From NCBI GenBank assembly GCA_965204745.1, contig OZ242010.1, positions 576,001 through 640,000 on the forward strand: a stretch of DNA of 64,000 bases, in the 5' to 3' direction. The DNA comes from Candidatus Latescibacterota bacterium. Lineage in GTDB: Bacteria > Latescibacterota > UBA2968. The position numbers were made by a program, and so were the translations under genes. Positions within the stretch are counted from its first letter, which is position 1. The number at the start of each line of letters is the position of its first letter. Under the pieces are notes generated by a model, which worked only from the letters and a program-made list of their open reading frames with translations, was not told the DNA's origin and made no database searches. Below, piece after piece: positions 1 to 64,000 of this stretch.

Positions 1-935
1 CCCTGCGGGTCGAGGCGGATGTCTTTGAGATAGACTTTCAAGCCTTGGGCCTGGTAATCGCACACCAGCGCCTTGTTGTCCGGCGTTGTGAGCGGCAGGG
101 AAACGCGCTCGCCGCCGGCGGTTTGCCAGGTGCGTCCAAAATCCGGGGTTTCGAGATAGTAGAGGTTGGTGCGCCAGTTGAGGCCCTGCGGCGACGGGTG
201 GTAGTTAAACGCCGTGACCGCTTTGTGCGGCGAACAAGCGCTGATTTGGTAATGTCCTTTTTCAATGGCGGCCAAGCGCGTCCATTCCGACCACTTGACG
301 CCATCCGCGCTGGTGACAAAAAACAGGGTGCGGTCCGCCGGGTCTTTGTAGCGCGTGACGAAATTGATGAACCCGCGCCCCGGCAAGTGCCACGCCTGCA
401 TGTAGGAAAAGTTGTCCATGTCCCGTTCGCGCCCTTGAAAGCGGTAGGTCGCGTCAACCCGTTCAAACGCCTCAATCGCGTAGGGCCGCACGCTGCGGTG
501 GATGTACGAGGGACGCGACAAGCCGTGCGAGGTGGAGAATATCCAAATATAGCCCGCGTCGTCCATGGAGATGACGGGATTGTCGTGGGCATCCGCCGTG
601 TTCTTGTCCAACAAGATGGTCGGCCGAGGCACCTGCCGGGTCTCGTGGTCGAAATAGGAGACCATGTGCAACAAAAATCCCGCGCGGTCCCGAGAAAAGG
701 CACCGTCCCCGCGGAGGTCTGCTGCGGTGTGCTTGCGATGTGCATCGACAGGCGTGCCGCCGTAACAGAAAAAGGTCTTATCGACTTCGGGACGGTACAC
801 GGCAAAGGGGCGATGCTTGGCGCAATACGTGCCCAAGCCGCCGCTGTATTTGTACGCGTACTCATCGCCGGATGGCTGATTGTAATACCATATCCCGCGA
901 TAGCCCGCGTCTTTTTGATTCAAGGTGAGGCGCAT
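1..935 (-). CDS. BNR-4 repeat-containing (sialidase-like) protein, 3' end outside window
   Basis: Not in ORF track. Read manually from ATG 935: MRLTLNQKDAGYRGIWYYNQPSGDEYAYKYSGGLGTYCAKHRPFAVY..., later DAHDNPVISMDDAGYIWIF-type and FSYMQ motifs. Frame is open to the window edge. Confidence 0.75.
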   Translation of the reverse strand, partial: MRLTLNQKDAGYRGIWYYNQPSGDEYAYKYSGGLGTYCAKHRPFAVYRPEVDKTFFCYGGTPVDAHRKHTAADLRGDGAFSRDRAGFLLHMVSYFDHETRQVPRPTILLDKNTADAHDNPVISMDDAGYIWIFSTSHGLSRPSYIHRSVRPYAIEAFERVDATYRFQGRERDMDNFSYMQAWHLPGRGFINFVTRYKDPADRTLFFVTSADGVKWSEWTRLAAIEKGHYQISACSPHKAVTAFNYHPSPQGLNWRTNLYYLETPDFGRTWQTAGGERVSLPLTTPDNKALVCDYQAQGLKVYLKDIRLDPQ

Positions 936-1017
936 GGCTTTTCCCCGTGTCGCGTTGTGGTTGGACGCGAAAAAGAAATGCAAACGGAAATCCGCGTTCA
1001 TCCGCGTTCGTCTCCAA

Positions 1018-1335
1018 CTACTGAACCGGCGAAAAGGACGTCGCGGTCATCATCTCGGAAATGACCTCTGACACAATCGGCCCATTGGCCTCGGTTCGCG
1101 CTCTGGCCTCGATCCATTCGGGATCTGCGCGAAACCCTGCCCACGCGCGCTCCATCGCCGCTTCGCCCTCGTACTTGCAAATATAGACGATCTCATTCGC
1201 GTCCGTTTTTTGCCAAAACCCCATCACCTCAATGCCGTACCGATCAAAAAGGCCAAACGTGATATTTTCAAATCGGCTGAGAATGTCGGGCATTTTCCCT
1301 TCGGGAATGCGGTAAGTACGCATTTCGTAAATCAT
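1018..1335 (-). CDS. NIPSNAP family protein
   Basis: MIYEMRTY...AWAGFRADPEW...SFSP signature; GGAGG RBS before ATG 1335. Confidence 0.9.
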   Translation of the reverse strand: MIYEMRTYRIPEGKMPDILSRFENITFGLFDRYGIEVMGFWQKTDANEIVYICKYEGEAAMERAWAGFRADPEWIEARARTEANGPIVSEVISEMMTATSFSPVQ

Positions 1336-1375
1336 AGTGCCTCCCAAAACAAGTGGATAGTATTTTGTGTTTTTC

Positions 1376-1405
1376 ATGATAACAATGACTATATTCCAAG
1401 GTCAA
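1376..1405 (-). promoter_or_regulatory. Putative sigma70 promoter
   Basis: TTGACC-N18-TATCAT upstream of the NIPSNAP gene. Confidence 0.45.
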
Positions 1406-1443
1406 GTACAGAAACGCACGGCAAAGACCAATTTGTCGATCTC

Positions 1444-1468
1444 GACCAGGCCCTGTGCCTGTCCCTAC
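1444..1468. repeat. GTAG-type REP-like palindrome (related copies at 4061-4087, 10207-10228, 15803-15825, 34815-34844)
   Basis: Imperfect hairpins ending in CCCTAC or starting with GTAGGG; 4050-4082 and 10196-10228 are identical over 33 bp. Confidence 0.55.
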
Positions 1469-1535
1469 GGATGGGCGATGGCGGGGCGGTCTCACCTCTC
1501 TCGTCTTACGTCTTACCGCAGGGAGTTGGGCGGGG

Positions 1536-1591
1536 ACTGACAACTGACAACTGACAACTGACAACTGACAACTGACAACTGACAACTGACA
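1536..1591 (+). repeat. Heptamer tandem repeat (ACTGACA)8, interrupted by IS982 and resuming at 2577-2597
   Basis: Read directly. Confidence 0.95.
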
Positions 1592-2576
1592 ATGCGAATT
1601 AAGAGTTGAATCCATCGCGTACTTGTCTTTTCTTGAGGGCTCAGTCATTTCACCCTTAAAGGAAGGAGCACGCGATGGATTGGCAAGATAAACTCATTCA
1701 CTTGTATGTCTATATTTGTCAGCAGTATGACCAAAAGCATCTGTGGTTTTATACGGAACGCATGAGTAATAACGACACGCCGACCTTCACAGATGAAGAA
1801 GTGCTGACGATCTATTTGTTTGGGATCATGCAACAACACACGCAGATCAAGGCGATTTATACCTATACCAAGGATCATTTGTTCGACTGGTTTCCCAATC
1901 TGCCCACTTATGCAGGCTATATCCAGCGGTTGAACCGCTTGTGTGTGGTCTTCGCCCCATTGATTGAACAAATCCAAAAGGATAGTCCCGCAACCGATGT
2001 CTCTGAACACACCTACTTGGTGGATTCCATGCCGATTGTTATGGCACAATCGGCACGTAGCGGTCAGGCATGTGTGGCTGAAGAACAACTGGCCAACAAA
2101 GGCCGCTGCGCTTCCAAAAAGATGTGGTATTACGGCACCAAACTGCACATGGTCGCACAAGACCGCGAGAATGGCCTCCCGAAAGCAGAGTACTTCGGCT
2201 TGACAGGTGCAGCAGAGCATGACCTGACTGCTTTGCGACATGTCTTACCCGTTTTGCGTGATGGACACCTCTACGGCGATAAAATCTACGCCGATCAGCC
2301 CTTAAAAGACACGCTTAGCAAACAGCAGAACCTGATCTTCGAGACGCCGGTGAAGCGAAAAAAGGGGCAAGAAAGCCTGACCGAGGCCGAAAAAGACTTT
2401 TCTCGGGCGGTTTCGAGCATGCGACAGCCTATAGAGGCCTTGTTCAGTTGGATTGAACGAAAGACGAACATCTCGATGGCGTCTCGGGTACGATCCTATG
2501 AGGGCTTACTCGTTCATGTCTTTGGGCGATTGACCGCGGCTTGCTTCTTACTCGCTTTCTACTCTTAATTCGCATT
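1591..2576 (+). mobile_element. IS982-family insertion sequence (ends +/-1 bp)
   Basis: Perfect terminal inverted repeats AATGCGAATTAAGAGT (1591-1606) and ACTCTTAATTCGCATT (2561-2576). The transposase stop codon lies inside the right IR. Confidence 0.9.
1675..2568 (+). CDS. IS982-family DDE transposase
   Basis: FTDEEVLTIYLFG, VDSMP, YYGTKLH, LYGDKIY and RQPIEALFSWI motifs. Confidence 0.92.
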   Translation: MDWQDKLIHLYVYICQQYDQKHLWFYTERMSNNDTPTFTDEEVLTIYLFGIMQQHTQIKAIYTYTKDHLFDWFPNLPTYAGYIQRLNRLCVVFAPLIEQIQKDSPATDVSEHTYLVDSMPIVMAQSARSGQACVAEEQLANKGRCASKKMWYYGTKLHMVAQDRENGLPKAEYFGLTGAAEHDLTALRHVLPVLRDGHLYGDKIYADQPLKDTLSKQQNLIFETPVKRKKGQESLTEAEKDFSRAVSSMRQPIEALFSWIERKTNISMASRVRSYEGLLVHVFGRLTAACFLLAFYS

Positions 2577-2644
2577 GACAACTGACAACTGACAACTTGG
2601 GGGCTTGGGGCCGGGGGAGGAATCATCTTTCATCTGGAGGAAGC

Positions 2645-3940
2645 ATGGAAATTCTCGGATCGATCTTCATCGCAACCGTCTGGTCTGGGCATCCCGTGGG
2701 GTTTGACCTGTTGACGGATGGCGACCAGCAATTTGTGGCATTTTACGATGCGGACCGCAAAATGACCGTGGGGACGCGCCTTTTGACGGAAGACACCTGG
2801 ATGTTTGCCCAGCCCAAAGGCGTCTGGTTGGAAAATCGCGGACGCCTGTCGTCCGAGGTCGGATGGGACAGCCACAATTCCTTGACCATGGCCATTGACG
2901 ACGCGGGCCACATTCATCTGTGCGGGAATATGCATGTGGATCCCCTGATTTACTTTCGCACCACGCGCCCACGCGATATAACCAGCTTTGAACGCATTCC
3001 CGCGATGGTGGGCAAAAATGAGGACCGATGCACGTATCCGGTATTTATGCGCGGCCCAAATCGGGAATTGATTTTTCGGTTTCGAGATGGCAAAAGTGGC
3101 AATGGGGTCGATTTTTACAATGCGTACGACGCCCAAACCAAAACCTGGCACCGCTTGCACCACGCGCCCTTGTTGGATGGCTTAGACCGCATGAATGCCT
3201 ACGCCCGCATGCCGGAAAAAGGCCCCGATGGCCGGTATCACATGATCTGGATGTGGCGCGACACCCCGGATTGCGCGACCAATCACAGCATTTCCTACGC
3301 CCGTAGCCACGACCTCATCGCTTGGGAAACCGGGGCAGGCAACGCGCTGAATTTGCCGATCACCATAGAAAGCGGCGCGGTCGTCGATCCCGTGCCCCCG
3401 GGCGGTGGGTTGATCAACATGACGCAATCACTGGGCTTTGACCACCAAAAACGCCCGGTGATCAGCTATCACAAACACGACGAAACCGGATCCACGCAAG
3501 CCTATTGTGCGCGGTTGGAAAATGGCGACTGGGCGTTTTACAAGGTGAGCGATTGGACCTACCGATGGGAATTTGGCGGCGGCGGCTCTATCGGCGCGGA
3601 AATCCGCTTGGGCGGCGTACAAGCCGAAGCCGATGGCGGGTTGCGTCTGCGCTATTGGCACGCCAAAGAAGGGCACGGCATCTGGAAATTGCATCCCGAA
3701 ACCCTACGGGTGATCGGCACGTATCCCCCGCCCGAGAACCAAATTCCCGATGAATTGGAACGAGTCACCTCAAATTACTCGGGCATGGTCGTCAACCTAC
3801 GCAACGCACGCGACACCGGAACGCACCCCGACGAACAACACCTCTTGCGCTGGGAAACCCTGGACCGCAATCGAGACAGACCCCGCGAAACCATCCCTCC
3901 GCCGAGCGAGTTGAGACTCTACATTCTGCAACGCGACTAA
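2645..3940 (+). CDS. BNR-4 repeat-containing protein
   Basis: WDSHNSLTMAID..GHIHLCGNMHVDPL, TYPVF and FRDGKSGNG motifs; GGAGG RBS before ATG 2645. Confidence 0.8.
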   Translation: MEILGSIFIATVWSGHPVGFDLLTDGDQQFVAFYDADRKMTVGTRLLTEDTWMFAQPKGVWLENRGRLSSEVGWDSHNSLTMAIDDAGHIHLCGNMHVDPLIYFRTTRPRDITSFERIPAMVGKNEDRCTYPVFMRGPNRELIFRFRDGKSGNGVDFYNAYDAQTKTWHRLHHAPLLDGLDRMNAYARMPEKGPDGRYHMIWMWRDTPDCATNHSISYARSHDLIAWETGAGNALNLPITIESGAVVDPVPPGGGLINMTQSLGFDHQKRPVISYHKHDETGSTQAYCARLENGDWAFYKVSDWTYRWEFGGGGSIGAEIRLGGVQAEADGGLRLRYWHAKEGHGIWKLHPETLRVIGTYPPPENQIPDELERVTSNYSGMVVNLRNARDTGTHPDEQHLLRWETLDRNRDRPRETIPPPSELRLYILQRD

Positions 3941-4145
3941 AGAAACGCCCCGGTGATTGCGTGCCCCGCTCATCCACCCATCCACCAGTGCGGCCTTACC
4001 GTGCCACCCAACCGCCGTGTGCGTTATCCCGGCCCATATTCCCCGGCCTCTTGTATCTTTGGGCGAGCACGGGGGCATCGCCCCTACGTTTCTCTCCTCG
4101 CCTCTTGTATCTCGCTTAAAGGGGTTGGGGGTTAGGGTTGGGCGG

Positions 4146-4232
4146 ACTGACTACTGACTACTGACTACTGACTACTGACCACTTGGGGTTGGGGACTGGT
4201 GGCCTTCTTACCTCTTACCTCTTACCTCTCAC
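4146..4232 (+). repeat. Composite heptamer repeats: (ACTGACT)4 ACTGACC, linker, (CTTACCT)3
   Basis: Read directly. Confidence 0.9.
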
Positions 4233-4346
4233 TTGGGCGCGGCGGCGGGGCGCGGCGAGGCTGTTTTTTTGTTTGAAAGACGCGGTGGCATCGCTTATTT
4301 TGGCTGGGTGTATTTTGCAAGGGTTCGCATTCAACGAGGAGGCGAT

Positions 4347-5276
4347 ATGAGCAGGGATGCGTTTCGCGGGGTGTTTCCCATTTTGTCAACACCGTTTGCG
4401 AAAAATGGCGATGCCGATTGGGGCGACCTCGAGCGGGTCGTGGATTTTTGTGTGGCATGCGGATCGCACGGAATCGTGTGGCCCGTCAATGCGAGCAGTT
4501 TTCCGGTCTTGACCGATGAGGAACGCATGCGAGGCATGCAGGTGGTCATCGAACAAACGGCCGGGCGCGTGCCGGTCATTCTCGGGGTTCAGGGGGCGAG
4601 CGGGCACCACGCGGCCCTGTTTAGCCGCCACGCGCAGGCATTGGGGGCCGATGGGGTGATCGCCATGGCGCCTTATGTCGAGGCAATCGAGGACGAGGAT
4701 GCGATGGTGCGCTATTTTCAGGCGATTGACCGCGAAGTGAATATGCCCATTTTCATTCAGAATCACATCCGAGGCAGCGAGTTGTCTATCGACGCGATGG
4801 CGCGGTTGATCCGCGAAGTCGAACACATCGAATACGTCAAGGAAGAGTCCTTTCCCGCAACGCACATGACCACGGGCTTGATAGAACGCGCCGGCCCCAA
4901 ATTAAAGGGCGTATTCGGCGGTGCTAGCGGGCGGTACTTGTTGCTCGAACACCCGCGCGGCGGTGCCGGGCAAATGCCGGGGTGCCACATTCCAGATGTG
5001 GTGGTGCGATTGTGGAACGCGCTAGAAGCCGGGGATTTGACAGAGGCCAAGCGGGTATATGGCATCATGGCGCCGCTGTTCGCGCTGGAGACCCTCAAAG
5101 GCACGACGTACCCGGAAATCCTGCGCCGGCGACAGGTGATCACGAGTTCGCACAGCCGGTTGACGACCCACTTTCCCATGCAAGATGCGTACGATCACGC
5201 CGCCCTAGACGATATTTTGCGCGATTTGCAACCGCTGTTCACATGGAACGAGAAGCCGGTGTTGTTTGGAAGGTAG
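4347..5276 (+). CDS. Dihydrodipicolinate synthase-like (DapA family) aldolase/lyase
   Basis: FRGVFPILSTPF, GRVPVILGV, Schiff-base Lys in YVKEE; GAGGAGG RBS. Confidence 0.85.
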   Translation: MSRDAFRGVFPILSTPFAKNGDADWGDLERVVDFCVACGSHGIVWPVNASSFPVLTDEERMRGMQVVIEQTAGRVPVILGVQGASGHHAALFSRHAQALGADGVIAMAPYVEAIEDEDAMVRYFQAIDREVNMPIFIQNHIRGSELSIDAMARLIREVEHIEYVKEESFPATHMTTGLIERAGPKLKGVFGGASGRYLLLEHPRGGAGQMPGCHIPDVVVRLWNALEAGDLTEAKRVYGIMAPLFALETLKGTTYPEILRRRQVITSSHSRLTTHFPMQDAYDHAALDDILRDLQPLFTWNEKPVLFGR

Positions 5277-5306
5277 TGGTCAGGCCACCCGGCCCAACCC
5301 CCTTCG

Positions 5307-5341
5307 GTAAGACGTAAGACGTAAGAGGGAAGATACAAGAT
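5307..5341 (+). repeat. Degenerate heptamer tract (GTAAGAC-type) framed by CCCAACCCC / GGGGTTGGG
   Basis: Read directly. Confidence 0.75.
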
Positions 5342-5402
5342 GACAGAGGGGTTGGGTGTTGTCTTATTTCTGCGTTCTCTCTGCTTTCCCCGTACATACG
5401 AC

Positions 5403-5435
5403 AACTCCCCGACGGTTTTGAACTGTCGGGGAGTT
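5403..5435. terminator. Probable bidirectional intrinsic terminator
   Basis: AACTCCCCGACGGTT...AACTGTCGGGGAGTT hairpin between convergent genes. Confidence 0.65.
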
Positions 5436-5480
5436 TTATGTAATGTATCTGAAACGGGAGACGCAAGACTCTCCCTGATG

Positions 5481-6950
5481 TTAAACCAAATCCGCTGTGG
5501 TGTAATGCCGTTTGAGCCGACTCAAGAGGAACCATTGGAGCAGGGCAAAGCAAGTGATGAGCAGCGGCACTTCGACGGTCAGTATCAAATCGGGATAGAG
5601 GAGACGCATCGCACACATACCTATACCGACGATGCTCGCCAAAAATAAGAGCGCGAATGAGAAAATCCAACCCCATAATCGTTGTCGCGTCTGTTGATTG
5701 TCGTGCAGGAGATATTTGACCTGCACCCACTGGAGCCACGGCGCCAGCACCAGTCCCCATCCAAGCGGACAAAGGACGCCCAAAAAAACGTCGGACGCAA
5801 ACCCGATTTTTGCACCTGCCAACACGCCCAATACGCCCAACAACAAGGCCGATGCAAGAAAAAAGGAAACACTTTGCACCAGCAAACCGCAATACCGAAT
5901 CCACATCTGCCGATTGCGAGAGAGCGGATACACATACCCTTTTTTCAGTGAAAAGGCGGAAAAGGGCGTACAAAAATACAGGGGTAGAGCGACAAATACC
6001 GCTGCGGAGATCATAATGGCTGTTTTTGCTTCCAATTGGTCAAAATGAAATGCCGTTTGGTAGAGCGTTTTCAATACCGCATCAAAATCGTACTGAAATA
6101 CATTCAGCCCAAACGTCGTGAAAATGCCCCAAAAGGGCAGCATTAAAGCCGCGTAAAACGCGGAAGATAGCCATCTATGTGCGTGCCAGCCACAATTCTC
6201 GTACTGACTCGCACGTAGCCAGTTGACAATGCCCGTGCCGATGTGGTCGAGATGCCATATCTTGGTACTCGGGTTTCGCGTCTTCGAGATATTCTTTTTT
6301 AGCCACTCTTGGGTGGGCGAATAATAGGCCGCGTGCATAGAAAAAAACAGCGCGAATGGCTTCATCCGAAATGCCTTCTGATTAAATACCATATAAAAAG
6401 CCCCAACCGCGATGGCGAATGCAATGACCGCCAGTGCCAAGGTCTGTTGCTGTACAAAGACGATCACTCCGCGCCACTGCCAAGCCACGGCCAGTCCCAA
6501 AGCCATGAGGATGGATATGGATCTGAACACGGTCTCAAAGCCGAACCGATGGGCGCCAGCCCCGGCGATGGCAAATCCCAAATTGTAAATCCCCAAATTG
6601 ACGCAGAAGATCACCGGCCACGCCACATTCCAAGAGGCGGACATGAGCAGGGCTGTCCACGCCGAGACGGAAAGCAGTCCGATACTCGCGGCCCAGGCCA
6701 TCAGACGCTTGCGAAAATCTGGCAGGGACCAGGTGAACATCCGGTGTTGGTTTTCCCCCACCAGATTGCCGATGGCATAGCCCCAAAACCCGATAAACGC
6801 AAACAGCCAAAACATATAGATCAGATCTGCAAAGGAATCGGAAGTCACGTCCCATGTCGGAACAAAAATCAGAAACGGAGAGATGCCCAGTGCAACCCAA
6901 AGATAAACCGGACTTCGCAACAACCTAAAAAACGGGAAAATATCCATCAC
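5481..6950 (-). CDS. Polytopic membrane protein, probable ABC-2 type permease
   Basis: About 12 hydrophobic segments; overlaps the stop of the ABC ATPase. Confidence 0.7.
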   Translation of the reverse strand: MMDIFPFFRLLRSPVYLWVALGISPFLIFVPTWDVTSDSFADLIYMFWLFAFIGFWGYAIGNLVGENQHRMFTWSLPDFRKRLMAWAASIGLLSVSAWTALLMSASWNVAWPVIFCVNLGIYNLGFAIAGAGAHRFGFETVFRSISILMALGLAVAWQWRGVIVFVQQQTLALAVIAFAIAVGAFYMVFNQKAFRMKPFALFFSMHAAYYSPTQEWLKKNISKTRNPSTKIWHLDHIGTGIVNWLRASQYENCGWHAHRWLSSAFYAALMLPFWGIFTTFGLNVFQYDFDAVLKTLYQTAFHFDQLEAKTAIMISAAVFVALPLYFCTPFSAFSLKKGYVYPLSRNRQMWIRYCGLLVQSVSFFLASALLLGVLGVLAGAKIGFASDVFLGVLCPLGWGLVLAPWLQWVQVKYLLHDNQQTRQRLWGWIFSFALLFLASIVGIGMCAMRLLYPDLILTVEVPLLITCFALLQWFLLSRLKRHYTTADLV

Positions 6951-7831
6951 ATGCCCTCCCGAATCAAAATGGGAAACAATTGGTCCAAACTCAGCGTGCG
7001 ACTGGCAACTTCGGCGCGATACGCATGCCTGAACTGGTCCGCATTGCCCAAGGCTTGATCGACTATCAAATGGGCAGACGCGCCATTGACGGTTTGCGAC
7101 AATACATAAGGTTCGGAAAACCGCTGTGGCAATCCGCTACCCGTGACGGTCCACGCCGCATAAGTTTGGCGCAAATCGTCCAGTGCCCTATCGGCTTTGA
7201 CCACGCCGTTGTCCAGGCACACCACCCAGTCCACGATTTTTTCAATATCCCTCAAGATATGCGACGAAATGACGATGGTATTTTCGTCCTCGGCCAAGCG
7301 TTCCATCAAAAATTTCAACATAGTCTCCCGCGCAATGGGATCCAGACCGCTGAGGGGTTCGTCCAAAATCAGCAACTCGGGATGGTGGCAAACCGCCAGA
7401 ATAATGCCCAATTTTTGCTCATTGCCCGCAGACAACGCGCCCACGCGCACCGACGTGTCCAACTCGAGTTCGCGCAACAACCGCGCCTCCAACTCGCGGT
7501 CCCAAACCTCGTAAAACGATGCCACGTAGCGCAAATGTTGCTCGACGGTCATCCATTCAAAAAAGCGATTCTCCTGATGCACCACGCCAATGCGCGACAA
7601 TTCGTCTGCGCCCAACTGATCGCACGCACACCCCAGGGTCTTGCACGTTCCCTCGGTGGGCAAGTACAAGCCGATCATGTGGCGGATCAAGGTCGTCTTG
7701 CCACCGCCATTGCGCCCGACCAGTCCAATCACCCGATGTGCCTCAAGGGACAAGGTCACGGCATTGAGCGCGACCGTATCATCGAACTTTTTGGTCAAAG
7801 ACGCCGCTTCAAACACAGGTGAAAAAATCAC
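6947..7831 (-). CDS. ABC transporter ATP-binding protein (YtrB-like)
   Basis: Walker A GRNGGGKTT, LSAG signature, Walker B LLILDEP, SSH switch. Confidence 0.95.
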   Translation of the reverse strand: MIFSPVFEAASLTKKFDDTVALNAVTLSLEAHRVIGLVGRNGGGKTTLIRHMIGLYLPTEGTCKTLGCACDQLGADELSRIGVVHQENRFFEWMTVEQHLRYVASFYEVWDRELEARLLRELELDTSVRVGALSAGNEQKLGIILAVCHHPELLILDEPLSGLDPIARETMLKFLMERLAEDENTIVISSHILRDIEKIVDWVVCLDNGVVKADRALDDLRQTYAAWTVTGSGLPQRFSEPYVLSQTVNGASAHLIVDQALGNADQFRHAYRAEVASRTLSLDQLFPILIREGM

Positions 7832-8217
7832 ACCTTACCTCCTTCCAACGAATCCAATGTGGATGTAAAAAGATCTACGACTTCCGCCCGATCAACCCCC
7901 AACTGTCGAACCATGGTTGCCAACTGCGTGATTTGCGGTTTGAGTTGCGCCAATTTCTCGGCGTGCATCACCCGCGCCTGCACGGGTTTCACCGTCAAGG
8001 GCCTGCCGCGCCGCCGCTCGACCAATCCCCCTGCTTCCAGCAAGCTATACGCCTTGCTCACAGTCATGGGATTGAGGCCGAGTTGCGAGGACAAGGCGCG
8101 CGTGGAGGGAAGCGCGTCCCCCGGCGCGAGCAATCCGCTGACCACATGAAATTTCACTTGGTCAATAATTTGACGAAAAACCGGAATGCCATTGTGATGG
8201 TCAATTGAGATCAACAT
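7828..8217 (-). CDS. GntR family (YtrA subfamily) regulator
   Basis: PVFRQIIDQVK...LPSTRALS..LGLNPMTVSKAY; short C-terminal domain; first gene of an ABC operon. Confidence 0.92.
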   Translation of the reverse strand: MLISIDHHNGIPVFRQIIDQVKFHVVSGLLAPGDALPSTRALSSQLGLNPMTVSKAYSLLEAGGLVERRRGRPLTVKPVQARVMHAEKLAQLKPQITQLATMVRQLGVDRAEVVDLFTSTLDSLEGGKV

Positions 8218-8244
8218 AATCCCCTTCCTTTCCCAAATGTGAAT

Positions 8245-8285
8245 TACTATATTACTAATATAATACACTTAGCCGCGTTACGCAA
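8245..8285 (-). promoter_or_regulatory. Promoter TTGCGT-N17-TATATT overlapped by a probable YtrA operator
   Basis: Inverted repeat TACTATATTA-c-TAATATAATA (8245-8265, 1 mismatch) over the -10 box. Confidence 0.6.
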
Positions 8286-8323
8286 GTCTTTTTTTTAGAA
8301 ATTTTTACCATATTTTGAAAAAT

Positions 8324-8358
8324 AAAAAAGGCTTGTGCCCGAGCGACACAAGCCCTTT
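8324..8358 (-). terminator. Intrinsic terminator, copy 1 of a 35-bp direct repeat
   Basis: AAAGGGCTTGTG-tcgctcggg-CACAAGCC-TTTTTT on the minus strand; identical to 9136-9170. Confidence 0.85.
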
Positions 8359-8386
8359 GTGATGTCCGAGAGTTGAACTTTGTTTT

Positions 8387-8659
8387 TTACGTCTTATTCC
8401 GCGTAAAAAAATACGTAGCCGCGCTTCCCGTTAAGCCGGAAAGAACGGGTAATGTGGCAGAAAAAATATCCTTCAGCGATGCTAAGAGATCGTCAGCCCC
8501 CCAAATATAGATGCAAACCGTCGCGCCGTAGTGAAGGAGAAGATAGCCGCCGAGCATGCTGAGAGATAGAAAAGCCAACCGTCTCGCCGTGTCCGATTCC
8601 TGTTTCTGGATGATGTATCGATACTCGGCTGTCTTGTCGAATCCCGTGATCTGGTTCAT
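8387..8659 (-). CDS. Small two-TM hypothetical membrane protein
   Basis: 90 aa, GGAGG RBS, two hydrophobic segments, AT-richer than flanks. Confidence 0.65.
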   Translation of the reverse strand: MNQITGFDKTAEYRYIIQKQESDTARRLAFLSLSMLGGYLLLHYGATVCIYIWGADDLLASLKDIFSATLPVLSGLTGSAATYFFTRNKT

Positions 8660-8802
8660 TGGGTACCTCCTGTTAAAAGTAAAAAAAATAGCCTTTGGAC
8701 ATCACAATTATGCCATTCAGCGGTGCATATCGACATTTTTTTGCGTACACAAGTTGGGATGCTCATAGCGAAAAAATGAAGATAAGCAAACAGCCCGTCC
8801 TC

Positions 8803-9045
8803 TTACTTTTTTCTGCTCAATGCTTGCAGGTGAGGAATAATAATGACGCATTCTTCCCCTGTGTTGGGGTTTCGCAATGCAATTTCAGAGAAGCCTTGTT
8901 TTGCCTGAGTTTGTAGCGCACGACTGATTTGAAGAGATTCGAGGATCGCATCAGCCATCGAGTCGTAGTTCCCCTCTTTGGTCATATCTTCCAAGGCATC
9001 TAAACTTCGCTCATCAAATGTGAAAGCAACTCGCCCGCTCTGCAT
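8803..9045 (-). CDS. Small protein with CopG/ribbon-helix-helix-like N-terminus
   Basis: RVAFTFDERSLDALEDMTKEGNYDSMADAILESL fits a beta-helix-helix pattern; AAGGAGG RBS. Confidence 0.6.
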   Translation of the reverse strand: MQSGRVAFTFDERSLDALEDMTKEGNYDSMADAILESLQISRALQTQAKQGFSEIALRNPNTGEECVIIIPHLQALSRKK

Positions 9046-9135
9046 AACAGATCACCTCCTTTCTTTGCGACAAAACAAACATACGATAGGCTATCACATT
9101 TGGCAACAAAATCATAGAATATAAAGATACCCACC

Positions 9136-9170
9136 AAAAAAGGCTTGTGCCCGAGCGACACAAGCCCTTT
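9136..9170 (-). terminator. tRNA-Thr terminator, copy 2 of the 35-bp direct repeat
   Basis: Hairpin plus T-run 5 bp after the tRNA CCA. Confidence 0.85.
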
Positions 9171-9175
9171 CTTTG

Positions 9176-9251
9176 TGGAGCCATCCAGCGGATTCGAACC
9201 GCCGACCGCCTGATTACGAATCAGGTGCTCTACCAGCTGAGCTAGGATGGC
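9176..9251 (-). tRNA. tRNA-Thr(CGT)
   Basis: GCCATCC acceptor stem, AGCTCAGCTGGTAGAGC D-arm, CCTGA-TT-CGT-AA-TCAGG anticodon arm, GGTTCGAATCC T-arm, encoded CCA; 76 nt. Confidence 0.97.
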
Positions 9252-9289
9252 TTTGAGGTGTTGAACAACGGCTCTATTCTGTGCAACGA

Positions 9290-9318
9290 AAAATACACAA
9301 AGCCCGAAACCCTGTCAA
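9290..9318 (-). promoter_or_regulatory. Sigma70 promoter of tRNA-Thr
   Basis: TTGACA-N17-TATTTT. Confidence 0.6.
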
Positions 9319-9345
9319 GAAGGAATGCAAAATTAGGAGGTGCCG

Positions 9346-10128
9346 ATGAAATTTGTCGTTGCGGTCGATTGCGAAGGTGTGGCTTGTGGCGTGGGATCCC
9401 CGGGCGCGTCCCTCAATTCGTCTCGAAACTTGGCGTTCGCGCAATTACAGGCCACGCGAGAAGCAGACGCGGCGGTTCGGGGGTTGTTTGACGCAGGGGC
9501 CGAACAGGTGATCGTGTGGGACAACCACAACGGGAGCTTGAATCTCGATTACGACTTGTTGGACGAGCGGTGCGACATCGCGCTCGGCGTGGGCTTTGAA
9601 CACCGGTTTCCCGGCATGGACGAATCGTTTGACGGGGTCGCGCTGGTGGGCTATCACGCGATGGACAACACCATTGACGGGGTGATGTGCCACACGTTTA
9701 GCTCAGCCACGTATCAATGGATCGAGATCAACGGCCGCGAAGTGGGCGAAATGGCGATAGACGCGGCGGTTGCCGGTGAACGGGGCGTACCCGTCATTTT
9801 CGTATCTAGCGATGACAAGGGCACGGCAGAAGCCGAACAATTTTTCCCCGGCGTCGTCACGGTCACGACCAAGCAGGGCATGGGATGGAATTGCGCGGTG
9901 AGCAAACACCCCCGGCGCGTGGAACGCGAAATCTTCGACTCGGTTCAAAAAGCCGTGGCAAAGCGCGAGGCGATCAAACCCTTTGCATTCTCGCGGCCCC
10001 TGACGATAGAGACGCGCTACAAACGCCTCGAAGCCGCACAATCGGCAAGTCGCGGCTTTCACGGCGCAGAGCGCGTTGACGCCTACACTGTGCGCCGAAC
10101 CTTGCAATCCATTTGCGACTATTATTGA
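9346..10128 (+). CDS. M55 family D-aminopeptidase (DppA-like)
   Basis: DCEG (DxEG), WDNH, VGYHA, CHTFS and SSDD motifs. Confidence 0.92.
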   Translation: MKFVVAVDCEGVACGVGSPGASLNSSRNLAFAQLQATREADAAVRGLFDAGAEQVIVWDNHNGSLNLDYDLLDERCDIALGVGFEHRFPGMDESFDGVALVGYHAMDNTIDGVMCHTFSSATYQWIEINGREVGEMAIDAAVAGERGVPVIFVSSDDKGTAEAEQFFPGVVTVTTKQGMGWNCAVSKHPRRVEREIFDSVQKAVAKREAIKPFAFSRPLTIETRYKRLEAAQSASRGFHGAERVDAYTVRRTLQSICDYY

Positions 10129-10353
10129 CCTGCCCGCACGACCGTAGCCTAAAACGAAGCGTGGCGAATAATCGGGGAAGATGGACTTTATCCCCCTTGT
10201 ATCTTTGGGCGAGCACGGGGGCATCGCCTAAAAAGGTGAGAGGTGAGAGGCAAGACGGGAGAAGCCCCACCCTCACTGCTCGCCTTTGAACTGGCTGTCG
10301 CCAGTTGTACCCCGCTCGTGCTTGCTATTCCCCAAATTGAGAAAGGTGCGATC

Positions 10354-11808
10354 ATGAAAATTTTGCTCGCGGCATTCAAACAGGAAACCTCCAGTTTCAA
10401 CCCGGCGCGCACGCCTTACGACCTGTTCAACGTGCGGTTTGGCGACGCGTTGTACGCACTGCGCGGTAGCAACACGGAAATCGCCGGCGCGCTCGATGTC
10501 TTTGATGGCCGGCGCGACCTTGACCTCGTGCCCCTGTATTCGGCCTCGTCGGTCTCGGGCGGGCCAGTCGCCGATGCGGCCCTTGACCGGCTGATGGACG
10601 AATTGCTCGCCGCCGTTCGCAACAACGCGCCCGCAGATGGGATGCTCATGGTTTTTCACGGCGCGATGGCCGGCGAAACCGAAGTGGATCCCGAAGGCCA
10701 TGTCCTGTCCGAAATCCGCGCCATCCTCGGCGATGTGCCCATCGTCACCACCTTTGACCTGCACGGCATCATCACGGACCGCTTGGTCGCGCATTCCGAC
10801 ATCATGGTGCCATTCCACACCTATCCGCACATCGACATGTACGAAACCGGCCAACGGGGTGCGCGCAACTTGCTCGCCCTGCTTGACGACAATGTCAAAC
10901 CCACAGTGGCGCGCGTCCGCCTGCCCATGCTCGTGCGGGGGGACGAACTCATCACCAAAACCGGCCGCTTTGGACAGGCCATCCGCTGGTGTCAGGATAT
11001 CGAAAACTCCGAAGGCGGTCTGGGCAGTGGGGTTTATATCGGCAACCCCTTCACAGACGTGCCGGACTTGCGCTCCAACGTGATCGTCTTCACGGACAAC
11101 GACCCCAACCGCGCCCGAGATGAGGCCGAGCGCATTGCCCGATACCTGTGGGACAACCGCGATCACTTCACTGCTCCGCTCGTGTCAATTCCGGACGCGA
11201 TTCGCTTGGCCGAACAAACCGAGGGGCTCACGGTATTTTCCGATGCTGCGGACGCCACCTCGTCCGGCGCGTCTGGGGATAGCAACGCCATTCTCAAGGG
11301 CTTGTTTGAACACGGATACACGGGCCGCACGCTCCTGCCGATAGTCGATCCACCGGCCGTTGAAGCCGCGTTTCGCGCAGGCGTGGGCGCGACCCTCACC
11401 CTGCCCATTGGCGGCGCGATAGACAAAACGCGCTTTTCCCCTATCGAATGCGAGGTTTATGTCAAATTGCTCACGGATGGCGACTACACCACGGGCACGG
11501 GCACATCCGGGCGTGCGGGCAACACCGCTGTTCTCGCGACCAACACGTACAGTATCATGGCGACCACGCGCCCGGTCAGCATTATGGATCGCAAGGTTTT
11601 TGAAGCGCGGGGCCTGGATCCGCGGGATTTCGATTTGGTCGTGTGCAAATCGCCCAATGGCTTTCGGGTTCACTACGAAGAAATCGCGGCCCGAATCGTG
11701 CCCGTGGATGCGCCCGGCTCGACCAGCGCCAACCTCAAATCCCTGCCCTATACCCAATGCCCGCGGCCCATATTTCCGTTGGATGAAGCGGTGAGATGGG
11801 AGACGTGA
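10354..11808 (+). CDS. M81 family metallopeptidase (MlrC-like)
   Basis: QETSSF, FHGAM, DPEG, DLHG and HTYPHIDM motifs. Confidence 0.92.
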   Translation: MKILLAAFKQETSSFNPARTPYDLFNVRFGDALYALRGSNTEIAGALDVFDGRRDLDLVPLYSASSVSGGPVADAALDRLMDELLAAVRNNAPADGMLMVFHGAMAGETEVDPEGHVLSEIRAILGDVPIVTTFDLHGIITDRLVAHSDIMVPFHTYPHIDMYETGQRGARNLLALLDDNVKPTVARVRLPMLVRGDELITKTGRFGQAIRWCQDIENSEGGLGSGVYIGNPFTDVPDLRSNVIVFTDNDPNRARDEAERIARYLWDNRDHFTAPLVSIPDAIRLAEQTEGLTVFSDAADATSSGASGDSNAILKGLFEHGYTGRTLLPIVDPPAVEAAFRAGVGATLTLPIGGAIDKTRFSPIECEVYVKLLTDGDYTTGTGTSGRAGNTAVLATNTYSIMATTRPVSIMDRKVFEARGLDPRDFDLVVCKSPNGFRVHYEEIAARIVPVDAPGSTSANLKSLPYTQCPRPIFPLDEAVRWET

Positions 11809-11813
11809 GATGC

Positions 11814-11880
11814 AGTGGTCAGTCCCCGCCCATCGCCGCCCAACCAGAGGGAAGACGTGAGACGTGAGAGGCAAGAGGAC
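11814..11880 (+). repeat. Composite repeat: AGTGGTCAGT, CCCCGCCC linker, GACGTGA/GAGGCAA heptamers
   Basis: Read directly, just after the MlrC-like gene stop. Confidence 0.65.
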
Positions 11881-11993
11881 CATCGTCAGGCTGACGATGA
11901 CCGAGCGGGGAAGGAAACGCACTTGGCGGGGCGGTATCGGGCAGGGCACGCACATGGCGGGGTGGGGTAGTGGCGGGGCTATGTTTTCGCCTT

Positions 11994-14222
11994 TCATCCG
12001 CGTTTAGGTGTTTCCCCCTCCAACAACGCATTAAACGTCTCACTCGGGCGCATGGCGGAGGTCATTTTTGCTTCGTTTGGAAAATAATAACCGCCAATAT
12101 CGACGGCTGACCCTTGCGCTGCATCGAGTTCGGCCATGATCCTCGTTTCATTCGCTTCGAGTTGTTGCGCCAATCGGGTAAATCGCGCTTGAAGATCAGC
12201 GTCCTTATCTTGCGCCGCCAATGCCTGTGCCCAATACAGCGCGAGGTAAAAATGGCTGCCGCGATTGTCCAACTCGTGTACCACGCGCGAAGGAGATTTT
12301 CCGTTGTTCAAAAATTCGCGCGTTGCCCCATTCAGCGCGTCGGCCAAAATTTTGATCCGCTCATCGTCCGTCTTGTGCCCCAGGTCTTCCAAAGACGCGG
12401 CAAGGGCCAAAAATTCCCCGAGTGAATCCCAGCGCAAATGCCCTTCCGCCACAAATTGCTGAACGTGCTTGGGAGCCGATCCTGCCGCGCCGGTTTCAAA
12501 CAGACTTCCCCCGGCCAAAAGCGGCACGATGGAAAGCATCTTCGCGCTCGTGCCCAATTCGAGAATGGGAAACAGGTCCGTGAGGTAATCGCGCAACACA
12601 TTGCCCGTGACCGAGATGGTATCTTTGCCGTCGCGGGCGCGCTCCAAAGTCACGCGCATGGCTTTTGTCGGCGACATGATGCGAATGTCCAAACCGCTCG
12701 TATCGCGTGCGTCCAAATACGCATGGACTTTATCCATCACATTTTTGTCGTGCGCCCTGTTCTCATCCAACCAGAAAATCGCCGGCGCGCCCGTTATGCG
12801 TGCGCGCTTGACCGCGAGCTCGACCCAGTCGCGGATCGGCAAATCCCTCGTCTGACACGCCCGCCAGATATCCCCCTTTCCCACGTCATGCGCGAGCAAG
12901 ACCCGGCCGCGGTGATCGACGACGCGAACCCGGCCCTGCGCCGCCATTTCAAACGTCTTATCGTGCGAGCCGTATTCCTCTGCCTTTTGCGCTGTCAGCC
13001 CCACATTGGACACATTGCCCATCGCGGTCACGTCAAACGCCCCGTGTTCCTTGTGAAACGCAATCAGCTCTTGATACACCCGCGCATAACACCGATCCGG
13101 GATGGTGAACTTGGTATCGCAAAGCGCGCCATCCGGCCCCCACATGCGCCCGGATTCGCGGATCGCCGTCGGCATCGAGGCGTCTATGATCACATCGCTG
13201 GGCACGTGCAAATTGGTGATCCCCCGGTCCGAGTTGACCATCGCGAGTTTTGCCCGCCGCGCAGAACGAGCAGCGATATCCGCTTCGATTTCCGCGCGTT
13301 GCCCATCCGGCAGGCGTTTGATTTTTTCGTACACCTCGCCAATGCCATTATTCGGGTCGATGCCGAGTTCGGCAAACACCGCCGCGTGTTTTTCAAACGC
13401 GGCTTTGTAATACACAGAAACCGAGTGCCCAAACAAAATCGGGTCCGAGACCTTCATCATCGTGGCTTTGAGATGCAGGGAAAACAATACCCCTTTGGCG
13501 TTCGCATCCGCGATTTCCGCCTCGTAAAACGCGCGCAATGCCCGACAATCCATCACAGCCGCATCCACGATTTCACCTGCCGCAACGGGGATATCCTCCT
13601 TGAGAACCGTCGCCTTGCCATCGCCAGCCACAAATTCAATTTTGAGCGTTCCCGCCTCTGCGATCACCACGGATTGTTCGCTGCTGTAAAAATCCCCGTC
13701 GCGCATATACGCCACATGGGATTTTGAATCCGAGTGCCAGTCGCCCATCGGATGGGGATTGTTTTTCGCGTATTCCTTGACCGCTGTTGCCACCCTGCGA
13801 TCCGAGTTCCCCTCGCGCAAAACCGGGTTCACCGCGCTGCCCAAAATTTTTGCATATCGGGCCTTAATTTTTTGCTCTGCACGGGTCTTGGGGTCTTCGA
13901 CATAGTCCGGAACGCCGTAGCCCTTGCCCTGCAATTCCGCTATCGCAGCGGTCAACTGCGGCACCGAAGCACTGATATTGGGCAATTTGATAATATTCGC
14001 CACCGGCGTTTTTGCCAGTTCCCCCAAGGCCGCCAAATCGTCGGGTTGCCGCTGGCTCTCCGTCAAATGCTCTGGAAAACTCGCAATGATCCTGCCCGCG
14101 AGCGAAATGTCTTTTGTCTCAACTTCAATCCCAGCCGGTGCCGCAAAAACTTTGATAATCGGCAACAACGAACACGTTGCCAATGCCGGGGCTTCATCCG
14201 TTTTTGTATAGACGAGTGTCAT
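11994..14222 (-). CDS. icd: Monomeric NADP-dependent isocitrate dehydrogenase
   Basis: [56 protein letters not shown]. Confidence 0.97.
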
Positions 14223-14300
14223 AGATATTCCCTGAGTTTTGGGGTGATGTGGATTAGGGATTTTCATCGGCAACTTGCCAAACTGCTCACTCTTCGCCTT

Positions 14301-14368
14301 GCATCCGTGTCATCCGCGTAATCCGTTTAATCCGCGATCTGCCTTTCATCCGCGCAATCCGTTTAATC
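14301..14368 (+). repeat. 9-bp-period repeat (AATCCGCGT / CATCCGCGT)
   Basis: Same motif as the core of the ~110-bp dispersed element and as 989-1010. Confidence 0.6.
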
Positions 14369-15742
14369 CATGATCGCTTTTTCCCACATTGCCACGTATT
14401 CTTCGGGCGCGAGGGGCCAGAGAGAGCCATGGTCGGCTCGCATTTGGGCGTGGTTTTTGGCGTGCATGTCTTCGGCTTGGGCGGCGATCACGGCAGGGTC
14501 TTCGGGAATGGCGCCATGGGTGTCAAAGGTCTCGATCCAGTTGTCCACGCGACCGCGCAGGTCGGTGAGCACAGCGCGGTGATCGGGCGAGTCCGCGAGG
14601 TTGTGGATCTCGTGCGGGTCCGCTTGCAGGTCGTAGAGTTCCTCGTAGGGCCGGTAGGGCGCGAGGAATTTGGCTTGGGCGTCTGTGAGTTTGCCCTGTT
14701 TGGCGAGCACCGGGAGGAGTGTCCACAGCGGATATTGCTGGTGTTTGTACCTGTTGAATTGCATGTACGGGCGATCTGGATGGTAGTTGCGAATGTACTT
14801 GTACTGTTTCGTCCGCACGCAGCGAATCCGATCCACTGTGCCGTCGCACCGGTCGCGGGCAGAGAAAATTTCACTGCGCGACGTGGCATCGTCCCCCAAG
14901 AAGATGTTGCCCTGCATCTCGGCCGGGACATCCAACCCGGCGAGCGAGAGCGCGGTGGGGGCAAAGTCGATGCCGCTGACGAGTTCATCGCTCACGACGC
15001 CCGCGTCAATCCCCGAGGGCCACCGCGCGATGCAGGGCACGCGAATGCCGCCGTCGTAGAGAAATTGCTTGTCGCGGATGTGGGCACGCCCGTGGTCCGC
15101 GATGAGGAAAACAATGGTGTTGTCGGCTATGCCCTCGTCTTCGAGCCGCTGGAGCACCCGACCGACCTTGCGGTCAAACACCTGAACGCTTTCGAGGTAC
15201 ATGGCCCAATCTTTTCGCACGAGCGGATGATCCGGATAATAAGGCGGGAGTTCCACCGAGTCCGGGTCGATGGGATTTTCCGGGTCGGGCGTGAAATTTC
15301 GGTGCGTGTCCGTGATGTTGTTTTGCGCGTAAAACGGCTGACCCTCTGCGCGTTGGGCCCAGTCGATGCCGTCGAAGACGTCTTTGCGCTGAAAGTTGAA
15401 ATCGGTCTTGCCGGGCTTGTCAAATGGCGGGCCCGGGCTGTTGCACGTATAATATCCCGCGTCCCGAAAGTAGTCCGTGATGAGGCGAATGTCACGCGGC
15501 AGTGGGACATCGCGCTTGCTGCGGTGATTGTGCGCGTCAATGCTGGTTTGGTACCGGCCCGTGATGATGGCCGACCTGCTCGGCGAACACACCGGGCAGG
15601 TGACAAACGCATTCGTAAAGAGCGTCCCCTCCGACGCCAGTTGGTCGATGTTCGGGGTTTGTACAACCGGCGTGCCATAACAGGCGAGATTGGGATACAG
15701 GTCTTCGCCGTAGATCCAGAGGATGTTGGGTTTATCAGTCAT
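14363..15742 (-). CDS. Cys-type (S1) sulfatase
   Basis: KPNILWI, CSPSRSAIITG, ADHG, LYDGGIRVP, ELYDL..DPHE motifs. Confidence 0.95.
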   Translation of the reverse strand: MTDKPNILWIYGEDLYPNLACYGTPVVQTPNIDQLASEGTLFTNAFVTCPVCSPSRSAIITGRYQTSIDAHNHRSKRDVPLPRDIRLITDYFRDAGYYTCNSPGPPFDKPGKTDFNFQRKDVFDGIDWAQRAEGQPFYAQNNITDTHRNFTPDPENPIDPDSVELPPYYPDHPLVRKDWAMYLESVQVFDRKVGRVLQRLEDEGIADNTIVFLIADHGRAHIRDKQFLYDGGIRVPCIARWPSGIDAGVVSDELVSGIDFAPTALSLAGLDVPAEMQGNIFLGDDATSRSEIFSARDRCDGTVDRIRCVRTKQYKYIRNYHPDRPYMQFNRYKHQQYPLWTLLPVLAKQGKLTDAQAKFLAPYRPYEELYDLQADPHEIHNLADSPDHRAVLTDLRGRVDNWIETFDTHGAIPEDPAVIAAQAEDMHAKNHAQMRADHGSLWPLAPEEYVAMWEKAIMD

Positions 15743-15829
15743 GGGAAAATCCTTTGTGTAACAGATGGAATAGCGCGATGGGGTCTGACGACTGCTTCGG
15801 CCGGGCACAGAGGCACCGCCCCTACGCTC

Positions 15830-16633
15830 TCACCTTGCGCCGCACGCTTGTAGCGATGCCTGCATGTGCCCGCGGGTTTCCGCGCCGATGATGCAACACT
15901 GTTCCAAACTGTATCCTTGGGCCTTTGTGCCGATGACCTCGAGATTGACCGGGCCATCGTACCCGTTTTCGTGCAGGACGCGGATGTACCCGACCAAGTC
16001 GATATCCCCGCGGCCATTGGCCTGATTGTGCGGTTCACCAGGGCCGCGTTCCCTGCCTTTGCAGTCGCGGATGTGGATGTGTTTGACGCGCGAGATCACG
16101 GCGGCGATGGCTTCGACTGGGTTTTCATTTGCGCGGTGAATGTGCGACGGATCCATGTCGATGCCAAAGGCGGGGGACGTGATGGCGTCCATTGCGCGCA
16201 GGGTGGTCGGCGTGTTGTAAATGGCCGCGCCTACGTGGGCTTTGACGCAAAGGGTGACGCCGTACTTTTCCGCCATGTGGGCGAGGTTGCCCAGAGAATT
16301 GATGCTTTGCTGGAAGGTCGCTTCGTCATCCGATTTCCCCCCCGGCCCGCAGTTGACGATGGGAATGCCCGCTTCGTTTGCGGCCTGAAACGCCGTTTCC
16401 ATCATGACGGGGTCTTGTTTGGGTTGTTCCATAGCGAGCAGGTCGAGGCCGTATTCTCGCCCCAAGCGTTTGGCTTCTCGCGCTGTTTCGCGCCAGTTGT
16501 CGAGGACGAGGTGCTGGCTCATCCCGCCAATCGCCGAGACTTCAATCCCGTCATACCCAGCCATCGCCGTGTACTTAAACGCGGTCTCCATATCCCACGC
16601 GCCAAAAAGAACCGAGTTCAATCCGAGTTTCAT
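15830..16633 (-). CDS. Sugar phosphate isomerase/epimerase (xylose-isomerase-like TIM barrel)
   Basis: AGYDGIE, DPSH, HIHIRD, GYDGPVNLE. Confidence 0.85.
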   Translation of the reverse strand: MKLGLNSVLFGAWDMETAFKYTAMAGYDGIEVSAIGGMSQHLVLDNWRETAREAKRLGREYGLDLLAMEQPKQDPVMMETAFQAANEAGIPIVNCGPGGKSDDEATFQQSINSLGNLAHMAEKYGVTLCVKAHVGAAIYNTPTTLRAMDAITSPAFGIDMDPSHIHRANENPVEAIAAVISRVKHIHIRDCKGRERGPGEPHNQANGRGDIDLVGYIRVLHENGYDGPVNLEVIGTKAQGYSLEQCCIIGAETRGHMQASLQACGAR

Positions 16634-16740
16634 GTTTCCTCCTGTGGTGAAAGAAAGCCCCCAACCCCGGTATTCGCTCTGCTCGGGGAATCGAGACAAC
16701 CAAAAGATGGCAGAATACCTCTGTCCCACCTCGGGAAGGG

Positions 16741-16824
16741 GTTATCATCGCTTCATCGCCGGCAAATCCACCTGACCACTGACCACTGACTACGTTATCA
16801 TCGCTTCATCGCTGGCAAATCCAC
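16741..16824. repeat. 31-bp direct repeat (16741-16771 / 16794-16824) flanking a CTGACCA heptamer tract
   Basis: GTTATCATCGCTTCATCGC[C/T]GGCAAATCCAC twice, separated by CTGACCA CTGACCA CTGACTA C. Confidence 0.92.
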
Positions 16825-17850
16825 GCGCGCGCCGCGCACGGCAATGGCTTCCCGCGAAAGCCGCGCTATCGGGGCTTCGCCCTTGAGTACCCGTTCAAAA
16901 TCGTCGGCGATCACATGGGCGGCTTGCACGTTTGCGTCTTTTGTGCGCCCGGCAATGTGCGGGGTGTGTACCACGTTGACCCGATTTCGCAACAAATCGT
17001 CTGTGGGCACGGGTTCATTGTCGTACACGTCGAACGCGCCCGCGAGTTCATGGGCGATGATGCGCTCGCGCAAGGCGTCCATATCCACGGCATGCGCCCG
17101 CGTGGTAATCGCGACCAGCGCGCCCTTTTGCAACCGATAAATGCGTTCCCGCGACAGAATTTTCCTCGCCGACGGCGTCGGCGGGATGGTGACGATGACG
17201 ATCTCGCAGGCATCGACCAACGCATCCATTTCCACGCCTTCCACGCCGAGTTCGTCCAGCCGCGCTTTGGGGATGAACGGGTCGTAGCCGAGCACGCGCG
17301 CGCCGAGTGCGCCGCACCACTTTGCCACGCGCCCGCCGATTTGCCCCAGTCCCATGACGCCCACGGTTTTTGTGCCCAACGTGCCGTTGACAAAATCCGG
17401 GTGGTCGCAAAATTGCGCGTATTCAAAGTTCCACAGGCGTTCGCCCGCGGCCATGCGTTTGTGCCACTGGGGGATCATCCGCAGCGCGTTCAAGGTCAAC
17501 GCGAGGGTGACTTCTGCCACGGATTGTGCCCACGCCCGCGTGCCGTCGATCATGGGAATGTCGCGTTCAAACAGGGTATCGACCGGGCAACTGCGATGCC
17601 CCCAGTTGTCCAACACCGCGCCGATGGCCTTCAATTCCGGTGCTTTTGCCAAACACGCTTCGGTCAACACCCCGCCGAACAGCGCGATAGCCGAGACCCG
17701 CGACAAGTCCGTGACTTCTCCCAACGGCGCGCCGCGTTCCACCTGCACCACGCGCACCTCGTCCAATTCATGCAACCGCGCCATCAATGCCTCGGGCACA
17801 AAGGGCCACGTCCGCTCCAAATTTTCCGTCCGCGCAAATACAATCGCCAT
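16798..17850 (-). CDS. D-isomer specific 2-hydroxyacid dehydrogenase
   Basis: GVMGLGQIG Rossmann motif, YDPF, DVYDNEP, TPHIAG. Confidence 0.92.
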   Translation of the reverse strand: MAIVFARTENLERTWPFVPEALMARLHELDEVRVVQVERGAPLGEVTDLSRVSAIALFGGVLTEACLAKAPELKAIGAVLDNWGHRSCPVDTLFERDIPMIDGTRAWAQSVAEVTLALTLNALRMIPQWHKRMAAGERLWNFEYAQFCDHPDFVNGTLGTKTVGVMGLGQIGGRVAKWCGALGARVLGYDPFIPKARLDELGVEGVEMDALVDACEIVIVTIPPTPSARKILSRERIYRLQKGALVAITTRAHAVDMDALRERIIAHELAGAFDVYDNEPVPTDDLLRNRVNVVHTPHIAGRTKDANVQAAHVIADDFERVLKGEAPIARLSREAIAVRGARVDLPAMKR

Positions 17851-17876
17851 GTCGATCTCTCCTGTTAATGGATGTG

Positions 17877-17936
17877 TCATGCTGAGGCAACCGCCACACT
17901 GGCAAAGCCTCTCCTATACGCTACGCTCAGAATGAC
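17877..17936. repeat. Short palindromic element GTCATGCTGAG...CTCAGAATGAC
   Basis: 11-bp imperfect terminal inverted repeats. Confidence 0.5.
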
Positions 17937-18035
17937 GAGGCAGTGCTTGCGAGATAATAACACGCCTTGCCCAGACAGACAAGAACCAAAACCACCGGGG
18001 GATATTATCTTTTTTCTGATTAAGGCAGGTGTCTG

Positions 18036-18384
18036 CTAGATCCTGCACGCGCCAATGCCTTTTAGCTCCAACGCATCTTTGAATCGCTTTTTGAGTTCGT
18101 TGAGGAGTCTTGGTACTTTTGCCAAGAAGGCAAAGCGAAAGGTCGTTTGCTCAACGGTTAGAAATTTGATTGGAAAGTTGCAGAAGTTGCTGTGTTTGCC
18201 GTTCTCTCAACTGTTCAATCAGTTCGTCAAACTTCTGAGAGGGCCTCTGAAAGTTGAATTTGTATTTTGCTCCCTCTTTCTTACCCTCCAAGCAATGTCG
18301 ATAGCGTAGGGCGCAGTTTTCAATCTGATTGGATTGCACCAATTGTGCAGTGTCGAATGGATGATATTTAGGTTCTGTTGACAT
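18036..18384 (-). pseudogene. AT-richer degraded ORF of unknown function
   Basis: 77-aa ORF, plus a protein-like continuation in another frame (FPIKFLTVEQ...LLNELKKRFKDALELKG*). Confidence 0.3.
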
Positions 18385-18450
18385 CTGGGATATCTTGATT
18401 TACTCTGTGTATGTCAAAACTTACTCTCTCCGAACCAATGGCCTAAAATT

Positions 18451-18591
18451 CTCGCATTCATCCGATCTAAGCATGGACAGGTTGCCGTGATTCCGCCCCG
18501 GTCTGATCGCAAGACCCCGCGTGGCTATGATCACCACCGGTACCAGCAACGCAATTTGATTGAGCGGTTCAAAAAAAAAATGAAGCCGTAA
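18451..18591 (+). pseudogene. IS5-family transposase C-terminal remnant
   Basis: Manual translation LAFIRSKHGQVAVIPPRSDRKTPRGYDHHRYQQRNLIERFKKKMKP*, matching the IS5/IS427 AVIPP..R...YD...Y..RNLIERF motif. Confidence 0.75.
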
Positions 18592-18604
18592 CTCAACCCC
18601 TAAG

Positions 18605-19061
18605 TTGTCAGTAGTCAGTTGTCAGTCCGCCCTGCCCTTCAACCCCTCAAGTGAGACGGGAGAGGGGAATGGCGAGAGGGTTTTTGGGGTTCATGGCGTG
18701 ATCCATTCGCCCAAAGCCATCAGAATAGCCCTGGATACAAACCTTCAAGAAAGCCATGCGCTCCCCCCTTTCCTTGTAGGCACAGGCGTAGCCTACAAGG
18801 AGCGAAGCGAATAACGGGGGCCGGGGGGATAGGTCGCATTTTCATGGCATTATCCATTCGCCCAAAGCCATCAGAACAAGCATAGATATAAGCCATCAAA
18901 GGAACGCTACTCCCCTTTCCTCGTAGGAAAGGGGCCGGGGGATAGGGCTATGGCGGCAGGGCGTGCGAAGGACACTGCGGAGTGGGAACGATGAAGCGGC
19001 GGCAGGGCGGTGTGGGGTAATCCGCGTAATCTGCGTAATCCGTTTAATCCGCGATTCAGAC
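18605..19061. repeat. Mosaic of dispersed repeats (heptamer tract, MITE-like arms, ~110-bp element in reverse)
   Basis: Shares blocks with 34701-35170, 42981-43169, 46304-46645 and 50148-50376. Confidence 0.8.
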
Positions 19062-19275
19062 ACGGCGGGGTGAGGACGGGACAGGCACGCATTTGGAGGC
19101 TTCGGATCTGATTTTGGTGATTGTGCCGGCTTATGCCCACGAACCGTTTGCCCTCGTCTGCGCGTCGCATCTCAAGACCGAACATACGGTTGTGCTTTGG
19201 CGTTGACAACTGACCGCTAATAGCGTCTTGTCTCCCCTCTTGCCTCTCCCCTCTCCCCTCTCACGGAGGTTTATC

Positions 19276-20106
19276 ATGATTATTGATCCCCATCTCCACG
19301 TCTGGAGCGATGACGCAAAGACCTATCCCTTTTGCGCGAGCCGGCCCAACCAGCCGGGGTCGGTTGAACTTTTGTTCGACACGATGGCGGAAGCAGGGGT
19401 GGAAAAAGCCGTTATCGTCCAACCCATCCACTACCTTTTTGACAATCGCTATGTTGCCGATTGTCTCAAGCGGTATCCGGACAAACTCGCGGCGCAAGCA
19501 CTCGTCGATCCCACATCACCCGATGCCGCAGATGAACTGGAGCGTTTGCACAGGGAAGAAGGGTTTGGCGGCATGCGGATTCACCTGTCGCGCTACGGGG
19601 ATCCGGCCGGTCTCGCGGCACACGACAAAGACGCGCTTTGGGCACGCGCTCGGGATCTCGGGCTGTGTTTTAATCTGTTTGGCAATGCCGAGGATCACCC
19701 GGCCATCGAACCCATGATCGCGCGATTTCCCGAGGTCAATGTCGTGGTCGATCACCTTGCGGGCATTCCGGCTGACGAACCGGATCCCAAGCCCTTGCTC
19801 GCCAATTTGCTCAACTGGGCGCGTTATCCCAATGTGCATATCAAAATTTCCAATGTGGGGCAACGATCCAACGCACCCTATCCGCACCGCGATACCCATG
19901 ACATGATCAAACGCATTTACGATGTCTATGGCGCGGAACGCCTGATGTGGGGCACGGATTTTCCCCATGTGCTCAAGGGCTGCGGGTACGGGGAATCGCT
20001 GGACTTGATCCGCAACCACATGTTCTTCACCGCCGAGGATCTCGACTGGATTCTGTGCAAAACAATTCGCAAACTCTGGTCTTTTGACGAGCGCGGATCC
20101 GACTAA
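19276..20106 (+). CDS. Amidohydrolase_2 family protein
   Basis: IDPHLHVW, VVDHLAG, IKIS, LMWGTDFPH; GGAGG RBS. Confidence 0.92.
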   Translation: MIIDPHLHVWSDDAKTYPFCASRPNQPGSVELLFDTMAEAGVEKAVIVQPIHYLFDNRYVADCLKRYPDKLAAQALVDPTSPDAADELERLHREEGFGGMRIHLSRYGDPAGLAAHDKDALWARARDLGLCFNLFGNAEDHPAIEPMIARFPEVNVVVDHLAGIPADEPDPKPLLANLLNWARYPNVHIKISNVGQRSNAPYPHRDTHDMIKRIYDVYGAERLMWGTDFPHVLKGCGYGESLDLIRNHMFFTAEDLDWILCKTIRKLWSFDERGSD

Positions 20107-20146
20107 AAAGAGCCATAACAGATGTTGTTATGGCTATGCTTCCCCG

Positions 20147-20189
20147 ACCCCTCCCTGCAATGGGGAGGGGCGTTTTTATTTTTTATTTA
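20147..20189. terminator. Intrinsic terminator between convergent genes
   Basis: CCCCTCCC-tgcaatg-GGGAGGGG followed by T-runs; a second hairpin at 20111-20135. Confidence 0.65.
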
Positions 20190-21560
20190 TCTGGCTAAAA
20201 TTCGATCTGCGGTGTCGATGGCTTGGGCGATGCAGTCGGGAATTGCGGAGCCGCGGTAGGCACTGCCGGTCACGTATAGATCGCCCACTCGTTCGGCGAG
20301 GTGTTCTATTTTCGCCACGCGGTTTAGATGCCCCACATCGAATTGGGGGCGCCCCTGGGGCCAGCGAAAAATGCGTGTGAACAGGGGATTGGCCGCGAGG
20401 CCCATCAAGTCTTTCAATTCCTCGCGGGATTGGGCGATCAGGGTTTCGTCGTCCAACTCGATCCATTCCTCGCGGCCTGTGCCCCCCACAAATGTACGCA
20501 CCAAAACGCCGTCTTCGGGCGCACGGTGATTCAGTTTTGTCGAAACCCAAGTGCAAGCCGCGATCCGACGGCCCTCGCGCCGTGGGGATAAAAAACCAAA
20601 GCCCTCAAAATCGTGTTGCGATGCGACATCGGCCTTGCGGTACGCCAGTGAAATCGTGCCCGTCGAAACATAGCGAATCTCGCGCAGCGCATAGCTCAAC
20701 TCGGGCGCGAAATTAGCCACCAGTTCCGCGGTGACATACGCGGGCGTCGCCAGAACCACAGCGTCTGTCTCGATCACCTGATCGCCTGCGACCACCTCAA
20801 ACCCACCCCTTGTTTTTCGCACCGCAGCGACGCCGACGCCCGCGTGCAAGGCCCCAGTTAGATGCTCGGTCAATGTCTCGACCAGCTCGCCCAATCCGCC
20901 GATCAATGTGTAAAACATGGCGGACGAAGACGGGCGATTTTTTTTTGTCGCCCGCACGCCTTTGATCAAGCTGCCATAGCGTTGCTCCAGCGCGACGTAC
21001 ATGGGAAACGCGCTTTGCATGCTCAATCGCTCTGCGTCCGCGCTGTGAATGCCCGCCAGCATGGCCCCGCCAACGCGAACCGCTTCCTCGCCCAATCGCC
21101 TGCGAATAAAACTGGCGAGGCTTTCATCGCGCTCGTCTTTCCGCTTGGGGATGACCAGATCCAAGCCCATTCTGACTTTGCCAAAAAGCGAAAACATCGG
21201 CGAGGTGACCAGGGGCCAGAACTTGGATGGCACGAGTGAAAAATCTTCCGGGAAGGGCACGAGTTTGCCGTCTTGCACCAAGAACGTGCGCTGGCGATCC
21301 CGGTTTGGCGAAATCAATCGCGCGCCCAATCCCAGGTCTTTGCACAACCGAATGCCCGCGGGTTTTTGCGCGAGCAACAGGTCCGCGCCGCCTTCGATCA
21401 AAAAGCCATCCACGGATTGCGTGGCGATTTGCCCGCCCCATCGCCCATCGCGCTCCAATACCGCGTACTGGATTTCACGGCGCGATTCTTTTGATTTTTT
21501 TTCCAGATAAAAAGCGGTCGCAAGTCCCGCAATGCCACCGCCGATAATTGTTATGTGCAT
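20187..21560 (-). CDS. hemY: HemY-type copro/protoporphyrinogen oxidase
   Basis: IIGGGIAGL FAD motif, DESLASFIRRRLG, GFGFL, PQFDVGH; follows hemE-hemH. Confidence 0.92.
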   Translation of the reverse strand: MHITIIGGGIAGLATAFYLEKKSKESRREIQYAVLERDGRWGGQIATQSVDGFLIEGGADLLLAQKPAGIRLCKDLGLGARLISPNRDRQRTFLVQDGKLVPFPEDFSLVPSKFWPLVTSPMFSLFGKVRMGLDLVIPKRKDERDESLASFIRRRLGEEAVRVGGAMLAGIHSADAERLSMQSAFPMYVALEQRYGSLIKGVRATKKNRPSSSAMFYTLIGGLGELVETLTEHLTGALHAGVGVAAVRKTRGGFEVVAGDQVIETDAVVLATPAYVTAELVANFAPELSYALREIRYVSTGTISLAYRKADVASQHDFEGFGFLSPRREGRRIAACTWVSTKLNHRAPEDGVLVRTFVGGTGREEWIELDDETLIAQSREELKDLMGLAANPLFTRIFRWPQGRPQFDVGHLNRVAKIEHLAERVGDLYVTGSAYRGSAIPDCIAQAIDTADRILAR

Positions 21561-21569
21561 AGAGGCTTC

Positions 21570-22481
21570 CTAAATCCTCTCCTCTATCGCGTCGGCGATT
21601 GATTCGATGAATAGGGGGTCGCTGTTCATCATCTCGGTGCGTGCGAGGTGAATGCCGTGTTGTCGGGCGATTTTTTGGCAACCGATGTCGATGTCGTAAA
21701 GTACTTCCACGTGGTCGCACACGAAACCGATAGGCGCGACGAGGACATGGCGATAGTTGCCGTGGGCGAGCGCGGGAATGACGTCTTCGATCTGCGGGCC
21801 GAGCCAGGGTTCGCCCGTGGTTGCGGCACTTTGATAGGCAAACATCCAATCCACAGGCCCCAGTTGTTCGGCGATAGCATGGGCGTTGCGTTTTAATTCC
21901 TCGTCGTAGGGGTCGCCCATTTGCAGCAGCCGGGCGGGCAAGCTGTGCGCGGTAAAAACGAGTTTTGCTTTTTGGCGCACGTCTTCGGAAAATTGTGCGA
22001 AGCCCGCTTTGACGGTTGCCACCTGTGCGTGGCGCAAACGGCGTTGGTCGCACCATGAATCGATGTAGGCAAAGGCAATCGCGCTGTCCACGGCTTCGCG
22101 CACTGCGCTGTGATAACGCCCGATGCTCAGGCGCGAGTAGTGCGGCGCCATCACCAGGGCGACGGCTTTTTCAATGCCATCTGCCCGCATTTTTGCTACG
22201 GCATCTGCAATCCGCGGTTGCCAGTGGCGCATGCCCACGTACGCTTTGGCATTTCGCCCGCGCTTTTTCAATGCGGCTTCGACATGTGCGGCCTGCTCAA
22301 AGGTGCGATCATTCAGGGGCGACCTGCCGCCGATTTGCGCGTAGCGGTCGCGAAATTCCGCTACAAATTCTGGCGACATGGGCCTGCCCCCGCGGATATC
22401 GCTCAAATAGGCCGGCATGTCGTCGAGGGAATCCGGGCTGCCGTAGGCCATGATCAGCACGCCAATGGGGTTCTCGGCCAT
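21570..22481 (-). CDS. hemH: Ferrochelatase
   Basis: MAYGSP, GMRHW.P, FTAHSLP, YQS..WLGP, GFVCDHVEVLYDID. Confidence 0.95.
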   Translation of the reverse strand: MAENPIGVLIMAYGSPDSLDDMPAYLSDIRGGRPMSPEFVAEFRDRYAQIGGRSPLNDRTFEQAAHVEAALKKRGRNAKAYVGMRHWQPRIADAVAKMRADGIEKAVALVMAPHYSRLSIGRYHSAVREAVDSAIAFAYIDSWCDQRRLRHAQVATVKAGFAQFSEDVRQKAKLVFTAHSLPARLLQMGDPYDEELKRNAHAIAEQLGPVDWMFAYQSAATTGEPWLGPQIEDVIPALAHGNYRHVLVAPIGFVCDHVEVLYDIDIGCQKIARQHGIHLARTEMMNSDPLFIESIADAIEERI

Positions 22482-23515
22482 CAAGTGACGCTCGTGTAGG
22501 TGTGGACAAAGTCGATCAATTTCCGCACGTTCTCCACAGGGGTGCGCGGCAAAATCCCGTGGCCCAAGTTAAAAATGTGCCCGCGCCTGCCCCGCACGGA
22601 ATCGAGCACGCGCCGCGCCTGTCGCTCGATTTCTTCAAAAGGCGCGAACAGCGCAACCGGGTCCAAATTGCCCTGCACGCCGACCTTGTCGCCCAAGCGA
22701 TCCCACGCGACATCGAGATCGACGCGCCAATCGACGCCGATGACATCGCCCCCGGCTTCTTTCAACAATTCGAGGAGGCCCGCGGTGCCGGTGCCAAAGT
22801 GGATCAGCGGGGCGTCTGTGTTTTGTTTGACCAGCGCGATGGCTTTTTGCGAATGGGGCAAGGCGTATTCGCGGTAATCGGCGGGGCTCAACGCGCCGAC
22901 CCAACTGTCAAACACCTGCAAGGCTTGGGCGCCTGCATCGGCTTGCGCGAGCAGGGAATCGGCGATAGCCGAGGCCATGAGATCCATCAGGCGATGCCAT
23001 TGTTTTGGATCGCCGTACATCAACCCCTTGGCGATTTCGTAATTGCGCGACGAACCGCCTTCTATCGCATAGCAGACCAGGGTGAAGGGCGCGCCCGCAA
23101 AGCCGATGAGGGGTACGCGGCCCTCGAGTTCTGCGATAGTCGTCCGAATGGCGTCGCCGGTGTAGGGCATGGCTTCTTCCGCGGGTTTTGCGGTCAACGC
23201 ATCGATGTCTGCCCGCGTGCGAATGGGGTTGTGGATGACCGGCCCCGCGCCTTTGACGTAGTCCAGTTCCAAACCCATGGCTTCGAGAATGGGCAACAAA
23301 TCTTGAAAAATGATCGCCGCGTCCACGTCGTAGGCGTTCACCGGTTGCATGGTAATGGCCGCGGCCACCTCGGGCGTTTTCACCATGTCGAGAAAATCGT
23401 AGCGGTTGCGATACGTCCAATACGCCTTCATATACCGCCCGGCCTGGCGCATGAACCACACGGGCGTGGCATCCACGGATTCCCGACGACACGCTTTCAA
23501 AAAACGATCTGACAC
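22481..23515 (-). CDS. hemE: Uroporphyrinogen decarboxylase
   Basis: PVWFMRQAGRY, IGFAGAPFTL, QGNLDP, HIFNLGHG; GTG start at 23515 with RBS. Confidence 0.96.
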   Translation of the reverse strand: MSDRFLKACRRESVDATPVWFMRQAGRYMKAYWTYRNRYDFLDMVKTPEVAAAITMQPVNAYDVDAAIIFQDLLPILEAMGLELDYVKGAGPVIHNPIRTRADIDALTAKPAEEAMPYTGDAIRTTIAELEGRVPLIGFAGAPFTLVCYAIEGGSSRNYEIAKGLMYGDPKQWHRLMDLMASAIADSLLAQADAGAQALQVFDSWVGALSPADYREYALPHSQKAIALVKQNTDAPLIHFGTGTAGLLELLKEAGGDVIGVDWRVDLDVAWDRLGDKVGVQGNLDPVALFAPFEEIERQARRVLDSVRGRRGHIFNLGHGILPRTPVENVRKLIDFVHTYTSVT

Positions 23516-23528
23516 GCAATACGTCCTT

Positions 23529-24290
23529 TCACCTTCCAATAATCACCCCATGGGGATCGACCTCGTCGCGCAAAACGCGCAATTCCTCTGTCTCGGGCGG
23601 CACGGTTTCTCTGACGTGGACGATCCGCCCCAAGTCAAACCCGGTGTTTTCCCGCACGCGGTCAAAGGTCACGCCGGGATGCAGACTTTCGACCTGCATG
23701 CGACAGGTCGTTTCCGAAAAACTCAGCACTGCCAAGTCCGTAATCACGCGATACGGCCCGCCGCCTTTGGGCAACCCGGCCGCTTCTCGCGCACCCGGCC
23801 CGGTGAGATAACCTGGCGTGGTCAAAAAATCCACCTTTTCCACAAAGCGACGGCGGTCGTGGTGCGTGATGATGAGGGTGCGCCAGCAAAAACTCGCAAA
23901 ATCATTGGCGCCGCCACTGCCCGGAAACCGCACGCTCGGCTCGTGGTACTCGCCGATGACCGTGGAATTTAAGTTGCCATAAGCGTCGATTTGCGCGCCG
24001 CCCAAGAAGGCGTAGTCCATCACCCCGCGCTGACAGGCTTCCATGATGTCGCACATGCTCGTCGCCATCAGGGCGCGATGCGTGGTGCGCGAATCGCCCA
24101 CGGAAATCGGCATGGCGGGCAACACCGGGGCCAACCCACCCGCTTCAAACGCCACCAACAACCCCGGCGCGTGCGTCTTTTGCGCCAGCATCGCCGCCGC
24201 ACACGGCGCGCCCGTGCCAACGCCGACCGTCGCGCCATCTTCCAACAACCGAGACGCCACACAAATCATCAGTTCCATTGCGTTGTACAT
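23529..24290 (-). CDS. CoA-transferase beta subunit (glutaconate/3-oxoadipate type)
   Basis: VGTGAP, FEAG, FLGGAQIDAYGNLNS, PGSGGAND. Confidence 0.9.
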   Translation of the reverse strand: MYNAMELMICVASRLLEDGATVGVGTGAPCAAAMLAQKTHAPGLLVAFEAGGLAPVLPAMPISVGDSRTTHRALMATSMCDIMEACQRGVMDYAFLGGAQIDAYGNLNSTVIGEYHEPSVRFPGSGGANDFASFCWRTLIITHHDRRRFVEKVDFLTTPGYLTGPGAREAAGLPKGGGPYRVITDLAVLSFSETTCRMQVESLHPGVTFDRVRENTGFDLGRIVHVRETVPPETEELRVLRDEVDPHGVIIGR

Positions 24291-24728
24291 CGGTCTATCC
24301 GTCAAAGTCGAACTCCGAACACATTGAATAATGTTCACTTTCCCGTGGAATATCGAGATCGTCGTATTTCATGAAAACTCCTTATTCTCGCTTTTGTTGC
24401 ATCGTATTCACTGCCGTTCCGCAGTTCAAAGAAGCCATCCCAACAAGTGCCATCACAACAGACCATCAGCTAAAGCCATCACGCACAGCGCGCAAGTCCG
24501 TCTCGCAACCAACATCCATGTTGCAACCCACTTTGCAGGCTGGCGCATATCGTTCTGTTACAAAAGCGCTTTGCGCTGTGCAAGCCCCTCGGCGTTTGAG
24601 AGCGGCATTTTTTGCCTACTTTTTTTTGCTGTTGAAAAAAAGTAGGTCGCCGAAGGCATCAAAGGCAACCAACGAGGCTGTAGGACCAAACGCCTTAAAT
24701 CAGCAAGCACCACAAATGTCAACACAAC

Positions 24729-25796
24729 CTAGTAATCCCCATTCTCCAGCCTTTGCAACGCTGTTAGGCGAGGTTTGCCGCCGCAGATCTTGAGGTAGGT
24801 TTCAAAACGATCTGTGCCATAGAGGTATTTGTTCAGGAATGCGCGATAGGTGTCGGGGGCGCGCTCGGCGTCTAGCCACGCCTTGAGGTGCGCTTCGTCA
24901 GAGGCGTATTCGCCTGCCATGTTGCCGGGATACGACCCCCAGGGGACGTGGCACACGGCATTGACGCAAAATGCGGGGATCGCGGTCGCATTGGGGTCGC
25001 GGCGGATCTCATCGGTGCTCACAACGCGCTCGGCGCTCACAATCACATGTTTGGCTGCGCGGGGCAAATCCCAATCGGCAACCGTGATGCCCCGAATGCG
25101 GCAATTGCCGCGTCTGTCGCTCTCGTGTACGTGGATCAGTGCCACGTCGGGGTACAGCGCGGGCACGGCGACGAGGGGTTTGCCGGTGAAGGGACATTCG
25201 ATTTTTTTGGCTGCACTCTCGTCGAACGTATCCGTGCCCAGCATGCTGCGAATCGGCAAAAAAGGCACGCCGGTTGCAGCGGCCCGAAACCGACAGGCCA
25301 GCGCGTAATTCGTCCACTCGCACACCGCAACCGCGCCGCTCTCCATTAATCGCCGCGCCTGTGCGGACAACCCGCGCGCTTCCAAGCCCACAATATAGGC
25401 CGCATCTACCCGCGATAAAATTTGTTTTCCACTGCGCGTCCCGGCTGCCAAAATCTGAAAGTCGTGGGTGGTGGTATGACCGGCAAATCCCAGGTTCACG
25501 CGCTCTTGCCGCACAATCTCGTGCAACAACGCGGTGGCGATGCGGTTGCCGCCAAATCCGCCAGACGCCACATAGTCGCCATCGTGGACAAACTGGGCAA
25601 TGGCATCGGAGACAGACATCAACTTGTCGGTCAACGCGCCCTTTTTTTGCCGGAAAAACGCCCGTGCAATGTCGGGATCGGGATCGGTGAACAGAGGGCC
25701 TCTGCCCTTACCTCTTGCCTCTTGCCTCTCGCCTCTTGCTTCGTCGGGATCGGTGAACAGGGGGCCTCGGCCGGTGTTTTCGGAGTTTGTCATCAT
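24729..25796 (-). CDS. CoA-transferase alpha subunit with an in-frame repeat insertion near the N-terminus
   Basis: DKLMSVSDAI, GGFG, AAATGVPFLP, CPFTG, PALYPDVALIHV; duplicated GRGPLFTDPD. Confidence 0.9.
   Translation of the reverse strand: MMTNSENTGRGPLFTDPDEARGERQEARGKGRGPLFTDPDPDIARAFFRQKKGALTDKLMSVSDAIAQFVHDGDYVASGGFGGNRIATALLHEIVRQERVNLGFAGHTTTHDFQILAAGTRSGKQILSRVDAAYIVGLEARGLSAQARRLMESGAVAVCEWTNYALACRFRAAATGVPFLPIRSMLGTDTFDESAAKKIECPFTGKPLVAVPALYPDVALIHVHESDRRGNCRIRGITVADWDLPRAAKHVIVSAERVVSTDEIRRDPNATAIPAFCVNAVCHVPWGSYPGNMAGEYASDEAHLKAWLDAERAPDTYRAFLNKYLYGTDRFETYLKICGGKPRLTALQRLENGDY
25678..25772. repeat. 29-bp direct repeat (25678-25706 / 25744-25772) flanking five CTTGCCT-type heptamers
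   Basis: Read directly; the 66-bp period keeps the reading frame. Confidence 0.92.
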
Positions 25797-25810
25797 TTTG
25801 CAGTCTCACT

Positions 25811-26617
25811 TCACAACGCGGTCCAACCGCCATCCACCAGCAAGGTATGCCCCGTGATGAGATCGGCAGCAGGGCTGGCTAAGAACACCACGGCGCCCAC
25901 CACATCTTCGGGCCGTCCAACGCGGCCGAGGGGGATGCGGGAAAGCACGTCTTCGCGCAAGTGGGCATCGTCAAATGTCGATTGGGTCAACGGGGTCAAA
26001 ATAAATGTCGGCCCCACGGCATTGACCGTAATCCGATGGGGCGCCCACTCCACTGCCAACACGCGCGTCAGGTTGACGACACCGGCTTTGCTCGCACAAT
26101 ACGCCGCGCGTTTGTAATAGCCCACCACGCCGTTTTGCGATGCGATGTTGACGATTTTTCCACCCCCCGTTTCGACCATGGATCGCGCCGCGCATTGAGA
26201 CATAAAGAACAGGCCCTTTAGGTTCACGTCCAGCACCGCGTCCCAATCGGCTTCTGTGACGTCGAGTGCGTCTTTGGGGATGTTGATCCCCGCATTGTTC
26301 ACCAGCACGTCGATTCGCCCGTACGCGTCTAACACGCGGCGAACCACCGAGTCGATAGCCGCGAGATTCGGCAGGTGCAAGGGCAAGGGCAATGCCCGGC
26401 GTCCCAGATTTTCAATCGCTTCGCACACCCCGTCCAACGCATCGATCTTTTGCGGCACTTCGCACACGGTCACATCTGCGCCCGCCTCGGCCACTGCCAG
26501 CGCGATGGCCCGCCCAATGCCCGATCCGCCGCCGGTTACCAATACCACGTTGTCATCCAATCGCATGCTGGGCAAGACCATTGCGGCACTCCTCTGATAT
26601 CTTTCGGCGAGGGACAT
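25811..26617 (-). CDS. SDR family oxidoreductase
   Basis: TGGGSGIG, NNAG, YCASK, ITGHTLLVDGG. Confidence 0.95.
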   Translation of the reverse strand: MSLAERYQRSAAMVLPSMRLDDNVVLVTGGGSGIGRAIALAVAEAGADVTVCEVPQKIDALDGVCEAIENLGRRALPLPLHLPNLAAIDSVVRRVLDAYGRIDVLVNNAGINIPKDALDVTEADWDAVLDVNLKGLFFMSQCAARSMVETGGGKIVNIASQNGVVGYYKRAAYCASKAGVVNLTRVLAVEWAPHRITVNAVGPTFILTPLTQSTFDDAHLREDVLSRIPLGRVGRPEDVVGAVVFLASPAADLITGHTLLVDGGWTAL

Positions 26618-26679
26618 AGTCACTGCTCGCCTTTGAACGGGTTGTCGCCAGTTGTACCCCGCCCGTGGCTAAAATCCCT

Positions 26680-26781
26680 CTTGCGTCTTGCCTCTTGCGT
26701 CTTACCTCTTACCTCTTGCGTCTCGCGTCTTACCTCTTGCCTCTTACCTCTCCCGCCTTTCACCTCTTGCCTCTTCCCTCT
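26680..26781 (+). repeat. Degenerate heptamer array CT[T/C][A/G]C[C/G]T, continuing after the IS110 at 28073-28085
   Basis: CTTGCGT CTTGCCT CTTGCGT CTTACCT CTTACCT ... Confidence 0.9.
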
Positions 26782-26794
26782 TGTATCTTGGGCT

Positions 26795-26985
26795 CAAGGG
26801 TTAATTTAGGTGTTGCGCCCTCGCATCGAGACACGCCATCTTGATGCCCTGCTCGGGGAAGGCCGGTGCCTCTTGAAGGCGATGACCTTGTAAGTAAGAT
26901 AGGCCCCCCGACCGCCGGGTCTATGCCGAAGAGTATCTAAGTCCCTTGAGGCTGCATATACAAGACCGGTAGACTTGGCGTCAAT
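26795..26985 (+). ncRNA. Putative IS110 bridge RNA (boundaries approximate)
   Basis: Target loop GGGGAAGGCC[GGTGCCTCT..AAGG/CCTT..AAGTAAGA]GGCCCCCC. Donor loop GGGTCTA.GCCG[AGAGTATCT...ATACAAGA]CCGGTAGAC. Donor guides match the IS ends exactly. Confidence 0.75.
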
Positions 26986-27048
26986 GGTCGGGATCGAACT
27001 CGAGCGCACACCAGACCCCTTACAACCCCCTCATCACAGGAGGCCCCC

Positions 27049-28056
27049 ATGTCGAACGCTCACCCCGCTTTCGCCGGCATTGATGTCAGTGCCCGCACGT
27101 TGTCTGTTGCCCTGTCCAGACCTGGACAAGCTGTCATGCAAGCGACCTTTGACAATGATCCCCAAGCCCATAAGCGGTTGCTGAAGTGGCTCACCAAGGG
27201 CGGGCACATGGTCTCTGTCTGCCTCGAAGCGACCGGGCTTTACAGCTTGGGGGTGGCCTTGGCCTTGCATCGGCATCGCCACACGCAGGTCATGGTCGTC
27301 AATCCCAAAGCGATGAGCAAGTACGGTCAAGCCTGCATGCAACGAGCCAAGACGGATGCGAAGGATGCGTTGTTGATCATGGATTATGCCGAGCGCATGC
27401 CGTTTGTGCCTTGGCAAGCGCCGAGTGAGCAACGGCTCCAACTGCAAGCCCTCACCAGACGCATTGACCAACTCAAGCAGGAGATCATCCGCGAACAGAG
27501 CCGCAACCACGCGCAAAGCTACCACATCCAGAGCACACGTCTCATCGCACGCGATATTCAGGTGAATATTCGACACCTCAAACGCCGGATTGCCTACTTG
27601 GAAGACCAAGCCCTCGATCTCGTTTTGCACGATGAGACCCAAAAGCGCGCCTACCAACACCTCTGCTCTACGCCTGGCATCGCACAAACGAGCGCCTTGC
27701 GGCTCTTGGCCGAGTTGACCCTTTTGCCAGAGGAGATGCAACCGCCCCAGTGGGTCGCACATGCAGACCTGGATCCCAAACCCAAACAATCCGGGACTGC
27801 CAATCCACAAAGACGCATCTCGAAAACCGGGAATAAGTACCTCCGTCATGCCCTCTATATGCCTGCCTGGGTGGCCAGCAGACACGAAGTCCATGTCAAA
27901 GCCTTCTATGACCAACTCATTGCCCGCGGCAAGAAACCTTTGCAGGCTATCGTTGCGGTGATGCGAAAGTTGCTCCATTCGATCTGGGGCATGGTGCGGC
28001 ATGACCAAGATTTTGAGGGCGAGAAATTCTATCGAATCACCCCGAAAACCCCTTGA
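27049..28056 (+). CDS. IS110-family DEDD recombinase
   Basis: GIDVS, CLEATG, KTDAKDA, TPGIA, QSG catalytic Ser, ISKTGNKYLR; AGGAGG RBS. Confidence 0.96.
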   Translation: MSNAHPAFAGIDVSARTLSVALSRPGQAVMQATFDNDPQAHKRLLKWLTKGGHMVSVCLEATGLYSLGVALALHRHRHTQVMVVNPKAMSKYGQACMQRAKTDAKDALLIMDYAERMPFVPWQAPSEQRLQLQALTRRIDQLKQEIIREQSRNHAQSYHIQSTRLIARDIQVNIRHLKRRIAYLEDQALDLVLHDETQKRAYQHLCSTPGIAQTSALRLLAELTLLPEEMQPPQWVAHADLDPKPKQSGTANPQRRISKTGNKYLRHALYMPAWVASRHEVHVKAFYDQLIARGKKPLQAIVAVMRKLLHSIWGMVRHDQDFEGEKFYRITPKTP

Positions 28057-28080
28057 CCTTTTAAGAGAGTATCTCACCTC

Positions 28081-28578
28081 TTACCTTTTTAACAAATTGA
28101 GACCTTCAATTTTTCGCACGGGCGAATCGCGCAAGGACGCCGCTAAAACTCGCATGGATTGCCGCAAGACCGGATGCTTGAGATGCGGGTTGAGGTCGCA
28201 AAGTGGGATCAGCACAAAGGCTCGCTCGTGCAAGTGCGGGTGTGGCACCTGCAAGCCCGGCTGGTGAATGACCACATCGCCGTAGAGTAAGATATCCAAA
28301 TCCACTGTGCGCGGGCCCCATCGCGTTCGGCGCGTGCGACCGAATTGTCGCTCGACCGATAGCAGGTAATTCAACAACTTTCGCACGGAAAGTCGAGAGC
28401 GAAGTTGCAACGCGGCATTGAGAAAACGCGGCTGATCAACCACCCCTACCGGCGCGGTTTCATAGACCGCTGAAGTAGCGACAACAGCGATTTCGGAATG
28501 GGCGTCCAAAACGCCGACCACATTCTGGAGCGTCTTTTCCCGATCCCCCAAATTCGCGCCGATGCCGATGTAGATCAT
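28081..28578 (-). CDS. folK: 2-amino-4-hydroxy-6-hydroxymethyldihydropteridine diphosphokinase
   Basis: IGIGANLGDR, YETAPVG..DQPRFLNA, WGPRTVDLDIL, PHPHLHERAFVL. Confidence 0.97.
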   Translation of the reverse strand: MIYIGIGANLGDREKTLQNVVGVLDAHSEIAVVATSAVYETAPVGVVDQPRFLNAALQLRSRLSVRKLLNYLLSVERQFGRTRRTRWGPRTVDLDILLYGDVVIHQPGLQVPHPHLHERAFVLIPLCDLNPHLKHPVLRQSMRVLAASLRDSPVRKIEGLNLLKR

Positions 28579-28620
28579 GGTCAGTAGTCAGTAGTCAGTG
28601 GTCAGTAGTCAGTGGTCAGT
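28579..28620 (+). repeat. Heptamer tract (GGTCAGT/AGTCAGT)6 abutting the folK start codon
   Basis: Read directly. Confidence 0.92.
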
Positions 28621-28891
28621 CCCCCCGCCATTCCACCCCGCAAGTGAGAGGCGAGACGCAAGAGGCAAGAAGGCCACACCGCCATTCAAACCCGCCATTC
28701 CACCCCGCAAGTGAGAGGCGAGACGCAAGAGGCGAGAAGGCCACACCGCCATTCAACACCGCAAGTGAGAGGCGAGACGCAAGAGGTGAGAAGGCCACAC
28801 CGCCATTCAACCCCGCCATTCAACCCCATAAGTGAGAGGCGAGACGCAAGAGGCGAGAAGGCCACACCGCCATTCAACACCGCAAGTGAGA
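28621..28891 (+). repeat. Tandem array of 54/67-bp units with core AAGTGAGAGGCGAGACGCAAGAGG..AGAAGGCCACACCGCCATTCAA
   Basis: Cores start at 28642, 28709, 28763 and 28830, with a partial at 28884 (spacing 67, 54, 67, 54). Confidence 0.9.
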
Positions 28892-28913
28892 ATGGAGAAA
28901 TGGGACGAGGTGC

Positions 28914-31900
28914 CTATCCCGCATTTTCATGAAAAATTTTTGCCAGATAATCGTAGTTGTCGTCGCGGTCAAAAAAGAGAATGTGCTTGTCGGCGAAATC
29001 CTCGCGGCGCCATGAGCCATTCTCGTAGCGTTCGCACAAGTCCCGATAAGGCGTTGTCGAAATGATGAACGAATCGAGGCGCACCTCCGACACATTGGCG
29101 GGACGGGTTATTTTACGCGCCAATTTGGGCAACCGCTCGTGGAGTCGGGCCTTGTCGTCGTGGCGATAAGCGTTGGCGTTGAGCATGCCGTGCGGTTCGA
29201 TAAATGCGATGCGTTGCCGGTTGGAATCGACAATCCAAAGAATGAAATCGGGATAGAATCCGCTGGTTTCAAAGAACCCGATGCCCGTGCCTCGGCCCTG
29301 ATTCCGCAAAAGAAATACCTCTGTGCCGGCCAGCGCATCGTCCTTCTCTTTTGCCCAGAACGCCTTCAAGTCATCGACAAATCGTCTCTCGCCTTCGTTC
29401 AACCCCGGCGGCGACAGCGTTATTTTATCAGCGCTTTCCACGAGCAAGGGCTGGTACAGGTGTTGATCAAAATGAATGCGCGGCAAATTGCCCCTGTCGC
29501 TTTCGCAGAGCGCGTGGCAATCGGCGATGAGTTGTTCGAGATCGCCTATCAAAGTTTCTTCTGATCGGGGAACGCTGACGATGTACCGCCCGGTACCGCC
29601 GTCTTTGCCGATGTTGAAGTTGAAGTTGGGGTCGCTTTGGTCCAGCGTCTTATAGACCAGGCCCTTTGACTCCCATCGCGCTCGTTTGTGCCGATAGAGC
29701 GCGTCCGCGTATTTTCGCACGATGCTGACCACGGTCTCTTGCAAGCGCTCGCGGTCCGCATAACTGCGCGGTTTTACCACCTGCTCCTCGGCGATCAGGC
29801 GATACGCGGGCGGCGCGGCGACGAGAATCTTTCTCGGCGCATCCGGGCGGATGATCAGGTTGCACAATCCGCGCTGTTCCTTGTAGTCGAGCAGGTCGAG
29901 ATAGACGCGCCCCCAATCCACCAACGCGAGGCTTTTGTGTGGTATGTCCCTTTCCTCGCCGGAGGTGGCGCGGTCCATTTCGGCAAAATCGCTGTCCAAC
30001 TGGCTCACCTTTGCAGACACATCGACCAGCACGGGCCGCACGCCGGAATTGGGGGCCAAGAGCACCTCGGAGTCGGCTGCGAAATCCCGGTCGTCGTCCA
30101 TGCGGGGGATGACCAAGCCCTTGTCGAGAAAGTCCCGATTGGGCCGAATGACCAACGGCAGTTCCAACACCCCATCCGTCGCCACGCCTTCGCGCTCCAA
30201 GTAATCCCGAAATTGGGCCATATAATTGGCGCGCACGGCAAAGATATTGAGCGTTTCCAGCGCCTTGATGTAATCGGGATGCCGCCCGTCGAGTGCGGCG
30301 CTGCGTTTCAGCGTCATCCCCCGCCCGCGCAACCGCACGCCGCGGCCAAACAGCTGGATGATCTGCGACCCCTCGCTCCTGCCAATGTTGAGCAACCCCA
30401 TGTTGGATACGCGCCAGGAATCCCAACCTTCGATAAATTTTCGGGCGCCGATCAGCACCTCAATGGTCGTTCCCGGTTCGTTGATCCCGTCAAACAGCGA
30501 GCCGGAGAAAGCGTCTTCCTCCATCGCGATGCCGGCGTTGTCAGCCGCGACCAGATTTTTGAATTTCGTCGTATCCCCAATGTAAATCAAGCCGAAGTAC
30601 TCCTCGGCCCCGCCGACTTTAAGCCCGATTTCGCCATCGCGGCCGCGGATGTTGCACAGGTGTAGCCCACTGCCGGCGGCGGCGTGCAACACCCTCGCCA
30701 GTATATCCCGATACAGCGTTGCCGAATCCCGCCCGCGCAGGTACTCGAATTTGTCGGCGAAAACGTCTTTTCCATCCGCGTCGCGCAAGCCCGAATGCCC
30801 CGTCAGCAACTGGTCAATCGCACCCGTAGCCCAAGTCGCATTCGCTATCAGCCGATGCAAGAACCGCACCACCGTCAAAATATCGCTCCGGGGTTGGCGT
30901 CTTTCCGTATAGACCGCGTTGACGCTACCGCCCACGAAAACCCACAGGGGTCGGGCCAGATTGTAGGGCCGGAACGCCTCGGCCCGTTCGGCAAAGACGA
31001 GTTGCTGTTCGTAAAAGGAGAGCAAGTTGGCGAGCAGCAACCTATCCGTTTGGTCCGCAGTCGTCTCCTGTTGCAAGTTGAGAATGTGGAAGTCCTTGCC
31101 ATAGCCATCGCCGTAGAAGTAGCGATAGGAATAGTCAAACGCGATGGCCTTGCCGTATTCAGCCATCAGATCCGCGTTCCGCGCCGCGGTCAGGGCTTGC
31201 CCAAAGGTCGCGCTGTACTCGAAGGTGAACCCGGTCTCGCCCAGTGCATCGCGCAGGTTGCGCCACGCTTCGCCGCCAGAGCCTTTGTGCCCCTCGTCGA
31301 CAAAAATCAGGTTGTTGCCCGCAAATGCCTCGACGGGTACGCGCACCCCACCGCCTCGCTTTTCCCCGACCAACTTGGTAATCTCGGTCACCTCGATGGC
31401 ATTTTGCCCCGCCCCCAGCAGGCTGCTTTTGTTCAGTTCAAACCGCGACGCGGGGATGTTGGACGCTTGCAGTTCTGCCAGATGTTGCTCGGTCAATCCT
31501 TCGTTGGGCGTGATCAACAGGATGTTGTCCAATGCCTCGGCATTGTAATGGAGGAACTGCCGGTAGTTCAGGTGCATGATGAGCGTCTTGCCACTGCCGG
31601 TCGCCATCCAAAACGCCAGTTTTCGCAAATCCGCCTCGGCAAATTCCGTTTCCCGCGCCTCTCGGGCGGAACGCTTGACATTGCGCCGTTTGACCAAATC
31701 GTTCAGCGAGCGCAACAACGCGCCTTGGCGGTTGAAGCACCAGTCGAGAAAAATTTCGGTGTATAGGGCCGCCAGATATTGGAAGTAGCGCAAGGTGATG
31801 GGCCGGAGCCGCCCCTTGTTCATCGCCGTCAGATGGGTGCGGATATGGGCGTCGTACTGCGCCAAATCGGCCAGCGAAACATCCTTCAGGTGGCTCGGTC

Positions 31901-32090
31901 GAGACGCCAACCGGGCGTAGATATGGCTACGGCCTTCGGCGTCAAAGCCTTCATCGACCTGCTCCATGTCCGCTAAGAGATCGCGGTTTCCCAGATAGCC
32001 CAGCCGTTCATTCAGCCAGGCCAACAGAACCAGCCGTCGTTCCAGACTGGCATAGTTGCTCGGTTGCACTTGGGTTCGTCGGCGCGGCAT
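28914..32090 (-). CDS. res: Type III restriction endonuclease Res subunit
   Basis: WMATGSGKT, DEGH, YSATF, EGWD, QLFGRGVRL, C-terminal YPDFILW..IEPHG nuclease; downstream of mod. Confidence 0.92.
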   Translation of the reverse strand: MPRRRTQVQPSNYASLERRLVLLAWLNERLGYLGNRDLLADMEQVDEGFDAEGRSHIYARLASRPSHLKDVSLADLAQYDAHIRTHLTAMNKGRLRPITLRYFQYLAALYTEIFLDWCFNRQGALLRSLNDLVKRRNVKRSAREARETEFAEADLRKLAFWMATGSGKTLIMHLNYRQFLHYNAEALDNILLITPNEGLTEQHLAELQASNIPASRFELNKSSLLGAGQNAIEVTEITKLVGEKRGGGVRVPVEAFAGNNLIFVDEGHKGSGGEAWRNLRDALGETGFTFEYSATFGQALTAARNADLMAEYGKAIAFDYSYRYFYGDGYGKDFHILNLQQETTADQTDRLLLANLLSFYEQQLVFAERAEAFRPYNLARPLWVFVGGSVNAVYTERRQPRSDILTVVRFLHRLIANATWATGAIDQLLTGHSGLRDADGKDVFADKFEYLRGRDSATLYRDILARVLHAAAGSGLHLCNIRGRDGEIGLKVGGAEEYFGLIYIGDTTKFKNLVAADNAGIAMEEDAFSGSLFDGINEPGTTIEVLIGARKFIEGWDSWRVSNMGLLNIGRSEGSQIIQLFGRGVRLRGRGMTLKRSAALDGRHPDYIKALETLNIFAVRANYMAQFRDYLEREGVATDGVLELPLVIRPNRDFLDKGLVIPRMDDDRDFAADSEVLLAPNSGVRPVLVDVSAKVSQLDSDFAEMDRATSGEERDIPHKSLALVDWGRVYLDLLDYKEQRGLCNLIIRPDAPRKILVAAPPAYRLIAEEQVVKPRSYADRERLQETVVSIVRKYADALYRHKRARWESKGLVYKTLDQSDPNFNFNIGKDGGTGRYIVSVPRSEETLIGDLEQLIADCHALCESDRGNLPRIHFDQHLYQPLLVESADKITLSPPGLNEGERRFVDDLKAFWAKEKDDALAGTEVFLLRNQGRGTGIGFFETSGFYPDFILWIVDSNRQRIAFIEPHGMLNANAYRHDDKARLHERLPKLARKITRPANVSEVRLDSFIISTTPYRDLCERYENGSWRREDFADKHILFFDRDDNYDYLAKIFHENAG

Positions 32091-32092
32091 CG

Positions 32093-32800
32093 CTAGGTCC
32101 CTTCTGCGAGGATGGCTTCCAACTGACCGATGAGCGGCGGCAGGTGATTCTGCACAATATCGCAGAGCGTATCGAGGTCCACTGAGTCGTACGCGTGCGC
32201 CAACAGGTTGCGCGCGCCGATCATTTTGCCCCACGGCACTGCCGGGTGGCGTTCCCGCGTCGCTGGCGAGACCCGGTTGGCGGCCTCGCCGATAACTTCC
32301 ACGGCGCGCGTAAGGGCCAATTCCTTTATCCAGTCGCCTTCCAAGTCCTCTGGGCTTAGCTCGCCAAACGAATCAACGGCTTTTCTCGCGTAGATGAGCA
32401 TATTCAGCAGGCTCACGCGGTCATCGCGCCGCTTGCCACCCGTCTTGAGGGACTTGTCGCTACCTTCTCGCGCCCAGCTTTCGCATCCCGGCCCCCGCTC
32501 GTACAGCATCTCGGCGGACCCGAGTATTTCCGCTCGCAACAACCAGTTTTGCTTGCTTTCAACCCCCTCGAAAGTGTGCAAATCCGCCTCTCGACCAAAA
32601 ATGGTCGACAATTCGTCCTGCATATCGATGAATGCAAACCCCGGCGTCCGACCCGGCTCAAATTCCACCAGCACATCGACATCGCTTTCTGGCCCGAAAT
32701 CGTCTCGCAACACGGAGCCAAAGAAAGCCAGGCGCCGAATGTGGTTGCGCTGACAGAACGCGGCTATCGCGTCTTTTGAAATCTCGATTTTCGCATTCAT
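32093..32800 (-). CDS. Fused MNT nucleotidyltransferase and HEPN (DUF86) RNase
   Basis: FGSVLRDDFGPESDVD in the N-half; EVIGEAANRVS..PW..RNLLAHAY (RX4HXY) in the C-half; single open frame. Confidence 0.85.
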   Translation of the reverse strand: MNAKIEISKDAIAAFCQRNHIRRLAFFGSVLRDDFGPESDVDVLVEFEPGRTPGFAFIDMQDELSTIFGREADLHTFEGVESKQNWLLRAEILGSAEMLYERGPGCESWAREGSDKSLKTGGKRRDDRVSLLNMLIYARKAVDSFGELSPEDLEGDWIKELALTRAVEVIGEAANRVSPATRERHPAVPWGKMIGARNLLAHAYDSVDLDTLCDIVQNHLPPLIGQLEAILAEGT

Positions 32801-32844
32801 CTCGCCACCTCCGCGAACATGCGCGCTTTGAACATCGGCTCTAC
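32655..32844 (-). repeat. ~190-bp near-identical copy of 35341-35530 (mod 3' end plus MNT 5' end)
   Basis: Offset 2686 bp; only a few substitutions. Confidence 0.92.
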
Positions 32845-32846
32845 TG

Positions 32847-33062
32847 CTATGGCTTCAGTGCCTTTGATTCGTGATTCAAAACGGCCTTCACCTGCCACTC
32901 TTCAACGCCGTGAAACCAATTGAGAAACTGCTCGGTGGAAGCACCCTCTCGCAGATTATCGAACAGGGCATATACGGGAACGCGCGTTCCGCGAAACACC
33001 CAAGTTCCGCTCACTTTGTCGGGATGTCGTTCGATAGCCGTGCATGTATCCCAATTCAGCAT
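32847..33062 (-). CDS. DUF433 family antitoxin-like protein (no partner toxin nearby)
   Basis: IERHPDKVSGTWVFRGTRVPVYALFDNLREGAS. Confidence 0.88.
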   Translation of the reverse strand: MLNWDTCTAIERHPDKVSGTWVFRGTRVPVYALFDNLREGASTEQFLNWFHGVEEWQVKAVLNHESKALKP

Positions 33063-33096
33063 GAGATCACCCGATACCTTTCTGCTGACCATTGTT

Positions 33097-33135
33097 AATG
33101 CGAATAAAGCGTTGAATCCATCGCGCCCTTGTCCT
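33097..33135 (+). mobile_element. Orphan IS982 left-end remnant
   Basis: AATGCGAATAAAGCGTTGAATCCATCGCGCCCTTGTC resembles 1591-1627. Confidence 0.7.
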
Positions 33136-33166
33136 TTCGCTACTCGGTGGATTCAATCCCTCTCGG

Positions 33167-33301
33167 TCACGTCTCAAGGGTCAACTCTGACCCGCTGGAC
33201 TCGATGGCCTTCAGCATCACTTGCATGTTGGGATAGCGTGCGGTGCCGATCAACAGTCGGGATCGGTAGGTCACGCCTGCGATTGTGAAGTCGTTTGTCA
33301 T
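33167..33301 (-). pseudogene. thiG: 5' fragment of thiazole synthase
   Basis: Manual translation MTNDFTIAGVTYRSRLLIGTARYPNMQVMLKAIESSGSELTLET* resembles the ThiG N-terminus. Confidence 0.75.
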
Positions 33302-33352
33302 GGTTAGTGGTCAGCGGCTTTGGGAACATCGCCCGCCATTGTCCTATGTACG

Positions 33353-33415
33353 CACAAGCCCTCGCAACGCTTGGCCCCGAACAATCCGTTCAAGGTCAGC
33401 CTGCGAGGGCTTGTG
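33353..33415. repeat. Long imperfect hairpin; second copy at 34850-34903
   Basis: CACAAGCCCTCGCA...TGGCCCCGAA...CGTTCAAGGTCAGC.TGCGAGGGCTTGTG. Confidence 0.7.
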
Positions 33416-33432
33416 TCGTTAAGGGACGTGCG

Positions 33433-33855
33433 TTAGGCCTCCGCATCCAACATGTGCTGAAAGGCCGCCAGATCATCCGCTTGCACCGCTGCACGATGCA
33501 ACCGCTTGAGCCTCGGCAAATCGTCGACAGCCGCAATGTGACCGGCGAACTGGCCGGCCACACCTGCATCAAAGCGAATCTCCAACACGTCGAGGATGTC
33601 TTCAACCGCTCGTTCTCTGACCCCTCGCTCGATTCCCTGCTCGATTCCCTGCTCGATTCCCTGCTCGATTCCCTGCTCGATTCCCTGCTCAATGCCCTGC
33701 TCGATTCCCTGCTCGATTCCCTGCTCGATTCCCTGCTCAATGCCCTGCTCAATGCCGCGCTCGATTCCCTGCTCAATGCCCTGCTCGAGGAACTGTTCCT
33801 TGAACTGTTTCTCGAGGTACTGGGCAAACGATGACTCACGCATAATCGCGTCCAT
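33433..33855 (-). CDS. Putative intragenic small protein (RpnS-like antitoxin), in frame
   Basis: AGGAGG (33861-33866) 5 nt before the in-frame ATG at 33855 (MDAIMRESS...). Confidence 0.6.
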   Translation of the reverse strand: MDAIMRESSFAQYLEKQFKEQFLEQGIEQGIERGIEQGIEQGIEQGIEQGIEQGIEQGIEQGIEQGIEQGIEQGIERGVRERAVEDILDVLEIRFDAGVAGQFAGHIAAVDDLPRLKRLHRAAVQADDLAAFQHMLDAEA

Positions 33856-34494
33856 AAAACCCTCCTGTGAAAGAATCCGCATGATGGTGGCAGGATCATA
33901 AGCCAACCCACTCAAGACCGCCAAGCTACCCAAATAATTCGCCTTGTCTGCCTGATCCAACGAAACCGAATCGCCCTTGCGAACACACGCGCGCAACCAG
34001 TCCTCGGAACCCATCCCCACAGGCGGCTTCATCAACGGCGCGAAAGGAAGCAAGCCGGCCTGGTCGCCTTCAAGAATGCCCTGCCCGTCCAACTCGCTCA
34101 ACCGAAGCACCTTGTAGCGCACCAGCACGGGAAAGTCCGCATGATCTTGGCGGAAAAATCCTTTATCGCTCCGCCCGGCATTGGGACGCAGATAGATGAC
34201 AAAGGAATAGACCGGCAAGCCATACTGCTCGATGAGGCGGATGATATAGGAAGCCATGCGACGAGCCATATTCGCGCTGTCGTCGGTTTGAAATTCGATG
34301 TGAACCAAGGCTTCCTCGCCATCGATCCGCACGCGAAGGAGGCTATCGACCAGGCGTGTTTCCACCTTGGGGAGTTCGGTGTCGAGGACTTCTTCAACTT
34401 CAATTTCGACATCCTCGCGTCCGAGAGCCAAGCGGATGAGGTCTTGCGGGTAGATGCGAATCAACTGCTTGGGAATCGTATCGTATTCTGCCAT
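33433..34494 (-). CDS. Rpn/YhgA-like PD-(D/E)XK-family protein
   Basis: YDTIPKQL, RLVDSLL, LVHIEFQT...MARRMASY, LLPFAPLM, then (EQGI)n linker and LEIRF helical C-terminal domain. Confidence 0.85.
   Translation of the reverse strand: MAEYDTIPKQLIRIYPQDLIRLALGREDVEIEVEEVLDTELPKVETRLVDSLLRVRIDGEEALVHIEFQTDDSANMARRMASYIIRLIEQYGLPVYSFVIYLRPNAGRSDKGFFRQDHADFPVLVRYKVLRLSELDGQGILEGDQAGLLPFAPLMKPPVGMGSEDWLRACVRKGDSVSLDQADKANYLGSLAVLSGLAYDPATIMRILSQEGFMDAIMRESSFAQYLEKQFKEQFLEQGIEQGIERGIEQGIEQGIEQGIEQGIEQGIEQGIEQGIEQGIEQGIEQGIERGVRERAVEDILDVLEIRFDAGVAGQFAGHIAAVDDLPRLKRLHRAAVQADDLAAFQHMLDAEA
33619..33786 (-). repeat. 14 x 12-bp coding tandem repeat (EQGI/ERGI)
   Basis: GATTCCCTGCTC and AATGCCCTGCTC units on the plus strand. 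Confidence 0.95.
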
Positions 34495-34617
34495 GGGGCG
34501 CCTCCTGATGTGGTATTGTTTGAACGATTTGCGAAGAAAAATAAATAATCTCCAATCCCGCTCGCGATGTCAAGTGATTTTCCCATCTGCTCCGCCCCAC
34601 CGCAAGCCCTATCCCCA

Positions 34618-34651
34618 AGTAAGAGGTAAGAGGTAAGAGGCAAGAGGTAAG
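34618..34651 (+). repeat. Heptamer tract (GTAAGAG)n
   Basis: Reverse complement of the CTTACCT family. Confidence 0.85.
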
Positions 34652-34700
34652 ATCCACCCACCGCGCCGCCACCCGTGCGTGCCCTTCCCGTCCCCGCCAT

Positions 34701-34809
34701 GTCTGAATCGCGGATTAAACGGATTACACAGATTGCGCGGATTACCCCCACAACCCTACAGCCGCTTCATCGTTCCCCCCGCTATGTCCTTCGCACACCC
34801 CGCCGCCAT
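34701..34809 (+). repeat. ~110-bp dispersed element (copies at 46304-46410 and 18950-19061 reverse)
   Basis: GTCTGAATCGCGGATTAAACGGATTAC.CAGATT.CGCGGATTACCCC...GCTTCATCGTTCCC...TGTCCTTCGCA. Confidence 0.88.
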
Positions 34810-34940
34810 CAACCGTAGGGATAGGCCCCTGTGCGCGCCCGACCTAAAAAGCCCTCGCATAGCCTGGCCCCGAATCGATTCGTTCAAGGTCAGCATGCGA
34901 GGGGATTGTATGAGGGATTTTTAATCGCTTATGCCCTATC

Positions 34941-35170
34941 GGGACCTACCCCCCTGGCCCCCGTTACTCGCTACGCTTCGTTGTAGGCTACACCTGTGCC
35001 TGCGAGGAAGGGGGGAACTGTGAGCGGTTTTGCGAGGGGATTGTGCGAGGGGGTTTGGGTTTCTATGGCGTGATCCATTCGCTCAAAGCCATCAGAGCAA
35101 CCAGAGCGAGAAGTCATCAAAGGGACTTTCTCCCCTTTCCTCGTAGGAAAGGGGCCGGGGGATAGGTCCC
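34941..35170. mobile_element. MITE-like element with GACCTA[C/T]CCCCC terminal inverted repeats
   Basis: GGGACCTACCCCC...GGGGGATAGGTCCC; replaces the region after the MNT domain. Confidence 0.75.
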
Positions 35171-35486
35171 CTTGCGTTTGCTCATAGAGTTCCTCCGCCG
35201 AATTGAGTATTTCTTCCCGGAGTAACCAGTTGGGATTGTCTTCAACCCCCTCGAAAGTGTGCAAATCGGTTTTTCGCCCCAGGATTTCGCCCAGTTCAAT
35301 CTCCAATCTCATCAGTCCCATGTAGCCAATGCTCGTCCCTGGCTCAAATTCCACCAGCACATCGACATCGCTTTCTGGCCCGAAATCGTCTCGCAACACG
35401 GAGCCAAAGAAAGCCATGCGCCGAATGTGGTTGCGCTGGCAGAACGCGGCTATCGCGTCTCTTGAAATCTCGATTTTCGCATTCAT
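34971..35486 (-). CDS. MNT nucleotidyltransferase; C-terminus runs into the MITE and the HEPN partner is absent
   Basis: FGSVLRDDFGPESDVD; ATGA overlap with the mod stop; real domain ends near 35180. Confidence 0.8.
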   Translation of the reverse strand: MNAKIEISRDAIAAFCQRNHIRRMAFFGSVLRDDFGPESDVDVLVEFEPGTSIGYMGLMRLEIELGEILGRKTDLHTFEGVEDNPNWLLREEILNSAEELYEQTQGDLSPGPFPTRKGEKVPLMTSRSGCSDGFERMDHAIETQTPSHNPLAKPLTVPPFLAGTGVAYNEA

Positions 35487-38400
35487 CTCGCCACCTCCGC
35501 GAACATGCGCGCTTTGAACATCGGCTCTACGGTGATGGCACCGGGAATGCAGGAATCCCCATTGACATAAACCACCGCTACATCGTCGATCAGCCCTTGC
35601 TCGGCGACGAACCGCCGGTCGCGGTCAAAATCGGATCGTTCCCACCCCTCGGTTTTCCGCCAGATAACCGCCACCTCGCGCCCGGGCGCATCGCGGGTTT
35701 CGCCCCGATAGACCACATAGCGTCGGCCCTCGTCCTGATGAACTCGGCGCGTCCGCACATTTAGCCCCAACAAATAATTGAACGTCTCGGGGATATCCGC
35801 TGTCCGTTCCTGCGTCTCTCCATTGGTGTGAACCCGCAGGCGATAGGTGAACGGACTGGCTATTTTTACGACATTGAGCAGGGTCTCGCTGTCTTTGGTT
35901 TCCCATTGTAGCATGTACTTGATCAAGTAGTCGTCGAATCGATCCTCTAATTTCAACTGCGTGGCCGCGTCGTCAAAAGCGATGTTGTTCAGCGCGTCTT
36001 CGTAACTCTCCACGCGCATGGATTTGACGATGCGCGGCGACCGCTCGGCTTCATCGGGCGTCGCCATGCGTTTGGGCTTCCCATCCTTCCATTCGGGCGC
36101 GAAGGTGATTTTCTCGATGCGGGGCAACAATACCGTGTCGAAGTATTCGCCCATCTCGACGAGAATGAACTTGCGCCGCCCGCCATCTTCCCGGTTGAGG
36201 TTGATAACCGCGTGGCCCGTCGTGCCAGAGCCAGCGAAGTAGTCGGCTATCAAGGCTTCCTTTGAAGCAAAACCAAAAATTTTTTTCGGCAACTCCCAAG
36301 GCTTAGGATTTAGTCGACCATTCACTTCAAATTCAAACAAATCTCTAATGTTTTTTGAAGCACTGTCATTCGTACCAGCATCATCCCAAATGCTCCGTAT
36401 GTTCAAGCCGCGATGTTCAGACAAGAAGCGTTTCTTGCGTGGTTCTTTGGAGTTGCCATCGTTTCCCCACCATACCAACTTGTTTTTTTCGTTTTCTTTG
36501 TGTGTTTTTTTATCGCACCCCCAAACCCTCGGAGAATCAGAGTATGAATCAGGGTAGATAATCTCTCCTGTGTTGGGATGGGTAATTCCATAATACAGAT
36601 TGGGACGTTCTTGCTTGTGCCATTTTGAGCGATAATCGGAACCCGCCCAGTCGCCGCGCGGGTCATTGTCTGGGTTTGAATACTGCTTTGCAATTTGCGG
36701 AGAAGGCAGGGCGCGAGTTGGTTCCGCTCCATAAATGACTAGATTATCGTGGACAAAAGCAAAGGCGGGCTTGTTGTCTCCGCTGGTTTTTTTCCACGCA
36801 ATGTTTCCGATGAAATGTTCTGGACCAAATATAGAATCCAGTAACAAGCGGAAATGGGCAATTTCAATGTCATCCAGATTCACCCAGAAAGAGCTTTTTT
36901 CATTCATCAGAAATTTCGACAACATTGCCCTATCACTTATCATCACCAGCCAGCAGGAATGTTGATAGGCGTCACGATAGATAAAGTCATCGTCGCCGGT
37001 GTTATACGGCGGATCGATGTAAATGCAACTAACCTGCTCCGCGTACTTTTCCTGCAATAGATTCAACGCCTGATAGTTCTCGCTGTGAATGAGCAAGCCA
37101 TCGGTCATGCCGTCCAAATCGTCAAAAGACGCGAGCAGGCGATCCGTGAAGTCCGCGTCAAAGTGGCGGGTGTCCAGCATAAGCGTGGGGTGTGCCTGCA
37201 TAAAAGCGATGCGCTTGCCCTGCGTATCCTTTCCCGAGTTGAACAAGTTGATCGCGTCCTCGTCGATGTGGAACAACGCCTTCCACTTTGCCCATTGCGG
37301 CTCGCACGCGGCGATAGCGGGATAGAATTTTTCGTCGATGGTGCTGACCGCGATGCAATAGTGCGTCTCGGTGATGAACTTGCGCTTCTCCCACAGCATT
37401 TTTTGAAAGCACTCGATCTGATTCAAAAAGTCGATGATCTGACCGCCGACCACCTTGATCACGCGCATCATCTGAAACCAGCCGCCGACCATATTCTCGC
37501 CGATAGCGGTCATCTCGTCTAAATTCAGCACCTCGTTTTTCAAGTAGAAATCGAGCTCGCGGGCGAGGAACCCCTTCAGGTCCTTGTGGATAAAAAAGTC
37601 CGACGTATTGCGCCGCGTGTACTGCCGCAGGTGGTGCGCCAAATGGCTCACGGGTTCGCCATCGCCATCGCGCCGCCGCTCGCCGGTCAGCGCGGCCAGC
37701 GCATCCGTTGCCTTACCCAGCCGCTTGGGGATGGCGTCAACCGCCGCGGCGATGATATTCTCCTGCTGATTCTTCGTGCCATAGTCGCGCTTTTCCCCCT
37801 CGGTCAAGGGGCGGTATTCAAAGGGGATGGCGATTGCGCGGGTGCTATGGTCCCAGTGTGTCTCATCGACGAGGGGCAGGAAAAACCGCTTGTCGCCCTT
37901 GACGTTGTTCTGCTCCACATCGGCGGCCCTGATCCTGAACCGCACTGCGATGCCGTTGGGTGCCTTCCAGTCGTAGTCTCGGAAGTGTTCGCCGGTTTTG
38001 ACATAGTACTGGTCGCGGTTGGCCCAGTGGAGATGGACTTCCTCGCCGTTGTAGGGGATGGCGTATTGCTGATGCTTGGCATAGCGGCGTTTGGAGATAA
38101 AATCGCCGTCCTCGTAGTAGCGGCTAAAAAAGGCGTACAGGTGGTTGAAGATGTCGATCTCAACGGCCTCGCGGCGGCGAGCACCGGCGGCCTTTGCCCT
38201 CGCGTTCAGGTACTTCCTGCCGAGCGGCGTGTTGTGAAATGAAACCAGTTCGCCATTGGCTTCAATGGCGCCCTCGCCGAAGTTATCCTCGACACTTTGG
38301 GCGATTTCCTCCAGTTCAGCAGCGGCCCGATCTTGCTCGGCCAGCAAGCCCTGCTCCAGATCGTCGGCGATGGCCTTGGGCAAGTCCTCGGCGATGAATT

Positions 38401-38515
38401 TCTCGATGGCGTCCCGCTTGTAATTCATAATGCGGTAGATGCCGAAATCGAGGTCCGTGCTGTCGAACTGAAACAACTCGCGCAACAGGTGCTGGAATTT
38501 TTCTTGGATTGTCAT
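35483..38515 (-). CDS. mod: Type III R-M DNA methyltransferase Mod subunit
   Basis: YIDPPYNTG (motif IV), variable TRD, DYFAGSGTTGHA (motif I); N-terminal DLDFGIYRIMN. Confidence 0.93.
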   Translation of the reverse strand: MTIQEKFQHLLRELFQFDSTDLDFGIYRIMNYKRDAIEKFIAEDLPKAIADDLEQGLLAEQDRAAAELEEIAQSVEDNFGEGAIEANGELVSFHNTPLGRKYLNARAKAAGARRREAVEIDIFNHLYAFFSRYYEDGDFISKRRYAKHQQYAIPYNGEEVHLHWANRDQYYVKTGEHFRDYDWKAPNGIAVRFRIRAADVEQNNVKGDKRFFLPLVDETHWDHSTRAIAIPFEYRPLTEGEKRDYGTKNQQENIIAAAVDAIPKRLGKATDALAALTGERRRDGDGEPVSHLAHHLRQYTRRNTSDFFIHKDLKGFLARELDFYLKNEVLNLDEMTAIGENMVGGWFQMMRVIKVVGGQIIDFLNQIECFQKMLWEKRKFITETHYCIAVSTIDEKFYPAIAACEPQWAKWKALFHIDEDAINLFNSGKDTQGKRIAFMQAHPTLMLDTRHFDADFTDRLLASFDDLDGMTDGLLIHSENYQALNLLQEKYAEQVSCIYIDPPYNTGDDDFIYRDAYQHSCWLVMISDRAMLSKFLMNEKSSFWVNLDDIEIAHFRLLLDSIFGPEHFIGNIAWKKTSGDNKPAFAFVHDNLVIYGAEPTRALPSPQIAKQYSNPDNDPRGDWAGSDYRSKWHKQERPNLYYGITHPNTGEIIYPDSYSDSPRVWGCDKKTHKENEKNKLVWWGNDGNSKEPRKKRFLSEHRGLNIRSIWDDAGTNDSASKNIRDLFEFEVNGRLNPKPWELPKKIFGFASKEALIADYFAGSGTTGHAVINLNREDGGRRKFILVEMGEYFDTVLLPRIEKITFAPEWKDGKPKRMATPDEAERSPRIVKSMRVESYEDALNNIAFDDAATQLKLEDRFDDYLIKYMLQWETKDSETLLNVVKIASPFTYRLRVHTNGETQERTADIPETFNYLLGLNVRTRRVHQDEGRRYVVYRGETRDAPGREVAVIWRKTEGWERSDFDRDRRFVAEQGLIDDVAVVYVNGDSCIPGAITVEPMFKARMFAEVAR

Positions 38516-38525
38516 GTTGCGGTCC

Positions 38526-39992
38526 TCATTTTTGACCGGCGGTTGCCGGTGGATGCCGTTGCCAGCGCAGGATCGGTTTGCGCGCCGCGGTGGCTTCGTC
38601 CAGTCGCCGCACGGGGGTCGCGTGGGGGGCATCTTTGAGCAGCGCGGGATTTTCTTCGGCTTCCCGTGCGATGCGAATCATCGCGTCGATAAAAACGTCG
38701 AGTTGCTCCAGGCTCTCGGTCTCGGTCGGCTCGATCAGCATGGTCTCGGGCGCGACATTGGGCAGGGGAAAATAAATCGTGGGCGGATGGATGCCGAAAT
38801 CGATCACGCGCTTGGCGATATCGGTTGCGGAAATCCCAGTCGCCTTTTTTTGCCGCGACGCGGAAAACACCATCTCGTGCATGGGTTGCCCATTCTTGGG
38901 CTGGTCGTAATGCGCGTGGAGTTTTGCCGCGATGTAGTTGGCATTCAAAACCGCCATCTCGCTCGTGCGGCGCATGCCTTCTGCGCCGAGCATCTTGGCA
39001 TAGACCAGCGCGCGCAGAAGCATCCCAAAATTCCCGTAAAACGAACTCACCTTGCCAATGGACTGCGGTCGGTCGAAATCGAGCTGAAACGCGTCGTCCT
39101 TTTTCGCCACAACCGGCAGGGGCAAAAAGGGCAACAGGGCCTCTGTCACGCCCACGGGGCCAGACCCCGGCCCGCCGCCGCCGTGCGGCGTGGTAAAGGT
39201 CTTGTGCAAATTGATATGCACCACATCAAAGCCCATGTCCCCGGGCCGGCACTGCCCGAGAAAGGCGTTGAGATTCGCGCCATCGTAGTACAACAGGCCC
39301 CCGACCCCGTGGACCAGCGCGGCAATTTTTTCGATCTCGTCCTCAAACACGCCAAAGGTATTGGGATTGGTCAGCATCAGCCCGGCCACGTCATCGGTCA
39401 ACCGCGCCTCGAGATCCGCCACATCCACCGTGCCGCGGTCGGTCGATTTGATCGCCTGCACGGTATAGCCACACATCGCCGCGGTCGCGGGGTTGGTACC
39501 GTGCGCGGAATCCGGAATCAGCACCACCTTTTTGCGGTTGCCCATCGCCTCGTGATGCGCCGCGATCAGGGAAATCCCCACAAACTCGCCCTGCGCGCCG
39601 GCCGCGGGTTGAAACGTGAACCCCGCCATGCCGCTGATGGCTTTGAGCACCTGTTCCATCTCGTAGATCACTTGCAGCGCGGCTTGGGCATTGTCCGCCA
39701 AGGGATGCAACCCCGCGATCTGCGGCATGCGCGCCACCTTCTCATGCACTCTCGGATTGTATTTCATCGTACACGACCCCAGGGGATAAAACTGCGTATC
39801 GATGCTGAAATTCATCTGCGACAGCGCGGTATAATGGCGCACGAGTTCCAACTCGCCCACCTCGGGCAGCGCGGGCGGAATGTCGCGGCGCATGGATTCG
39901 GGAATCGCCGCGCCGGAATCCACCGCCGCCGGAAAGGTCGCGCATCGCCTGCCCGGCGCGCCGCGTTCAAAAATCAATTTCTCGGCCATCAT
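38526..39992 (-). CDS. gcvPB: Glycine dehydrogenase subunit 2
   Basis: YPLGSCTMKYNP, SAHGTNPA, NLHKTFTTPHGGGGPGSGP, IEPTETES. Confidence 0.96.
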   Translation of the reverse strand: MMAEKLIFERGAPGRRCATFPAAVDSGAAIPESMRRDIPPALPEVGELELVRHYTALSQMNFSIDTQFYPLGSCTMKYNPRVHEKVARMPQIAGLHPLADNAQAALQVIYEMEQVLKAISGMAGFTFQPAAGAQGEFVGISLIAAHHEAMGNRKKVVLIPDSAHGTNPATAAMCGYTVQAIKSTDRGTVDVADLEARLTDDVAGLMLTNPNTFGVFEDEIEKIAALVHGVGGLLYYDGANLNAFLGQCRPGDMGFDVVHINLHKTFTTPHGGGGPGSGPVGVTEALLPFLPLPVVAKKDDAFQLDFDRPQSIGKVSSFYGNFGMLLRALVYAKMLGAEGMRRTSEMAVLNANYIAAKLHAHYDQPKNGQPMHEMVFSASRQKKATGISATDIAKRVIDFGIHPPTIYFPLPNVAPETMLIEPTETESLEQLDVFIDAMIRIAREAEENPALLKDAPHATPVRRLDEATAARKPILRWQRHPPATAGQK

Positions 39993-41329
39993 AGCACCGC
40001 CCTCCACGCCTCGATCAAGCGGTCGAGATCCGCATCGGTCCGCTTTTCGGTGACACACGTCAAAATGCAGTTTTCCAACCCGGGGTAAAACCGCCCCAAA
40101 TCAATCCCCGCTGCAACGCCTTGCTGCCCCAACGCAGCGAGCACCTCCGATGCCTTGTGATCGGTCTCCAAAACAAACTCGTTAAATATGGCCCCAGAAA
40201 ACTTTTGGCGCACCCCGTCCAATGCGGTCAAGGCGTGCAACGCGCGGTGACTCTGGTGCCAGTTCAAGTCGCCCACCTCTCGAAACCCCTGCGGCCCGAG
40301 TGCTGCCAAATACACGGTGATCGCCGTCGCACACAGGGTTTGATTGGTGCAGATATTCGACGTGGCGCGCTCGCGCCGAATGTGTTGCTCCCGCGTTTGC
40401 AACGTCAGCACGAACCCGCGCTTGCCATCCACATCGGTCGTCTCGCCGCAAATCCGCCCGGGCATTTTGCGGACATGGGCCTCTCGCGACGCAAAAAACC
40501 CGACGTATGGCCCGCCATACGACAGGGGCAGGCCCAAGGGCTGTCCATCGCCCACGACCACATCCGCGCCAAAATCCCCCGGCGGGCGAATCGCGCTCAA
40601 CGACATGGGATTGACGCACGCCACAAAAGCCGTTTGCGTCTGATCGACCAAACTTCCGATCTCGTCCAAGGACTCGAGCACGCCAAAAAAATTGGGATTT
40701 TGCACGACCACGGCCGCGGTCTGCGCCGTCAACTCGCGCTTCAAAACCGCCAGATCCAGCGCCCCGGAATCGCACCACGGCACATCCACCAACTCCAGCC
40801 CAATCCCGCGCACATACGTGCCCACCACCTGCCGGTAAAACGGATGCAGGCTTTGGGGCAACAAAACGCGCGTGCCATCGTTCAGGCGCACCGCCATCAG
40901 CACGGCCTCGGCCAGCGCAGACGCGCCGTCGTACATTGACGCATTCGCGACCTCCATGCCGGTCAATTCGCAAATCGCGGTTTGAAATTCAAAAATAGCC
41001 CGAAGCGTCCCCTGGCTCACCTCGGGCTGATAGGGCGTGTACGCGGTAAAAAATTCGCCCCGAGAGATCATGGCATCGACCGCGCTCGGGGCAAAATGAT
41101 CGTAAGCGCCGCCGCCCAAAAACGACGCGGTCGCAGCGCGGTCATGCGCGTCATCGGCCAGCGATTGCACAAATGCCATCGCCTCCATTTCGCTGATCCC
41201 GGGCGGCAACGCGAGGGCTTTCAACCGCAGCGATGCGGGCACTGGGGCGAACAAATCGCCGACAGCCGAAACCCCGATCACCTCGAGCATGTGCTGCACA
41301 TCGCGTGCTGTATGCGGCGTGTAATTCAT
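39989..41329 (-). CDS. gcvPA: Glycine dehydrogenase subunit 1
   Basis: AYTPYQPEVSQGTL, NASMYDGA, TREQHIRRERATSNICTNQ. Confidence 0.96.
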   Translation of the reverse strand: MNYTPHTARDVQHMLEVIGVSAVGDLFAPVPASLRLKALALPPGISEMEAMAFVQSLADDAHDRAATASFLGGGAYDHFAPSAVDAMISRGEFFTAYTPYQPEVSQGTLRAIFEFQTAICELTGMEVANASMYDGASALAEAVLMAVRLNDGTRVLLPQSLHPFYRQVVGTYVRGIGLELVDVPWCDSGALDLAVLKRELTAQTAAVVVQNPNFFGVLESLDEIGSLVDQTQTAFVACVNPMSLSAIRPPGDFGADVVVGDGQPLGLPLSYGGPYVGFFASREAHVRKMPGRICGETTDVDGKRGFVLTLQTREQHIRRERATSNICTNQTLCATAITVYLAALGPQGFREVGDLNWHQSHRALHALTALDGVRQKFSGAIFNEFVLETDHKASEVLAALGQQGVAAGIDLGRFYPGLENCILTCVTEKRTDADLDRLIEAWRAVL

Positions 41330-41928
41330 CGCTCCTCACTTTTAATTTTTTTCCAAACACCCACAGCACGCTGCCGACATGCGGCTAGGGTCGCGTCATT
41401 GACCACGACAAAATCCGCAACCGCCACCTTGTCTTTCTCCGGCAACTGCGCGGCTATGCGCGCTTTGACCTCGGTTTCTGAAATGCCCAACCGCGCCATC
41501 GTGCGCTCGATTCGCATCGGCTCGGGCGCTGTCACCACCACCAAAATGTCGATCCACGCCTTGGGATCGCCGCGCTCAAGTAGCAAAGCCGCATCCACCA
41601 CGACCGGGCGGTTGGGATCGCGGTCCAATGCGGCCTGAATTTTGTGCGACAACGCCTGCCGAAGCGGTTGCCACACCGCGGCATTGAGTTTTTCCCGGCC
41701 TTCATCCGAGGCAAATGCCAACTCGCCCACTGCGCGGCGTATCACCCGTCCGGCTGCATCCAAAATCTCCGGCCCGAACGCATCGACCAAATTGCGGATC
41801 ACAGCCGGGTCGCGCAGCACGTCATGCCCGACGGCATCGGCGTCTATCACATGCGCGCCGGCCTCTTCAAACACCGCGCAAACCGTGCTCTTGCCCGCGC
41901 CGATCCCCCCTGTGACGCCCACGATCAC
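41326..41928 (-). CDS. coaE: Dephospho-CoA kinase
   Basis: GVTGGIGAGKSTV, IDADAVGH, DAALLLE; GTG start with GGAGG RBS. Confidence 0.95.
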   Translation of the reverse strand: MIVGVTGGIGAGKSTVCAVFEEAGAHVIDADAVGHDVLRDPAVIRNLVDAFGPEILDAAGRVIRRAVGELAFASDEGREKLNAAVWQPLRQALSHKIQAALDRDPNRPVVVDAALLLERGDPKAWIDILVVVTAPEPMRIERTMARLGISETEVKARIAAQLPEKDKVAVADFVVVNDATLAACRQRAVGVWKKIKSEER

Positions 41929-42857
41929 GGCTCGTCCTCCCGGCGATAAACGCGCAACATCATGGGCAACTCCTCGGCGGCCTCTTCGGCTTCCCAGCGG
42001 CGCAGGGTCGCGCGATTCCGCAGGCGCACACAGAAATAGGCCAGAAACAAGAGTAATGCGAGATACAACCAAAACAAATCGGGCGAAAAGAGCAGCGCCA
42101 TCGGGCCAAACCGCCCCTGCACATGCTCGCGCCATCGGTGTTCAAATTCGCGCGGCGTGATGCCCGTCACCCGAAACAAAGCCACCTCGAAGGGCGCGTC
42201 GGCCTGCAATTCCGCGAGCATGGCCACCACGGCATTTGGCCCGCCCAAGCGGATCAAAAACCCGACCGCCATCAAACTTTCCGTGTACGCCAAATCCGCT
42301 TTGGCAGACGGGAACGACAACACCTCGTCAATCTCGGACAGCGGGATCAATCCCCCGGCGAAAACCGCGTAAATCATCGCCGCGGTCTGTTGCAACCGCC
42401 ACTCGTGAGACGCCCACATCGCCACGCCCTCGTGAAACCACACGGGCACGCGCTTGGGCACGGTGGCGTGCAGCAACACATGGGCAAATTCGTGCCGCGC
42501 AACCTGGAGCAAATTGCCGACCCGCGCTTGCAAAACAATGGTGCGCGATTCGAGAAACGCAACCCCCGCGCTCCAATGCGGCAATCGCTCCTTTGTCAAG
42601 TCGTGAAAAACACCCTGCGAGGGCGCGAGATAAACCGCGATGGGAACAGCGGGCGCGCCCCCCAACTTGCGCTGAATCTCACTGCGCCCGATGAGGAGAT
42701 CGCCCAACAATGCCCGCGCCCGACCCGTATCTGCCTGCGCGAGATAAAGCGCGAGGCCATCGCGTTCAAACCGGTGCCACTGCGTCGCACGCGCTGTGGA
42801 AACCGCGAAAAGGATCGAAAACCACAGCCACAAAATTTGCATTGAACGGGCAGCCAT
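41925..42857 (-). CDS. Peptidase MA-like metallohydrolase, membrane anchored
   Basis: Signal peptide, HEFAH, PVWFHEGVA, C-terminal TM helix. Confidence 0.85.
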   Translation of the reverse strand: MAARSMQILWLWFSILFAVSTARATQWHRFERDGLALYLAQADTGRARALLGDLLIGRSEIQRKLGGAPAVPIAVYLAPSQGVFHDLTKERLPHWSAGVAFLESRTIVLQARVGNLLQVARHEFAHVLLHATVPKRVPVWFHEGVAMWASHEWRLQQTAAMIYAVFAGGLIPLSEIDEVLSFPSAKADLAYTESLMAVGFLIRLGGPNAVVAMLAELQADAPFEVALFRVTGITPREFEHRWREHVQGRFGPMALLFSPDLFWLYLALLLFLAYFCVRLRNRATLRRWEAEEAAEELPMMLRVYRREDEP

Positions 42858-42940
42858 GAGATTATCGCGCTCGGAGTTCCATCCGTTCTGCGAACCTACG
42901 AACCCACGAAGTGCGTCGGGTTTTGGGGTGGGGACTGACG

Positions 42941-42975
42941 ATGCGAATTAAGCGTTGAATCCATTGCGTATTTGT
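42941..42975 (+). mobile_element. Orphan IS982 left-end remnant
   Basis: ATGCGAATTAAGCGTTGAATCCATTGCGTATTTGT, preceded by GGGGACTGAC as at 1532-1541. Confidence 0.7.
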
Positions 42976-42980
42976 TATGA

Positions 42981-43169
42981 GGACCTACCCCCCTAACCCC
43001 CCTTCCTGCGAGGAAGGGGGGAACAGTGAGCGGTTTTGCGAGGGGATTGATGAGGGATATTTAATCGCTTTATACCCTCGGTCAACGCCATCAGAGCAAC
43101 CAGAGCGAGAAGCCATCAAAGGGACTTTACTCCCCTTTCCTTTTAGGAAAGGGGCCGGGGGATAGGTCC
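42981..43169. mobile_element. MITE-like element (same family as 34941-35170)
   Basis: GGACCTACCCCC...GGGGGATAGGTCC. Confidence 0.75.
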
Positions 43170-43287
43170 CCTCGCGCAACGCCATCAGAGCAACCTAAGC
43201 CATCAAAGGACCAAACGCCTTAAATGAGCAAGAAGCAACACAGTTGCTACTCTGTGCGGCACAAAAAATGAAATGTCAACACAACCT

Positions 43288-43370
43288 ACTGACAACTGAC
43301 AACTGACAACTGACAACTGACAACTGACAACTGACAACTGACAACTGACAACTGACAACTGACAACTGAC
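43288..43370 (+). repeat. Heptamer tandem repeat (ACTGACA), about 12 copies, ending in the hflC stop codon
   Basis: Read directly. Confidence 0.95.
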
Positions 43371-44230
43371 TACCGCGCACGCGCCTTGCCCAAGTACCTA
43401 AAAAAATCACTGCTCGGCGGCATCACAACCGTCGTGCCTTGGCCCAGGGTTTTTTCATACGCCTCGAGGGTGCGCCAAAATTCAAAGAACCGGGGATCTT
43501 GCTCGAACGCATCGGCGTAAATCCGCAATGCCTCGGCATCGCCCTCGCCGCGAATCAACTGGGATTTTTGCAGGGCTTCAGAGGTGAGAGTCGTCACTTC
43601 GAGATCGGTCTGGGCGCGGATTTTCGTGGCGATCTCTTCTCCCTCGGCGCGGTATTCCTTGGCCTGTCGCGTGCGTTCGGCGCGCATGCGCTCAAACACA
43701 TTGGCCTTGTTCTCGAGCGGCAAATCCGCGCGCTTGATCCGCACATCCACGATATCGATGCCCAGCGCGAGCGCGGCATCGCGGGACAGATCGGTCACCC
43801 TTTTCATAATTTCCTCGCGGCTCGTGGCGACGATCTCGGTCAGGGTGCGTTGCCCGAGTTCCTCTCGAACCGCGGAAAAAATAATGTCATCCAAGCGCGA
43901 TTGCGCGTACGAAACATTTTGCACAGACACCAAAAACTTGAGGGGATCCGCGATGCGCCACCGCGCGAAATTATCCACGATCAGGTTTTTCTTGTCCTGG
44001 GTGTAAATCTGCCGAGGATCGGCATCGCTGTACAACAGGCGATCTTCAAAGGTGTGCAACTGCTGAATAAACGGAATTTTGAAATTCAAACCGGGGGTCT
44101 GCACCGTGCGGATCGGCTGGCCAAATTCCGTGACCACGACCTGCTCGCGTTCATCCACGATATAACACGACGCTTGCACCAAAATAATCGCCGCGATCAA
44201 AACGACCACCACAGTCACCAAGTTTCGCAT
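43370..44230 (-). CDS. hflC: FtsH protease modulator HflC
   Basis: PGLNFKIPF, DKKNLIVDNFARWRI.DP, IVDVRIKRADLP, RMRAER. Confidence 0.96.
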   Translation of the reverse strand: MRNLVTVVVVLIAAIILVQASCYIVDEREQVVVTEFGQPIRTVQTPGLNFKIPFIQQLHTFEDRLLYSDADPRQIYTQDKKNLIVDNFARWRIADPLKFLVSVQNVSYAQSRLDDIIFSAVREELGQRTLTEIVATSREEIMKRVTDLSRDAALALGIDIVDVRIKRADLPLENKANVFERMRAERTRQAKEYRAEGEEIATKIRAQTDLEVTTLTSEALQKSQLIRGEGDAEALRIYADAFEQDPRFFEFWRTLEAYEKTLGQGTTVVMPPSSDFFRYLGKARAR

Positions 44231-44231
44231 C

Positions 44232-45206
44232 TCATTTCCCTCCTGCAACTGGCTTTTGCAAATTGAGCACATTCAAAATCCCGCCCTTGCCATCGGACTC
44301 CACGACGAATTTTTGCATGCCGGGCAGAATTTTTTCCATCGTTTCGAGATAGAGGCGCGTTTCCGTCACGTCTTTTGCCTTGCGGTATTCCCTGAGCACC
44401 TCCACGAACCGGTCCGCATCGCCCTGTGACCGCTTGATCCGCTCGACCTTATAGGCTTCGGCTTCTCGGATCATCTTTTCGGCCTCGCCGCGCGTTTTGG
44501 GGATGATGTCATTGCGATACGCCTCTGCCTCGTTTTGATGGCGGATGCGGTCTTCTCGCGCGCTGGCAACATCCTTGAAAGCGTGATCGACTTCTTGGGG
44601 CACAGACACGGTTTGCAACTTGGCCTGATCCACGCGGACGCCGAGTTTGTAGAGATCGAGCACTTCTTGCACCTGCTGCTGAATCTCCTCCTGGATTTCC
44701 AACTTGCCCTCTGTCAATGCCTCGTCGATGGTGTGCTGCCCAATCACCTGACGCAATGCGGCCTCGGTGACGTCTTTGATGGCTTTTCGCTGATCATTGA
44801 CTTGAAACAAATAATTCTTCATATCCCGGATGCGATACTGCACGATCAGTTCCACATCCACGATGTTCTCGTCGCCGGTCAACATCATCGACTCGGCCGT
44901 CACCTTTTGATACCTCGGCGTGGGCGTCACGCTGATGGTGCGAAAACCCACCTCCAGCCGCTTCACCTCAGACACGCGCTCTTTCTCGATGCGTTCGATA
45001 GGCGCGGGCCAATGGTAGTGAAGCCCGGGATCGGCCACGGACACGGCCTTGCCAAACCGAAACACCACCGCCTGCTCGTCCTGTCGCACCGTGTAGATGC
45101 CGCTGCCCAACCAGAGCAACGCGATCACAACTAACCCGTAGTAGATCATCTTGGGGTTGAATTGCAAATCGAAATTCGGACGATTTGGAAATTGATACTC
45201 TTGCAT
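44232..45206 (-). CDS. hflK: FtsH protease modulator HflK
   Basis: PGLHYHWPAPIE, MLTGDENIVDV, AFKDVASAREDR, RLYLETME. Confidence 0.96.
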   Translation of the reverse strand: MQEYQFPNRPNFDLQFNPKMIYYGLVVIALLWLGSGIYTVRQDEQAVVFRFGKAVSVADPGLHYHWPAPIERIEKERVSEVKRLEVGFRTISVTPTPRYQKVTAESMMLTGDENIVDVELIVQYRIRDMKNYLFQVNDQRKAIKDVTEAALRQVIGQHTIDEALTEGKLEIQEEIQQQVQEVLDLYKLGVRVDQAKLQTVSVPQEVDHAFKDVASAREDRIRHQNEAEAYRNDIIPKTRGEAEKMIREAEAYKVERIKRSQGDADRFVEVLREYRKAKDVTETRLYLETMEKILPGMQKFVVESDGKGGILNVLNLQKPVAGGK

Positions 45207-45238
45207 CAGATCCTCCTTTCGGGATCGGAAAACGCCGT

Positions 45239-46204
45239 TTAACACGGCAACGCGACCTGATGGGTCAGGTCTTCGGGGGTTAAAAATTGACCGATTTGCC
45301 CAATGCCTTCAATCCCGCGCAAACACACATTGATTCCGGCCACGCGGTTGGCAAAGCGACTGGCAACCGCGCGATCACCGGTTTGCAAAAACGCCCAGGT
45401 ATAGCCCATCAAAAACGTATCGCCACACCCGGTCTCATCGCGAGGTTCGCCGATGGGCATAGCATCGAACCGGTGGATTGCGACCCCTGCGCGGTCGTCT
45501 TGGACGATCATCTCTGACCCTCGGTGCCTGCGCGTGATGATCAACGCCGAAGGCCCTGCGGACAACACGCGGCTGGCAAACCGGCATGTCGCGCCCTCGC
45601 CATCCAACATCTCGCCGGCGAGCAACGCGCCTTCCTGCTCGTTCATCTGCACCACATCCACGCACCCGACCCACGCTTTCCACCGCGGGGGCACGCGCCA
45701 GAACCGGCGGCGGTTGTCGTCTATGCCCAAGGTCAAGCTGTGGACATCCATCAACAACAGGCCCGCGGCAGAGCCACGCACGCCTTGCGCGGTTGCGAGC
45801 GCGAGTTCCATCCCGGTGATAAAATTGAAGCACATCGCGTCGCAGCCCAAAAACGGTTCGATTTGCGAAAGGGACAGTTGCGGGACATCGTAGCGCAGGG
45901 TTTCGCGCTTGCGGCCTTCTGCGTCGTAATCCAAAAAGCAATGGGGATTTTTCCCCGGCACAAACCGAATGCCGTCCAATTTGACCTGGGGATACGGCGC
46001 GAGCTTTTCGCGCACCACATCCTCCATATCGCGCCCCACATTGCAGATCGGATAAATCGCCGCGCGATCAGACGCGATCTCGGCCAAGGCCAGGATGCTG
46101 TACAACAACCCGCCGTAGCTCTTGGTCGTCACGCCATCGGCGGTGTGTATCGTATCGCGGTTAATCGTGCCCAACAACGCGATGCGTGGCCCATGATCCA
46201 ACAT
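45239..46204 (-). CDS. PfkB family carbohydrate kinase
   Basis: QMNEQE and DETGCGDTF anion-hole motif. Confidence 0.85.
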   Translation of the reverse strand: MLDHGPRIALLGTINRDTIHTADGVTTKSYGGLLYSILALAEIASDRAAIYPICNVGRDMEDVVREKLAPYPQVKLDGIRFVPGKNPHCFLDYDAEGRKRETLRYDVPQLSLSQIEPFLGCDAMCFNFITGMELALATAQGVRGSAAGLLLMDVHSLTLGIDDNRRRFWRVPPRWKAWVGCVDVVQMNEQEGALLAGEMLDGEGATCRFASRVLSAGPSALIITRRHRGSEMIVQDDRAGVAIHRFDAMPIGEPRDETGCGDTFLMGYTWAFLQTGDRAVASRFANRVAGINVCLRGIEGIGQIGQFLTPEDLTHQVALPC

Positions 46205-46250
46205 CCGTCAGGTTCCGGGAATCGGGTAAAAATGAACGCAGGTGAAAAGC

Positions 46251-46279
46251 AATCTACGACAATCAAACAGGAGTGTCAA
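46251..46279 (-). promoter_or_regulatory. Sigma70 promoter for pfkB-hflKC
   Basis: TTGACA-N17-TAGATT. Confidence 0.65.
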
Positions 46280-46303
46280 GCGGTCAGTCCGCAACCCCAC
46301 CGT

Positions 46304-46645
46304 GTCTGAATCGCGGATTAAACGGATTACGCAGATTACGCGGATTACCCCACATCCCCACCACCGCTTCATCGTTCCCACTCCGCTATGTCCTTCGCAT
46401 CCCCCGCCGCTATAGACCTATCCCCCCGGCCCCCTTTCCTACAAGGAAAGGGGGAGCGCATGGCTTTTTGAAGGTTTGTCTCCCTGGCTGTTTTGATAGC
46501 TTTGAGCGAATAGATCACGCCATAGAAACCCAAAAACCTCTCGCGTAAATCTCTCGCAAACCCTCTCGCCATTCCCCCTTCCTCGCAGGCACAGGCGTAG
46601 CCTACAACGAGCGAAACGAGTAACGGGGCCTAGGGGGGTAGGTCT
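46304..46645. mobile_element. ~110-bp element joined to a MITE-like element (46414-46645)
   Basis: AGACCTATCCCCCC...GGGGGGTAGGTCT inverted repeats. Confidence 0.75.
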
Positions 46646-46691
46646 CTAGGACGCGGGATACGGACGACCTAAAATCAAATTGGTAGAAAAC

Positions 46692-46730
46692 AAAAACGGC
46701 GATGGACATGAGATCCACCGCCGTTTTTTT
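46692..46730. terminator. Intrinsic terminator after the PorV-like gene
   Basis: AAAAACGGCGATGGA...TCCACCGCCGTTTTTTT. Confidence 0.75.
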
Positions 46731-46748
46731 GTGTGATGGGGGTGAGGG

Positions 46749-47864
46749 TTAGAAACTGACCGCCGCGCTCACCATCTGCACGGAATTGAAGAAGGACGCA
46801 TTGAAGTGCTTGAATGCGTAGTCGATGCGAACGCCTTTTCCGGACTCGGTCTTGTAATGGATGCCTCCGCCGAAGGAATAGTCTTCGGTATCGTGGTTGT
46901 ACTTGTAACCGCCGCGCAGGGCAAACCCCATCGCAGAGGTCGCTGGCTCGAACCGGTATTCCATCCCCAAAAGCGTGCGCTCGTCAAAGTCGATGGGGCT
47001 GTCGATCTCGGTGACGAGTTCGAGGTGATGCGGCGCCGGGGTTCGGCCATACAGGGAAATCAGATCGAACACAAAGCCCAAGCGGAAGGACCGGGGCAAC
47101 TCGAACCGCTCGCGTTGAAACTCCTTTTCCTGACTGAAGTTTCGCACGCTCATCGCTATCGCCAAATTCCGAAAGCCCGTGTTGAAATACGTGCCGATAT
47201 CCACGGCAAACGCATTGAGATCATTTGACCGGGTCTGTTGCGACCCCGCGACAAAAACCGTGCTTTGCCCCAGGTTTTGATGGGCAAACCGCGCCATCGC
47301 GCCCACCGAGAATCGGTCCGTAATCTGAAAACCCCAGCCCGCGGACAAGGCGTAATTCGTCGTGGTGAACGCGCCCGTCTCGGTGTACCCCGCGCTGGCC
47401 GGATCGCTGTTGATCGCCGTGCCATTGATCTCGCCCGCGTCGTGCGTGATAAAGCCCACGCCAAACGTGCCGGGCGCGTTTGGGATTTTGAACACCGCGC
47501 CCGCGACTTGGTGGTTGGTCTCGGCGATCCATCGGGCATGGGTGAAAAACGCCTGCCGCTGGTGGACGAACCCGAGCAAGCCCGGGTTGAGGAACAAGGC
47601 GCCGGGCGCGTCTCCGATCAGCCCTGCGCCCGCGTCTGCCATCGCGCCGCGTCGCGCATCTGTGGAAAATGCGAGAAACACAAAGCCGCTCTGCCCGGCC
47701 TTCACGCCCGAGGGGCGGACTTCTTCCTGATTGGGATAAAGGGGCTCCAGATCGCGGATTTTTTCACCGCCGAGGACGCGCGGGTCCTCAAATTGCGCGC
47801 TGGCCTGCGTGCCCATCAGGGCGAATGCCAGCAGGCATGCCCAGATCATTTTGCGTGTTGTCAC
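46749..47864 (-). CDS. PorV/PorQ family outer-membrane beta-barrel
   Basis: Signal peptide; G..GFVFL....DARRGAMADA, ALFLNPGLL, AVDIGTYFNTGF, ALRGGY; terminal Phe. Confidence 0.8.
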   Translation of the reverse strand: MTTRKMIWACLLAFALMGTQASAQFEDPRVLGGEKIRDLEPLYPNQEEVRPSGVKAGQSGFVFLAFSTDARRGAMADAGAGLIGDAPGALFLNPGLLGFVHQRQAFFTHARWIAETNHQVAGAVFKIPNAPGTFGVGFITHDAGEINGTAINSDPASAGYTETGAFTTTNYALSAGWGFQITDRFSVGAMARFAHQNLGQSTVFVAGSQQTRSNDLNAFAVDIGTYFNTGFRNLAIAMSVRNFSQEKEFQRERFELPRSFRLGFVFDLISLYGRTPAPHHLELVTEIDSPIDFDERTLLGMEYRFEPATSAMGFALRGGYKYNHDTEDYSFGGGIHYKTESGKGVRIDYAFKHFNASFFNSVQMVSAAVSF

Positions 47865-47890
47865 AACTGCCTCCTTGTCTGGTTGCGAGC

Positions 47891-50107
47891 CTATCGAATC
47901 ACCACGAACTTCTCGATGTCGGTTTCGCCCGTGTCTGGGTTGGTAATGTGCGCCACGTACACGCCGCTGACGATGAACTGGTTGTTGTCATTCGCCATCA
48001 GGGGCCACTCCTCGTCGCCGGATCCGGAAACGTGGTCGAGCCGGGTGACCAAGTCCCCTTGAAGCGTAAAGATGCGGATGATCGCCCGCGCGGGCAGGTT
48101 CACGAAGAGCAACTTGTTGGGTTGCCCGGTGAAGTTCAACCCGCCCGAGGACAAATCCCCGCCCAAAATGCTGTACGGATTGGGCACGACGCGCACCCGC
48201 TTCAGATCATTGACCGGGGCGGAAAACGGACTCACGCCGTCACCCAAGCCGCGCGTGGCAAAAATGCTACTCTCTTGCCCGGCGGCATTCACCGCAGTCA
48301 CCGCGTAAAAATACCGCTCGCCGCGGACGACGTCCGTGTCGGTAAAGCTGGTTTGCGAGATGAGCGTCGTGCCGTTGACCGGAATCGGCGGGTCGGGCAG
48401 GTTGGTTTCATGCCCGATCATTTTGTACAGATTGTACCCCGCCGCGTCGGGAACGCCTGCCCATTCGATCTCGTTTTGCGCCGGGCCCGATCGGTAAGTC
48501 ACGTTGGAAGGCCACGACGGCCCGAGTGGCAAACTGGGCGACACCCCGATAGGCCACGAGACTTCCTTCCCCTGCACCGTGCCGCTGACCACGCGGCGAT
48601 TCTCCCAAGCCGTGCGTGCGAGTGCCACGCCCTTCATCAGGGAATCGCGCCCGCTGTTGAGAAACGCCTCTTTTTCCTCAAAGGAAATCGAATCATTGAC
48701 CCACTGCGCGCCAACGCGCTTGTTCTCGTCTGCATGCGGGCCGGCCACGACCCACGCTTCTACGATGTGAACCCACTGCCCGGGTTGCAAGTCCCACGGT
48801 CCCCACGTAATCTGAAACGCCCACATATTCACGGAGGTCGGCTTGAGGTCGAGCGCGTCACTTTGGAAAATGCGTTGCTCGCGCGTCGTGCCCGGCGCCA
48901 CGATGAAATCGTACACCTCGGGGCGGCTGTTGCCGTCTGAAGACACCCAGTTGGAGCCATCCACGCGCTTGATCAACCGGGGTTGCGCGGTTTCAACGGC
49001 CTCGTCGAGAAACCAGTTGTTGGAATCGGACAAATCCTCGAAGGTCGTGGGAGTTTGCGACACGTAGAGCCACACCTTGCCCTTGTATTCGGACTCTAAA
49101 AATTCGCCCGCCGAGACCCGTGCGGCCTTGGCCAGCTCGAGGGCGTCATGGCCTTCGGGAGGCGCGGGTTCGCCCCGGTCATCGCCATCGGCGCGGTACC
49201 CGTCTTTGATCGCCGAATCGCCATCTCGCGCGTACAGGAGCTTTTCCTCGTCGTCAAAAAAATAGAGCTCGTCCCATTCGCCCAAGGCGCCGAGATTGGC
49301 CGTGCGGTGGCGCGAGCCGATTTCTACCGCGCCCTCATCGCGCACTTCGCCGGCCGGCCCTTGCCCGCCGCCGCGTTGCCAATAGACATTTTGCCCGATG
49401 TACAGGTCGTCAAATACCGGATTGGCCGTGCTCGATTCCGGGCTTGGCGCAGACCCGCGCGCGCCGACTCGCGAATCCGGCACATTGGGCGGTTCGGGCC
49501 GGCCATAGCTTCGGATCAAAATGAACATTTCATCTTGCTCGGGGCTTTGCCACGCATAGAGCCTGCGCCGCTCGGTCAGCCCGCCAGCGTAGGAGACCTC
49601 GAGGGGGATCAGCAGGTCAGCGGTCAAATCCGCCACCACCTGATCGTTGCGGTCCGCAAAAATCGTCCACAGTGCCTGCGACAAGGTCACGCCATCCTGC
49701 GTCACGGTCGGCGGTTGGTTGCGGTAGATTTTGGGCGTGATGCCGTCGCTGAGTTCAAAATGCGTGCGCGTAAAATCCCGCGCATCCTGCTTGTAGTCGT
49801 TGACAAATTTCGTGAATTGCACGCCGAGCAATTCGGGTTGGTCCCCCTGGAACGGTTCAAAATAGGAGGGCACATTGAAATTTTCGACAGCGAATTGCCA
49901 CCACCCGTCCATCACTTGGGCATTGACCGTACGCACGTCCGGATTTGTGAAGCCCGTTGCGCGCCCGCCCGGGGAGTTGATGGTGACAAAGTAGTCGATA
50001 TTGGGCCACGAGCCCCACATCCTCCCGATCCATTGCGCGGCCGCATCGCCCATTGGGATGAGCAGCGCCGCGCACACCAAAAGTATTGCGATTCGTCTTT
50101 GGGTCAT
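47891..50107 (-). CDS. Secreted protein with an FnIII domain and a T9SS type-A-like C-terminal domain
   Basis: Signal peptide; YNLYK...FTDTDV..G..YFYAVTAVN; VRVVPNPY...IRIFTLQGDLV...SGVY...KFVVIR. Confidence 0.75.
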   Translation of the reverse strand: MTQRRIAILLVCAALLIPMGDAAAQWIGRMWGSWPNIDYFVTINSPGGRATGFTNPDVRTVNAQVMDGWWQFAVENFNVPSYFEPFQGDQPELLGVQFTKFVNDYKQDARDFTRTHFELSDGITPKIYRNQPPTVTQDGVTLSQALWTIFADRNDQVVADLTADLLIPLEVSYAGGLTERRRLYAWQSPEQDEMFILIRSYGRPEPPNVPDSRVGARGSAPSPESSTANPVFDDLYIGQNVYWQRGGGQGPAGEVRDEGAVEIGSRHRTANLGALGEWDELYFFDDEEKLLYARDGDSAIKDGYRADGDDRGEPAPPEGHDALELAKAARVSAGEFLESEYKGKVWLYVSQTPTTFEDLSDSNNWFLDEAVETAQPRLIKRVDGSNWVSSDGNSRPEVYDFIVAPGTTREQRIFQSDALDLKPTSVNMWAFQITWGPWDLQPGQWVHIVEAWVVAGPHADENKRVGAQWVNDSISFEEKEAFLNSGRDSLMKGVALARTAWENRRVVSGTVQGKEVSWPIGVSPSLPLGPSWPSNVTYRSGPAQNEIEWAGVPDAAGYNLYKMIGHETNLPDPPIPVNGTTLISQTSFTDTDVVRGERYFYAVTAVNAAGQESSIFATRGLGDGVSPFSAPVNDLKRVRVVPNPYSILGGDLSSGGLNFTGQPNKLLFVNLPARAIIRIFTLQGDLVTRLDHVSGSGDEEWPLMANDNNQFIVSGVYVAHITNPDTGETDIEKFVVIR

Positions 50108-50147
50108 ATTTCCTCCTGTGTGAAAAGTAGCGGTCAGCCATCTTAGG

Positions 50148-50376
50148 GACCTATCCCCCCGGCCCCCGTTATTCGCTTCGCTCATTGTAGGCTACGCCTG
50201 TGCCTACGAGGAAAGGGGGAGAGTGTGGCTTGCTTGATAATGAATGCAAGGGCTGTGCGTGATGGCTTTGAGCGTGCGGAGCAGGCCATGAAAATCCCCA
50301 AAACCTTTCATCTAATCCCTCGCAAAAGCGATCCGCGTTCCCCCTTCCTCACAGGAAGGGGGTTAGGGGGTAGGTC
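50148..50376. mobile_element. MITE-like element inside the TBDR operon
   Basis: GACCTATCCCCCC...GGGGGTAGGTC. Confidence 0.75.
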
Positions 50377-50384
50377 ACAGCCTC

Positions 50385-53300
50385 TCAAAAGCTAAACCGC
50401 GCGCCGAAGCTAATGTCACGGCGGTCGCTGAAGAGGAGCGAGGGCCGGCGCATGTCGGGAAAGTTTTCGACATCCGTGCCCGGGCGGCTGCCCTCTTGCA
50501 ACTTGCCGTTGTTATCCACGGTCCAACCGATGGATTCCATGTAAGCGCGGAACCGGTTGCCGGTATTTGTGCCCGCATATTCAAAGGCCCTGCCACCGCC
50601 GTAACTACCCGCGCCGGTTCTGGGCGTGTCTTCGGGGTTGATCCCAAACACGTCGCTGCGATTGCCGCCGCCCAGGGTGTGCGTGTTTTTGAAATTGAGC
50701 GGATTGGAAATCTCTACGAACAGCATGGGCGCGCCCGGCAAATTGAACATCTTGGCAATGCGGAGGTGGCCTGCGTATTCATCCACCCATTGCGCGTTGA
50801 GCACATTGATCAACGACGCATCGGCATTGCCCGGGTTGTAGTTGAACCACTCGCCGGCCTCGCGCTCGAAGTAGAAGCCGAGGTTCCAGCCGCCCTTGAG
50901 CATGTTTTGCGCCCCGCCGTAATCCAAAGGCGTGCGGAAATTCGCGCCCAACTTGATCTGCGGCTTGGCCCGGAACGGGGGCGCGGCATTGTTGGGATTG
51001 TCTTCGATCACGGTTCTCGACGGCGTGGACACGGTCTTCACATCGCGGATGTGCCGCCAAGACGTGTTGCGAACCCGAGCTTGGCGAATGTCGTAGGAGA
51101 CGAACCCGGTAAAGAATTTGCCCCGGGTCTTCTGCAATTTCAGTTCCAAGCCGCGCGCGTCTGTCGCAAAGGCGTTTTGCGTGTTGCGCGTGTTGCGCCC
51201 GTTGAATTGCATCCAGTTGCGCGCATCTGTCCACGATTCGTTTTCCCCGTCTTTGAAATACACCGTGCCCGTGAACAAGTACTTCCCGAGGAAGCTGCGC
51301 TCGTACCCCATTTCGTACTGAATGGTGCGCTCCATCTTCATCCACGGATTGCCCAAAAACTCGAGGGACTGCCCCAAACCGCTCTGCGTGCGATACATGT
51401 CGCGCGTGTTCACGATCTGGTTAAAATGCCCGTAGTTGATGAACATTTTGCTCAAATCCGTAATGGGATAGGACGCGCCAAACCGGGGGCTAAAAGCATA
51501 GTCGGTCGGCGGGCGAACCTTGCGGGCCGCGCGATAAACCGCTTCCGCGTCTCGGCCAAACCACGGCGCGTGGGTTTCGTTGGGCAGGTCAAAATACAGA
51601 TCGGGCCGGTGCCAGTCCAAGCGCATGCCCGCATTGACCACGATATCGCGGTACTCCATCCGGTCTTGAAAAAAGACCCCGCCAAAAATCGGGGTTTTCA
51701 CAAAATAATTGTTGTGATCGCCGGTCGCGCCGCCAGAGGGCACGTCCGATTCGTTGAGCACGCCATCGCCGTTGATGTCGCCATTGCTCGGCAAATCCGC
51801 ATCATCGCGCCCGGTCCACGGAAATTCTACGGTGCCGGACGAACTGATGCGCGGGCCTTCGTACTCGTCCCGGTAAATGGGATCGCCGTATTCCGGCACT
51901 GCGGCAGGCACGTAGCCCCGATTTTCGTGCAGGTTGAAGTGATGCACCTGAACGCCGGTTTTGATCTGGTGGTGCGGCGTGATCTGGCTGGTGAAATCAG
52001 CCGTCAGATCGATTTCGTCGATAGTGGACCAATCGCCCGCACGGCTGTTGCCGCCGCCGCCTTGCAGCCGGAACACGTTGAGAATGTCATTGCCGCCCGG
52101 GTTGTAATTCCACCCAAAAGGCGCCTCGTTGAGAACCACGGCGCCGCGCGCACGGGCCGCATCCGCGCTGTCGTCAGTGACCTGTTCCCGCGACCCGTCT
52201 GTGTGAATCGCGATAGCCGCCGCGTTGGACTGCTTTTGCGGATGCCATTGCGTCGTCCAGTCCGCGCCGCCAAACCGCGCCGTCAGGTTGTAAAACGCCT
52301 TGGGCGAGAGGGTGTGCGTCCAGGAGACCAGGGCGTGGGCGCGCGCGATCTGCAATTTCTGATAATCCGCCGAGGGCATGAACATGCGCGAGTGGGAATA
52401 ATTTTCAAACACGGATTGCTGCGTGCGCTGTGGCACGCCCACGTTGTTGCCCTGATGGCTACCGTGTTGGAAGCCGCGGATGTACTGGACGCTCAATTTG
52501 GTCGTCGGCGTGGGGGTAAATGTCAGTTTGAGTTGCGTGGTGTTGTCCCGATAGGACACCGTGCCCACGTCAAAGGGATAGGCCATGCGCTCTTTGCGGC
52601 TGGACGCGGTGAACCCAATTTTGTCCTTCCAAATCGGGCCGCCCACTGTGAGGTCCCACAAATAATCGAAATCCCGGTCTTCCGGGTTTGCGTTGAACGG
52701 GCCGTCCGCGTACGGGTCGTCTCCGTCATAAGACCGGTGTTGCCAATCCCAGATACCCTTGGCCTGCGCGGCCGTGGTGATGGGGTCGCGCCCATTCACG
52801 CCGGACAGCCATTGCTTGCCGTCGGCCGTGCGATTGGCGAGTTCCTGATTCCAGCCGATGAAGTCCGGCGCGCCGTCGCTATTGCGGTCTTCTGTGGGCG
52901 TCATGGACTGAAACCGCCCGACATCCCACCAGTTTTCTTCGGCGTAGAGATTGGGGCCAAAATGCTTTTTGCCCGCGGGGTTGTAAGTGCCTTCTGCGGA
53001 GCCGAAATACCGCGACGGTTCTTTGGTGACGAAGTTGACCACGCCTGCGCGGATGTTGCCGTATTCGGCATTAAACCCGCCGGTGAGCACCTGAACCTGC
53101 TTGATCGCGGTTTTGGAAAACGACGTGTACGCGCGCTGGTGCCGGTGGTCGGACGCGGTTACGCCGTCCATGTTGAAGCCGATTGTGGTCGCATCGTCGC
53201 CGCGAATCGTAATGCCCCAGGCGTCTGTGTCTAAGCCCACCTGCGTGGCGACCTGATCGCGGATGCGCGGGCCAACCGGGATCGATTCGAGTTGCTCTTG

Positions 53301-53729
53301 CGTGATGGCCTGCTGGGCAAACGACACGTCCATCTGAACCGGGTCGAGGTCCGCGGTGACCACTATCGCCTCCAATTCGACCGTCGATTCTTTGAGCTGA
53401 AAGTCAACTGTCGCGGTGCGGTCCAAGAGCACTTCCACTTCGGTTTTGGAAACGCCCTGATACCCCACGAGTGAGGCCCGCACTTCGTACGTGCCGGGCG
53501 ACACGCGCAAAATGAAGTATTCGCCGTTGACATCGGCCACTGCGCCCATCGCGGTGCCCGCGACAACCACATTCGCCCCCGGCAACGGTTCGCCCGAATC
53601 CGCGTCTGTCACGCGCCCGGCAATTTTGCCCGTGGTCTGCGCGTGCAACGCAACAGGTGCGGCGAGCAACGCCGCACACACCATGCCCGCCAAAAACCCG
53701 AGCGGGCGAAAACCAGAAACATTCTTCAT
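50385..53729 (-). CDS. TonB-dependent receptor
   Basis: N-terminal CarboxypepD_reg-like domain (GKIAGRVTD..GEPLPGANV), plug VLTGGFNAEYG...GVVNFVTK, SPRFG, terminal FSF. Confidence 0.92.
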   Translation of the reverse strand: MKNVSGFRPLGFLAGMVCAALLAAPVALHAQTTGKIAGRVTDADSGEPLPGANVVVAGTAMGAVADVNGEYFILRVSPGTYEVRASLVGYQGVSKTEVEVLLDRTATVDFQLKESTVELEAIVVTADLDPVQMDVSFAQQAITQEQLESIPVGPRIRDQVATQVGLDTDAWGITIRGDDATTIGFNMDGVTASDHRHQRAYTSFSKTAIKQVQVLTGGFNAEYGNIRAGVVNFVTKEPSRYFGSAEGTYNPAGKKHFGPNLYAEENWWDVGRFQSMTPTEDRNSDGAPDFIGWNQELANRTADGKQWLSGVNGRDPITTAAQAKGIWDWQHRSYDGDDPYADGPFNANPEDRDFDYLWDLTVGGPIWKDKIGFTASSRKERMAYPFDVGTVSYRDNTTQLKLTFTPTPTTKLSVQYIRGFQHGSHQGNNVGVPQRTQQSVFENYSHSRMFMPSADYQKLQIARAHALVSWTHTLSPKAFYNLTARFGGADWTTQWHPQKQSNAAAIAIHTDGSREQVTDDSADAARARGAVVLNEAPFGWNYNPGGNDILNVFRLQGGGGNSRAGDWSTIDEIDLTADFTSQITPHHQIKTGVQVHHFNLHENRGYVPAAVPEYGDPIYRDEYEGPRISSSGTVEFPWTGRDDADLPSNGDINGDGVLNESDVPSGGATGDHNNYFVKTPIFGGVFFQDRMEYRDIVVNAGMRLDWHRPDLYFDLPNETHAPWFGRDAEAVYRAARKVRPPTDYAFSPRFGASYPITDLSKMFINYGHFNQIVNTRDMYRTQSGLGQSLEFLGNPWMKMERTIQYEMGYERSFLGKYLFTGTVYFKDGENESWTDARNWMQFNGRNTRNTQNAFATDARGLELKLQKTRGKFFTGFVSYDIRQARVRNTSWRHIRDVKTVSTPSRTVIEDNPNNAAPPFRAKPQIKLGANFRTPLDYGGAQNMLKGGWNLGFYFEREAGEWFNYNPGNADASLINVLNAQWVDEYAGHLRIAKMFNLPGAPMLFVEISNPLNFKNTHTLGGGNRSDVFGINPEDTPRTGAGSYGGGRAFEYAGTNTGNRFRAYMESIGWTVDNNGKLQEGSRPGTDVENFPDMRRPSLLFSDRRDISFGARFSF

Positions 53730-53774
53730 GCACTACCTCCTTTGGATGGGGTTGACGTGTGGAATCGAGACCAA

Positions 53775-53802
53775 GTTATAGCATAAACATGGGCGTTGTC
53801 AA
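53775..53802 (-). promoter_or_regulatory. Sigma70 promoter for the TBDR operon
   Basis: TTGACA-N16-TATAAC with extended TG. Confidence 0.65.
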
Positions 53803-53850
53803 GCGATATATTTTTTTATTTGTCAATTTGAGACCGCGACCGGGAATCGT

Positions 53851-56800
53851 CTATTCGCCAATGAAAAACATCGCGGTTTTCTCCGCGCGTTGCCCCGTAT
53901 TGAGATCGGTCACTGTCACCGCGATTTCGCAGGCGCCCGGTTGCGAATCCCCCGGGTCGATTTCTAGATAATTGTACTCGTCTGCCGCATTGCCCGCGTG
54001 GTGGTACGAGATCGTCACGACGGCTTTTTCCTCGATGCCGAGCAAGCGGCCGATAGCGCGGAGGACGCGCACCCCGCTGAGTTTGCCCTGTTTGGGCGTG
54101 ATGCGGTAATCCACGCGGTATTGGGTCCGTCCCAACGCATCGCGTTGCAGGTCGTACACCTCGTAGTAAATCACGATGGGTTGCCCCGCCTTGTACGCGC
54201 GAGACGGCAGGGCGACGACCTCCACCTGTGCCAATGAATCCACTTGCACGCGCCCGGCGAGTTCGATATCGCTGATCTTCAACCCGGGCACTGCGTAGTC
54301 TTCCACGATGAGCTCCTGAGTATAGCCGCCGGACCGCGCGGACGCGGGATGGTCGATTTGAAGCCCCAAGTAGTACTTGCCCGGGCGCACCGCGAGCGCG
54401 AGTTCGTCTATCGCCAATGTGCCGGCTTCAATGCCGGTCGTATCCACCTGCACGGGCATGGGGGCCACCTTGCGATAAACCGGTGCCCAAGCGCTGTCGA
54501 ACAGCGCGATGCCCCGTTCAAACGCGACCTCGGTTTTTCCATCCACCGCGTCTAAAACCGGCACCCCGTAATACACCTCCACGCGAGACCGCTCCTCTGT
54601 GCCCCTGAAATCCGCATAAGCGTAGTGAAAATCCAACGCATTGACCGGCGCGTACCGATCCGGTTGCGCGGCGATGGCGCGGGCGATGACCGCTTCGGGA
54701 CGCACATCTTCCCAAAGCCGCTGGTTGAACCGGGCCAGCTTCCTGCCCTGCGAAACATCGGGAAAGTCGAAATCCCCCCTCGGCGTCAGCGCGGTGAAAA
54801 CGACCTCGATGCCCCCGGCCACCTCCGGATAAATCCAATACGCCCACGGCTCGCTGCCATTGACCGGATAGAGCGGAATGCCCCGCAAGGGACGCTCGCT
54901 CATGCCCGGACGATCCCGGCCAAAGAGTTCCTTCCCGCGCACGTACGCGTTGACATCATCGCTTCCGGCCGCGAAAAACACGCGGTTGGGATTCATCTCA
55001 AAGTCGATAGACTCAAAATCGCTGATCCCGACCACCTCGGCCAATTCGGATTCGATCTCCACATCGCGCGTAGAGGTTCGCAACCGCCCGATGCGCGCGA
55101 GGATCTCCTGCTTGGCCTCTGCGGACAATGACGCGGCCAACCGCTCTTTCACGCGCACGACCTCTCGATCCGTTTCAAAGCGAATGTCCGAACTCGTGCT
55201 GATGTGCGCGGGTTCGCCGTAGCGAATGTACACATCCCCGCGCCTGTCCCAGGTCTGCCCATCTTTTGAATGGTGATCCAATGCGTACACCACGCGCCGA
55301 TAGTGCTCGACCAAGCGTTCATTGCCCGGCGTTGCCGGCGTGGGGTCGCGTTTTTGCCAGAAGGCGCGGACAAATTGCGGCCGTGCTTCGGGCGACAACC
55401 GCTGGTACTCGGCCCGTTCCTCCGGCCCTGCCACGAGGGAAATATCCTCGATGCGCGCCCGCGCCTCGTCGCTCAGGGTGCGGAGTTCTTCGGCGATCAC
55501 GGCTTGCGCTTTGCCGGTTTCCCCGATGTTGAGATAAGCCGACAGCAAGGGATGCACGCAGATCTTGCGAAACGACGGACGCGCCTCCATCAGTTCCCGC
55601 CAAACCGCCGCCGCCGAATCGATCCGCCCGCGTTTGAACAGCACGCGCCCAAAGTCGAACTTCGCCCGCGCAAACAGGGGATCGACCACGATTTGCCTGC
55701 AGTACGATGCCGCGCTTTCCTCGAGTTGGGCGCCGCGCTCTCGCACGCGCCCGATAGCGTAATGGAAATACGGATGATCCGGGCGTTGTGCAACACGCGC
55801 CTGCAAGTGTTCGATGCCCTTGCCAGCTAAAAACCGCGCCAGCGCGACATTGCCCGGTTGCGCGGCGCGTTGAAAATGTTGCACCGCGCCCTCCCAATCG
55901 CGCCGCGCCAGTTTCGCAATGCCCAGCACCCGTTGCACGTCAGGCGAGCCCGGGGCGATCTCAAATGCCTTTCGGGCATACGTCTCGCCGCGGGCCACTG
56001 CGCCGGTTTCGAGCGCGAGCAAGGCTTTGGCGGTCAGCGCGTGCGGGTCGCGGGGGTCGTCGTCCAAGACAAACTCCACCAGGCCCTGCGCCTCTCGCAC
56101 CGCGAGCGTATCGGCCATGGGTAGCCGCTCTCCAAAGGTCTTATCCACGCGCTTTTTGAGGGTTTTCCCAAGGCCGATAGCCCGCAACGAGGACAGCCCG
56201 ATGTGCGGATCGCCCATGCCCATTGCCGGCGCGATGTAGCATTGGGCGAAAACCGGTTGGTGTTCGAGAAAGTATCCGTACGCAAAAACAGCGCGTTCCC
56301 CTGCGCCGAGTGCCGCGGATTGCGCGGCGATCTCGGGTGGCATTTTCGCCCGTATCGGCGTGGGCGATGCGGGAGAACCCGAAATGCGAAATGCGCGTTG
56401 TGTGTGCGCGATTTGTTCGCCCGCTCGCGCCTCCACGCGCAGCGCGTATTCCCCAGGCGGCAAAGCGCGCAACGAAATGCCCTCCGCGAATTTGGCCTCC
56501 TCTCGGTACGCGGGATATTCGCGCTCGTGGTCAAATACGCGATGCCCGAATCGGTCGAGGACCTGAAACCGCACGCGATGGGCCACGCGCCCGATTTCGT
56601 AGAGTTCTACATAATAGCGCAGGACAGCCGAAAATTCGCGATCAGGCGCGGGCAAGAGTACATGCCCCGCCTTGCGAAACGACTCCAATTGCTCGCCGGG
56701 CGGGTCGATTTCGCGCACGAAAAACAGATCGCTCAACGCGAGTTGCCCGGCTTTGTATTCGCGCACCACAATGGGAAATACCGCTCGCCCCTGTCGGTTA

Positions 56801-57189
56801 TTGCCCAGTGCATCGACCTCGAGCACGGCGCGATACGCCCCCGGGGGAACGCGAAACCGCGCAATGTCGCAAATTTCGCGCTGTTCATCGACAGACACGA
56901 CGCGCTCGCCCGCGATCTCTTTCACCGCATTGCCCTGCGCCCCGAACAATTCCAAACGCGGGGCATAGCGCGCAACGACGAGGCTATCGCCCTGCACTTC
57001 CAGCGTGAGATGCGATGCCGGGAAACAGACGACGACCTCCTGATACGGCCCATCGTCTCCGCGATACCCGCAAACATCGACCGCGAGCGCGAGATCGCCT
57101 TCAACCCGCACCTCTTCGGCAGACGCGGGAGAAGTCAAAAGTGCGCTGAGCCACAAAAGGCACAAAAGGCGAACAAAAACAGATCGCAC
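53851..57189 (-). CDS. GWxTD-domain TPR protein, exported
   Basis: Signal peptide, TPR-like helices, FWQKRDPTPATPGNERLVEHYRRV.YA...DRRGDVYIRYGEP, Ig-like terminal domains. Confidence 0.82.
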   Translation of the reverse strand: MRSVFVRLLCLLWLSALLTSPASAEEVRVEGDLALAVDVCGYRGDDGPYQEVVVCFPASHLTLEVQGDSLVVARYAPRLELFGAQGNAVKEIAGERVVSVDEQREICDIARFRVPPGAYRAVLEVDALGNNRQGRAVFPIVVREYKAGQLALSDLFFVREIDPPGEQLESFRKAGHVLLPAPDREFSAVLRYYVELYEIGRVAHRVRFQVLDRFGHRVFDHEREYPAYREEAKFAEGISLRALPPGEYALRVEARAGEQIAHTQRAFRISGSPASPTPIRAKMPPEIAAQSAALGAGERAVFAYGYFLEHQPVFAQCYIAPAMGMGDPHIGLSSLRAIGLGKTLKKRVDKTFGERLPMADTLAVREAQGLVEFVLDDDPRDPHALTAKALLALETGAVARGETYARKAFEIAPGSPDVQRVLGIAKLARRDWEGAVQHFQRAAQPGNVALARFLAGKGIEHLQARVAQRPDHPYFHYAIGRVRERGAQLEESAASYCRQIVVDPLFARAKFDFGRVLFKRGRIDSAAAVWRELMEARPSFRKICVHPLLSAYLNIGETGKAQAVIAEELRTLSDEARARIEDISLVAGPEERAEYQRLSPEARPQFVRAFWQKRDPTPATPGNERLVEHYRRVVYALDHHSKDGQTWDRRGDVYIRYGEPAHISTSSDIRFETDREVVRVKERLAASLSAEAKQEILARIGRLRTSTRDVEIESELAEVVGISDFESIDFEMNPNRVFFAAGSDDVNAYVRGKELFGRDRPGMSERPLRGIPLYPVNGSEPWAYWIYPEVAGGIEVVFTALTPRGDFDFPDVSQGRKLARFNQRLWEDVRPEAVIARAIAAQPDRYAPVNALDFHYAYADFRGTEERSRVEVYYGVPVLDAVDGKTEVAFERGIALFDSAWAPVYRKVAPMPVQVDTTGIEAGTLAIDELALAVRPGKYYLGLQIDHPASARSGGYTQELIVEDYAVPGLKISDIELAGRVQVDSLAQVEVVALPSRAYKAGQPIVIYYEVYDLQRDALGRTQYRVDYRITPKQGKLSGVRVLRAIGRLLGIEEKAVVTISYHHAGNAADEYNYLEIDPGDSQPGACEIAVTVTDLNTGQRAEKTAMFFIGE

Positions 57190-57191
57190 GG

Positions 57192-58457
57192 CTATAACTC
57201 CTTTGCGATTTCAGACAACCGAGCGCGGTGGGCAACCACTTTGGCGAATGCGTGGGCGGTTTGTTCCACCCATTCGGCGCACGGCGCGACTGGCGTGGCG
57301 AGCCAGAAACTGGTCGCTTGCAATGCCTCGCTCACCGGCAGATCGCATTTGGGCATCCGCGCATCCAGGGGCAAATCGCCCCATGGCCCGCCCAAGCCCT
57401 GGAATGAAAATTCATTAAAAAGCGGCTCCAAGTGCATCGCGCTGTATCCCCAAGCGGTGGTCGCGCTGATATAAACCCCCTCGGCGACCAGGGCTTTGAC
57501 GATGACCGAGAGCGGCGCGCCAAACACCTCTGGGTCAACCGTGCCCGCGTAGAGCAACATGCCGCCTCGCGTGGCCTTGGGGTACGTCTGTTGTGGCATC
57601 ACGCCTGGGATGGGCTCGAGCAGGGCGTCCATTCGGTTGAACCACGCCAGTCGCTTTTCGTTGAGCATGGGCAGGCGTTCCAACTGCGCGCGTGCCATCG
57701 CAATGCCCAATGGATTTGCGCGGTACTTGACGCCCAAGCCCATGTTGCGAAGTGCTCTGAACCGGTTGGTGGTCCACAAGTCGTCGCACCTGCCGCATTG
57801 TCCCAGCGCGAGCATGCGGTCGTACAGGTCGTCGTCATTTGTGGTTGCAACGCCCGCTTCCAAGCCGGACACGGGTTTTTTCTCCTGCATGCTAAAGCAA
57901 CCGATATGCCCGATGTTGCCGACCATTTTGTTCTCCCACATGGCCCCGTGCGCGTGAGACGCATCTTCGATGAGGACGATGTCCGTGCCCGCGACGATCT
58001 CCAAGAACGCATCCATATCTGCCGGGTTGCCGTACAGATGCGTCACCACGATGGCGCGCGTGCGAGGCGTGATCCGCTTTTTCACATCTTCTGGGGCCGC
58101 GCAAAAGGTTTGCGGATCGACCTCGCAGAACACGGGCGTGGCATTGCAGTGCAAGATGGGGGTGATGGTCGCGTACCAAGTCGCGGTGGGCACGATCACC
58201 TCTGTTCCGGCGCATGCGCCGGCCGCGAACATCGCCGAGTGCAGGGCCGCCGTGCCATTGCACATGCAAAGCGCGTGTTTGCTACCCACAAATTCCCGAT
58301 ACGCTTTGTCGAACAGGTCGAGTTGGGCATACGCGCTGCCCGGCTCGTCTAACACTTGGTTGACGTATTGCCTCTCCAAGCCGCTCACGACGCGCCACGA
58401 ATCATCTATCGAAGCGGTGACGGCCTTGGGGCCTCCATCAATTGCCAGATCAGACAT
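57192..58457 (-). CDS. DegT/DnrJ/EryC1/StrS family PLP aminotransferase
   Basis: LAIDGGP, NGTAALH, THLYGNPADMD, IEDASHAHGA, FSMQEKK. Confidence 0.92.
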   Translation of the reverse strand: MSDLAIDGGPKAVTASIDDSWRVVSGLERQYVNQVLDEPGSAYAQLDLFDKAYREFVGSKHALCMCNGTAALHSAMFAAGACAGTEVIVPTATWYATITPILHCNATPVFCEVDPQTFCAAPEDVKKRITPRTRAIVVTHLYGNPADMDAFLEIVAGTDIVLIEDASHAHGAMWENKMVGNIGHIGCFSMQEKKPVSGLEAGVATTNDDDLYDRMLALGQCGRCDDLWTTNRFRALRNMGLGVKYRANPLGIAMARAQLERLPMLNEKRLAWFNRMDALLEPIPGVMPQQTYPKATRGGMLLYAGTVDPEVFGAPLSVIVKALVAEGVYISATTAWGYSAMHLEPLFNEFSFQGLGGPWGDLPLDARMPKCDLPVSEALQATSFWLATPVAPCAEWVEQTAHAFAKVVAHRARLSEIAKEL

Positions 58458-58590
58458 TTATCGCTCCTGTCAAGGGAACCAGTAGAACGGCGAACGTGCG
58501 AAACATAAAAACAATTTTGTCTTTTGGATAGTCGTATATATTTTCTCGTATAAGTTTTCGCGAATCAATGTTAAACAGAGGGGGGCCATC

Positions 58591-58875
58591 ATGGAAAAAA
58601 CAACGTCTATGGTACACCGCGTTCCACTGACCAAAGCCCGCGTCAATTTGGGACAAATCGCACGCCGGGCGCACCTCAACAAGGAGTGTTTCATTTTGGA
58701 AAAAAACGGCATTCCCATTGCCGGCATTGTCGATATAGATGATCTGGAAGACTGGTTGGAACTTCAAGACCCCGAGATGCAGGAGCAGATCGCAGAAGGG
58801 GATCGAGAATATCGCCAAGGCAAGACCAAACCTTTGGATGATTTTTTGGCTGAACTGCACGCCGAAAAAAAATAA
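58591..58875 (+). CDS. Phd/YefM family antitoxin
   Basis: VPLTKARVNLGQI...FILEKNGIPIAGIV, acidic C-terminus. Confidence 0.85.
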   Translation: MEKTTSMVHRVPLTKARVNLGQIARRAHLNKECFILEKNGIPIAGIVDIDDLEDWLELQDPEMQEQIAEGDREYRQGKTKPLDDFLAELHAEKK

Positions 58876-58901
58876 ATGCAAAATCACAGGTTCTATCTGC
58901 A

Positions 58902-59186
58902 ATGCCGCAATCATTTCTCATTCGTGCCTCATCTCGCTTTCAGCGCGATGTCCGAATACGCCTCAAACAACGCCCTGAACTGCTGACAGCACTTGAGGAG
59001 TTGCGTATTATTCTCGGTGCGGATCCCTACAATCGCACGCGGCAATACCACATCAAAAAACTCAAGGATATAAAGCAGGGAGGCGGCCAGTGGCGCATTC
59101 GGCATGGCGACTATCGCCTTCGTTACGATATCTTCGGTGAGGAAGTTGTGCTACATTCTTTTCGCCATCGCCGAGAAGCGTATTGA
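58902..59186 (+). CDS. RelE/ParE family toxin
   Basis: IKKLK...WRIRHGDYRLRYDI...HRREAY. Confidence 0.88.
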   Translation: MPQSFLIRASSRFQRDVRIRLKQRPELLTALEELRIILGADPYNRTRQYHIKKLKDIKQGGGQWRIRHGDYRLRYDIFGEEVVLHSFRHRREAY

Positions 59187-59220
59187 CCGAGATCACAGTA
59201 TACGCGATTATCAGAAAAAA

Positions 59221-59250
59221 AACGGGGCTGGAAAATGATCCAGTCCCGTT
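59221..59250. terminator. Bidirectional intrinsic terminator
   Basis: AACGGGGCTGGA-aaatga-TCCAGTCCCGTT flanked by A/T runs. Confidence 0.7.
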
Positions 59251-59283
59251 CATTTTTGCCTCTGCGATCTGCGGAACGCGAGA

Positions 59284-59715
59284 TCACTCGGTCATTTCTT
59301 CAGTTGTGGCGATATGCCCCTCGATTTTGCCGACCATTTCGTCGGCAGAATTTTTGCGGGTCAGGGTTTCCAGCAGGGCATTGTCGCCGGGGTCGATGAG
59401 CAAAACCAGTCCCGTCTTGTTGTTGGCCTTGAGGTGGTCTTCGATGCCGAGGGCAGCGGTCAGCAACCGGGCTTGGGCCGTGCGGGCCTCATCGGTAACG
59501 TCCAATTCCAAAAAGAGAACAGGCTCGTCGGCCAGGGACTCGCGGACTTCCTCGAGCACGGGTGCCAGGGCCTTGCAGGATCCGCACCAGTCCGCATGCA
59601 CCTTGACCACGTACAGGGCAGGACTGCCTTCGCCATCCACTTGGACCGTGCCGGCAAGTGCCGGGGACGCCATCAACAAAAGGGCGAGAGAGAACAACAC
59701 ACATCGCGTCTGCAT
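59284..59715 (-). CDS. Exported thioredoxin-fold protein
   Basis: Signal peptide; HADWCGSCKAL. Confidence 0.85.
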   Translation of the reverse strand: MQTRCVLFSLALLLMASPALAGTVQVDGEGSPALYVVKVHADWCGSCKALAPVLEEVRESLADEPVLFLELDVTDEARTAQARLLTAALGIEDHLKANNKTGLVLLIDPGDNALLETLTRKNSADEMVGKIEGHIATTEEMTE

Positions 59716-59832
59716 AAATTACTCCTCGCTAAAAAATGAACACCATCGCGCTTTGCGGCAACCGTGTATTTAACGCATCAGCGGGCCGGTTGGTTCCCGC
59801 TGAACCCCAGCTCCCGATCCGCGACTACAATC

Positions 59833-60894
59833 CTAAAATTCCACGTTCAAATCAAATGACGCGCTTTGCCGGAGGGGGTAGTGGTAAAACTCGTCGTTTG
59901 AGCGATTGCGAGAAATGCCATAGCCAAATGAGGTCGTAACGCGCTGCGTGAGGGGCAACTCCAAGAGCGCGTCAAAAAACGAATGCACGTCTCGGCGCAA
60001 CCTGCCCGTTGGCAAAACCACGCCGCCGAGGTCAAGGGCGAGATCGTCTTTGTAAGACCGAGTTTCGTACCCGGCTTCGAGGATGATCCGAACCTGCAAG
60101 GGCAAGTGTTGCGTCAGGCGTGCGGTGATCTCATCCCCGCTGTAATCGTAGCGGTCGCGCAAAATATCGTCATTCCCGTAAATCAGGGCGATGAACCGCG
60201 TGGGATCGTCATTCGCCGCCCGCAAATTGATCCGCCGCTGATAGCGCGCCCGGATGCCCGTGTTGTGCATGATGGCCTGCGCGACTTGCACGCCCAAAAC
60301 CACCTGTCCTTCCGCGCCTTCTCGCAATTTGTACCCCAAGCCTAAGTCGCCTCGCAAGGTCGTGCGCGTGGGCAAGAACCTGTTGATCTGAAAAAATGCG
60401 TAGTGATCAACATAGCGCGTCACAGCCAAATTTCGATATGACCGCCAGTTAAACTGATACCCCACCCGTTGCAAGGTCTGCTCTCCGCTGTACCATTTGC
60501 CCTGCGCGTACCCGAACAGCCCGGTATAATTGTACACATCGTAAATCGACCGGTTGGCACGCGCCGCAAGTGCAAGCCCTGCAAACAACTTATCGCGCTC
60601 CCCGGTGTTGAGATTGCGCGCAAAATCCACGCCCAAGCGGTTGGTGGCAAAGGTTCGATCCTCATACCGTCCAAACAGAAACCCATCGCCCCAATAAAAA
60701 AGCCGCAGATGAGATGCGTCCAGGTTGATGAGGCGCGTCACGGAAATGGAAAGCCGGGTCACAACCGCGCTCGCCCCGGCATAGACGCCATCCACATTCG
60801 TATCGTAAGTCGTGCCAACGGTCACATCTGTCAGCACATCCGCCTCTGCTGTTACCAGTCCCATGAGCAATGCGATGATTGTCAGTCGTTTCAT
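59833..60894 (-). CDS. Probable outer-membrane beta-barrel protein
   Basis: Signal peptide, YDTNV first strand, alternating aromatic/polar strands, terminal LNVEF. Confidence 0.7.
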   Translation of the reverse strand: MKRLTIIALLMGLVTAEADVLTDVTVGTTYDTNVDGVYAGASAVVTRLSISVTRLINLDASHLRLFYWGDGFLFGRYEDRTFATNRLGVDFARNLNTGERDKLFAGLALAARANRSIYDVYNYTGLFGYAQGKWYSGEQTLQRVGYQFNWRSYRNLAVTRYVDHYAFFQINRFLPTRTTLRGDLGLGYKLREGAEGQVVLGVQVAQAIMHNTGIRARYQRRINLRAANDDPTRFIALIYGNDDILRDRYDYSGDEITARLTQHLPLQVRIILEAGYETRSYKDDLALDLGGVVLPTGRLRRDVHSFFDALLELPLTQRVTTSFGYGISRNRSNDEFYHYPLRQSASFDLNVEF

Positions 60895-60947
60895 ATTCTC
60901 TACCCAAAAAAGGGGAAAGGCGTTTGCCCTTCCCCGGTGAGTGATGA

Positions 60948-61682
60948 TTATGATCCAGAAGACTCGTCTGGCGCCCAGTGATGGTGGCCTCTGAATCTCT
61001 TGAACCCGCTTCGCCGGCCGTGTCCATCTCCTCGGCGGCCTTGCCCGCCTCTGTGCAACCCCTCGGGCCGCTCAATACCCCATGTTTCGAGTTGGGCATC
61101 CACCGCAGCGCGAATGTCTGAACGGGAAGCGTCCGATGCTTTCAAGCCATCGATGAGGGTTCTGAGTTCGGTTTCTTGATCTTCGGTCAACAGCGCGTCC
61201 AAACCGTGCTCGGGTCGCTCAATGCCCCATTCGGTCAACTGGGCATCCACCGCAACGCGAATGTCTGAACGAGCCGTCTCGGATGCGCGCAAGCCCTCGA
61301 TTAACGCCGTCAATTCGGCCTGTTGATCTTCGGTCAGCACACCCGCCAGATGGGGCGAAATAACAGATCGCTCGGGAAGTTCAATGCCCCACTCGGCCAA
61401 CTTGGCGGTCACCGCAGAGTGAATAGCTTCCCGCGACGCCTCCGACGCACGCAAATCATCCACCAGCGTCTTCAATTCTGCACGCTGCTCTTCGGTCAAC
61501 GACGAAGATGCACCATGTCGCCCCAAAATGCCTCGAGAGCCGCGATGGTACAAGGTTCGCACATTGTCATCAATGCCATCGGCATTTTCATCCACAAAGG
61601 CTTGCGCCGCCTGCGCTTCTCGCCCACTCCACAGGACGCACGTCAGCGCGAGCGCGAGGCCATAGATCATCCACTTCTTCAT
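60948..61682 (-). CDS. Exported helical-repeat protein (three ~45-aa LTExQ repeats)
   Basis: Signal peptide, DENADGIDD, three LTE[E/D]Q..EL..L...L.AS...R..I...V.A.L..WGIE.PE repeats, Gly/Arg/His tail. Confidence 0.75.
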   Translation of the reverse strand: MKKWMIYGLALALTCVLWSGREAQAAQAFVDENADGIDDNVRTLYHRGSRGILGRHGASSSLTEEQRAELKTLVDDLRASEASREAIHSAVTAKLAEWGIELPERSVISPHLAGVLTEDQQAELTALIEGLRASETARSDIRVAVDAQLTEWGIERPEHGLDALLTEDQETELRTLIDGLKASDASRSDIRAAVDAQLETWGIERPEGLHRGGQGRRGDGHGRRSGFKRFRGHHHWAPDESSGS

Positions 61683-62052
61683 CTTCTACTCCTTTCAGTT
61701 GGGTTGTGACCCCTCCCAGTTGCTCTGATCGGTTTTGTCCGGCCGGTACCAAATCCAATCCGAGCCATAACTGCCGCGCTTTGCGGCGGTAGTGCTTTTG
61801 ACGCACACAGGAACATTTGGTTCCACCAAAATGTCTTACGCGCTGTCTCGTATTGTTAGATAAAAAAACAACCCCTCGCGTTCCGCTGAGGGGCCAAAAA
61901 GATCGGGATTTTTTTTGAAGGATTTTCAGAATGAAACGGAAAGCAACCACAGATGAACGCATGCGCTAAAGCGATTTATCTCAGTAGCGATAAAGCCAGT
62001 CCTTCGTCACTCTAGCGAGGTTGGGCGGGGCCTGACCACTGACAACCACCTC

Positions 62053-62745
62053 TTAGGCTGGCCTCAGAATTTTATATTGATCCCCATTGCCGCGCGGCAC
62101 AGTTGCTTCTTGGTACGAAACGATGAACGCCCGGCGCACGCGGGCTGTCTGATTGCCTTTGGAATGATGCCACAGGCAAGCGTGGAACAGCAACAGGTCG
62201 CCTGCTTTCACCGGGCGGGGAATCGCGTCGTCGAACATCAAATCGGCCGGCCCCATACACTTTGGGCATTGTCCGCCAAAAGGCCCATGTGTCACCACGC
62301 CGCCCTTGTGACTGCGCGGCACCACCCACAAACACCCATTCGACTCATCCGCATCCTGCAGCGGAATCCAAGTGGACATGCGCGTTTTGCTCAAGGCCCG
62401 CGTGTTGTAATACGCATCGTCCTGATGCCAGTGGCAGATGTCGTTGGAATGCGGCACTTTGACCGTCAACTTCGCCGAGTAAATCGAAATCCCGGGTTTG
62501 ACGATATCCTCGATCAGGGTCAGCACGCGCTCGTCCCGTGCAAAGCGGCGGGTCACTTCAGAGCGCAAGCCCAACTGCATGATCCATCCCCGGTTGCGCC
62601 CGGTCTCTCGTTGCGTCTCTTGAATCCGGTCGATCTCCCGGTCGATCTCCGCCAGTTCCGCCAGCGGAAAAACATCGGGCACGACGAGGTACCCCTGCTC
62701 GTCATAGACCGCCAACTCATCGGAACTGAGCTTGCGATTCGTCAT
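62053..62745 (-). CDS. Phytanoyl-CoA dioxygenase (PhyH) family protein
   Basis: WHQD, WIPLQDADESNGCLWVVPRSH, HHSKGN...RR. Confidence 0.93.
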   Translation of the reverse strand: MTNRKLSSDELAVYDEQGYLVVPDVFPLAELAEIDREIDRIQETQRETGRNRGWIMQLGLRSEVTRRFARDERVLTLIEDIVKPGISIYSAKLTVKVPHSNDICHWHQDDAYYNTRALSKTRMSTWIPLQDADESNGCLWVVPRSHKGGVVTHGPFGGQCPKCMGPADLMFDDAIPRPVKAGDLLLFHACLWHHSKGNQTARVRRAFIVSYQEATVPRGNGDQYKILRPA

Positions 62746-62748
62746 CTC

Positions 62749-64000
62749 TCACTCCTTCAAAAACAATTCGACCACGGGAACGGTCACCGCGGGTTTTTGC
62801 ACGGGCAGTTCCAGGGTCAGGGTGTCGCGGGCGCGGCTACTGTCGCCCGTGTGCCCGGTGCGGGATCGCACTTCTGACGCGTCGTTCAACAACTGCGCGT
62901 ATTCTACTTTATCGGCGAATCCGTCCAAATGCAAATGCCGAAACGGCCAGGCGAAAATGTGGACGTACAGGCGATGGGTCTCGGCATTGTACGTCAAGCG
63001 GCAATCCTCGGGCGGTTGAAATCCCGCGGGCGCGGCCGTGCAACCGTAAATGGATCGACTGTGCCATTTCATCCACTCGCCGATCCCGCTGAGGCAATGC
63101 AGGGCGCGATCATCGAACGCGCCGCGCCCGGTCGGCCCGACATTGAGCAACAAATTGCCCCCGCGGCTCACCACGCCGATCAGCATTTGCACGAGTTGCT
63201 CCACGCTTTTCCAACTCGCCTCGTCGCGGTGATAGCCCCACGATCCCGAAAAGGTCTGGCACGTTTCCCACAACACGCGGTCGCCTTGGTACGTCACCCA
63301 CTCGCGGGGCATGAATTGTTCGGGCGTGCGGTAATCCCATCCGCCTTCCACATCGTCCAAATCCAAGCGGTCATTGATCACGATGCCCGGTTGCAACGCG
63401 CGCGTCATTTTCATCAACGCCACGCTGTTCCAATCGTCTCTGCCCTTGCCATCAAACCCCTCGGGCCTGCCCCGTGCGCCGGGCGGATAGCTGAAGTCGT
63501 AAAACATCATATCCACTTTGCCGTATTCGGTCAGCAACTCGCGCACCTGCCCGTGCAAATACGCCGCGTATTGGGCCTGATCGCGCGATTCGTTCAGCGC
63601 GTCCTTGTCCGGGTGATTTCGCAAGGCGTGAATCGCGTCGATCCGAAACTGCGGGTGGTGCCAGTCGATCAGGGAATGGTAAAACCCGACCTTCATTCCC
63701 CGCGCCCGAAACGCGTTCGCCATCGGCTTGAGCAAATCCCTGCGTGCAGGCGTGTTGGTCGCCTTGTAATCGGTCAACTTGGAGTCCCACAGCGCGAACC
63801 CCTCGTGGTGCTTGGTCGTCACGCAAAAATACTTCATCCCGGCCTGCGCCGCGGCGTCTGCCCAGGCTTCGGGGTCGTACAAATCCGGATCGAAGTACTT
63901 CAAATACCGGTCGTACTGCGCGTCCGAAATTTCTTCTCGTTGCTTCACCCACTCGTGGCGTGCGGGCAATGCGTACAGCCCCCAGTGGATGAACAAGCCA
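62749..64000 (-). CDS. Alpha-L-fucosidase (GH29), 5' end outside window
   Basis: FIHWGLY, AGMKY...TTKHHEGF.LWDS, VINDR, WETCQT...SWGY, GGNLLLNVGP. Confidence 0.95.
   Translation of the reverse strand, partial: GLFIHWGLYALPARHEWVKQREEISDAQYDRYLKYFDPDLYDPEAWADAAAQAGMKYFCVTTKHHEGFALWDSKLTDYKATNTPARRDLLKPMANAFRARGMKVGFYHSLIDWHHPQFRIDAIHALRNHPDKDALNESRDQAQYAAYLHGQVRELLTEYGKVDMMFYDFSYPPGARGRPEGFDGKGRDDWNSVALMKMTRALQPGIVINDRLDLDDVEGGWDYRTPEQFMPREWVTYQGDRVLWETCQTFSGSWGYHRDEASWKSVEQLVQMLIGVVSRGGNLLLNVGPTGRGAFDDRALHCLSGIGEWMKWHSRSIYGCTAAPAGFQPPEDCRLTYNAETHRLYVHIFAWPFRHLHLDGFADKVEYAQLLNDASEVRSRTGHTGDSSRARDTLTLELPVQKPAVTVPVVELFLKE

Follow-up and report, generated by a model that had tools for sequence, protein, structure and literature searches.

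Two short tracts of tandem heptamers in a 64-kb stretch of Latescibacterota DNA (the window) each lie between two near-identical copies, 31 and 29 bp long, of an otherwise unique sequence, at sites where related sequences carry neither tract nor duplication. The first, at the 3' end of a dehydrogenase gene (event 1), is a real, lineage-specific duplication-insertion, being neither the insertion of a transposon nor a simple tandem duplication; the second (event 2) lies in frame within a CoA-transferase gene. We put at roughly 50% the probability that these structures were made in one step, by template switching or by the repair of a staggered break. Two young insertions having intact flanking duplications and empty sites for comparison represent, to our knowledge, the first footprint of the birth of such a tract at a unique site, and a literature search confined largely to papers outside subscription returned no description of heptamer tracts flanked by target duplications of about 30 bp.

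Among the longer simple repeats of many bacteria, heptamers are the class with the strongest over-representation, according to the accessible parts of two reports (PMC4692102, PMC4679880). Both summarise an earlier survey (Mrazek 2007) as having found heptameric simple repeats to be over-represented in bacteria, with intergenic tandem heptamers whose copy number changes in 7-nt steps attributed to polymerase slippage. Direct repeats of TAACTGA, which are short, dispersed and mostly intergenic, occur in Beggiatoaceae, Cyanobacteria and Bacteroidetes (MacGregor 2015, PMC4679880); the accessible text of that account places them often just before start codons or overlapping stop codons, with a few inside the ends of ORFs, and sees no evident mechanism by which they spread (PMC4679880). 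What is new here is an insertion footprint for a known type of dispersed repeat, which makes the spread of heptamers testable, in that duplication lengths, junction microhomology and donor tracts can be read from complete genomes.

A heptamer tract between two copies of a gene end

As the earlier note on this DNA had described, a 31-bp segment occurs twice around a tract of CTGACCA-type heptamers (Table 1). Searched with up to three mismatches, the 31-mer has exactly two matches in the window, and none of 100 dinucleotide shuffles contained two. The copies differ by a single C/T substitution and both abut the 22-bp tract, which TRF resolves at 16772-16790 as head-to-tail direct heptamers (period 7, 2.7 copies, 100% matches) and which belongs to a CNACTGA family dispersed over the window. 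The duplicated segment had further been identified as the last codons and stop of the dehydrogenase gene; this proved correct, with an amendment as to strand. The gene lies on the minus strand, so that its own 3' end is the copy at 16794-16824, comprising the last eight codons (VDLPAMKR), the TGA stop at 16798-16800 and four bases beyond, and the copy at 16741-16771 is the spare one, situated 53 nt from the genuine gene end and out of frame with the other. The dehydrogenase ORF is intact despite the event, because with about 30 bp duplicated an insertion in the last codons re-creates the stop. The TIM-barrel gene downstream starts, as judged by its orthologues, at the ATG at 16631-16633, after AGGAGGAAAC.

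Table 1. Coordinates of the two duplication-insertions, the genes concerned and a composite array in the window
Feature	Position	Strand	Basis or content
Xylose-isomerase-like TIM-barrel gene, downstream neighbour	15830..16633	-	Pfam and orthologue comparison
Event 1, spare 31-bp copy, downstream of dehydrogenase	16741-16771	-	30/31 identical; non-coding
Event 1, inserted heptamer tract, 22 bp	16772-16793	+	2x CTGACCA, 1x CTGACTA, 1 extra base
Event 1, genuine dehydrogenase 3' end (one 31-bp copy)	16794-16824	-	Runs on into conserved gene body (L001-L020)
D-isomer-specific 2-hydroxyacid dehydrogenase gene, 360 aa	16798..17880	-	PF02826, E 2.7e-35
CoA-transferase subunit A gene	24729..25796	-	PF01144; event 2 near 5' end
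Event 2, left copy, 29 bp	25678-25706	+	27/29 identical to right copy
Event 2, inserted tract, 37 bp, CCTCTTG-family heptamers	25707-25743	+	Encodes EARGERQEARGK on gene strand
Event 2, right copy, 29 bp	25744-25772	+	Direct-repeat scan, flank test
Intergenic composite tandem array	28579-28913		Periods 54, 67, 121 (TRF)

A genome scan yielded 26 loci from relatives, 20 of which (L001-L020) encode orthologues of the dehydrogenase with 71-95% amino acid identity; 19 of these are titled as Latescibacterota or Latescibacteria metagenome-assembled genomes (MAGs) and one (L018) only as "bacterium". The earlier note had named the alignment of orthologous loci as a check on its reading, and the outcome agreed with it: behind the stop codon, the heptamers and the 31-bp duplication are absent from all 20 of these Latescibacterota loci, and the arrangement in the window is therefore the derived one. 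Most of them (13 of 20: L004, L005, L007-L016 and L019) have only a spacer of about 15-25 bp after the stop, ending in ...AACCCCTTACAGGAGGAAACATG. Inspection by eye showed that the spare copy in the window runs directly into TAACCCCTT, as does the sequence after the stop in L004 and L010. The MAFFT alignment, which took in seven of the 20 loci and in which the row of L010 is void, left this 9-nt segment unaligned and placed that stretch of the window in a gap. On the reading by eye, both outer junctions of event 1 look ancestral, and the addition would consist of one 31-bp copy together with the tract. Simple tandem duplication would have placed two whole copies of an already existing segment head to tail, and it cannot give the layout observed at event 1, where the tract is found a single time and the ancestral sequence lacks it.

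In other lineages, the spacer between the dehydrogenase and TIM-barrel genes has acquired other insertions. L001 (11060-11250) carries three copies of an 18-bp repeat (GCCACAAAAGGCGAGAGA) along with hairpin-like repeats, and L017 (11057-11190) a (GATTCGT)n heptamer tract having no flanking duplication; L002 (11063-11170) has part of the extra sequence of about 90 bp that lies at 16634-16735 in the window.

An RNA element or terminator at event 1 was considered and rejected: the region folds no better than its shuffles (z +1.0), and one terminator-like and one promoter-like consensus match there are near chance level. On the plus strand, the tract and the start of the adjoining gene-end copy together make up a sigma-70-like match at 16772-16801 (CTGACC, 18 nt, TATCAT; 9/12), a match to consensus only, which points antisense into the dehydrogenase gene. 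Over the whole window, the sole Rfam match at or above the gathering score of its family is a tRNA (9179-9251).

An in-frame counterpart in a CoA-transferase gene

The earlier note had also suggested looking for further examples, and a short-range direct-repeat scan found one within the window. This one spans 25678-25772 and has the geometry of event 1, with 37 bp of heptamers from another family between the copies of a 29-bp segment. The addition amounts to 66 bp, or 22 codons, in frame in the N-terminus of the encoded CoA-transferase subunit, so that the protein reads ...GRGPLFTDPD EARGERQEARGK GRGPLFTDPD PDIARAFF..., and the two differences between the copies are synonymous. Each of the 120 homologues listed has a single GRGPLFTDPD, and the 22-residue insertion is absent from all of them. 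They are mostly 328-338 residues long (three have 347, 350 and 355) against 355 for the window protein, and the closest among those listed (P0004) shares 325 of 333 aligned residues with it and has one gap, of 22 residues. The survival of event 2 is explained by its length, 66 bp being divisible by three, and by its position in an N-terminal tail. It shows that a heptamer insertion into coding sequence need not destroy the gene.

Between the two CoA-transferase subunit genes, some 270 bp (24425-24697) match three separate places in L001 at 77-90% identity; this segment looks like a dispersed repeat common to the window and to L001, its closest relative.

The tracts of events 1 and 2 represent two different heptamer families, both dispersed in this genome, which fits copying from existing tracts; the units vary within both. 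The geometry was surveyed from two directions. Among direct repeats, the only isolated two-copy cases in the window of at least 25 nt with a gap below 100 bp are events 1 and 2, and both gaps are heptamer tracts, a class of sequence that totals about 839 bp, or about 1.3% of the window. Among heptamer tracts, 26 were tested for flanks in the window, and three have a long flanking repeat that abuts exactly on both sides: those of events 1 and 2 and one within the composite array at 28.6 kb. No flanking duplication was found at the other 23, and most tracts of the window therefore either arose differently or are old. A direct-repeat scan allowing mismatches found no copy-tract-copy structure in about 490 kb of sequence from the 26 relatives' loci; a scan of window and loci for exact matches was uninformative. 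Synteny between the window and its relatives extends to only two or three genes, which leaves the other tracts of the window outside any empty-site comparison. The evidence comprises two events, both from a single 64-kb window, about 1% of an estimated genome of 5-6 Mb.

The composite array (28579-28913) consists of a 31-bp heptamer block alternating four to five times with a non-heptamer segment of 23 or 36 bp, and looks like the alternation of copy and tract expanded into a minisatellite. Heptamer insertions may seed minisatellites, and events 1 and 2 may be young seeds of this kind, able to grow by unequal exchange into such an array. Two of its periods, 54 and 67 bp, approximate the total lengths added in the two events, 53 and 66 bp, with a difference of 13 bp in both pairs; this near-match may be coincidence.

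Routes to a duplication around a heptamer tract

The formal reading given in the earlier note, a long target duplication around an inserted simple repeat, is upheld by the position of the tract between two copies of unique sequence, by the empty orthologous sites and by event 2, with its 29 as against 31 bp. Under the one-step duplication-insertion that we favour, a DNA 3' end of the plus strand, whether nascent, nicked or broken, would be situated at the gene-body edge of the 31-bp segment and would finish in a few bases matching the heptamer unit. That end would pair with heptamer DNA, either a dispersed genomic tract or a template copied reiteratively, and would be extended by about three units in event 1 and about five in event 2. 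Synthesis would then resume on its own template some 30 nt behind the point of departure, so that about 30 bp of target would be copied twice. A staggered break with complementary 3' overhangs of about 30 nt, with heptamers serving as filler, would give the same product. No function of the heptamer tract itself is implied by this reading.

The junctions bear on such a mechanism. On the plus strand, the last four nucleotides of the left copy recur in the inserted tract in both events (CCAC at 16768-16771; TGCC at 25703-25706), the background frequencies of such a match being 0.029 and 0.091, respectively; none of six other junction-adjacent 4-mers occurs in the tract. The claim that the heptamers have no local template accordingly holds overall, with the exception of these four bases at event 1, and CCAC is a possible microhomology seed. 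Agreement between the departing 3' end and the filler is what template switching or filler repair would entail, and the 4-nt matches are only suggestive of it, this being a weak test, defined post hoc, of a match that is short and one base off a seamless continuation. When the last 10 nt of the left copy are compared with the tract, event 2 gives p ~0.01 and event 1 is not significant (p 0.20). Neither event shows microhomology at the return junction. Neither the window (about 1% of the genome) nor the 26 loci contained a donor tract for one or the other junction or for the whole 22-bp tract, a negative that weighs little in either direction. These structures would be compatible with repeat addition at staggered nicks or with templated break repair, as put forward in the earlier note, and the 4-nt junction match in both events is the one further observation that speaks to such a mechanism.

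Processes of this general kind have eukaryotic parallels. Paired nicks in plants are said to give rise to tandem duplications and filler insertions. In animals, the accessible text of one study describes short tandem duplications and templated insertions that stem from end-joined extended 3' ends (Kamp 2021, PMC8654963). The events described here share with these a short duplication of sequence adjoining a break, filler sequence copied from another place, and junctional microhomology; they differ in that the eukaryotic pathways depend on polymerase theta, whereas here every filler comes from a heptamer family resident in the genome and the duplications are of nearly constant length (n=2). Slippage, for its part, explains the growth of a tract, not its birth at a new unique site with a 30-bp duplication. 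Heptamers of this sort, termed STRR, were reportedly described in cyanobacteria by Mazel in 1990.

The near-equal duplications, 31 and 29 bp, around unequal inserts of 22 and 37 bp hint at a ruler, which free template switching does not predict. A ruler would be expected if dedicated machinery attacked the two target strands about 30 bp, or three helical turns, apart and the 29-31 bp were true target-site duplications, an explanation that we consider possible though unlikely; such machinery might be a polymerase or reverse transcriptase that adds repeats at nicks, or else an integrase that inserts short duplexes of heptamers. The constancy of duplication length despite inserts that differ in both length and family argues for it, as does the abundance of strong heptamer tracts, 13 in the 64-kb window against nine in about 420 kb of relatives' loci, a pattern that looks like a burst specific to this lineage; moreover, the seed on the 3' end that was extended resembles the priming of a repeat-adding enzyme. 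Telling against it, the 53 ORFs of the window (about 1% of the genome), when searched with Pfam, include no reverse transcriptase, Cas1 or integrase except one IS982 transposase, the heterogeneity of units within tracts is unexpected from reiterative copying of one template, and 23 of 26 tracts have no duplication, with only two events to set beside them. We attach correspondingly low odds to a broader proposal, that TAACTGA-type tracts are a minimal form of mobile DNA, whose units would be set at new unique sites by a dedicated activity (repeat-adding polymerase, reverse transcriptase or Cas1-like integrase with a three-turn ruler) that leaves a target-site duplication of 29-31 bp, and that the lineage is in mid-burst.

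Two known kinds of insertion may be set beside these events. Telomerase adds short tandem repeats at breaks whose 3' end resembles the repeat, producing interstitial telomeric sequences; such insertion is eukaryotic and RNA-templated and gives uniform repeats, and we know of no bacterial counterpart. In the present case the units vary, and no reverse transcriptase is found among the window ORFs. Insertion sequences and transposons likewise leave a direct target duplication on both sides of the insert. Their duplications are typically 2-14 bp (ISfinder), and only a few IS families give long ones, so that the contention in the earlier note that DDE transposons give much shorter duplications is mostly true. 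The duplications described here are 29-31 bp, whereas the IS982 element in the window (1593-2573) shows at most 7 bp, and the 22- and 37-bp inserts are pure direct heptamers having neither terminal inverted repeats nor a gene.

An origin in two steps strikes us as distinctly improbable. Either a 31-bp tandem duplication would come first and a tract would follow at its junction, or the tract would come first and the adjacent 31 bp would be copied across in later repair or recombination, in one variant by unequal exchange between tracts in two alleles. Nearby composite arrays of heptamer block and unique segment (28579-28913) clearly grow by tandem duplication, and the copies differ by 3-7%, a divergence that leaves room for several steps or for two alleles as the source. 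This route would nevertheless require two rare events, each precisely placed, and would require them twice independently; no intermediate occurs in the 20 orthologous loci or the 120 homologues listed; at event 2, an intermediate with only the 37-bp tract would shift the reading frame.

We regard it as very improbable that the structures are artefacts of assembly or polishing in a metagenome-assembled genome rich in repeats. All of the relatives are MAGs, as the window probably is too, and simple repeats are prone to error; on the other hand, the copies differ at 1/31 positions in event 1 and 2/29 in event 2, which argues against a polishing or assembly duplicate, the 66 bp of event 2 fall exactly in frame in a conserved gene with synonymous differences, and the same unusual geometry appears twice with different sequences.

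CRISPR spacer integration duplicates a target of about 30 bp around a short insert, and a repeat-spacer-repeat geometry with 29-31 bp duplicated is its product, so that ectopic action of Cas1-Cas2 could be imagined in which the duplication is a pseudo-repeat and the heptamer piece a spacer. Spacers have been reported to integrate off target at other sites of a genome (Nivala 2018, cited in the accessible part of PMC7054753). We give this explanation hardly any credence, since insert lengths of 22 and 37 bp do not agree with a single system, both inserts are simple repeats of resident heptamer families, one junction is similar to the insert, which integration does not need, and the window holds neither a cas gene (53 ORFs, Pfam) nor a CRISPR array (TRF).

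Other candidates were set aside. An attL/attR remnant of an excised island is at odds with the position of event 2 in an N-terminal coding region and with the mere 22-37 bp between copies. Local slippage as the source of the heptamers was rejected, the target being unit-like over at most 4-9 nt and the units matching families dispersed over the genome. Homology-facilitated illegitimate recombination with a foreign allele could account for the mismatches between copies and is not favoured, as the donor strain must already carry the tract at the exact site.

Heptamer families and other repeats of the window

The window, of 57% G+C, contains several heptamer families. CNACTGA-type tracts were located by TRF and pattern scans at 1536 (8 units), 2576, 4146, 18603, 28580, 43288 (12 units) and elsewhere; further families have purine-rich units (AAGAGGN / AAGACGN) or the unit GGGGTTG. 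A 12-mer, CTGACCACTGAC, has 45 matches in the window with up to two mismatches, against 3.25 expected, and CTGACNACTGAC gives five single matches in the 26 relatives' loci.

The units CAACTGA, CTACTGA and CCACTGA found in the window are each identical to TAACTGA at six of seven positions, and CAACTGA is itself given as a rare variant in the list published for that family, in the part accessible (PMC4679880). The placement of tracts is also alike, those of the window being short, scattered and for the most part intergenic, with a few inside ORF ends. The tract at 28578-28620 abuts the ATG of an HPPK gene, with no Shine-Dalgarno sequence between them, and one in a Poribacteria-like relative (L022, 4058-4086) ends 3 nt before the ATG of a dehydrogenase homologue; a CNACTGA-type tract at 43286-43375 overlaps the stop codon (43370) of a Band_7 gene. 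Differences lie in the host, a member of the Latescibacterota, in the coexistence at 57% G+C of several heptamer families, often in composite modules, and in the flanking target duplications, of which the accessible parts of PMC4679880 make no mention.

One such composite module occurs in six copies within the 64 kb, at 18607-18675, 28601-28672, 11808-11880 and 5270-5335 on the plus strand and at 1488-1556 and 4085-4166 on the minus strand. Its order is (GTCAGTN)n, a C-rich core of about 20 nt (CCGCCCAACCCC-like) and purine-rich heptamers (AAGTGAGACG...), and the copies align with 65% mean column identity.

An IS982-family element (1593-2573) with 13-bp terminal inverted repeats lies inside an (ACTGACA)n tract, of which the flanks are at 1536-1592 and 2574-2597; its transposase (1675-2568) scores 150 bits against a cut-off of 130 for NCBIfam NF033520. 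The sequences on either side of it, CTGACAA and TTGACAA, may represent a target duplication of 7 bp, which a surrounding heptamer tract would conceal. The idea may be raised that the element targets heptamer tracts or contributes to them.

Simple and dispersed repeats of other types are present as well. Tandem 9-mers (TAATCCGCG-like) form a separate simple-repeat family, dispersed among intergenic sites at 14303-14369, 19017-19053, 34711-34745 and 46312-46348. REP- or MITE-like repeats with a hairpin (CCCCTTTCC...GGAAAGGGG followed by CCGGGGGATAGG) have at least three intergenic occurrences, including 18690-18940 and 43075-43200. A 12-bp repeat at 33622-33788 (13.8 copies, 89% matches) lies inside the ORF 33433..34494, where it encodes an in-frame protein repeat of four residues; this ORF has only weak, low-complexity matches to FliH models. 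A restriction-modification-like block (28914-38632) encodes a ResIII/SNF2 helicase of 1106 aa, an N6_N4 DNA methylase of 1049 aa and a small nucleotidyltransferase. In a Poribacteria MAG among the relatives (L023, 18259-18342), a cluster of TGTGGATAA motifs is DnaA-box-like and possibly marks a replication origin. Genes resembling those for PorV and PorZ of type IX secretion are found in the window at 46749-50185.

What the first reader, a model, noticed from the sequence alone, without database searches (positions are those of the whole stretch)
25678..25772. In-frame heptamer insertion with a 29-bp duplication inside a CoA-transferase gene
Seen: TCGGGATCGGTGAACAG[A/G]GGGCCTC[T/G]GCC occurs twice around CTTACCT CTTGCCT CTTGCCT CTCGCCT CTTGCTT CG. 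The total is 66 bp, giving GRGPLFTDPD-EARGERQEARGK-GRGPLFTDPD. This is the same architecture as 16741-16824 but uses the other heptamer family and lies in coding DNA. Inference: two independent cases point to one mechanism that writes heptamer tracts into new sites with ~30-bp duplications, with frame-preserving events surviving in genes. I know of no described bacterial system that does this.
Basis: partly seen in the sequence, partly recalled or inferred. Interest (0 to 1): 0.8.

Follow-up and report, generated by a model that had tools for sequence, protein, structure and literature searches.

The report
Stray CRISPR spacer inside a gene
The 66-base insert in this CoA-transferase gene looks like a CRISPR spacer that the cell's spacer-integrating enzyme placed in the wrong spot, one of about 28 such stray insertions in this genome, many of which add 22 or 24 amino acids to proteins.

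Summary
Window 25678-25706 and 25744-25772 are a 29-bp direct repeat (2 mismatches) around 37 bp of heptamers. This is an in-frame 66-bp insert in a CoA-transferase A-like gene.

- **The insert is real and recent.** 19 of 19 same-genus orthologues lack it. In public contigs, 2 of 4 runs carry it and 2 of 4, about 99% identical, skip exactly 66 bp.
- **It is not heptamer-specific.** Isolated "duplicate-insert-duplicate" units genome-wide pile up at periods 66 (about 30+36) and 72 (about 37+35). Most inserts are unique non-heptamer sequence.
- **The periods match the genome's CRISPR arrays.** One has a 30-nt repeat with 35-39-nt spacers; the other has a 37-nt repeat and modal period 72.
- **Six events are exact insertions.** Relatives show 66- or 72-bp gaps at these sites.

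Best reading: off-target spacer integration by Cas1-Cas2, here using heptamer-tract DNA as the spacer. This is a known phenomenon but rarely documented in nature.

Caveat: the 30-nt array has no cas1/cas2 beside it, and the only Cas1 found is type I-C.

The parts
25678..25706 (.). Left (+ strand) copy of the duplicated 29-bp target; in gene sense it is the downstream copy, next to the conserved core
   Evidence: It differs from the empty-site allele in runs X1 and X5 at one base (T at 25703).
25707..25743 (.). 37-bp insert made of CTTGCCT-family heptamers; read as the stray spacer
   Evidence: Its length equals the modal spacer length of the 30-nt-repeat array (37 nt in 4 of 10 spacers). No exact donor exists in the genome: the best matches have 3 mismatches, and 178 places lie within 5 mismatches.
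25744..25772 (.). Right (+ strand) copy of the duplicated target; in gene sense the upstream copy
   Evidence: In run X15 it has A at 25761 and then equals the empty-site allele.
24729..25796 (-). CoA-transferase subunit A-like gene (355 aa) carrying the in-frame 22-codon insert at residues 19-40
   Evidence: One search gives the ORF. PF01144 CoA_trans, E 8.3e-31, residues 60-282. One search gives only weak 3-oxoacid CoA-transferase A hits, below cut-off.
23529..24338 (-). Downstream CoA-transferase subunit B-like gene (269 aa), the likely partner subunit
   Evidence: (PF01144, E 2.5e-30).
16741..16771 (.). Left copy of a 31-bp duplicated target at the second site of the same kind
16772..16793 (.). 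22-bp CTGACCA-family heptamer insert at the second site. It is shorter than a spacer by two units if it began as 36 bp (inference).
   Evidence: Identical 22-mers occur in many tracts.
16794..16824. Right copy of the 31-bp target. My reading: it holds the stop codon of the - strand gene to its right, so that gene is untouched.
   Evidence: Five relatives show one copy of the gene-proximal part, and the sequence upstream cannot be aligned.

Best explanation
The insert is an off-target (non-CRISPR-site) spacer integration by a CRISPR adaptation integrase (Cas1-Cas2, probably with Cas4).

Proposed steps:
1. A 37-bp prespacer was cut from one of the genome's many CTTGCCT-type heptamer tracts.
2. 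The integrase joined its two 3' ends to opposite strands of the chromosome 29-30 bp apart, inside the CoA-transferase gene. This is the spacing it normally uses across a 30-nt CRISPR repeat.
3. Gap filling duplicated those 29 bp on either side of the insert.
4. Because 29 + 37 = 66 bp is 22 codons with no stop in frame, the gene stays open. It keeps an intact GRGPLFTDPD motif next to its core, so the allele could persist.

Shown: the anatomy, the empty sites, the two length classes that match the two arrays, and the presence of cas genes. Inferred: the enzyme, the order of steps, the heptamer tract as donor, and the later 7-bp slippage that changed insert length at other heptamer sites.
For: 1. 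**Derived and recent.** 19 of 19 same-genus orthologues have one copy and no insert. Contigs from runs X1 and X5 (2+5 and 5+6 other letters over their laid parts) skip exactly 66 bp, from 25695 to 25762. X13 and X15 carry the insert. So 2 of 4 runs are filled and 2 of 4 empty.
2. **A sharp length signature.** Among 152 isolated duplicate-insert-duplicate pairs with a unique duplicate (distance 30-300), 19 fall at 63-68 and 7 at 72-74. In a stricter scan of distances 40-110, 11 of 34 fall at 66 and 4 at 72. The binomial P for at least 11 of 34 in one bin is 9e-13.
3. **The lengths match the arrays.** The 14 non-heptamer units of class 1 have a mean duplicate of 29.8 bp and a mean insert of 36.3 bp. 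The array at G000:C1:845573-846267 has 11 repeats of 30 nt and spacers of 35-39 nt. The 5 class 2 units have duplicates of 35-38 bp and inserts of 34-37 bp. The array at C1:1458657-1472744 has 194 repeats of about 37 nt with a modal period of 72, in 70 of 193 intervals.
4. **The finding fits class 1 exactly**, with 29 + 37 = 66.
5. **Cas genes are present.** A complete type I-C set (cas3, cas5, cas8c, cas7, cas4, cas1, cas2) abuts array 2. Its Cas1 scores 422.8 bits on the type I-C model, above the 385 cut-off. cas6, cas8b-like, cas7 and cas5 abut array 1.
6. **Exact empty sites in relatives at six events.**
   - The finding.
   - C1:2001156: a 66-bp gap in G018.
   - C1:3018245: a 66-bp gap in 5 of 5 relatives.
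   - C1:1311683: a 66-bp gap in 4 of 5 relatives, with the insert shared by G018.
   - C1:3936775: a 66-bp gap in two G018 copies.
   - C1:1640027: a 72-bp gap in 3 aligned relatives, with the insert shared by G018.
7. **The non-heptamer inserts look foreign.** Most do not recur in the genome by a central 16-mer count (17 of 19, two not tested), as expected for foreign spacers.
8. **No heptamer spacers in the true arrays.** None of the 10 + 193 array spacers is heptameric (highest 7-periodicity 0.48). Such a spacer in a working array would target the chromosome.
9. **A possible site preference.** Duplicates begin with GT, or end with AC, at 9 of 42 ends against a background of 5.3% (P = 3e-4, a post hoc test). 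Both repeats begin with GT on the + strand.
Against: - The 30-nt-repeat array, whose geometry the finding matches, has no cas1, cas2, cas4 or cas3 beside it. A DDE transposase gene lies between the array and cas5. The genome yields a single Cas1 and a single Cas2, both type I-C and both next to the 37-nt array. The cognate integrase for class 1 is therefore not shown. It may have been lost, sit on an unbinned plasmid, or act in trans.
- The duplicated targets resemble the CRISPR repeats only weakly (class 1 z = 2.4, class 2 z = 0.13).
- No protospacer was found for any unique insert, so foreign origin and any PAM remain unverified.
- About 9 of about 28 units carry heptamer inserts, although tracts make up only 0.68% of the genome. 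This bias has no demonstrated cause.
- Only 19 of 861 heptamer tracts show flanking duplicates, so this process does not explain most tracts.
- Four of the ten non-window events tested in relatives could not be aligned, and one was complex.
Confidence: 0.85

Rival explanations
1. A dedicated heptamer 'writer': a reverse transcriptase or polymerase copies a heptamer template at staggered nicks about 30 bp apart, much as telomerase or target-primed reverse transcription would.
For: About 9 independent units with 23-33-bp duplicates carry heptamer inserts from both families. Their inserts start in a constant phase, CTTGCCT, CTTACCT or CTTGCGT in 4 of 5 family-2 cases examined, or CTGACCA. Heptamers are far over-represented among inserts.
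Against: The same geometry carries 19 unique non-heptamer inserts. Unexpanded heptamer inserts are of spacer length (37 bp here). The only RVT_1 gene is an Ec67-type retron RT-Toprim 4.4 Mb away, with no heptamers nearby. 842 of 861 tracts lack flanking duplicates. The constant phase fits PAM-guided prespacer trimming equally well.
Confidence: 0.05
2. Error-prone break or fork repair with template switching (filler DNA). A stalled 3' end copies a stretch elsewhere, such as a heptamer tract, and returns upstream of where it left, leaving a duplication around a templated insert.
For: The left copy's T at 25703 lies 4 bp from the junction and makes the sequence more heptamer-like, which could be a junction artefact. 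Tracts are plausible sites for slippage.
Against: Repair of this kind predicts broad length distributions, not two sharp classes that equal the two CRISPR periods. It also predicts inserts templated from the same genome, yet most non-heptamer inserts do not recur in it by a central 16-mer count (17 of 19, two not tested).
Confidence: 0.07
3. Not an event at all: either an assembly artefact or an ordinary 22-residue protein repeat. This genome has many 66-bp-period leucine-rich-repeat-like arrays.
For: One search lists at least 10 coding arrays with a period of 66 bp. The genome is a single-contig assembly rich in repeats.
Against: Independent contigs from X13 and X15 hold the insert, and X1 and X5 hold the precise empty site. 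19 of 19 orthologues lack it. The insert is heptamer DNA unrelated to the gene. The scans excluded units with a third copy.
Confidence: 0.01

Closest known systems
Off-target ('non-canonical') spacer integration that spawns 'neo-CRISPR' units (Nivala, Shipman and Church 2018). The paper itself is not held. I saw only passages that cite it, in PMC7054753, 10.1101/148544 and PMC6698737.
   Same: A spacer-sized insert at a non-CRISPR chromosomal site, flanked by a duplicated target that plays the part of a repeat. It is made by the adaptation integrase.
   Different: That work used E. coli over-producing Cas1-Cas2 with supplied oligonucleotides (passage). Natural evidence was called circumstantial, in two other species (passage). 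Here about 28 fixed or polymorphic natural units occur in one genome, in two length classes matching two arrays. Many are in frame inside genes, and about a third use self heptamer DNA.
In vitro off-target integration by Pyrococcus furiosus Cas1-Cas2 (PMC6698737; passages only)
   Same: Integration at non-CRISPR sites about 30 bp apart, with preferred G and C bases at the borders. Here class 1 duplicates start with G or end with C at 19 of 42 ends, against a 28% background (P = 0.014).
   Different: That was a plasmid substrate in vitro. The off-target sites there shared features with the repeat, whereas here resemblance to the repeat is weak.
Short tandemly repeated repetitive (STRR) heptamers of filamentous cyanobacteria (recalled; no call)
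   Same: Hundreds of tandem heptamer tracts, mostly intergenic, in a few sequence families.
   Different: The units differ (ACTGACN and AGA[G/C]GNN here). Relatives' record titles name Candidatus Latescibacterota, not cyanobacteria. STRRs are not, to my knowledge, described with 30-bp flanking duplications.
Transposon and casposon target-site duplication (recalled; no call)
   Same: Staggered strand transfer followed by gap repair gives a direct repeat of the target.
   Different: Those duplications are short (recalled: 2-15 bp) and flank one defined element. Here the duplicate is of repeat length and every insert is different.

Membership tests
Off-target CRISPR spacer integration (neo-CRISPR unit) | Target duplication equal in length to a CRISPR repeat of the same genome | tested here: met
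   A 29-bp duplicate against a 30-nt repeat. The class 1 mean is 29.8 bp. Class 2 duplicates of 35-38 bp match the repeat of about 37 nt.
Off-target CRISPR spacer integration (neo-CRISPR unit) | Insert length within the spacer length range of that array | tested here: met
   A 37-bp insert; array 1 spacers are 35-39 nt, with 37 nt in 4 of 10.
Off-target CRISPR spacer integration (neo-CRISPR unit) | An empty site (one target copy, no insert) in relatives or other strains | tested here: met
   19 of 19 orthologues. Contigs from runs X1 and X5 skip exactly 66 bp.
Off-target CRISPR spacer integration (neo-CRISPR unit) | A cognate Cas1-Cas2 integrase encoded in the genome | tested here: inconclusive
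   One Cas1 and one Cas2 were found, both type I-C and both beside the 37-nt array. None lies beside the 30-nt array, where a transposase gene sits next to cas5. Relatives often have two Cas1 types.
Off-target CRISPR spacer integration (neo-CRISPR unit) | Insert derived from a protospacer next to a PAM | tested here: inconclusive
   No exact donor for the 37-mer (best 3 mismatches). The constant phase of heptamer inserts would fit a CCT or CCA motif upstream, but this is inference only. No protospacers were found for unique inserts.
Off-target CRISPR spacer integration (neo-CRISPR unit) | Integration site resembles the leader-repeat junction or the repeat | tested here: inconclusive
   Whole-repeat similarity is weak (z = 2.4 and 0.13). 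GT/AC ends are enriched at 9 of 42 (P = 3e-4, post hoc). The finding's own duplicate has neither end.
Off-target CRISPR spacer integration (neo-CRISPR unit) | Direct demonstration that the integrase makes the product | not testable with these tools
   Needs biochemistry or in vivo acquisition assays.
Cyanobacterial STRR heptamer repeats | Tandem heptamers of the STRR consensus units in heterocystous cyanobacteria | tested here: not met
   The units here are ACTGACN and AGA[G/C]GNN. Relatives are titled Candidatus Latescibacterota. The STRR consensus is recalled, not fetched.
CoA-transferase family I, subunit A (the host gene) | A CoA_trans domain with an adjacent subunit B gene | tested here: met
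   PF01144 at E 8.3e-31 and 2.5e-30 in the two adjacent genes. Substrate specificity was not tested, and NCBIfam hits are below cut-off.

The most novel reading that the evidence does not exclude
In this sponge-associated Latescibacterota lineage, CRISPR adaptation acts as a standing endogenous mutagen.

- It writes 22- and 24-codon in-frame insertions into conserved genes: a CoA-transferase, an enolase-superfamily enzyme, and a single-chain RNA-polymerase-like protein.
- Some of these insertions survive speciation.
- It also preferentially captures heptamer-tract DNA, so it seeds new tracts at fresh loci that then grow by slippage.

Under this reading, stray spacer integration would be an unrecognised natural source both of protein insertions and of microsatellite dispersal.
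Probability: 0.3. Interest if true: 0.8.

Novelty: new member of a known kind. Interest (0 to 1): 0.65.

Why it matters
Off-target spacer integration has been shown mainly in engineered E. coli. One passage I read says it is unclear whether it is common in nature (10.1101/148544).

This genome offers a natural record with several useful features:
- Two integrase 'rulers' can be read from about 28 stray units.
- The events range in age from polymorphic within a species to shared between species.
- Frame-preserving events are enriched.

It puts a cost and a by-product of CRISPR adaptation on a testable footing. Cas1-Cas2 emerges as a source of insertions of about 22-24 residues in proteins, and of new repeat tracts. 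It also shows that self DNA (heptamers) is captured but survives only outside functional arrays.

For the scan, it turns an apparently unknown 'heptamer writer' into a known enzyme acting off target.

Tried and rejected
1. **Cyanobacterial STRR idea.** I considered this from recall and dropped it when relatives' titles named Candidatus Latescibacterota.
2. **RT-based writer.** The only RVT_1 gene is an Ec67-type retron RT-Toprim, with no heptamers in its 3.5-kb surroundings.
3. **Resemblance of the duplicated targets to the CRISPR repeats.** It is weak, so I do not use it as support.
4. **Protospacers.** The 37-mer insert of event C1:2001156 matched nothing but itself in 31 family genomes at up to 3 mismatches. 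Two 25-mers gave 0 exact hits in viral contigs. This says nothing about absence.
5. **Empty-site tests that failed to inform.**
   - C1:2794051 has no orthologous match.
   - At C1:851031 the flank is a dispersed element of about 430 bp, and relatives align only beyond the event.
   - At C1:2766888 relatives align only to query 1-269.
   - At C1:683263, G018 has a different acidic repeat there.
   - At C1:1276291 relatives lack 183 bp, not 66, so it is complex.
6. **Units dropped from the clean lists.**
   - C1:1012925: the insert partly repeats the duplicate.
   - C1:4557955: the 66-bp unit is tandemly amplified at least 3 times.
   - C1:405726, 3851490 and 3978786: these lie inside dispersed G-rich or palindromic repeat families.
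   - C1:4984909: a 27-bp duplicate at period 72, which is doubtful.
   - C1:3580490, 4900557 and 4902373: copies of the same duplicate as 3582370, counted once.
7. **The array-1 repeat in relatives.** Only single near-matches turned up, in 2 of 24 relatives. Cas1 was found in 18 of 24 relatives. Neither result locates the missing integrase.
8. **Residues modulo 7.** The insert lengths at expanded heptamer sites fit 65-69 modulo 7, but that range covers 5 of 7 residues, so it is not a test.
9. **Literature.**
   - 'neo-CRISPR' is held by 1 paper.
   - 'Ectopic spacer' is held by 35 papers. The 12 listed concern integration within arrays, judging by title or abstract, and passages of one were read.
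   - 'Heptamer repeats' together with 'Latescibacter' gave 0 papers.
   - I found no report of natural in-frame gene insertions made by spacer integration in these searches. That is not proof that none exists. Supplements are closed and I did not consult them.
10. **Tools.** PMC5832444 is not held. One search failed on a frame error of mine, which I corrected.
Full report
**What is there**

On the + strand, window 25678-25706 and 25744-25772 are 29-bp direct repeats that differ at two positions. They enclose 37 bp of CTTGCCT-type heptamers at 25707-25743.

The - strand ORF 24729-25796 reads straight through. It gives MMTNSENT-GRGPLFTDPD-EARGERQEARGK-GRGPLFTDPD-PDIARAFF.... Pfam places CoA_trans at residues 60-282, and a second CoA_trans gene follows at 23529-24338.

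A 31-bp repeat at 16741-16771 and 16794-16824 surrounds 22 bp of CTGACCA-type heptamers.

**The insert is derived, real and recent**

- A protein search of 41 genomes matched in 39, and 20 loci were fetched.
- All 19 same-genus orthologues begin M..SENTGRGPLFTDPDPD... with one copy and no heptamers.
- More distant homologues align from about residue 26-33 onward, that is from the copy next to the core.
- Public contigs laid on 25300-26100 gave four results.
  - X13 spans the whole stretch with 0 differences. It may be the window's own source sample.
  - X15, from another study, covers both junctions in pieces (records 16, 17, 19 and 21).
  - One contig from X1 and one from X5 run from 25695 straight to 25762, skipping 66 bp, with few other differences.
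- The allele is therefore polymorphic among near-identical strains, filled in 2 of 4 runs and empty in 2 of 4.
- The empty allele reads A at the first variable position and G at the second. The left copy thus differs from it only by T at 25703. The right copy differs only by G at 25761, and X15 still has A there.

**The genome background**

The window lies at G000:C1:576001-640000 of a 5.48-Mb single contig with 56.5% G+C.

Relatives' record titles read Candidatus Latescibacterota. Most runs that hold the stretch are labelled sponge metagenome.

Tandem Repeats Finder gives 4547 rows, of which 1195 have period 7. They fall into two families, ACTGACN and AGA[G/C]GNN. After merging there are 861 tracts covering 37,395 bp, or 0.68% of the genome, and 14 of them lie in the window.

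Only 19 of the 861 tracts have an adjacent flanking direct repeat scoring 12 or more, against 8 of 2583 shifted controls. The clean cases have duplicates of 23-33 bp.

**The decisive turn**

I then scanned for any isolated duplicate-insert-duplicate unit, whatever the insert. The duplicate had to be unique in the genome, with no third copy nearby.

- The first scan gave 152 pairs at distances 30-300. Of these, 19 fell at 63-68 and 7 at 72-74, while other 3-bp bins held 0-4.
- A stricter scan over distances 40-110 gave 34 pairs. Eleven fell at 66, one at 67, four at 72 and one at 73. The binomial P for at least 11 of 34 in one bin is 9e-13.
- Most inserts in these peaks are non-heptamer sequence that, by a central 16-mer count, does not recur in the genome (17 of the 19 counted units; two were not tested).
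- The 14 non-heptamer units of class 1 have duplicates of 24-32 bp (mean 29.8) and inserts of 34-42 bp (mean 36.3). The 5 class 2 units have duplicates of 35-38 bp and inserts of 34-37 bp.

**These are the genome's two CRISPR geometries**

| | Array 1 | Array 2 |
|---|---|---|
| Position (G000:C1) | 845573-846267 | 1458657-1472744 |
| Repeats | 11 of 30 nt | 194 of about 37 nt |
| Spacers or periods | 37 nt x4, 36 x3, 35 x2, 39 x1 | 72 x70, 73 x51, 71 x37, 74 x18, 75 x10, 76 x6, 123 x1 |
| Neighbouring genes | DDE transposase, cas5, cas7 (DevR), cas8b-like, cas6 | cas2, cas1, cas4, cas7, cas8c, cas5, cas3 (type I-C) |

- No cas1, cas2, cas4 or cas3 lies beside array 1.
- Whole-genome searches find one Cas1 and one Cas2, both beside array 2. 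That Cas1 passes the type I-C model.
- The finding, at 29 + 37 = 66, is a textbook class 1 unit.

**Empty sites for other units**

- C1:2001156 (29+37): a 66-bp gap in G018.
- C1:3018245 (31+35): a 66-bp gap in 5 of 5 relatives.
- C1:1311683 (32+34), inside an enolase-superfamily gene: a 66-bp gap in 4 of 5 relatives. The insert is present, and diverged, in G018.
- C1:3936775 (29+37): a 66-bp gap in two G018 copies of a multi-copy gene.
- C1:1640027 (37+35): a 72-bp gap in G016, G019 and G013. The insert is present in G018, and G001 aligned only beyond it.
- Four further units could not be aligned, and one was complex (see Tried and rejected).
- At the window's second site, relatives show one copy of the gene-proximal part of the duplicate, and the rest is not alignable.

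**Frame**

15 of 19 stray non-heptamer units have a period divisible by 3, against 85 of 203 array periods (pooled one-sided Fisher p = 0.002). The separate tests gave p = 0.07 and 0.11.

Units with periods of 66 or 72 mostly lie in long open frames of up to 1055 codons. The four out-of-frame units lie in frames of 217 codons or fewer.

**Heptamer inserts**

- About 9 independent units carry them, all with class 1 duplicates.
- Unexpanded inserts are of spacer length: 37 bp here and 39 bp at C1:2296690.
- Two copies of one repeated segment carry the same duplicate with inserts of 50 and 43 bp, one unit apart. Tract length therefore changes after insertion.
- No array spacer is heptameric. That fits removal of self-targeting spacers from working arrays, which is inference.
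- Heptamers are far commoner among inserts than their 0.68% share of the genome would give. Why is unknown.
- Family-2 inserts start in the same phase in 4 of the 5 counted cases I examined, often after a duplicate ending in AC. This would fit trimming next to a CCT or CCA motif. The sample is small and the point is inference.

**Site preference**

Whole-repeat resemblance is weak. However, 9 of 42 class 1 duplicate ends are GT on their strand, against a 5.3% background (P = 3e-4, post hoc). G-first or C-last occurs at 19 of 42 ends against 28% (P = 0.014). A passage on P. furiosus reports preferred G and C at borders about 30 bp apart (PMC6698737).

**What is known**

- A passage in 10.1101/148544 calls the products neo-CRISPR arrays. 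It says it is unclear whether they are common, and that the evidence in two other species is circumstantial.
- The primary paper is not held.
- I therefore file this as a new natural member of a known kind. It is notable for its number of events, its two rulers, the in-frame gene hits, the population polymorphism and the heptamer spacers.

**Main weakness**

The integrase that would measure 30 bp is not encoded in this chromosome as assembled. Relatives often carry two Cas1 types. Loss of the module or a plasmid location is therefore plausible, but neither is shown.

Noticed in passing
window 1536-1592, 4146-4229, 26677-26783, 28580-28620, 43288-43370 and others; genome-wide: There are 861 merged tandem heptamer tracts in two families (ACTGACN and AGA[G/C]GNN), 14 of them in the window. 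They are often paired with G-rich GGGGTTGGGC motifs in composite units. Their origin is unexplained, and only 19 have flanking duplicates.
   Followed up: partly
window 28624-28891: A higher-order tandem repeat with periods of 54, 67 and 121 bp. Each unit holds the same heptamer-like block between copies of CCGCCATTCAAC-type sequence. It looks like amplification of one unit rather than separate insertions.
   Followed up: no
window 26677-26783 and 27049-28056: A 107-bp heptamer tract lies just upstream of the SDR gene that precedes the CoA-transferase gene. An IS110-family transposase gene sits about 270 bp further on.
   Followed up: no
G000:C1:1638351-1641507 (L128:5352-8507, - strand): A 1051-aa single polypeptide with RNA polymerase beta-like (Rpb2 domains 3 and 6) and beta-prime-like (Rpb1 domain 2) segments, far below the rpoB and rpoC cut-offs. 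It may be a single-chain two-barrel RNA polymerase homologue. It carries the 72-bp in-frame stray unit that is shared with G018.
   Followed up: partly
G000:C1:5010687-5012423 (L127:1188-2924): The genome's only RVT_1 gene is an Ec67-family retron RT-Toprim fusion (NF038237, 708 bits; PADLOC RT-Toprim_I-C).
   Followed up: yes
G000:C1:845186-845282: A perfect 30+37+30 stray unit lies about 290 bp beyond the degenerate (trailer) end of the 30-nt-repeat array. Its duplicate begins GTTGAAAT, loosely like the repeat's GTTTCAAT.
   Followed up: no
G000:C1:846310-847407 (L067:111-1208): A DDE transposase gene sits between array 1 and cas5, where adaptation genes might be expected. The I-B-like locus has cas6, cas8b-like, cas7 and cas5 only.
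   Followed up: partly
G000, genome-wide: Other dense repeat families are present. They include 9-mer arrays (AAAAGGCAC in 115 rows and AATCCGCGT in 66 rows) and palindromic GGGGTACAACTGGCGACAGCCAGTTCAAAGGC-type elements. A dispersed element of about 430 bp has more than 20 copies at 84-92% identity.
   Followed up: no
G000:C1:1276291-1276590: Relatives lack 183 bp here. The 66-bp unit is followed by 117 bp ending in a third, diverged copy of the duplicate, which may reflect successive events.
   Followed up: partly
G000:C1:1458657-1472744: Two of the 193 spacers of the type I-C array have a second exact copy in the genome. These could be self-targets or duplicated spacers, and I did not resolve which.
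   Followed up: no

What the first reader, a model, noticed from the sequence alone, without database searches (positions are those of the whole stretch)
26780..28074. IS110 bridge RNA whose target guides spell the host heptamer repeat
Seen: the donor-loop guides AGAGTATCT (26930-26938) and ATACAAG (26958-26964) match the reconstructed circle junction AGAGTAT-CT-TGTAT (28066-28074 plus 26782-26786) exactly. The target-loop guides TGCCTCT (26867-26873) and GTAAG (26894-26898) specify TGCCT-CT-TAC, the junction of two host heptamers CTTGCCT|CTTACCT; perfect sites occur at 26738-26747 and 34633-34642 (reverse). The occupied site TCCCT-CT-CAC differs at one base per arm. Both loops are closed by stems, and circularisation creates TTGACC-N18-TATCTT. 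Established: the IS621 bridge-RNA mechanism with a CT core and REP targeting. Inference: this recombinase is programmed against a degenerate simple tandem repeat, tolerates mismatches, and could recombine between the many repeat tracts.
Basis: partly seen in the sequence, partly recalled or inferred. Interest (0 to 1): 0.85.

Follow-up and report, generated by a model that had tools for sequence, protein, structure and literature searches.

The report
Bridge-RNA insertion sequence targeting heptamer repeats
This is a working-looking IS110-type jumping gene whose built-in guide RNA aims it at junctions inside the host's seven-base tandem repeats; it is a clear natural example of a known mechanism, not a new one.

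Summary
Window 26782-28072 is a 1291-bp IS110-family element with an intact 335-aa DEDD/Ser recombinase gene. Its left end holds an IS621-type bridge RNA: two stem-loops with internal loops, supported by covariation.

The donor guides match the reconstructed circle junction exactly. The junction would create TTGACC-N18-TATCTT.

The genome holds 52 full-length copies, 30 of them identical. All have the same ends and a CT core, and all lie in or at the edge of CT-rich heptamer tracts. Five target-loop variants occur among these copies. With G·U wobble allowed, 42 of 52 copies have no mismatch to their own guides. No shuffle of guide assignments, 0 of 20000, did as well. The perfect site of the main variant is 80% occupied (20 of 25).

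Two corrections apply. The right target guide is 7 nt (AAGTAAG, specifying TACTT), not GTAAG. The window copy has three mismatches to its own guides but none to those of a sibling copy. Its 5' hairpins and target loop were swapped in from another subfamily. So "tolerates mismatches" is not the best reading for this copy.

No RNA or circle data could be obtained. Verdict: a new, unusually informative member of a known kind, of moderate interest.

The parts
26680..26781 (+). Host heptamer tract (CTYNCNT units) to the left of the insertion. Its last units are CTTGCCT CTTCCCT CT. The left target arm TCCCT is at 26775-26779 and the core CT at 26780-26781.
   Evidence: Sequence. Genome-wide census of 728 tracts of 3 or more units, against 2 in a shuffled 1 Mb.
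26782..28072 (+). Complete IS110-family insertion sequence, 1291 bp. It has no terminal inverted repeats and is flanked by CT on both sides.
   Evidence: 52 full-length copies with the same ends.
26784..26789 (+). TATCTT, a -10-like hexamer in the left end. It only acquires a -35 partner when the element is circular.
   Evidence: TTGACC-N17/18-TAT[CG]TT in 52 of 52 copies; no promoter-like site in the linear region 26600-28200.
26797..26847 (+). Two 5' hairpins that precede the guide loops.
   Evidence: MFE fold.
26853..26911 (+). Target-binding loop: outer stem, internal loop and inner hairpin.
   Evidence: Helices 1 and 2 are 94.7% and 100% paired across 21 relatives.
26867..26874 (+). Left target guide TGCCT+CT, followed by one extra base (T) that matches the first base of the right target arm in the sibling variants.
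   Evidence: This position varies among copies and matches their left flanks. In u5 the extra base is C and its site has C.
26892..26898 (+). Right target guide AAGTAAG, the reverse complement of CT-TACTT.
   Evidence: It varies among copies (AGGTAAG, AAGTAAG, AGGTGAG, ACGGGAG) in step with the right flanks.
26899..26900 (+). AT, at the position of the IS621 target-loop handshake guide. It is complementary to the donor bases AT at 28071-28072.
   Evidence: Assigned by position, by analogy to IS621 nucleotides 81-82 (paper passages). This is an inference.
26913..26980 (+). Donor-binding loop: outer stem, internal loop and inner hairpin.
   Evidence: In helix 3, 9 of 13 pairs show compensatory changes.
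26930..26938 (+). Left donor guide AGAGTATCT, identical to the right end plus core.
   Evidence: Identical in 51 of 52 copies.
26958..26964 (+). Right donor guide ATACAAG, the reverse complement of CT+TGTAT.
   Evidence: Identical in 52 of 52 copies.
27049..28056 (+). Recombinase gene, 335 aa, with DEDD_Tnp_IS110 and Transposase_20 domains. D12, E60, D103, D106 and S248 align with the IS621 catalytic residues.
28053..28058 (+). TTGACC, a -35-like hexamer in the right end that overlaps the stop codon.
   Evidence: A TTGA-type hexamer (TTGAC in 7) lies at the same distance from the end in 10 relatives of 51-62% protein identity, where the stop codon lies elsewhere.
28073..28088 (+). Right core CT at 28073-28074, the right target arm CACCT at 28075-28079, and the rest of the heptamer tract.

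Best explanation
**What it is.** Window 26782-28072 is an intact IS110-family insertion sequence that works like IS621. On excision the two ends join across a CT core. This places a -35 box (TTGACC, right end) 18 nt from a -10-like box (TATCTT, left end) and would drive transcription of a roughly 190-nt bridge RNA from the left end.

**How the RNA guides it.**
- The second internal loop (AGAGUAUCU / AUACAAG) pairs with both strands of the element's own junction, AGAGTAT-CT-TGTAT.
- The first internal loop pairs with a 12-bp word that spans the join of two host heptamers.
- The DEDD/Ser recombinase then exchanges strands at the CT.

**The family in this genome.**
- All copies share one donor code.
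- The 52 full-length copies carry five target codes:
  - CCCCT-CT-TACCT
  - CGCCT-CT-TACTT
  - TGCCT-CT-TACTT
  - TCCCT-CT-CACCT
  - CCCCT-CT-CCCGT
- The degraded copies add a few more.
- The family has recently multiplied into 52 full copies at matching heptamer junctions.

**The window copy.** It carries the TGCCT-CT-TACTT code but sits at TCCCT-CT-CACCT, the exact cognate site of a sibling copy's code. Two routes would explain this:
- It was inserted with, or by, a TCCCT/CACCT-type bridge RNA, and its target loop was later replaced by recombination with another subfamily. The mosaic structure is shown here.
- It was inserted in trans by the sibling's RNA.

**Shown versus inferred.**
- Shown: the anatomy, copy ends, guide-site covariation, RNA structure covariation, the mosaic structure and conserved catalytic residues.
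- Inferred: transcription, the circle, activity, and which of the two routes placed this copy.
For: **Protein.**
- Pfam DEDD_Tnp_IS110 scores 4e-24 and Transposase_20 scores 3e-17.
- The protein matches the IS621 recombinase (E 2e-33) and ISCro4 (E 2e-36), with the catalytic D, E, D, D and S aligned.
- 51 of 52 copies have an intact 335-aa frame.

**Ends.** 52 full-length copies share CT|TGTAT...AGAGTAT|CT.

**RNA structure.**
- The fold gives two stem-loops with internal loops.
- Across 21 relatives, 94.8% of cells are paired.
- 14 of 30 pairs show compensatory changes.
- 0 of 500 shuffles reach these values, and slid controls pair at only 29-54%.

**Guides.**
- The donor guides are identical to the junction.
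- 42 of 52 copies have no non-wobble mismatch to their own target guides.
- Shuffling the guide sets never reaches the observed total: 0 of 20000, observed 21 against a mean of 35.7.
- Relatives in two other genomes, and 51-62% identical relatives elsewhere, also have target loops that match their flanks.

**Occupancy follows the quality of the match.**

| Site | Occupied | Empty |
|---|---|---|
| CCCCT-CT-TACCT (perfect) | 20 | 5 |
| CCCCT-CT-TGCCT (wobble) | 16 | 65 |
| TACCT-CT-TACCT (2 mismatches) | 4 | 78 or more |

**Recent activity.** 30 copies are 100% identical.

**Junction promoter.** It is present in 52 of 52 copies and at N17 in 10 distant relatives.

**Window copy.**
- It has 3 mismatches to its own guides and 0 to the u5 guides.
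- Columns 15-116 differ from subfamily u3 at 1 of 102 positions, against 109 of 884 further on (Fisher 8e-5).
- Against u1 the pattern is the reverse.
Against: - **No direct evidence of RNA, circle or movement.** No listed sequencing run is RNA. The four runs laid are short-read contigs and show no circle junction and no empty site.
- **No Rfam match.** Rfam 15 gave no bridge-RNA hit. The two weak hits there are chance-level.
- **Weak single-sequence fold.** It is only modestly better than shuffles (z -1.88).
- **The window copy is a singleton.** Its own guides do not explain its site. The 22 perfect sites for its code are all empty, so this copy may never have moved under its own RNA.
- **Some sites remain unexplained.** After allowing for the window copy, the two CCCGT copies and a parse artefact, 6 of 52 copies sit at sites that no observed guide set explains fully.
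- **Limited independence.** Covariation within the genome rests on a few independent guide changes, because 45 of 52 copies share one guide set.
Confidence: 0.88

Rival explanations
1. The window copy was inserted by its own bridge RNA (TGCCUCU / AAGUAAG) into an imperfect site, which shows that the enzyme tolerates one mismatch per arm.
For: - On a 5+2+3 reading the site differs at one base per arm.
- Published IS621 off-targets typically carry one or two mismatches (passages).
- 10 of 52 copies here do sit at sites with true mismatches.
Against: - With the 7-nt right guide defined by the sibling copies, the site has 3 true mismatches: G·G, A·C and A·C.
- 22 perfect sites for this code stay empty.
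- The same site word is a 0-mismatch match to the guides of copy c1297036p. That copy sits at an independent site with the same word.
- The target-loop segment of the window copy has a different ancestry from the rest of the element.
Confidence: 0.15
2. The guide-site matches are an artefact of low complexity. Any CT-rich loop sequence would match a CT-rich repeat, and target choice is made by the protein or by the repeat's structure, not by the RNA.
For: - The targets are simple repeats, and the guide words are themselves heptamer-like.
- A recent preprint reports a structural determinant in the target for ISPpu10, in addition to base pairing (abstract only).
Against: - The commonest heptamer junctions carry no copy: TGCCT-CT-TGCCT (219), TGCCT-CT-CACCT (116) and CACCT-CT-CACCT (109).
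- The rare CCCCT-CT-TRCCT word carries 36 of the 45 copies with the main guide set.
- Minority guide variants sit at their own words.
- Relatives in a genome with one match to the same three-unit heptamer pattern have loops that match a different, non-heptamer site.
- No permutation reached the observed fit, 0 of 20000.
Confidence: 0.04
3. The window copy is a dead relic. The family was active, but this mosaic singleton no longer moves, and its guide RNA is irrelevant today.
For: - It is a singleton at 95-96% identity to the active subfamilies.
- There are no copies at its 22 perfect sites.
- Its junction spacer is 18 nt rather than 17.
Against: - The reading frame is intact and the catalytic residues are present.
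- Both loops and all four guides are intact, and the donor guides match its own ends.
- The 30 identical copies of the main subfamily also have the N18 spacer.
Confidence: 0.3

Closest known systems
IS621 of Escherichia coli (IS110 family, IS110 group), the founding bridge-RNA element
   Same: - Same two Pfam domains and aligned catalytic D, E, D, D and S.
- The bridge RNA lies in the left end, with a 5' hairpin region followed by target and donor stem-loops with internal loops (paper section read).
[quoted passage not shown]
- CT core.
- A promoter is rebuilt across the circle junction (passages).
- The natural target is a high-copy host repeat.
   Different: - The protein relationship is distant (E 2e-33). 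A DNA search of E. coli genomes found nothing.
- The target is a junction in a degenerate 7-bp tandem repeat, not a REP palindrome.
- The left arm effectively matches 5 nt rather than 7. The loop carries one extra base after the core that matches the first base of the right arm.
- The right target guide is naturally 7 nt. In IS621 it is 4 nt and the 7-nt form was engineered.
- The right donor guide can pair contiguously. In IS621 it pairs discontiguously.
- Copy number is 52, with several target codes in one genome.
ISCro4 transposase (PDB 9t56)
   Same: It is the best-scoring solved relative (E 2e-36, aligned over residues 8-326).
   Different: I have only the depositor's molecule name. I did not examine its RNA or its target.
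ISPpu9 / ISPpu10 of Pseudomonas putida (IS110 family)
   Same: These are multi-copy IS110 elements that insert into repeated intergenic sequences. ISPpu10 is described as trans-acting (abstracts and section headings only).
   Different: Their targets are REP or a conserved stem-loop-bearing intergenic sequence. I did not look for a target stem-loop requirement here. Their copy numbers are much lower: seven for ISPpu9 (abstract).
CazIS110-1 of Caloranaerobacter azorensis
   Same: A multi-copy natural IS110 element (10 copies) with the same loop architecture. It was used to argue for copy-out rather than cut-out transposition (passages). That model fits the 30 identical copies here.
   Different: It comes from a different host and has a different target. 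I made no sequence comparison.

Membership tests
IS110 family (IS110 group) bridge recombinase element | N-terminal RuvC-like DEDD domain (PF01548) with the four acidic residues | tested here: met
   PF01548 scores 4.4e-24 over residues 9-154. D12, E60, D103 and D106 align with IS621 D11, E60, D102 and D105 (residue list; the PDB chain index is offset by 2).
IS110 family (IS110 group) bridge recombinase element | C-terminal Tnp domain (PF02371) with the catalytic serine | tested here: met
   PF02371 scores 3.4e-17 over residues 203-287. S248 in KQSGT aligns with the IS621 serine in YESGS, which is S241 in the paper's numbering.
IS110 family (IS110 group) bridge recombinase element | No terminal inverted repeats, with a short core dinucleotide present at both junctions | tested here: met
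   The ends TGTAT... and ...AGAGTAT are not inverted repeats. 51 of 52 copies have CT immediately before the parsed left end; the exception, c5198951m, was parsed one base out of register because its left end is mutated. All 52 have CT immediately after the right end.
IS110 family (IS110 group) bridge recombinase element | Non-coding RNA in the left end, with two stem-loops that each carry an internal loop | tested here: met
   MFE fold. Consensus fold and pair counts over 21 sequences from at least 10 genomes: 94.8% of cells paired, 14 of 30 pairs compensatory, 0 of 500 shuffles. A covariance model finds 60 loci in the genome, all but one weak hit inside IS copies or fragments. No Rfam family matched.
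IS110 family (IS110 group) bridge recombinase element | [quoted passage not shown] | tested here: met
   AGAGTATCT equals the right end plus core, and ATACAAG is the reverse complement of the core plus left end. This holds in the relatives too.
IS110 family (IS110 group) bridge recombinase element | Target loop complementary to the insertion site and co-varying with it | tested here: met
   Met for the family: 42 of 52 copies have no non-wobble mismatch and 0 of 20000 permutations do as well, and the relatives behave the same way. The window copy does not match its own site: 3 mismatches.
IS110 family (IS110 group) bridge recombinase element | Sigma-70-like promoter rebuilt across the circle junction | tested here: met
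   Met by sequence only. TTGACC-N17/18-TAT[CG]TT occurs in 52 of 52 copies. A TTGA-type hexamer (TTGAC in 7) with an N17 spacer occurs in 10 relatives. There is no promoter-like site in the linear copy.
IS110 family (IS110 group) bridge recombinase element | Circular intermediate and expressed bridge RNA | not testable with these tools
   No RNA run was listed. The runs laid are contigs and show no circle junction.

The most novel reading that the evidence does not exclude
One genome maintains a guild of bridge RNAs. All copies share a single donor code, so any copy's circle can be placed by any sibling's RNA. Target loops are traded between copies by recombination.

This lets the family spread across different junctions of a degenerate tandem repeat until the matching sites are nearly saturated. 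The heptamer arrays and REP-like hairpins that carry a left-end-like TGTATCTT prefix may have co-expanded with the element, or may serve as half-donor sites for it.

Three copies hint at this. The window copy and two copies at CCCCT-CT-CCCGT sit at sites that are cognate to another variant's guides. The repeats are abundant only in the three genus members that carry the element.
Probability: 0.3. Interest if true: 0.65.

Novelty: new member of a known kind. Interest (0 to 1): 0.45.

Why it matters
Bridge recombinases are being developed as programmable genome editors, and most specificity data come from IS621 in E. coli.

This genome offers a natural specificity experiment. Thirty identical copies give a site profile:
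- 15 at perfect sites;
- 12 at G·U-wobble sites;
- 3 at sites with two distal left-arm mismatches.

Occupancy falls from 80% to 20% to about 5% as the match worsens. At least five target codes sit on one donor code. A copy whose target loop was swapped by recombination shows how retargeting can occur in nature.

It also shows that simple tandem repeats, not only REP palindromes, can serve as landing pads. None of this changes the known mechanism.

Tried and rejected
- **Rfam 15 at a permissive threshold on 26500-28300.** It gave only two chance-level hits, a microRNA model and a Streptococcus sRNA model, and no bridge-RNA family.
- **DNA search of 5,426 E. coli genomes with the whole element, to fetch IS621 for direct comparison.** No match. 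The IS621 comparison therefore rests on the protein alignment to PDB 8wt6 and on text from the papers. My memory that IS621's donor word is close to this one could not be checked. The string was not in the paper's text and I do not rely on it.
- **Sequencing runs.** 21 runs were listed and no RNA holder was listed.
- **Laying four runs (X1, X2, X4, X7; contigs only).**
  - The contigs are fragmented across the repeats.
  - The left and right junctions of the window copy are covered by contigs in X1 and X2.
  - No contig bridges an empty site and none shows the circle junction.
  - Contigs cannot show rare forms, so this says nothing either way.
- **Promoter and terminator scan of the linear copy.** Nothing found.
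- **A second IS110 family behind the other TGTATCTT-prefixed repeats.** tblastn found no diverged recombinase gene. All 73 hits are this family or its fragments.
- **A MITE with both IS ends.** Right-end-type words (AAGAGAGTATCT) occur 55 times (42 with one right-end context, 13 with another). The remaining GAGTATCT words are the internal donor guide or scattered singletons. I found no non-autonomous element with both ends.
- **A footprint origin for the TGTATCTT prefix.**
  - In genome G082 I read 12 regions around the same hairpin motif.
  - Eleven held the hairpin. None is directly preceded by TGTATCTT plus one base.
  - Their prefixes vary, mostly ending ATCTTT or TTTTC.
  - I left the origin of the prefix open.
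- **Supplements.** The papers' supplementary files were not opened. Durrant et al.'s supplementary tables of natural targets may already list elements of this lineage.
- **Literature.**
  - Searches for IS110 with tandem-repeat targets returned no listed title or abstract that describes insertion into simple tandem repeats.
  - In the two preprints I opened, 'tandem repeat' refers to duplicated cargo or expanded IS110 loci.
  - A search for Latescibacter, sponge, repeat and transposase returned one unrelated paper.
  - A search for heptanucleotide repeats with insertion sequences returned only frameshifting papers and other unrelated papers.
Full report
**What is there.**
- The window region 26500-28400 holds a 335-aa open reading frame at 27049-28056.
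- The protein has the two Pfam domains of IS110-family recombinases: DEDD_Tnp_IS110 (4.4e-24) and Transposase_20 (3.4e-17).
- It aligns over residues 8-326 with the solved IS621 recombinase (E 2e-33) and with ISCro4 (E 2e-36).
- D12, E60, D103, D106 and S248 align with the residues the IS621 structure paper names as catalytic: D11, E60, D102, D105 and S241 (passages read). The PDB chain index is offset by two.

**Boundaries and copy number.**
- A search of the window's own 5.48-Mb single-contig genome found 75 BLAST segments.
- 52 of them are full-length copies. All end ...AGAGTAT; 51 begin TGTAT and one (c5198951m) has a mutated left end. Each is flanked by CT on both sides.
- This fixes the element at 26782-28072.
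- 51 of 52 copies keep the 335-aa frame.
- There are 15 distinct full-length sequences. 30 copies are 100% identical and 8 more are identical to each other. The family has therefore multiplied very recently.

**The RNA.**
- Folding 26795-26985 gives two small 5' hairpins, then two stem-loops with internal loops, at 26853-26911 and 26913-26980. The energy is only modestly better than shuffles (z -1.88).
- I collected relatives from two closed genomes of the same genus (75-82% protein identity; record titles name uncultured Latescibacteria / Candidatus Latescibacterota). I also collected relatives of 46-62% identity from other genomes.
- I aligned 21 distinct RNA regions.
- The consensus fold recovers the same four helices.
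- Pair counts support them: 94.8% of cells paired against 87.0% in shuffles, 14 of 30 pairs with compensatory changes, 0 of 500 shuffles as high, and 29-54% paired when partners are slid.
- This is the architecture Durrant et al. describe for IS110 ncRNAs (section read).
- Rfam has no matching family.
- A covariance model built from the alignment finds 60 loci in the genome: 52 in full copies, 7 in fragments and one weak hit.

**Donor guides.**
- The 5' side of the second loop is AGAGTATCT (26930-26938), identical to the right end plus core.
- The 3' side is ATACAAG (26958-26964), the reverse complement of the core plus TGTAT.
- These are invariant in 51 and 52 of 52 copies respectively.

**Junction promoter.**
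- Joining the ends puts TTGACC (28053-28058) 18 nt from TATCTT (26784-26789).
- All 52 copies have TTGACC-N17/18-TAT[CG]TT.
- Ten relatives of 51-62% identity have a TTGA-type hexamer (TTGAC in 7) with an N17 spacer, although their stop codons lie elsewhere.
- The linear copy has no promoter-like site.

**Target guides.**
- The 52 copies have 10 distinct left-end variants.
- The variants define a 7-nt left guide (5 + CT) and a 7-nt right guide (CT + 5).

| Left guide / right guide | Copies | Observed sites (count) |
|---|---|---|
| CCCCTCT / AGGTAAG | 45 | CCCCT-CT-TACCT (20), CCCCT-CT-TGCCT (16) |
| CGCCTCT / AAGTAAG | 4 | CGCCT-CT-TACTT (2), CGCCT-CT-TACCT (1), CACCT-CT-TACTT (1) |
| TGCCTCT / AAGTAAG | 2 | TACCT-CT-TACTT (1), window copy TCCCT-CT-CACCT (1) |
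| TCCCTCT / AGGTGAG | 1 | TCCCT-CT-CACCT (1) |

- Most apparent mismatches are places where a guide U or G faces G or T, that is, wobble pairs.
- Counting Watson-Crick pairs only, 23 of 52 copies are perfect. With wobble allowed, 42 of 52 are perfect, 2 have one mismatch, 5 have two and 3 have three.
- One of the 'three' cases is c5198951m, whose mutated left end put my parse one base out of register.
- Shuffling the guide sets among copies gave a mean of 35.7 mismatches (sd 2.4, minimum 24) against 21 observed. None of 20000 shuffles did as well.
- Degraded copies add further loops. One, TTCCCC-CT, matches its flank perfectly. Another has the right guide ACGGGAG, which specifies CCCGT.
- In the relatives the loops again match the flanks:
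  - CTCGCCT-CT at heptamer junctions in genome G091;
  - TCC[TC]C-CT-TTTCT at a non-heptamer site in G082;
  - 9-nt left guides that match 5-6 of 7 flank bases in the distant relatives.

**The host repeat.**
- The genome has 728 tracts of three or more CT....T heptamers, 3,964 units in all. A shuffled 1 Mb has 2.
- The commonest units are CTTGCCT, CTCACCT, CTCCCGT, CTTACCT and CTCCCCT.
- The element does not simply land anywhere in the repeats. The commonest junctions carry no copy: TGCCT-CT-TGCCT (219), TGCCT-CT-CACCT (116) and CACCT-CT-CACCT (109).
- The main subfamily's perfect word has 20 occupied and 5 empty sites. Its wobble word has 16 occupied and 65 empty. TACCT-CT-TACCT has 4 occupied and at least 78 empty.
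- Within the genus, a three-unit heptamer pattern matches 625 times in this genome and 270 times in G091. It matches 0-4 times in the other 19 genomes, including G082.
- By one marker, FolK, G091 (87%) and G082 (81%) are the closest kin, and the rest score 71-77%.
- The element occurs in just these three genomes of the 21 in the genus, and in 12 of 168 genomes of the phylum sample at E <= 1e-30.
- These genomes are kin, so the co-occurrence is one evolutionary event, not a statistical association.

**The window copy itself.**
- Its guides, TGCCUCU and AAGUAAG, specify TGCCT-CT-TACTT.
- There are 22 such sites in the genome, all empty.
- Its own site, TCCCT-CT-CACCT, has three true mismatches to its guides. 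It has none to the guides of copy c1297036p, which sits at an independent site with the same word.
- The window copy is a mosaic:
  - Over alignment columns 15-116 (the 5' hairpins and the whole target loop) it differs from subfamily u3 at 1 of 102 positions, against 109 of 884 over columns 117-1000 (Fisher 8e-5).
  - Against subfamily u1 the pattern is reversed: 9 of 102 against 24 of 884.
  - Columns 1001-1130 are identical to yet another copy.
- So either the target loop was replaced after insertion, or a mosaic circle was placed by a sibling's RNA.
- The second route is plausible for three reasons. All variants share the donor code. Bridge RNA works in trans in the published assays (passages). 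Two copies that are essentially identical to the main subfamily sit at CCCCT-CT-CCCGT, which is cognate only to the ACGGGAG loop now found in degraded copies.
- One-arm ('half-match') off-target insertion, reported in a 2026 preprint (abstract read), is an alternative for those two copies and for the four TACCT-CT-TACCT copies.

**Smaller points.**
- The left guide here effectively matches 5 bases, not the 7 seen in IS621 and in the more distant relatives.
- The loop has one extra base after the core. It is T in most variants and C in u5, and it matches the first base of the right arm in each case. That is a single covarying change.
- The two bases after the right target guide (AT, 26899-26900) are complementary to the last two donor bases before the core. 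This is what the IS621 'handshake guide' model expects. I count it as an analogy, not a test.

**Comparison with what is known.**
- Bridge-RNA guidance, guide-target covariation among natural variants, trans action, junction promoters and repeat targeting are all in print.
- The parts that are new in detail are:
  - the target class, junctions in a degenerate 7-bp tandem repeat;
  - the size and recency of the expansion;
  - the co-existence of several target codes on one donor code;
  - a documented target-loop swap.
- I file it as a new member of a known kind.

**What I could not do.**
- No RNA run was listed.
- The DNA runs are contigs and show neither a circle nor an empty site.
- Supplements were not read.

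Noticed in passing
window ~26590-26680; genome-wide in G000 and G082: A REP-like hairpin element (GGGCGAGCACRGGGCATCGCCC) occurs 88 times in this genome and 302 times in G082, and 0-3 times in the other 19 genomes of the genus.

In 64 of 88 cases here and 95 of 302 in G082 it is directly preceded by TGTATCTT. Those are the first 8 bases of the IS left end. In the listing most sit after a C/T-rich ...CT left flank, like an IS target arm.

The window has a degenerate copy just left of the heptamer tract. Metagenome contig depth there is several hundred times that of the flank.

It may be a half-donor site, a footprint or a coincidence of shared ancestry. This is unresolved.
   Followed up: partly
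G000 genome-wide (e.g. C1:234965, 415940, 2352167): A second short repeat of about 15 copies also begins CT|TGTATCTT and continues with a hairpin (GTAGGCACAGGCGTAGCCTAC). It is preceded by GGAGAGATGTTATTCCCC.

The same left context is the insertion site of the IS relatives in genome G082. No recombinase gene follows it.
   Followed up: partly
G000 genome-wide; window 28616-28900 and 25560-25800: The intergenic DNA is built from a set of recurring modules:
- CT-rich heptamer tracts in both orientations;
- a second heptamer tandem repeat (CTGACAA / CTGACCA / CTGACTA);
- 9-mer repeats (TTTTGTGCC);
- a GCTCGCCTTTGAACTGGCTGTCGCCAGTTGTACCCC unit;
- G-rich GGGCGGGG motifs at tract ends.

Several long mechanical ORFs in the window are translations of these repeats.
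   Followed up: no
G000:C1:1121593-1124180: Two full IS copies from different subfamilies lie head to tail, separated by only 9 bp (CTTACCTCT). The downstream copy's left arm is TACCT, which has two mismatches to its guide.
   Followed up: no
G000:C1:2972661-2972868: A mini-copy of about 190 bp keeps the whole bridge-RNA region up to the right donor guide, then jumps directly to the last 5 bases of the right end (...ATACAAG|AGTAT-CT).

It carries a target loop (CCCCUCU / ACGGGAG) that no full copy has. It scores 99 bits with the RNA model.
   Followed up: partly
window 28914-32234 (-): A 1106-aa open reading frame lies next to the repeat-rich spacer. I did not examine it.
   Followed up: no
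G000:C1:949244-949352 (-): The bridge-RNA covariance model gives a weak hit here (32.8 bits, E 8e-5), outside any copy of this element. I did not examine it.
   Followed up: no
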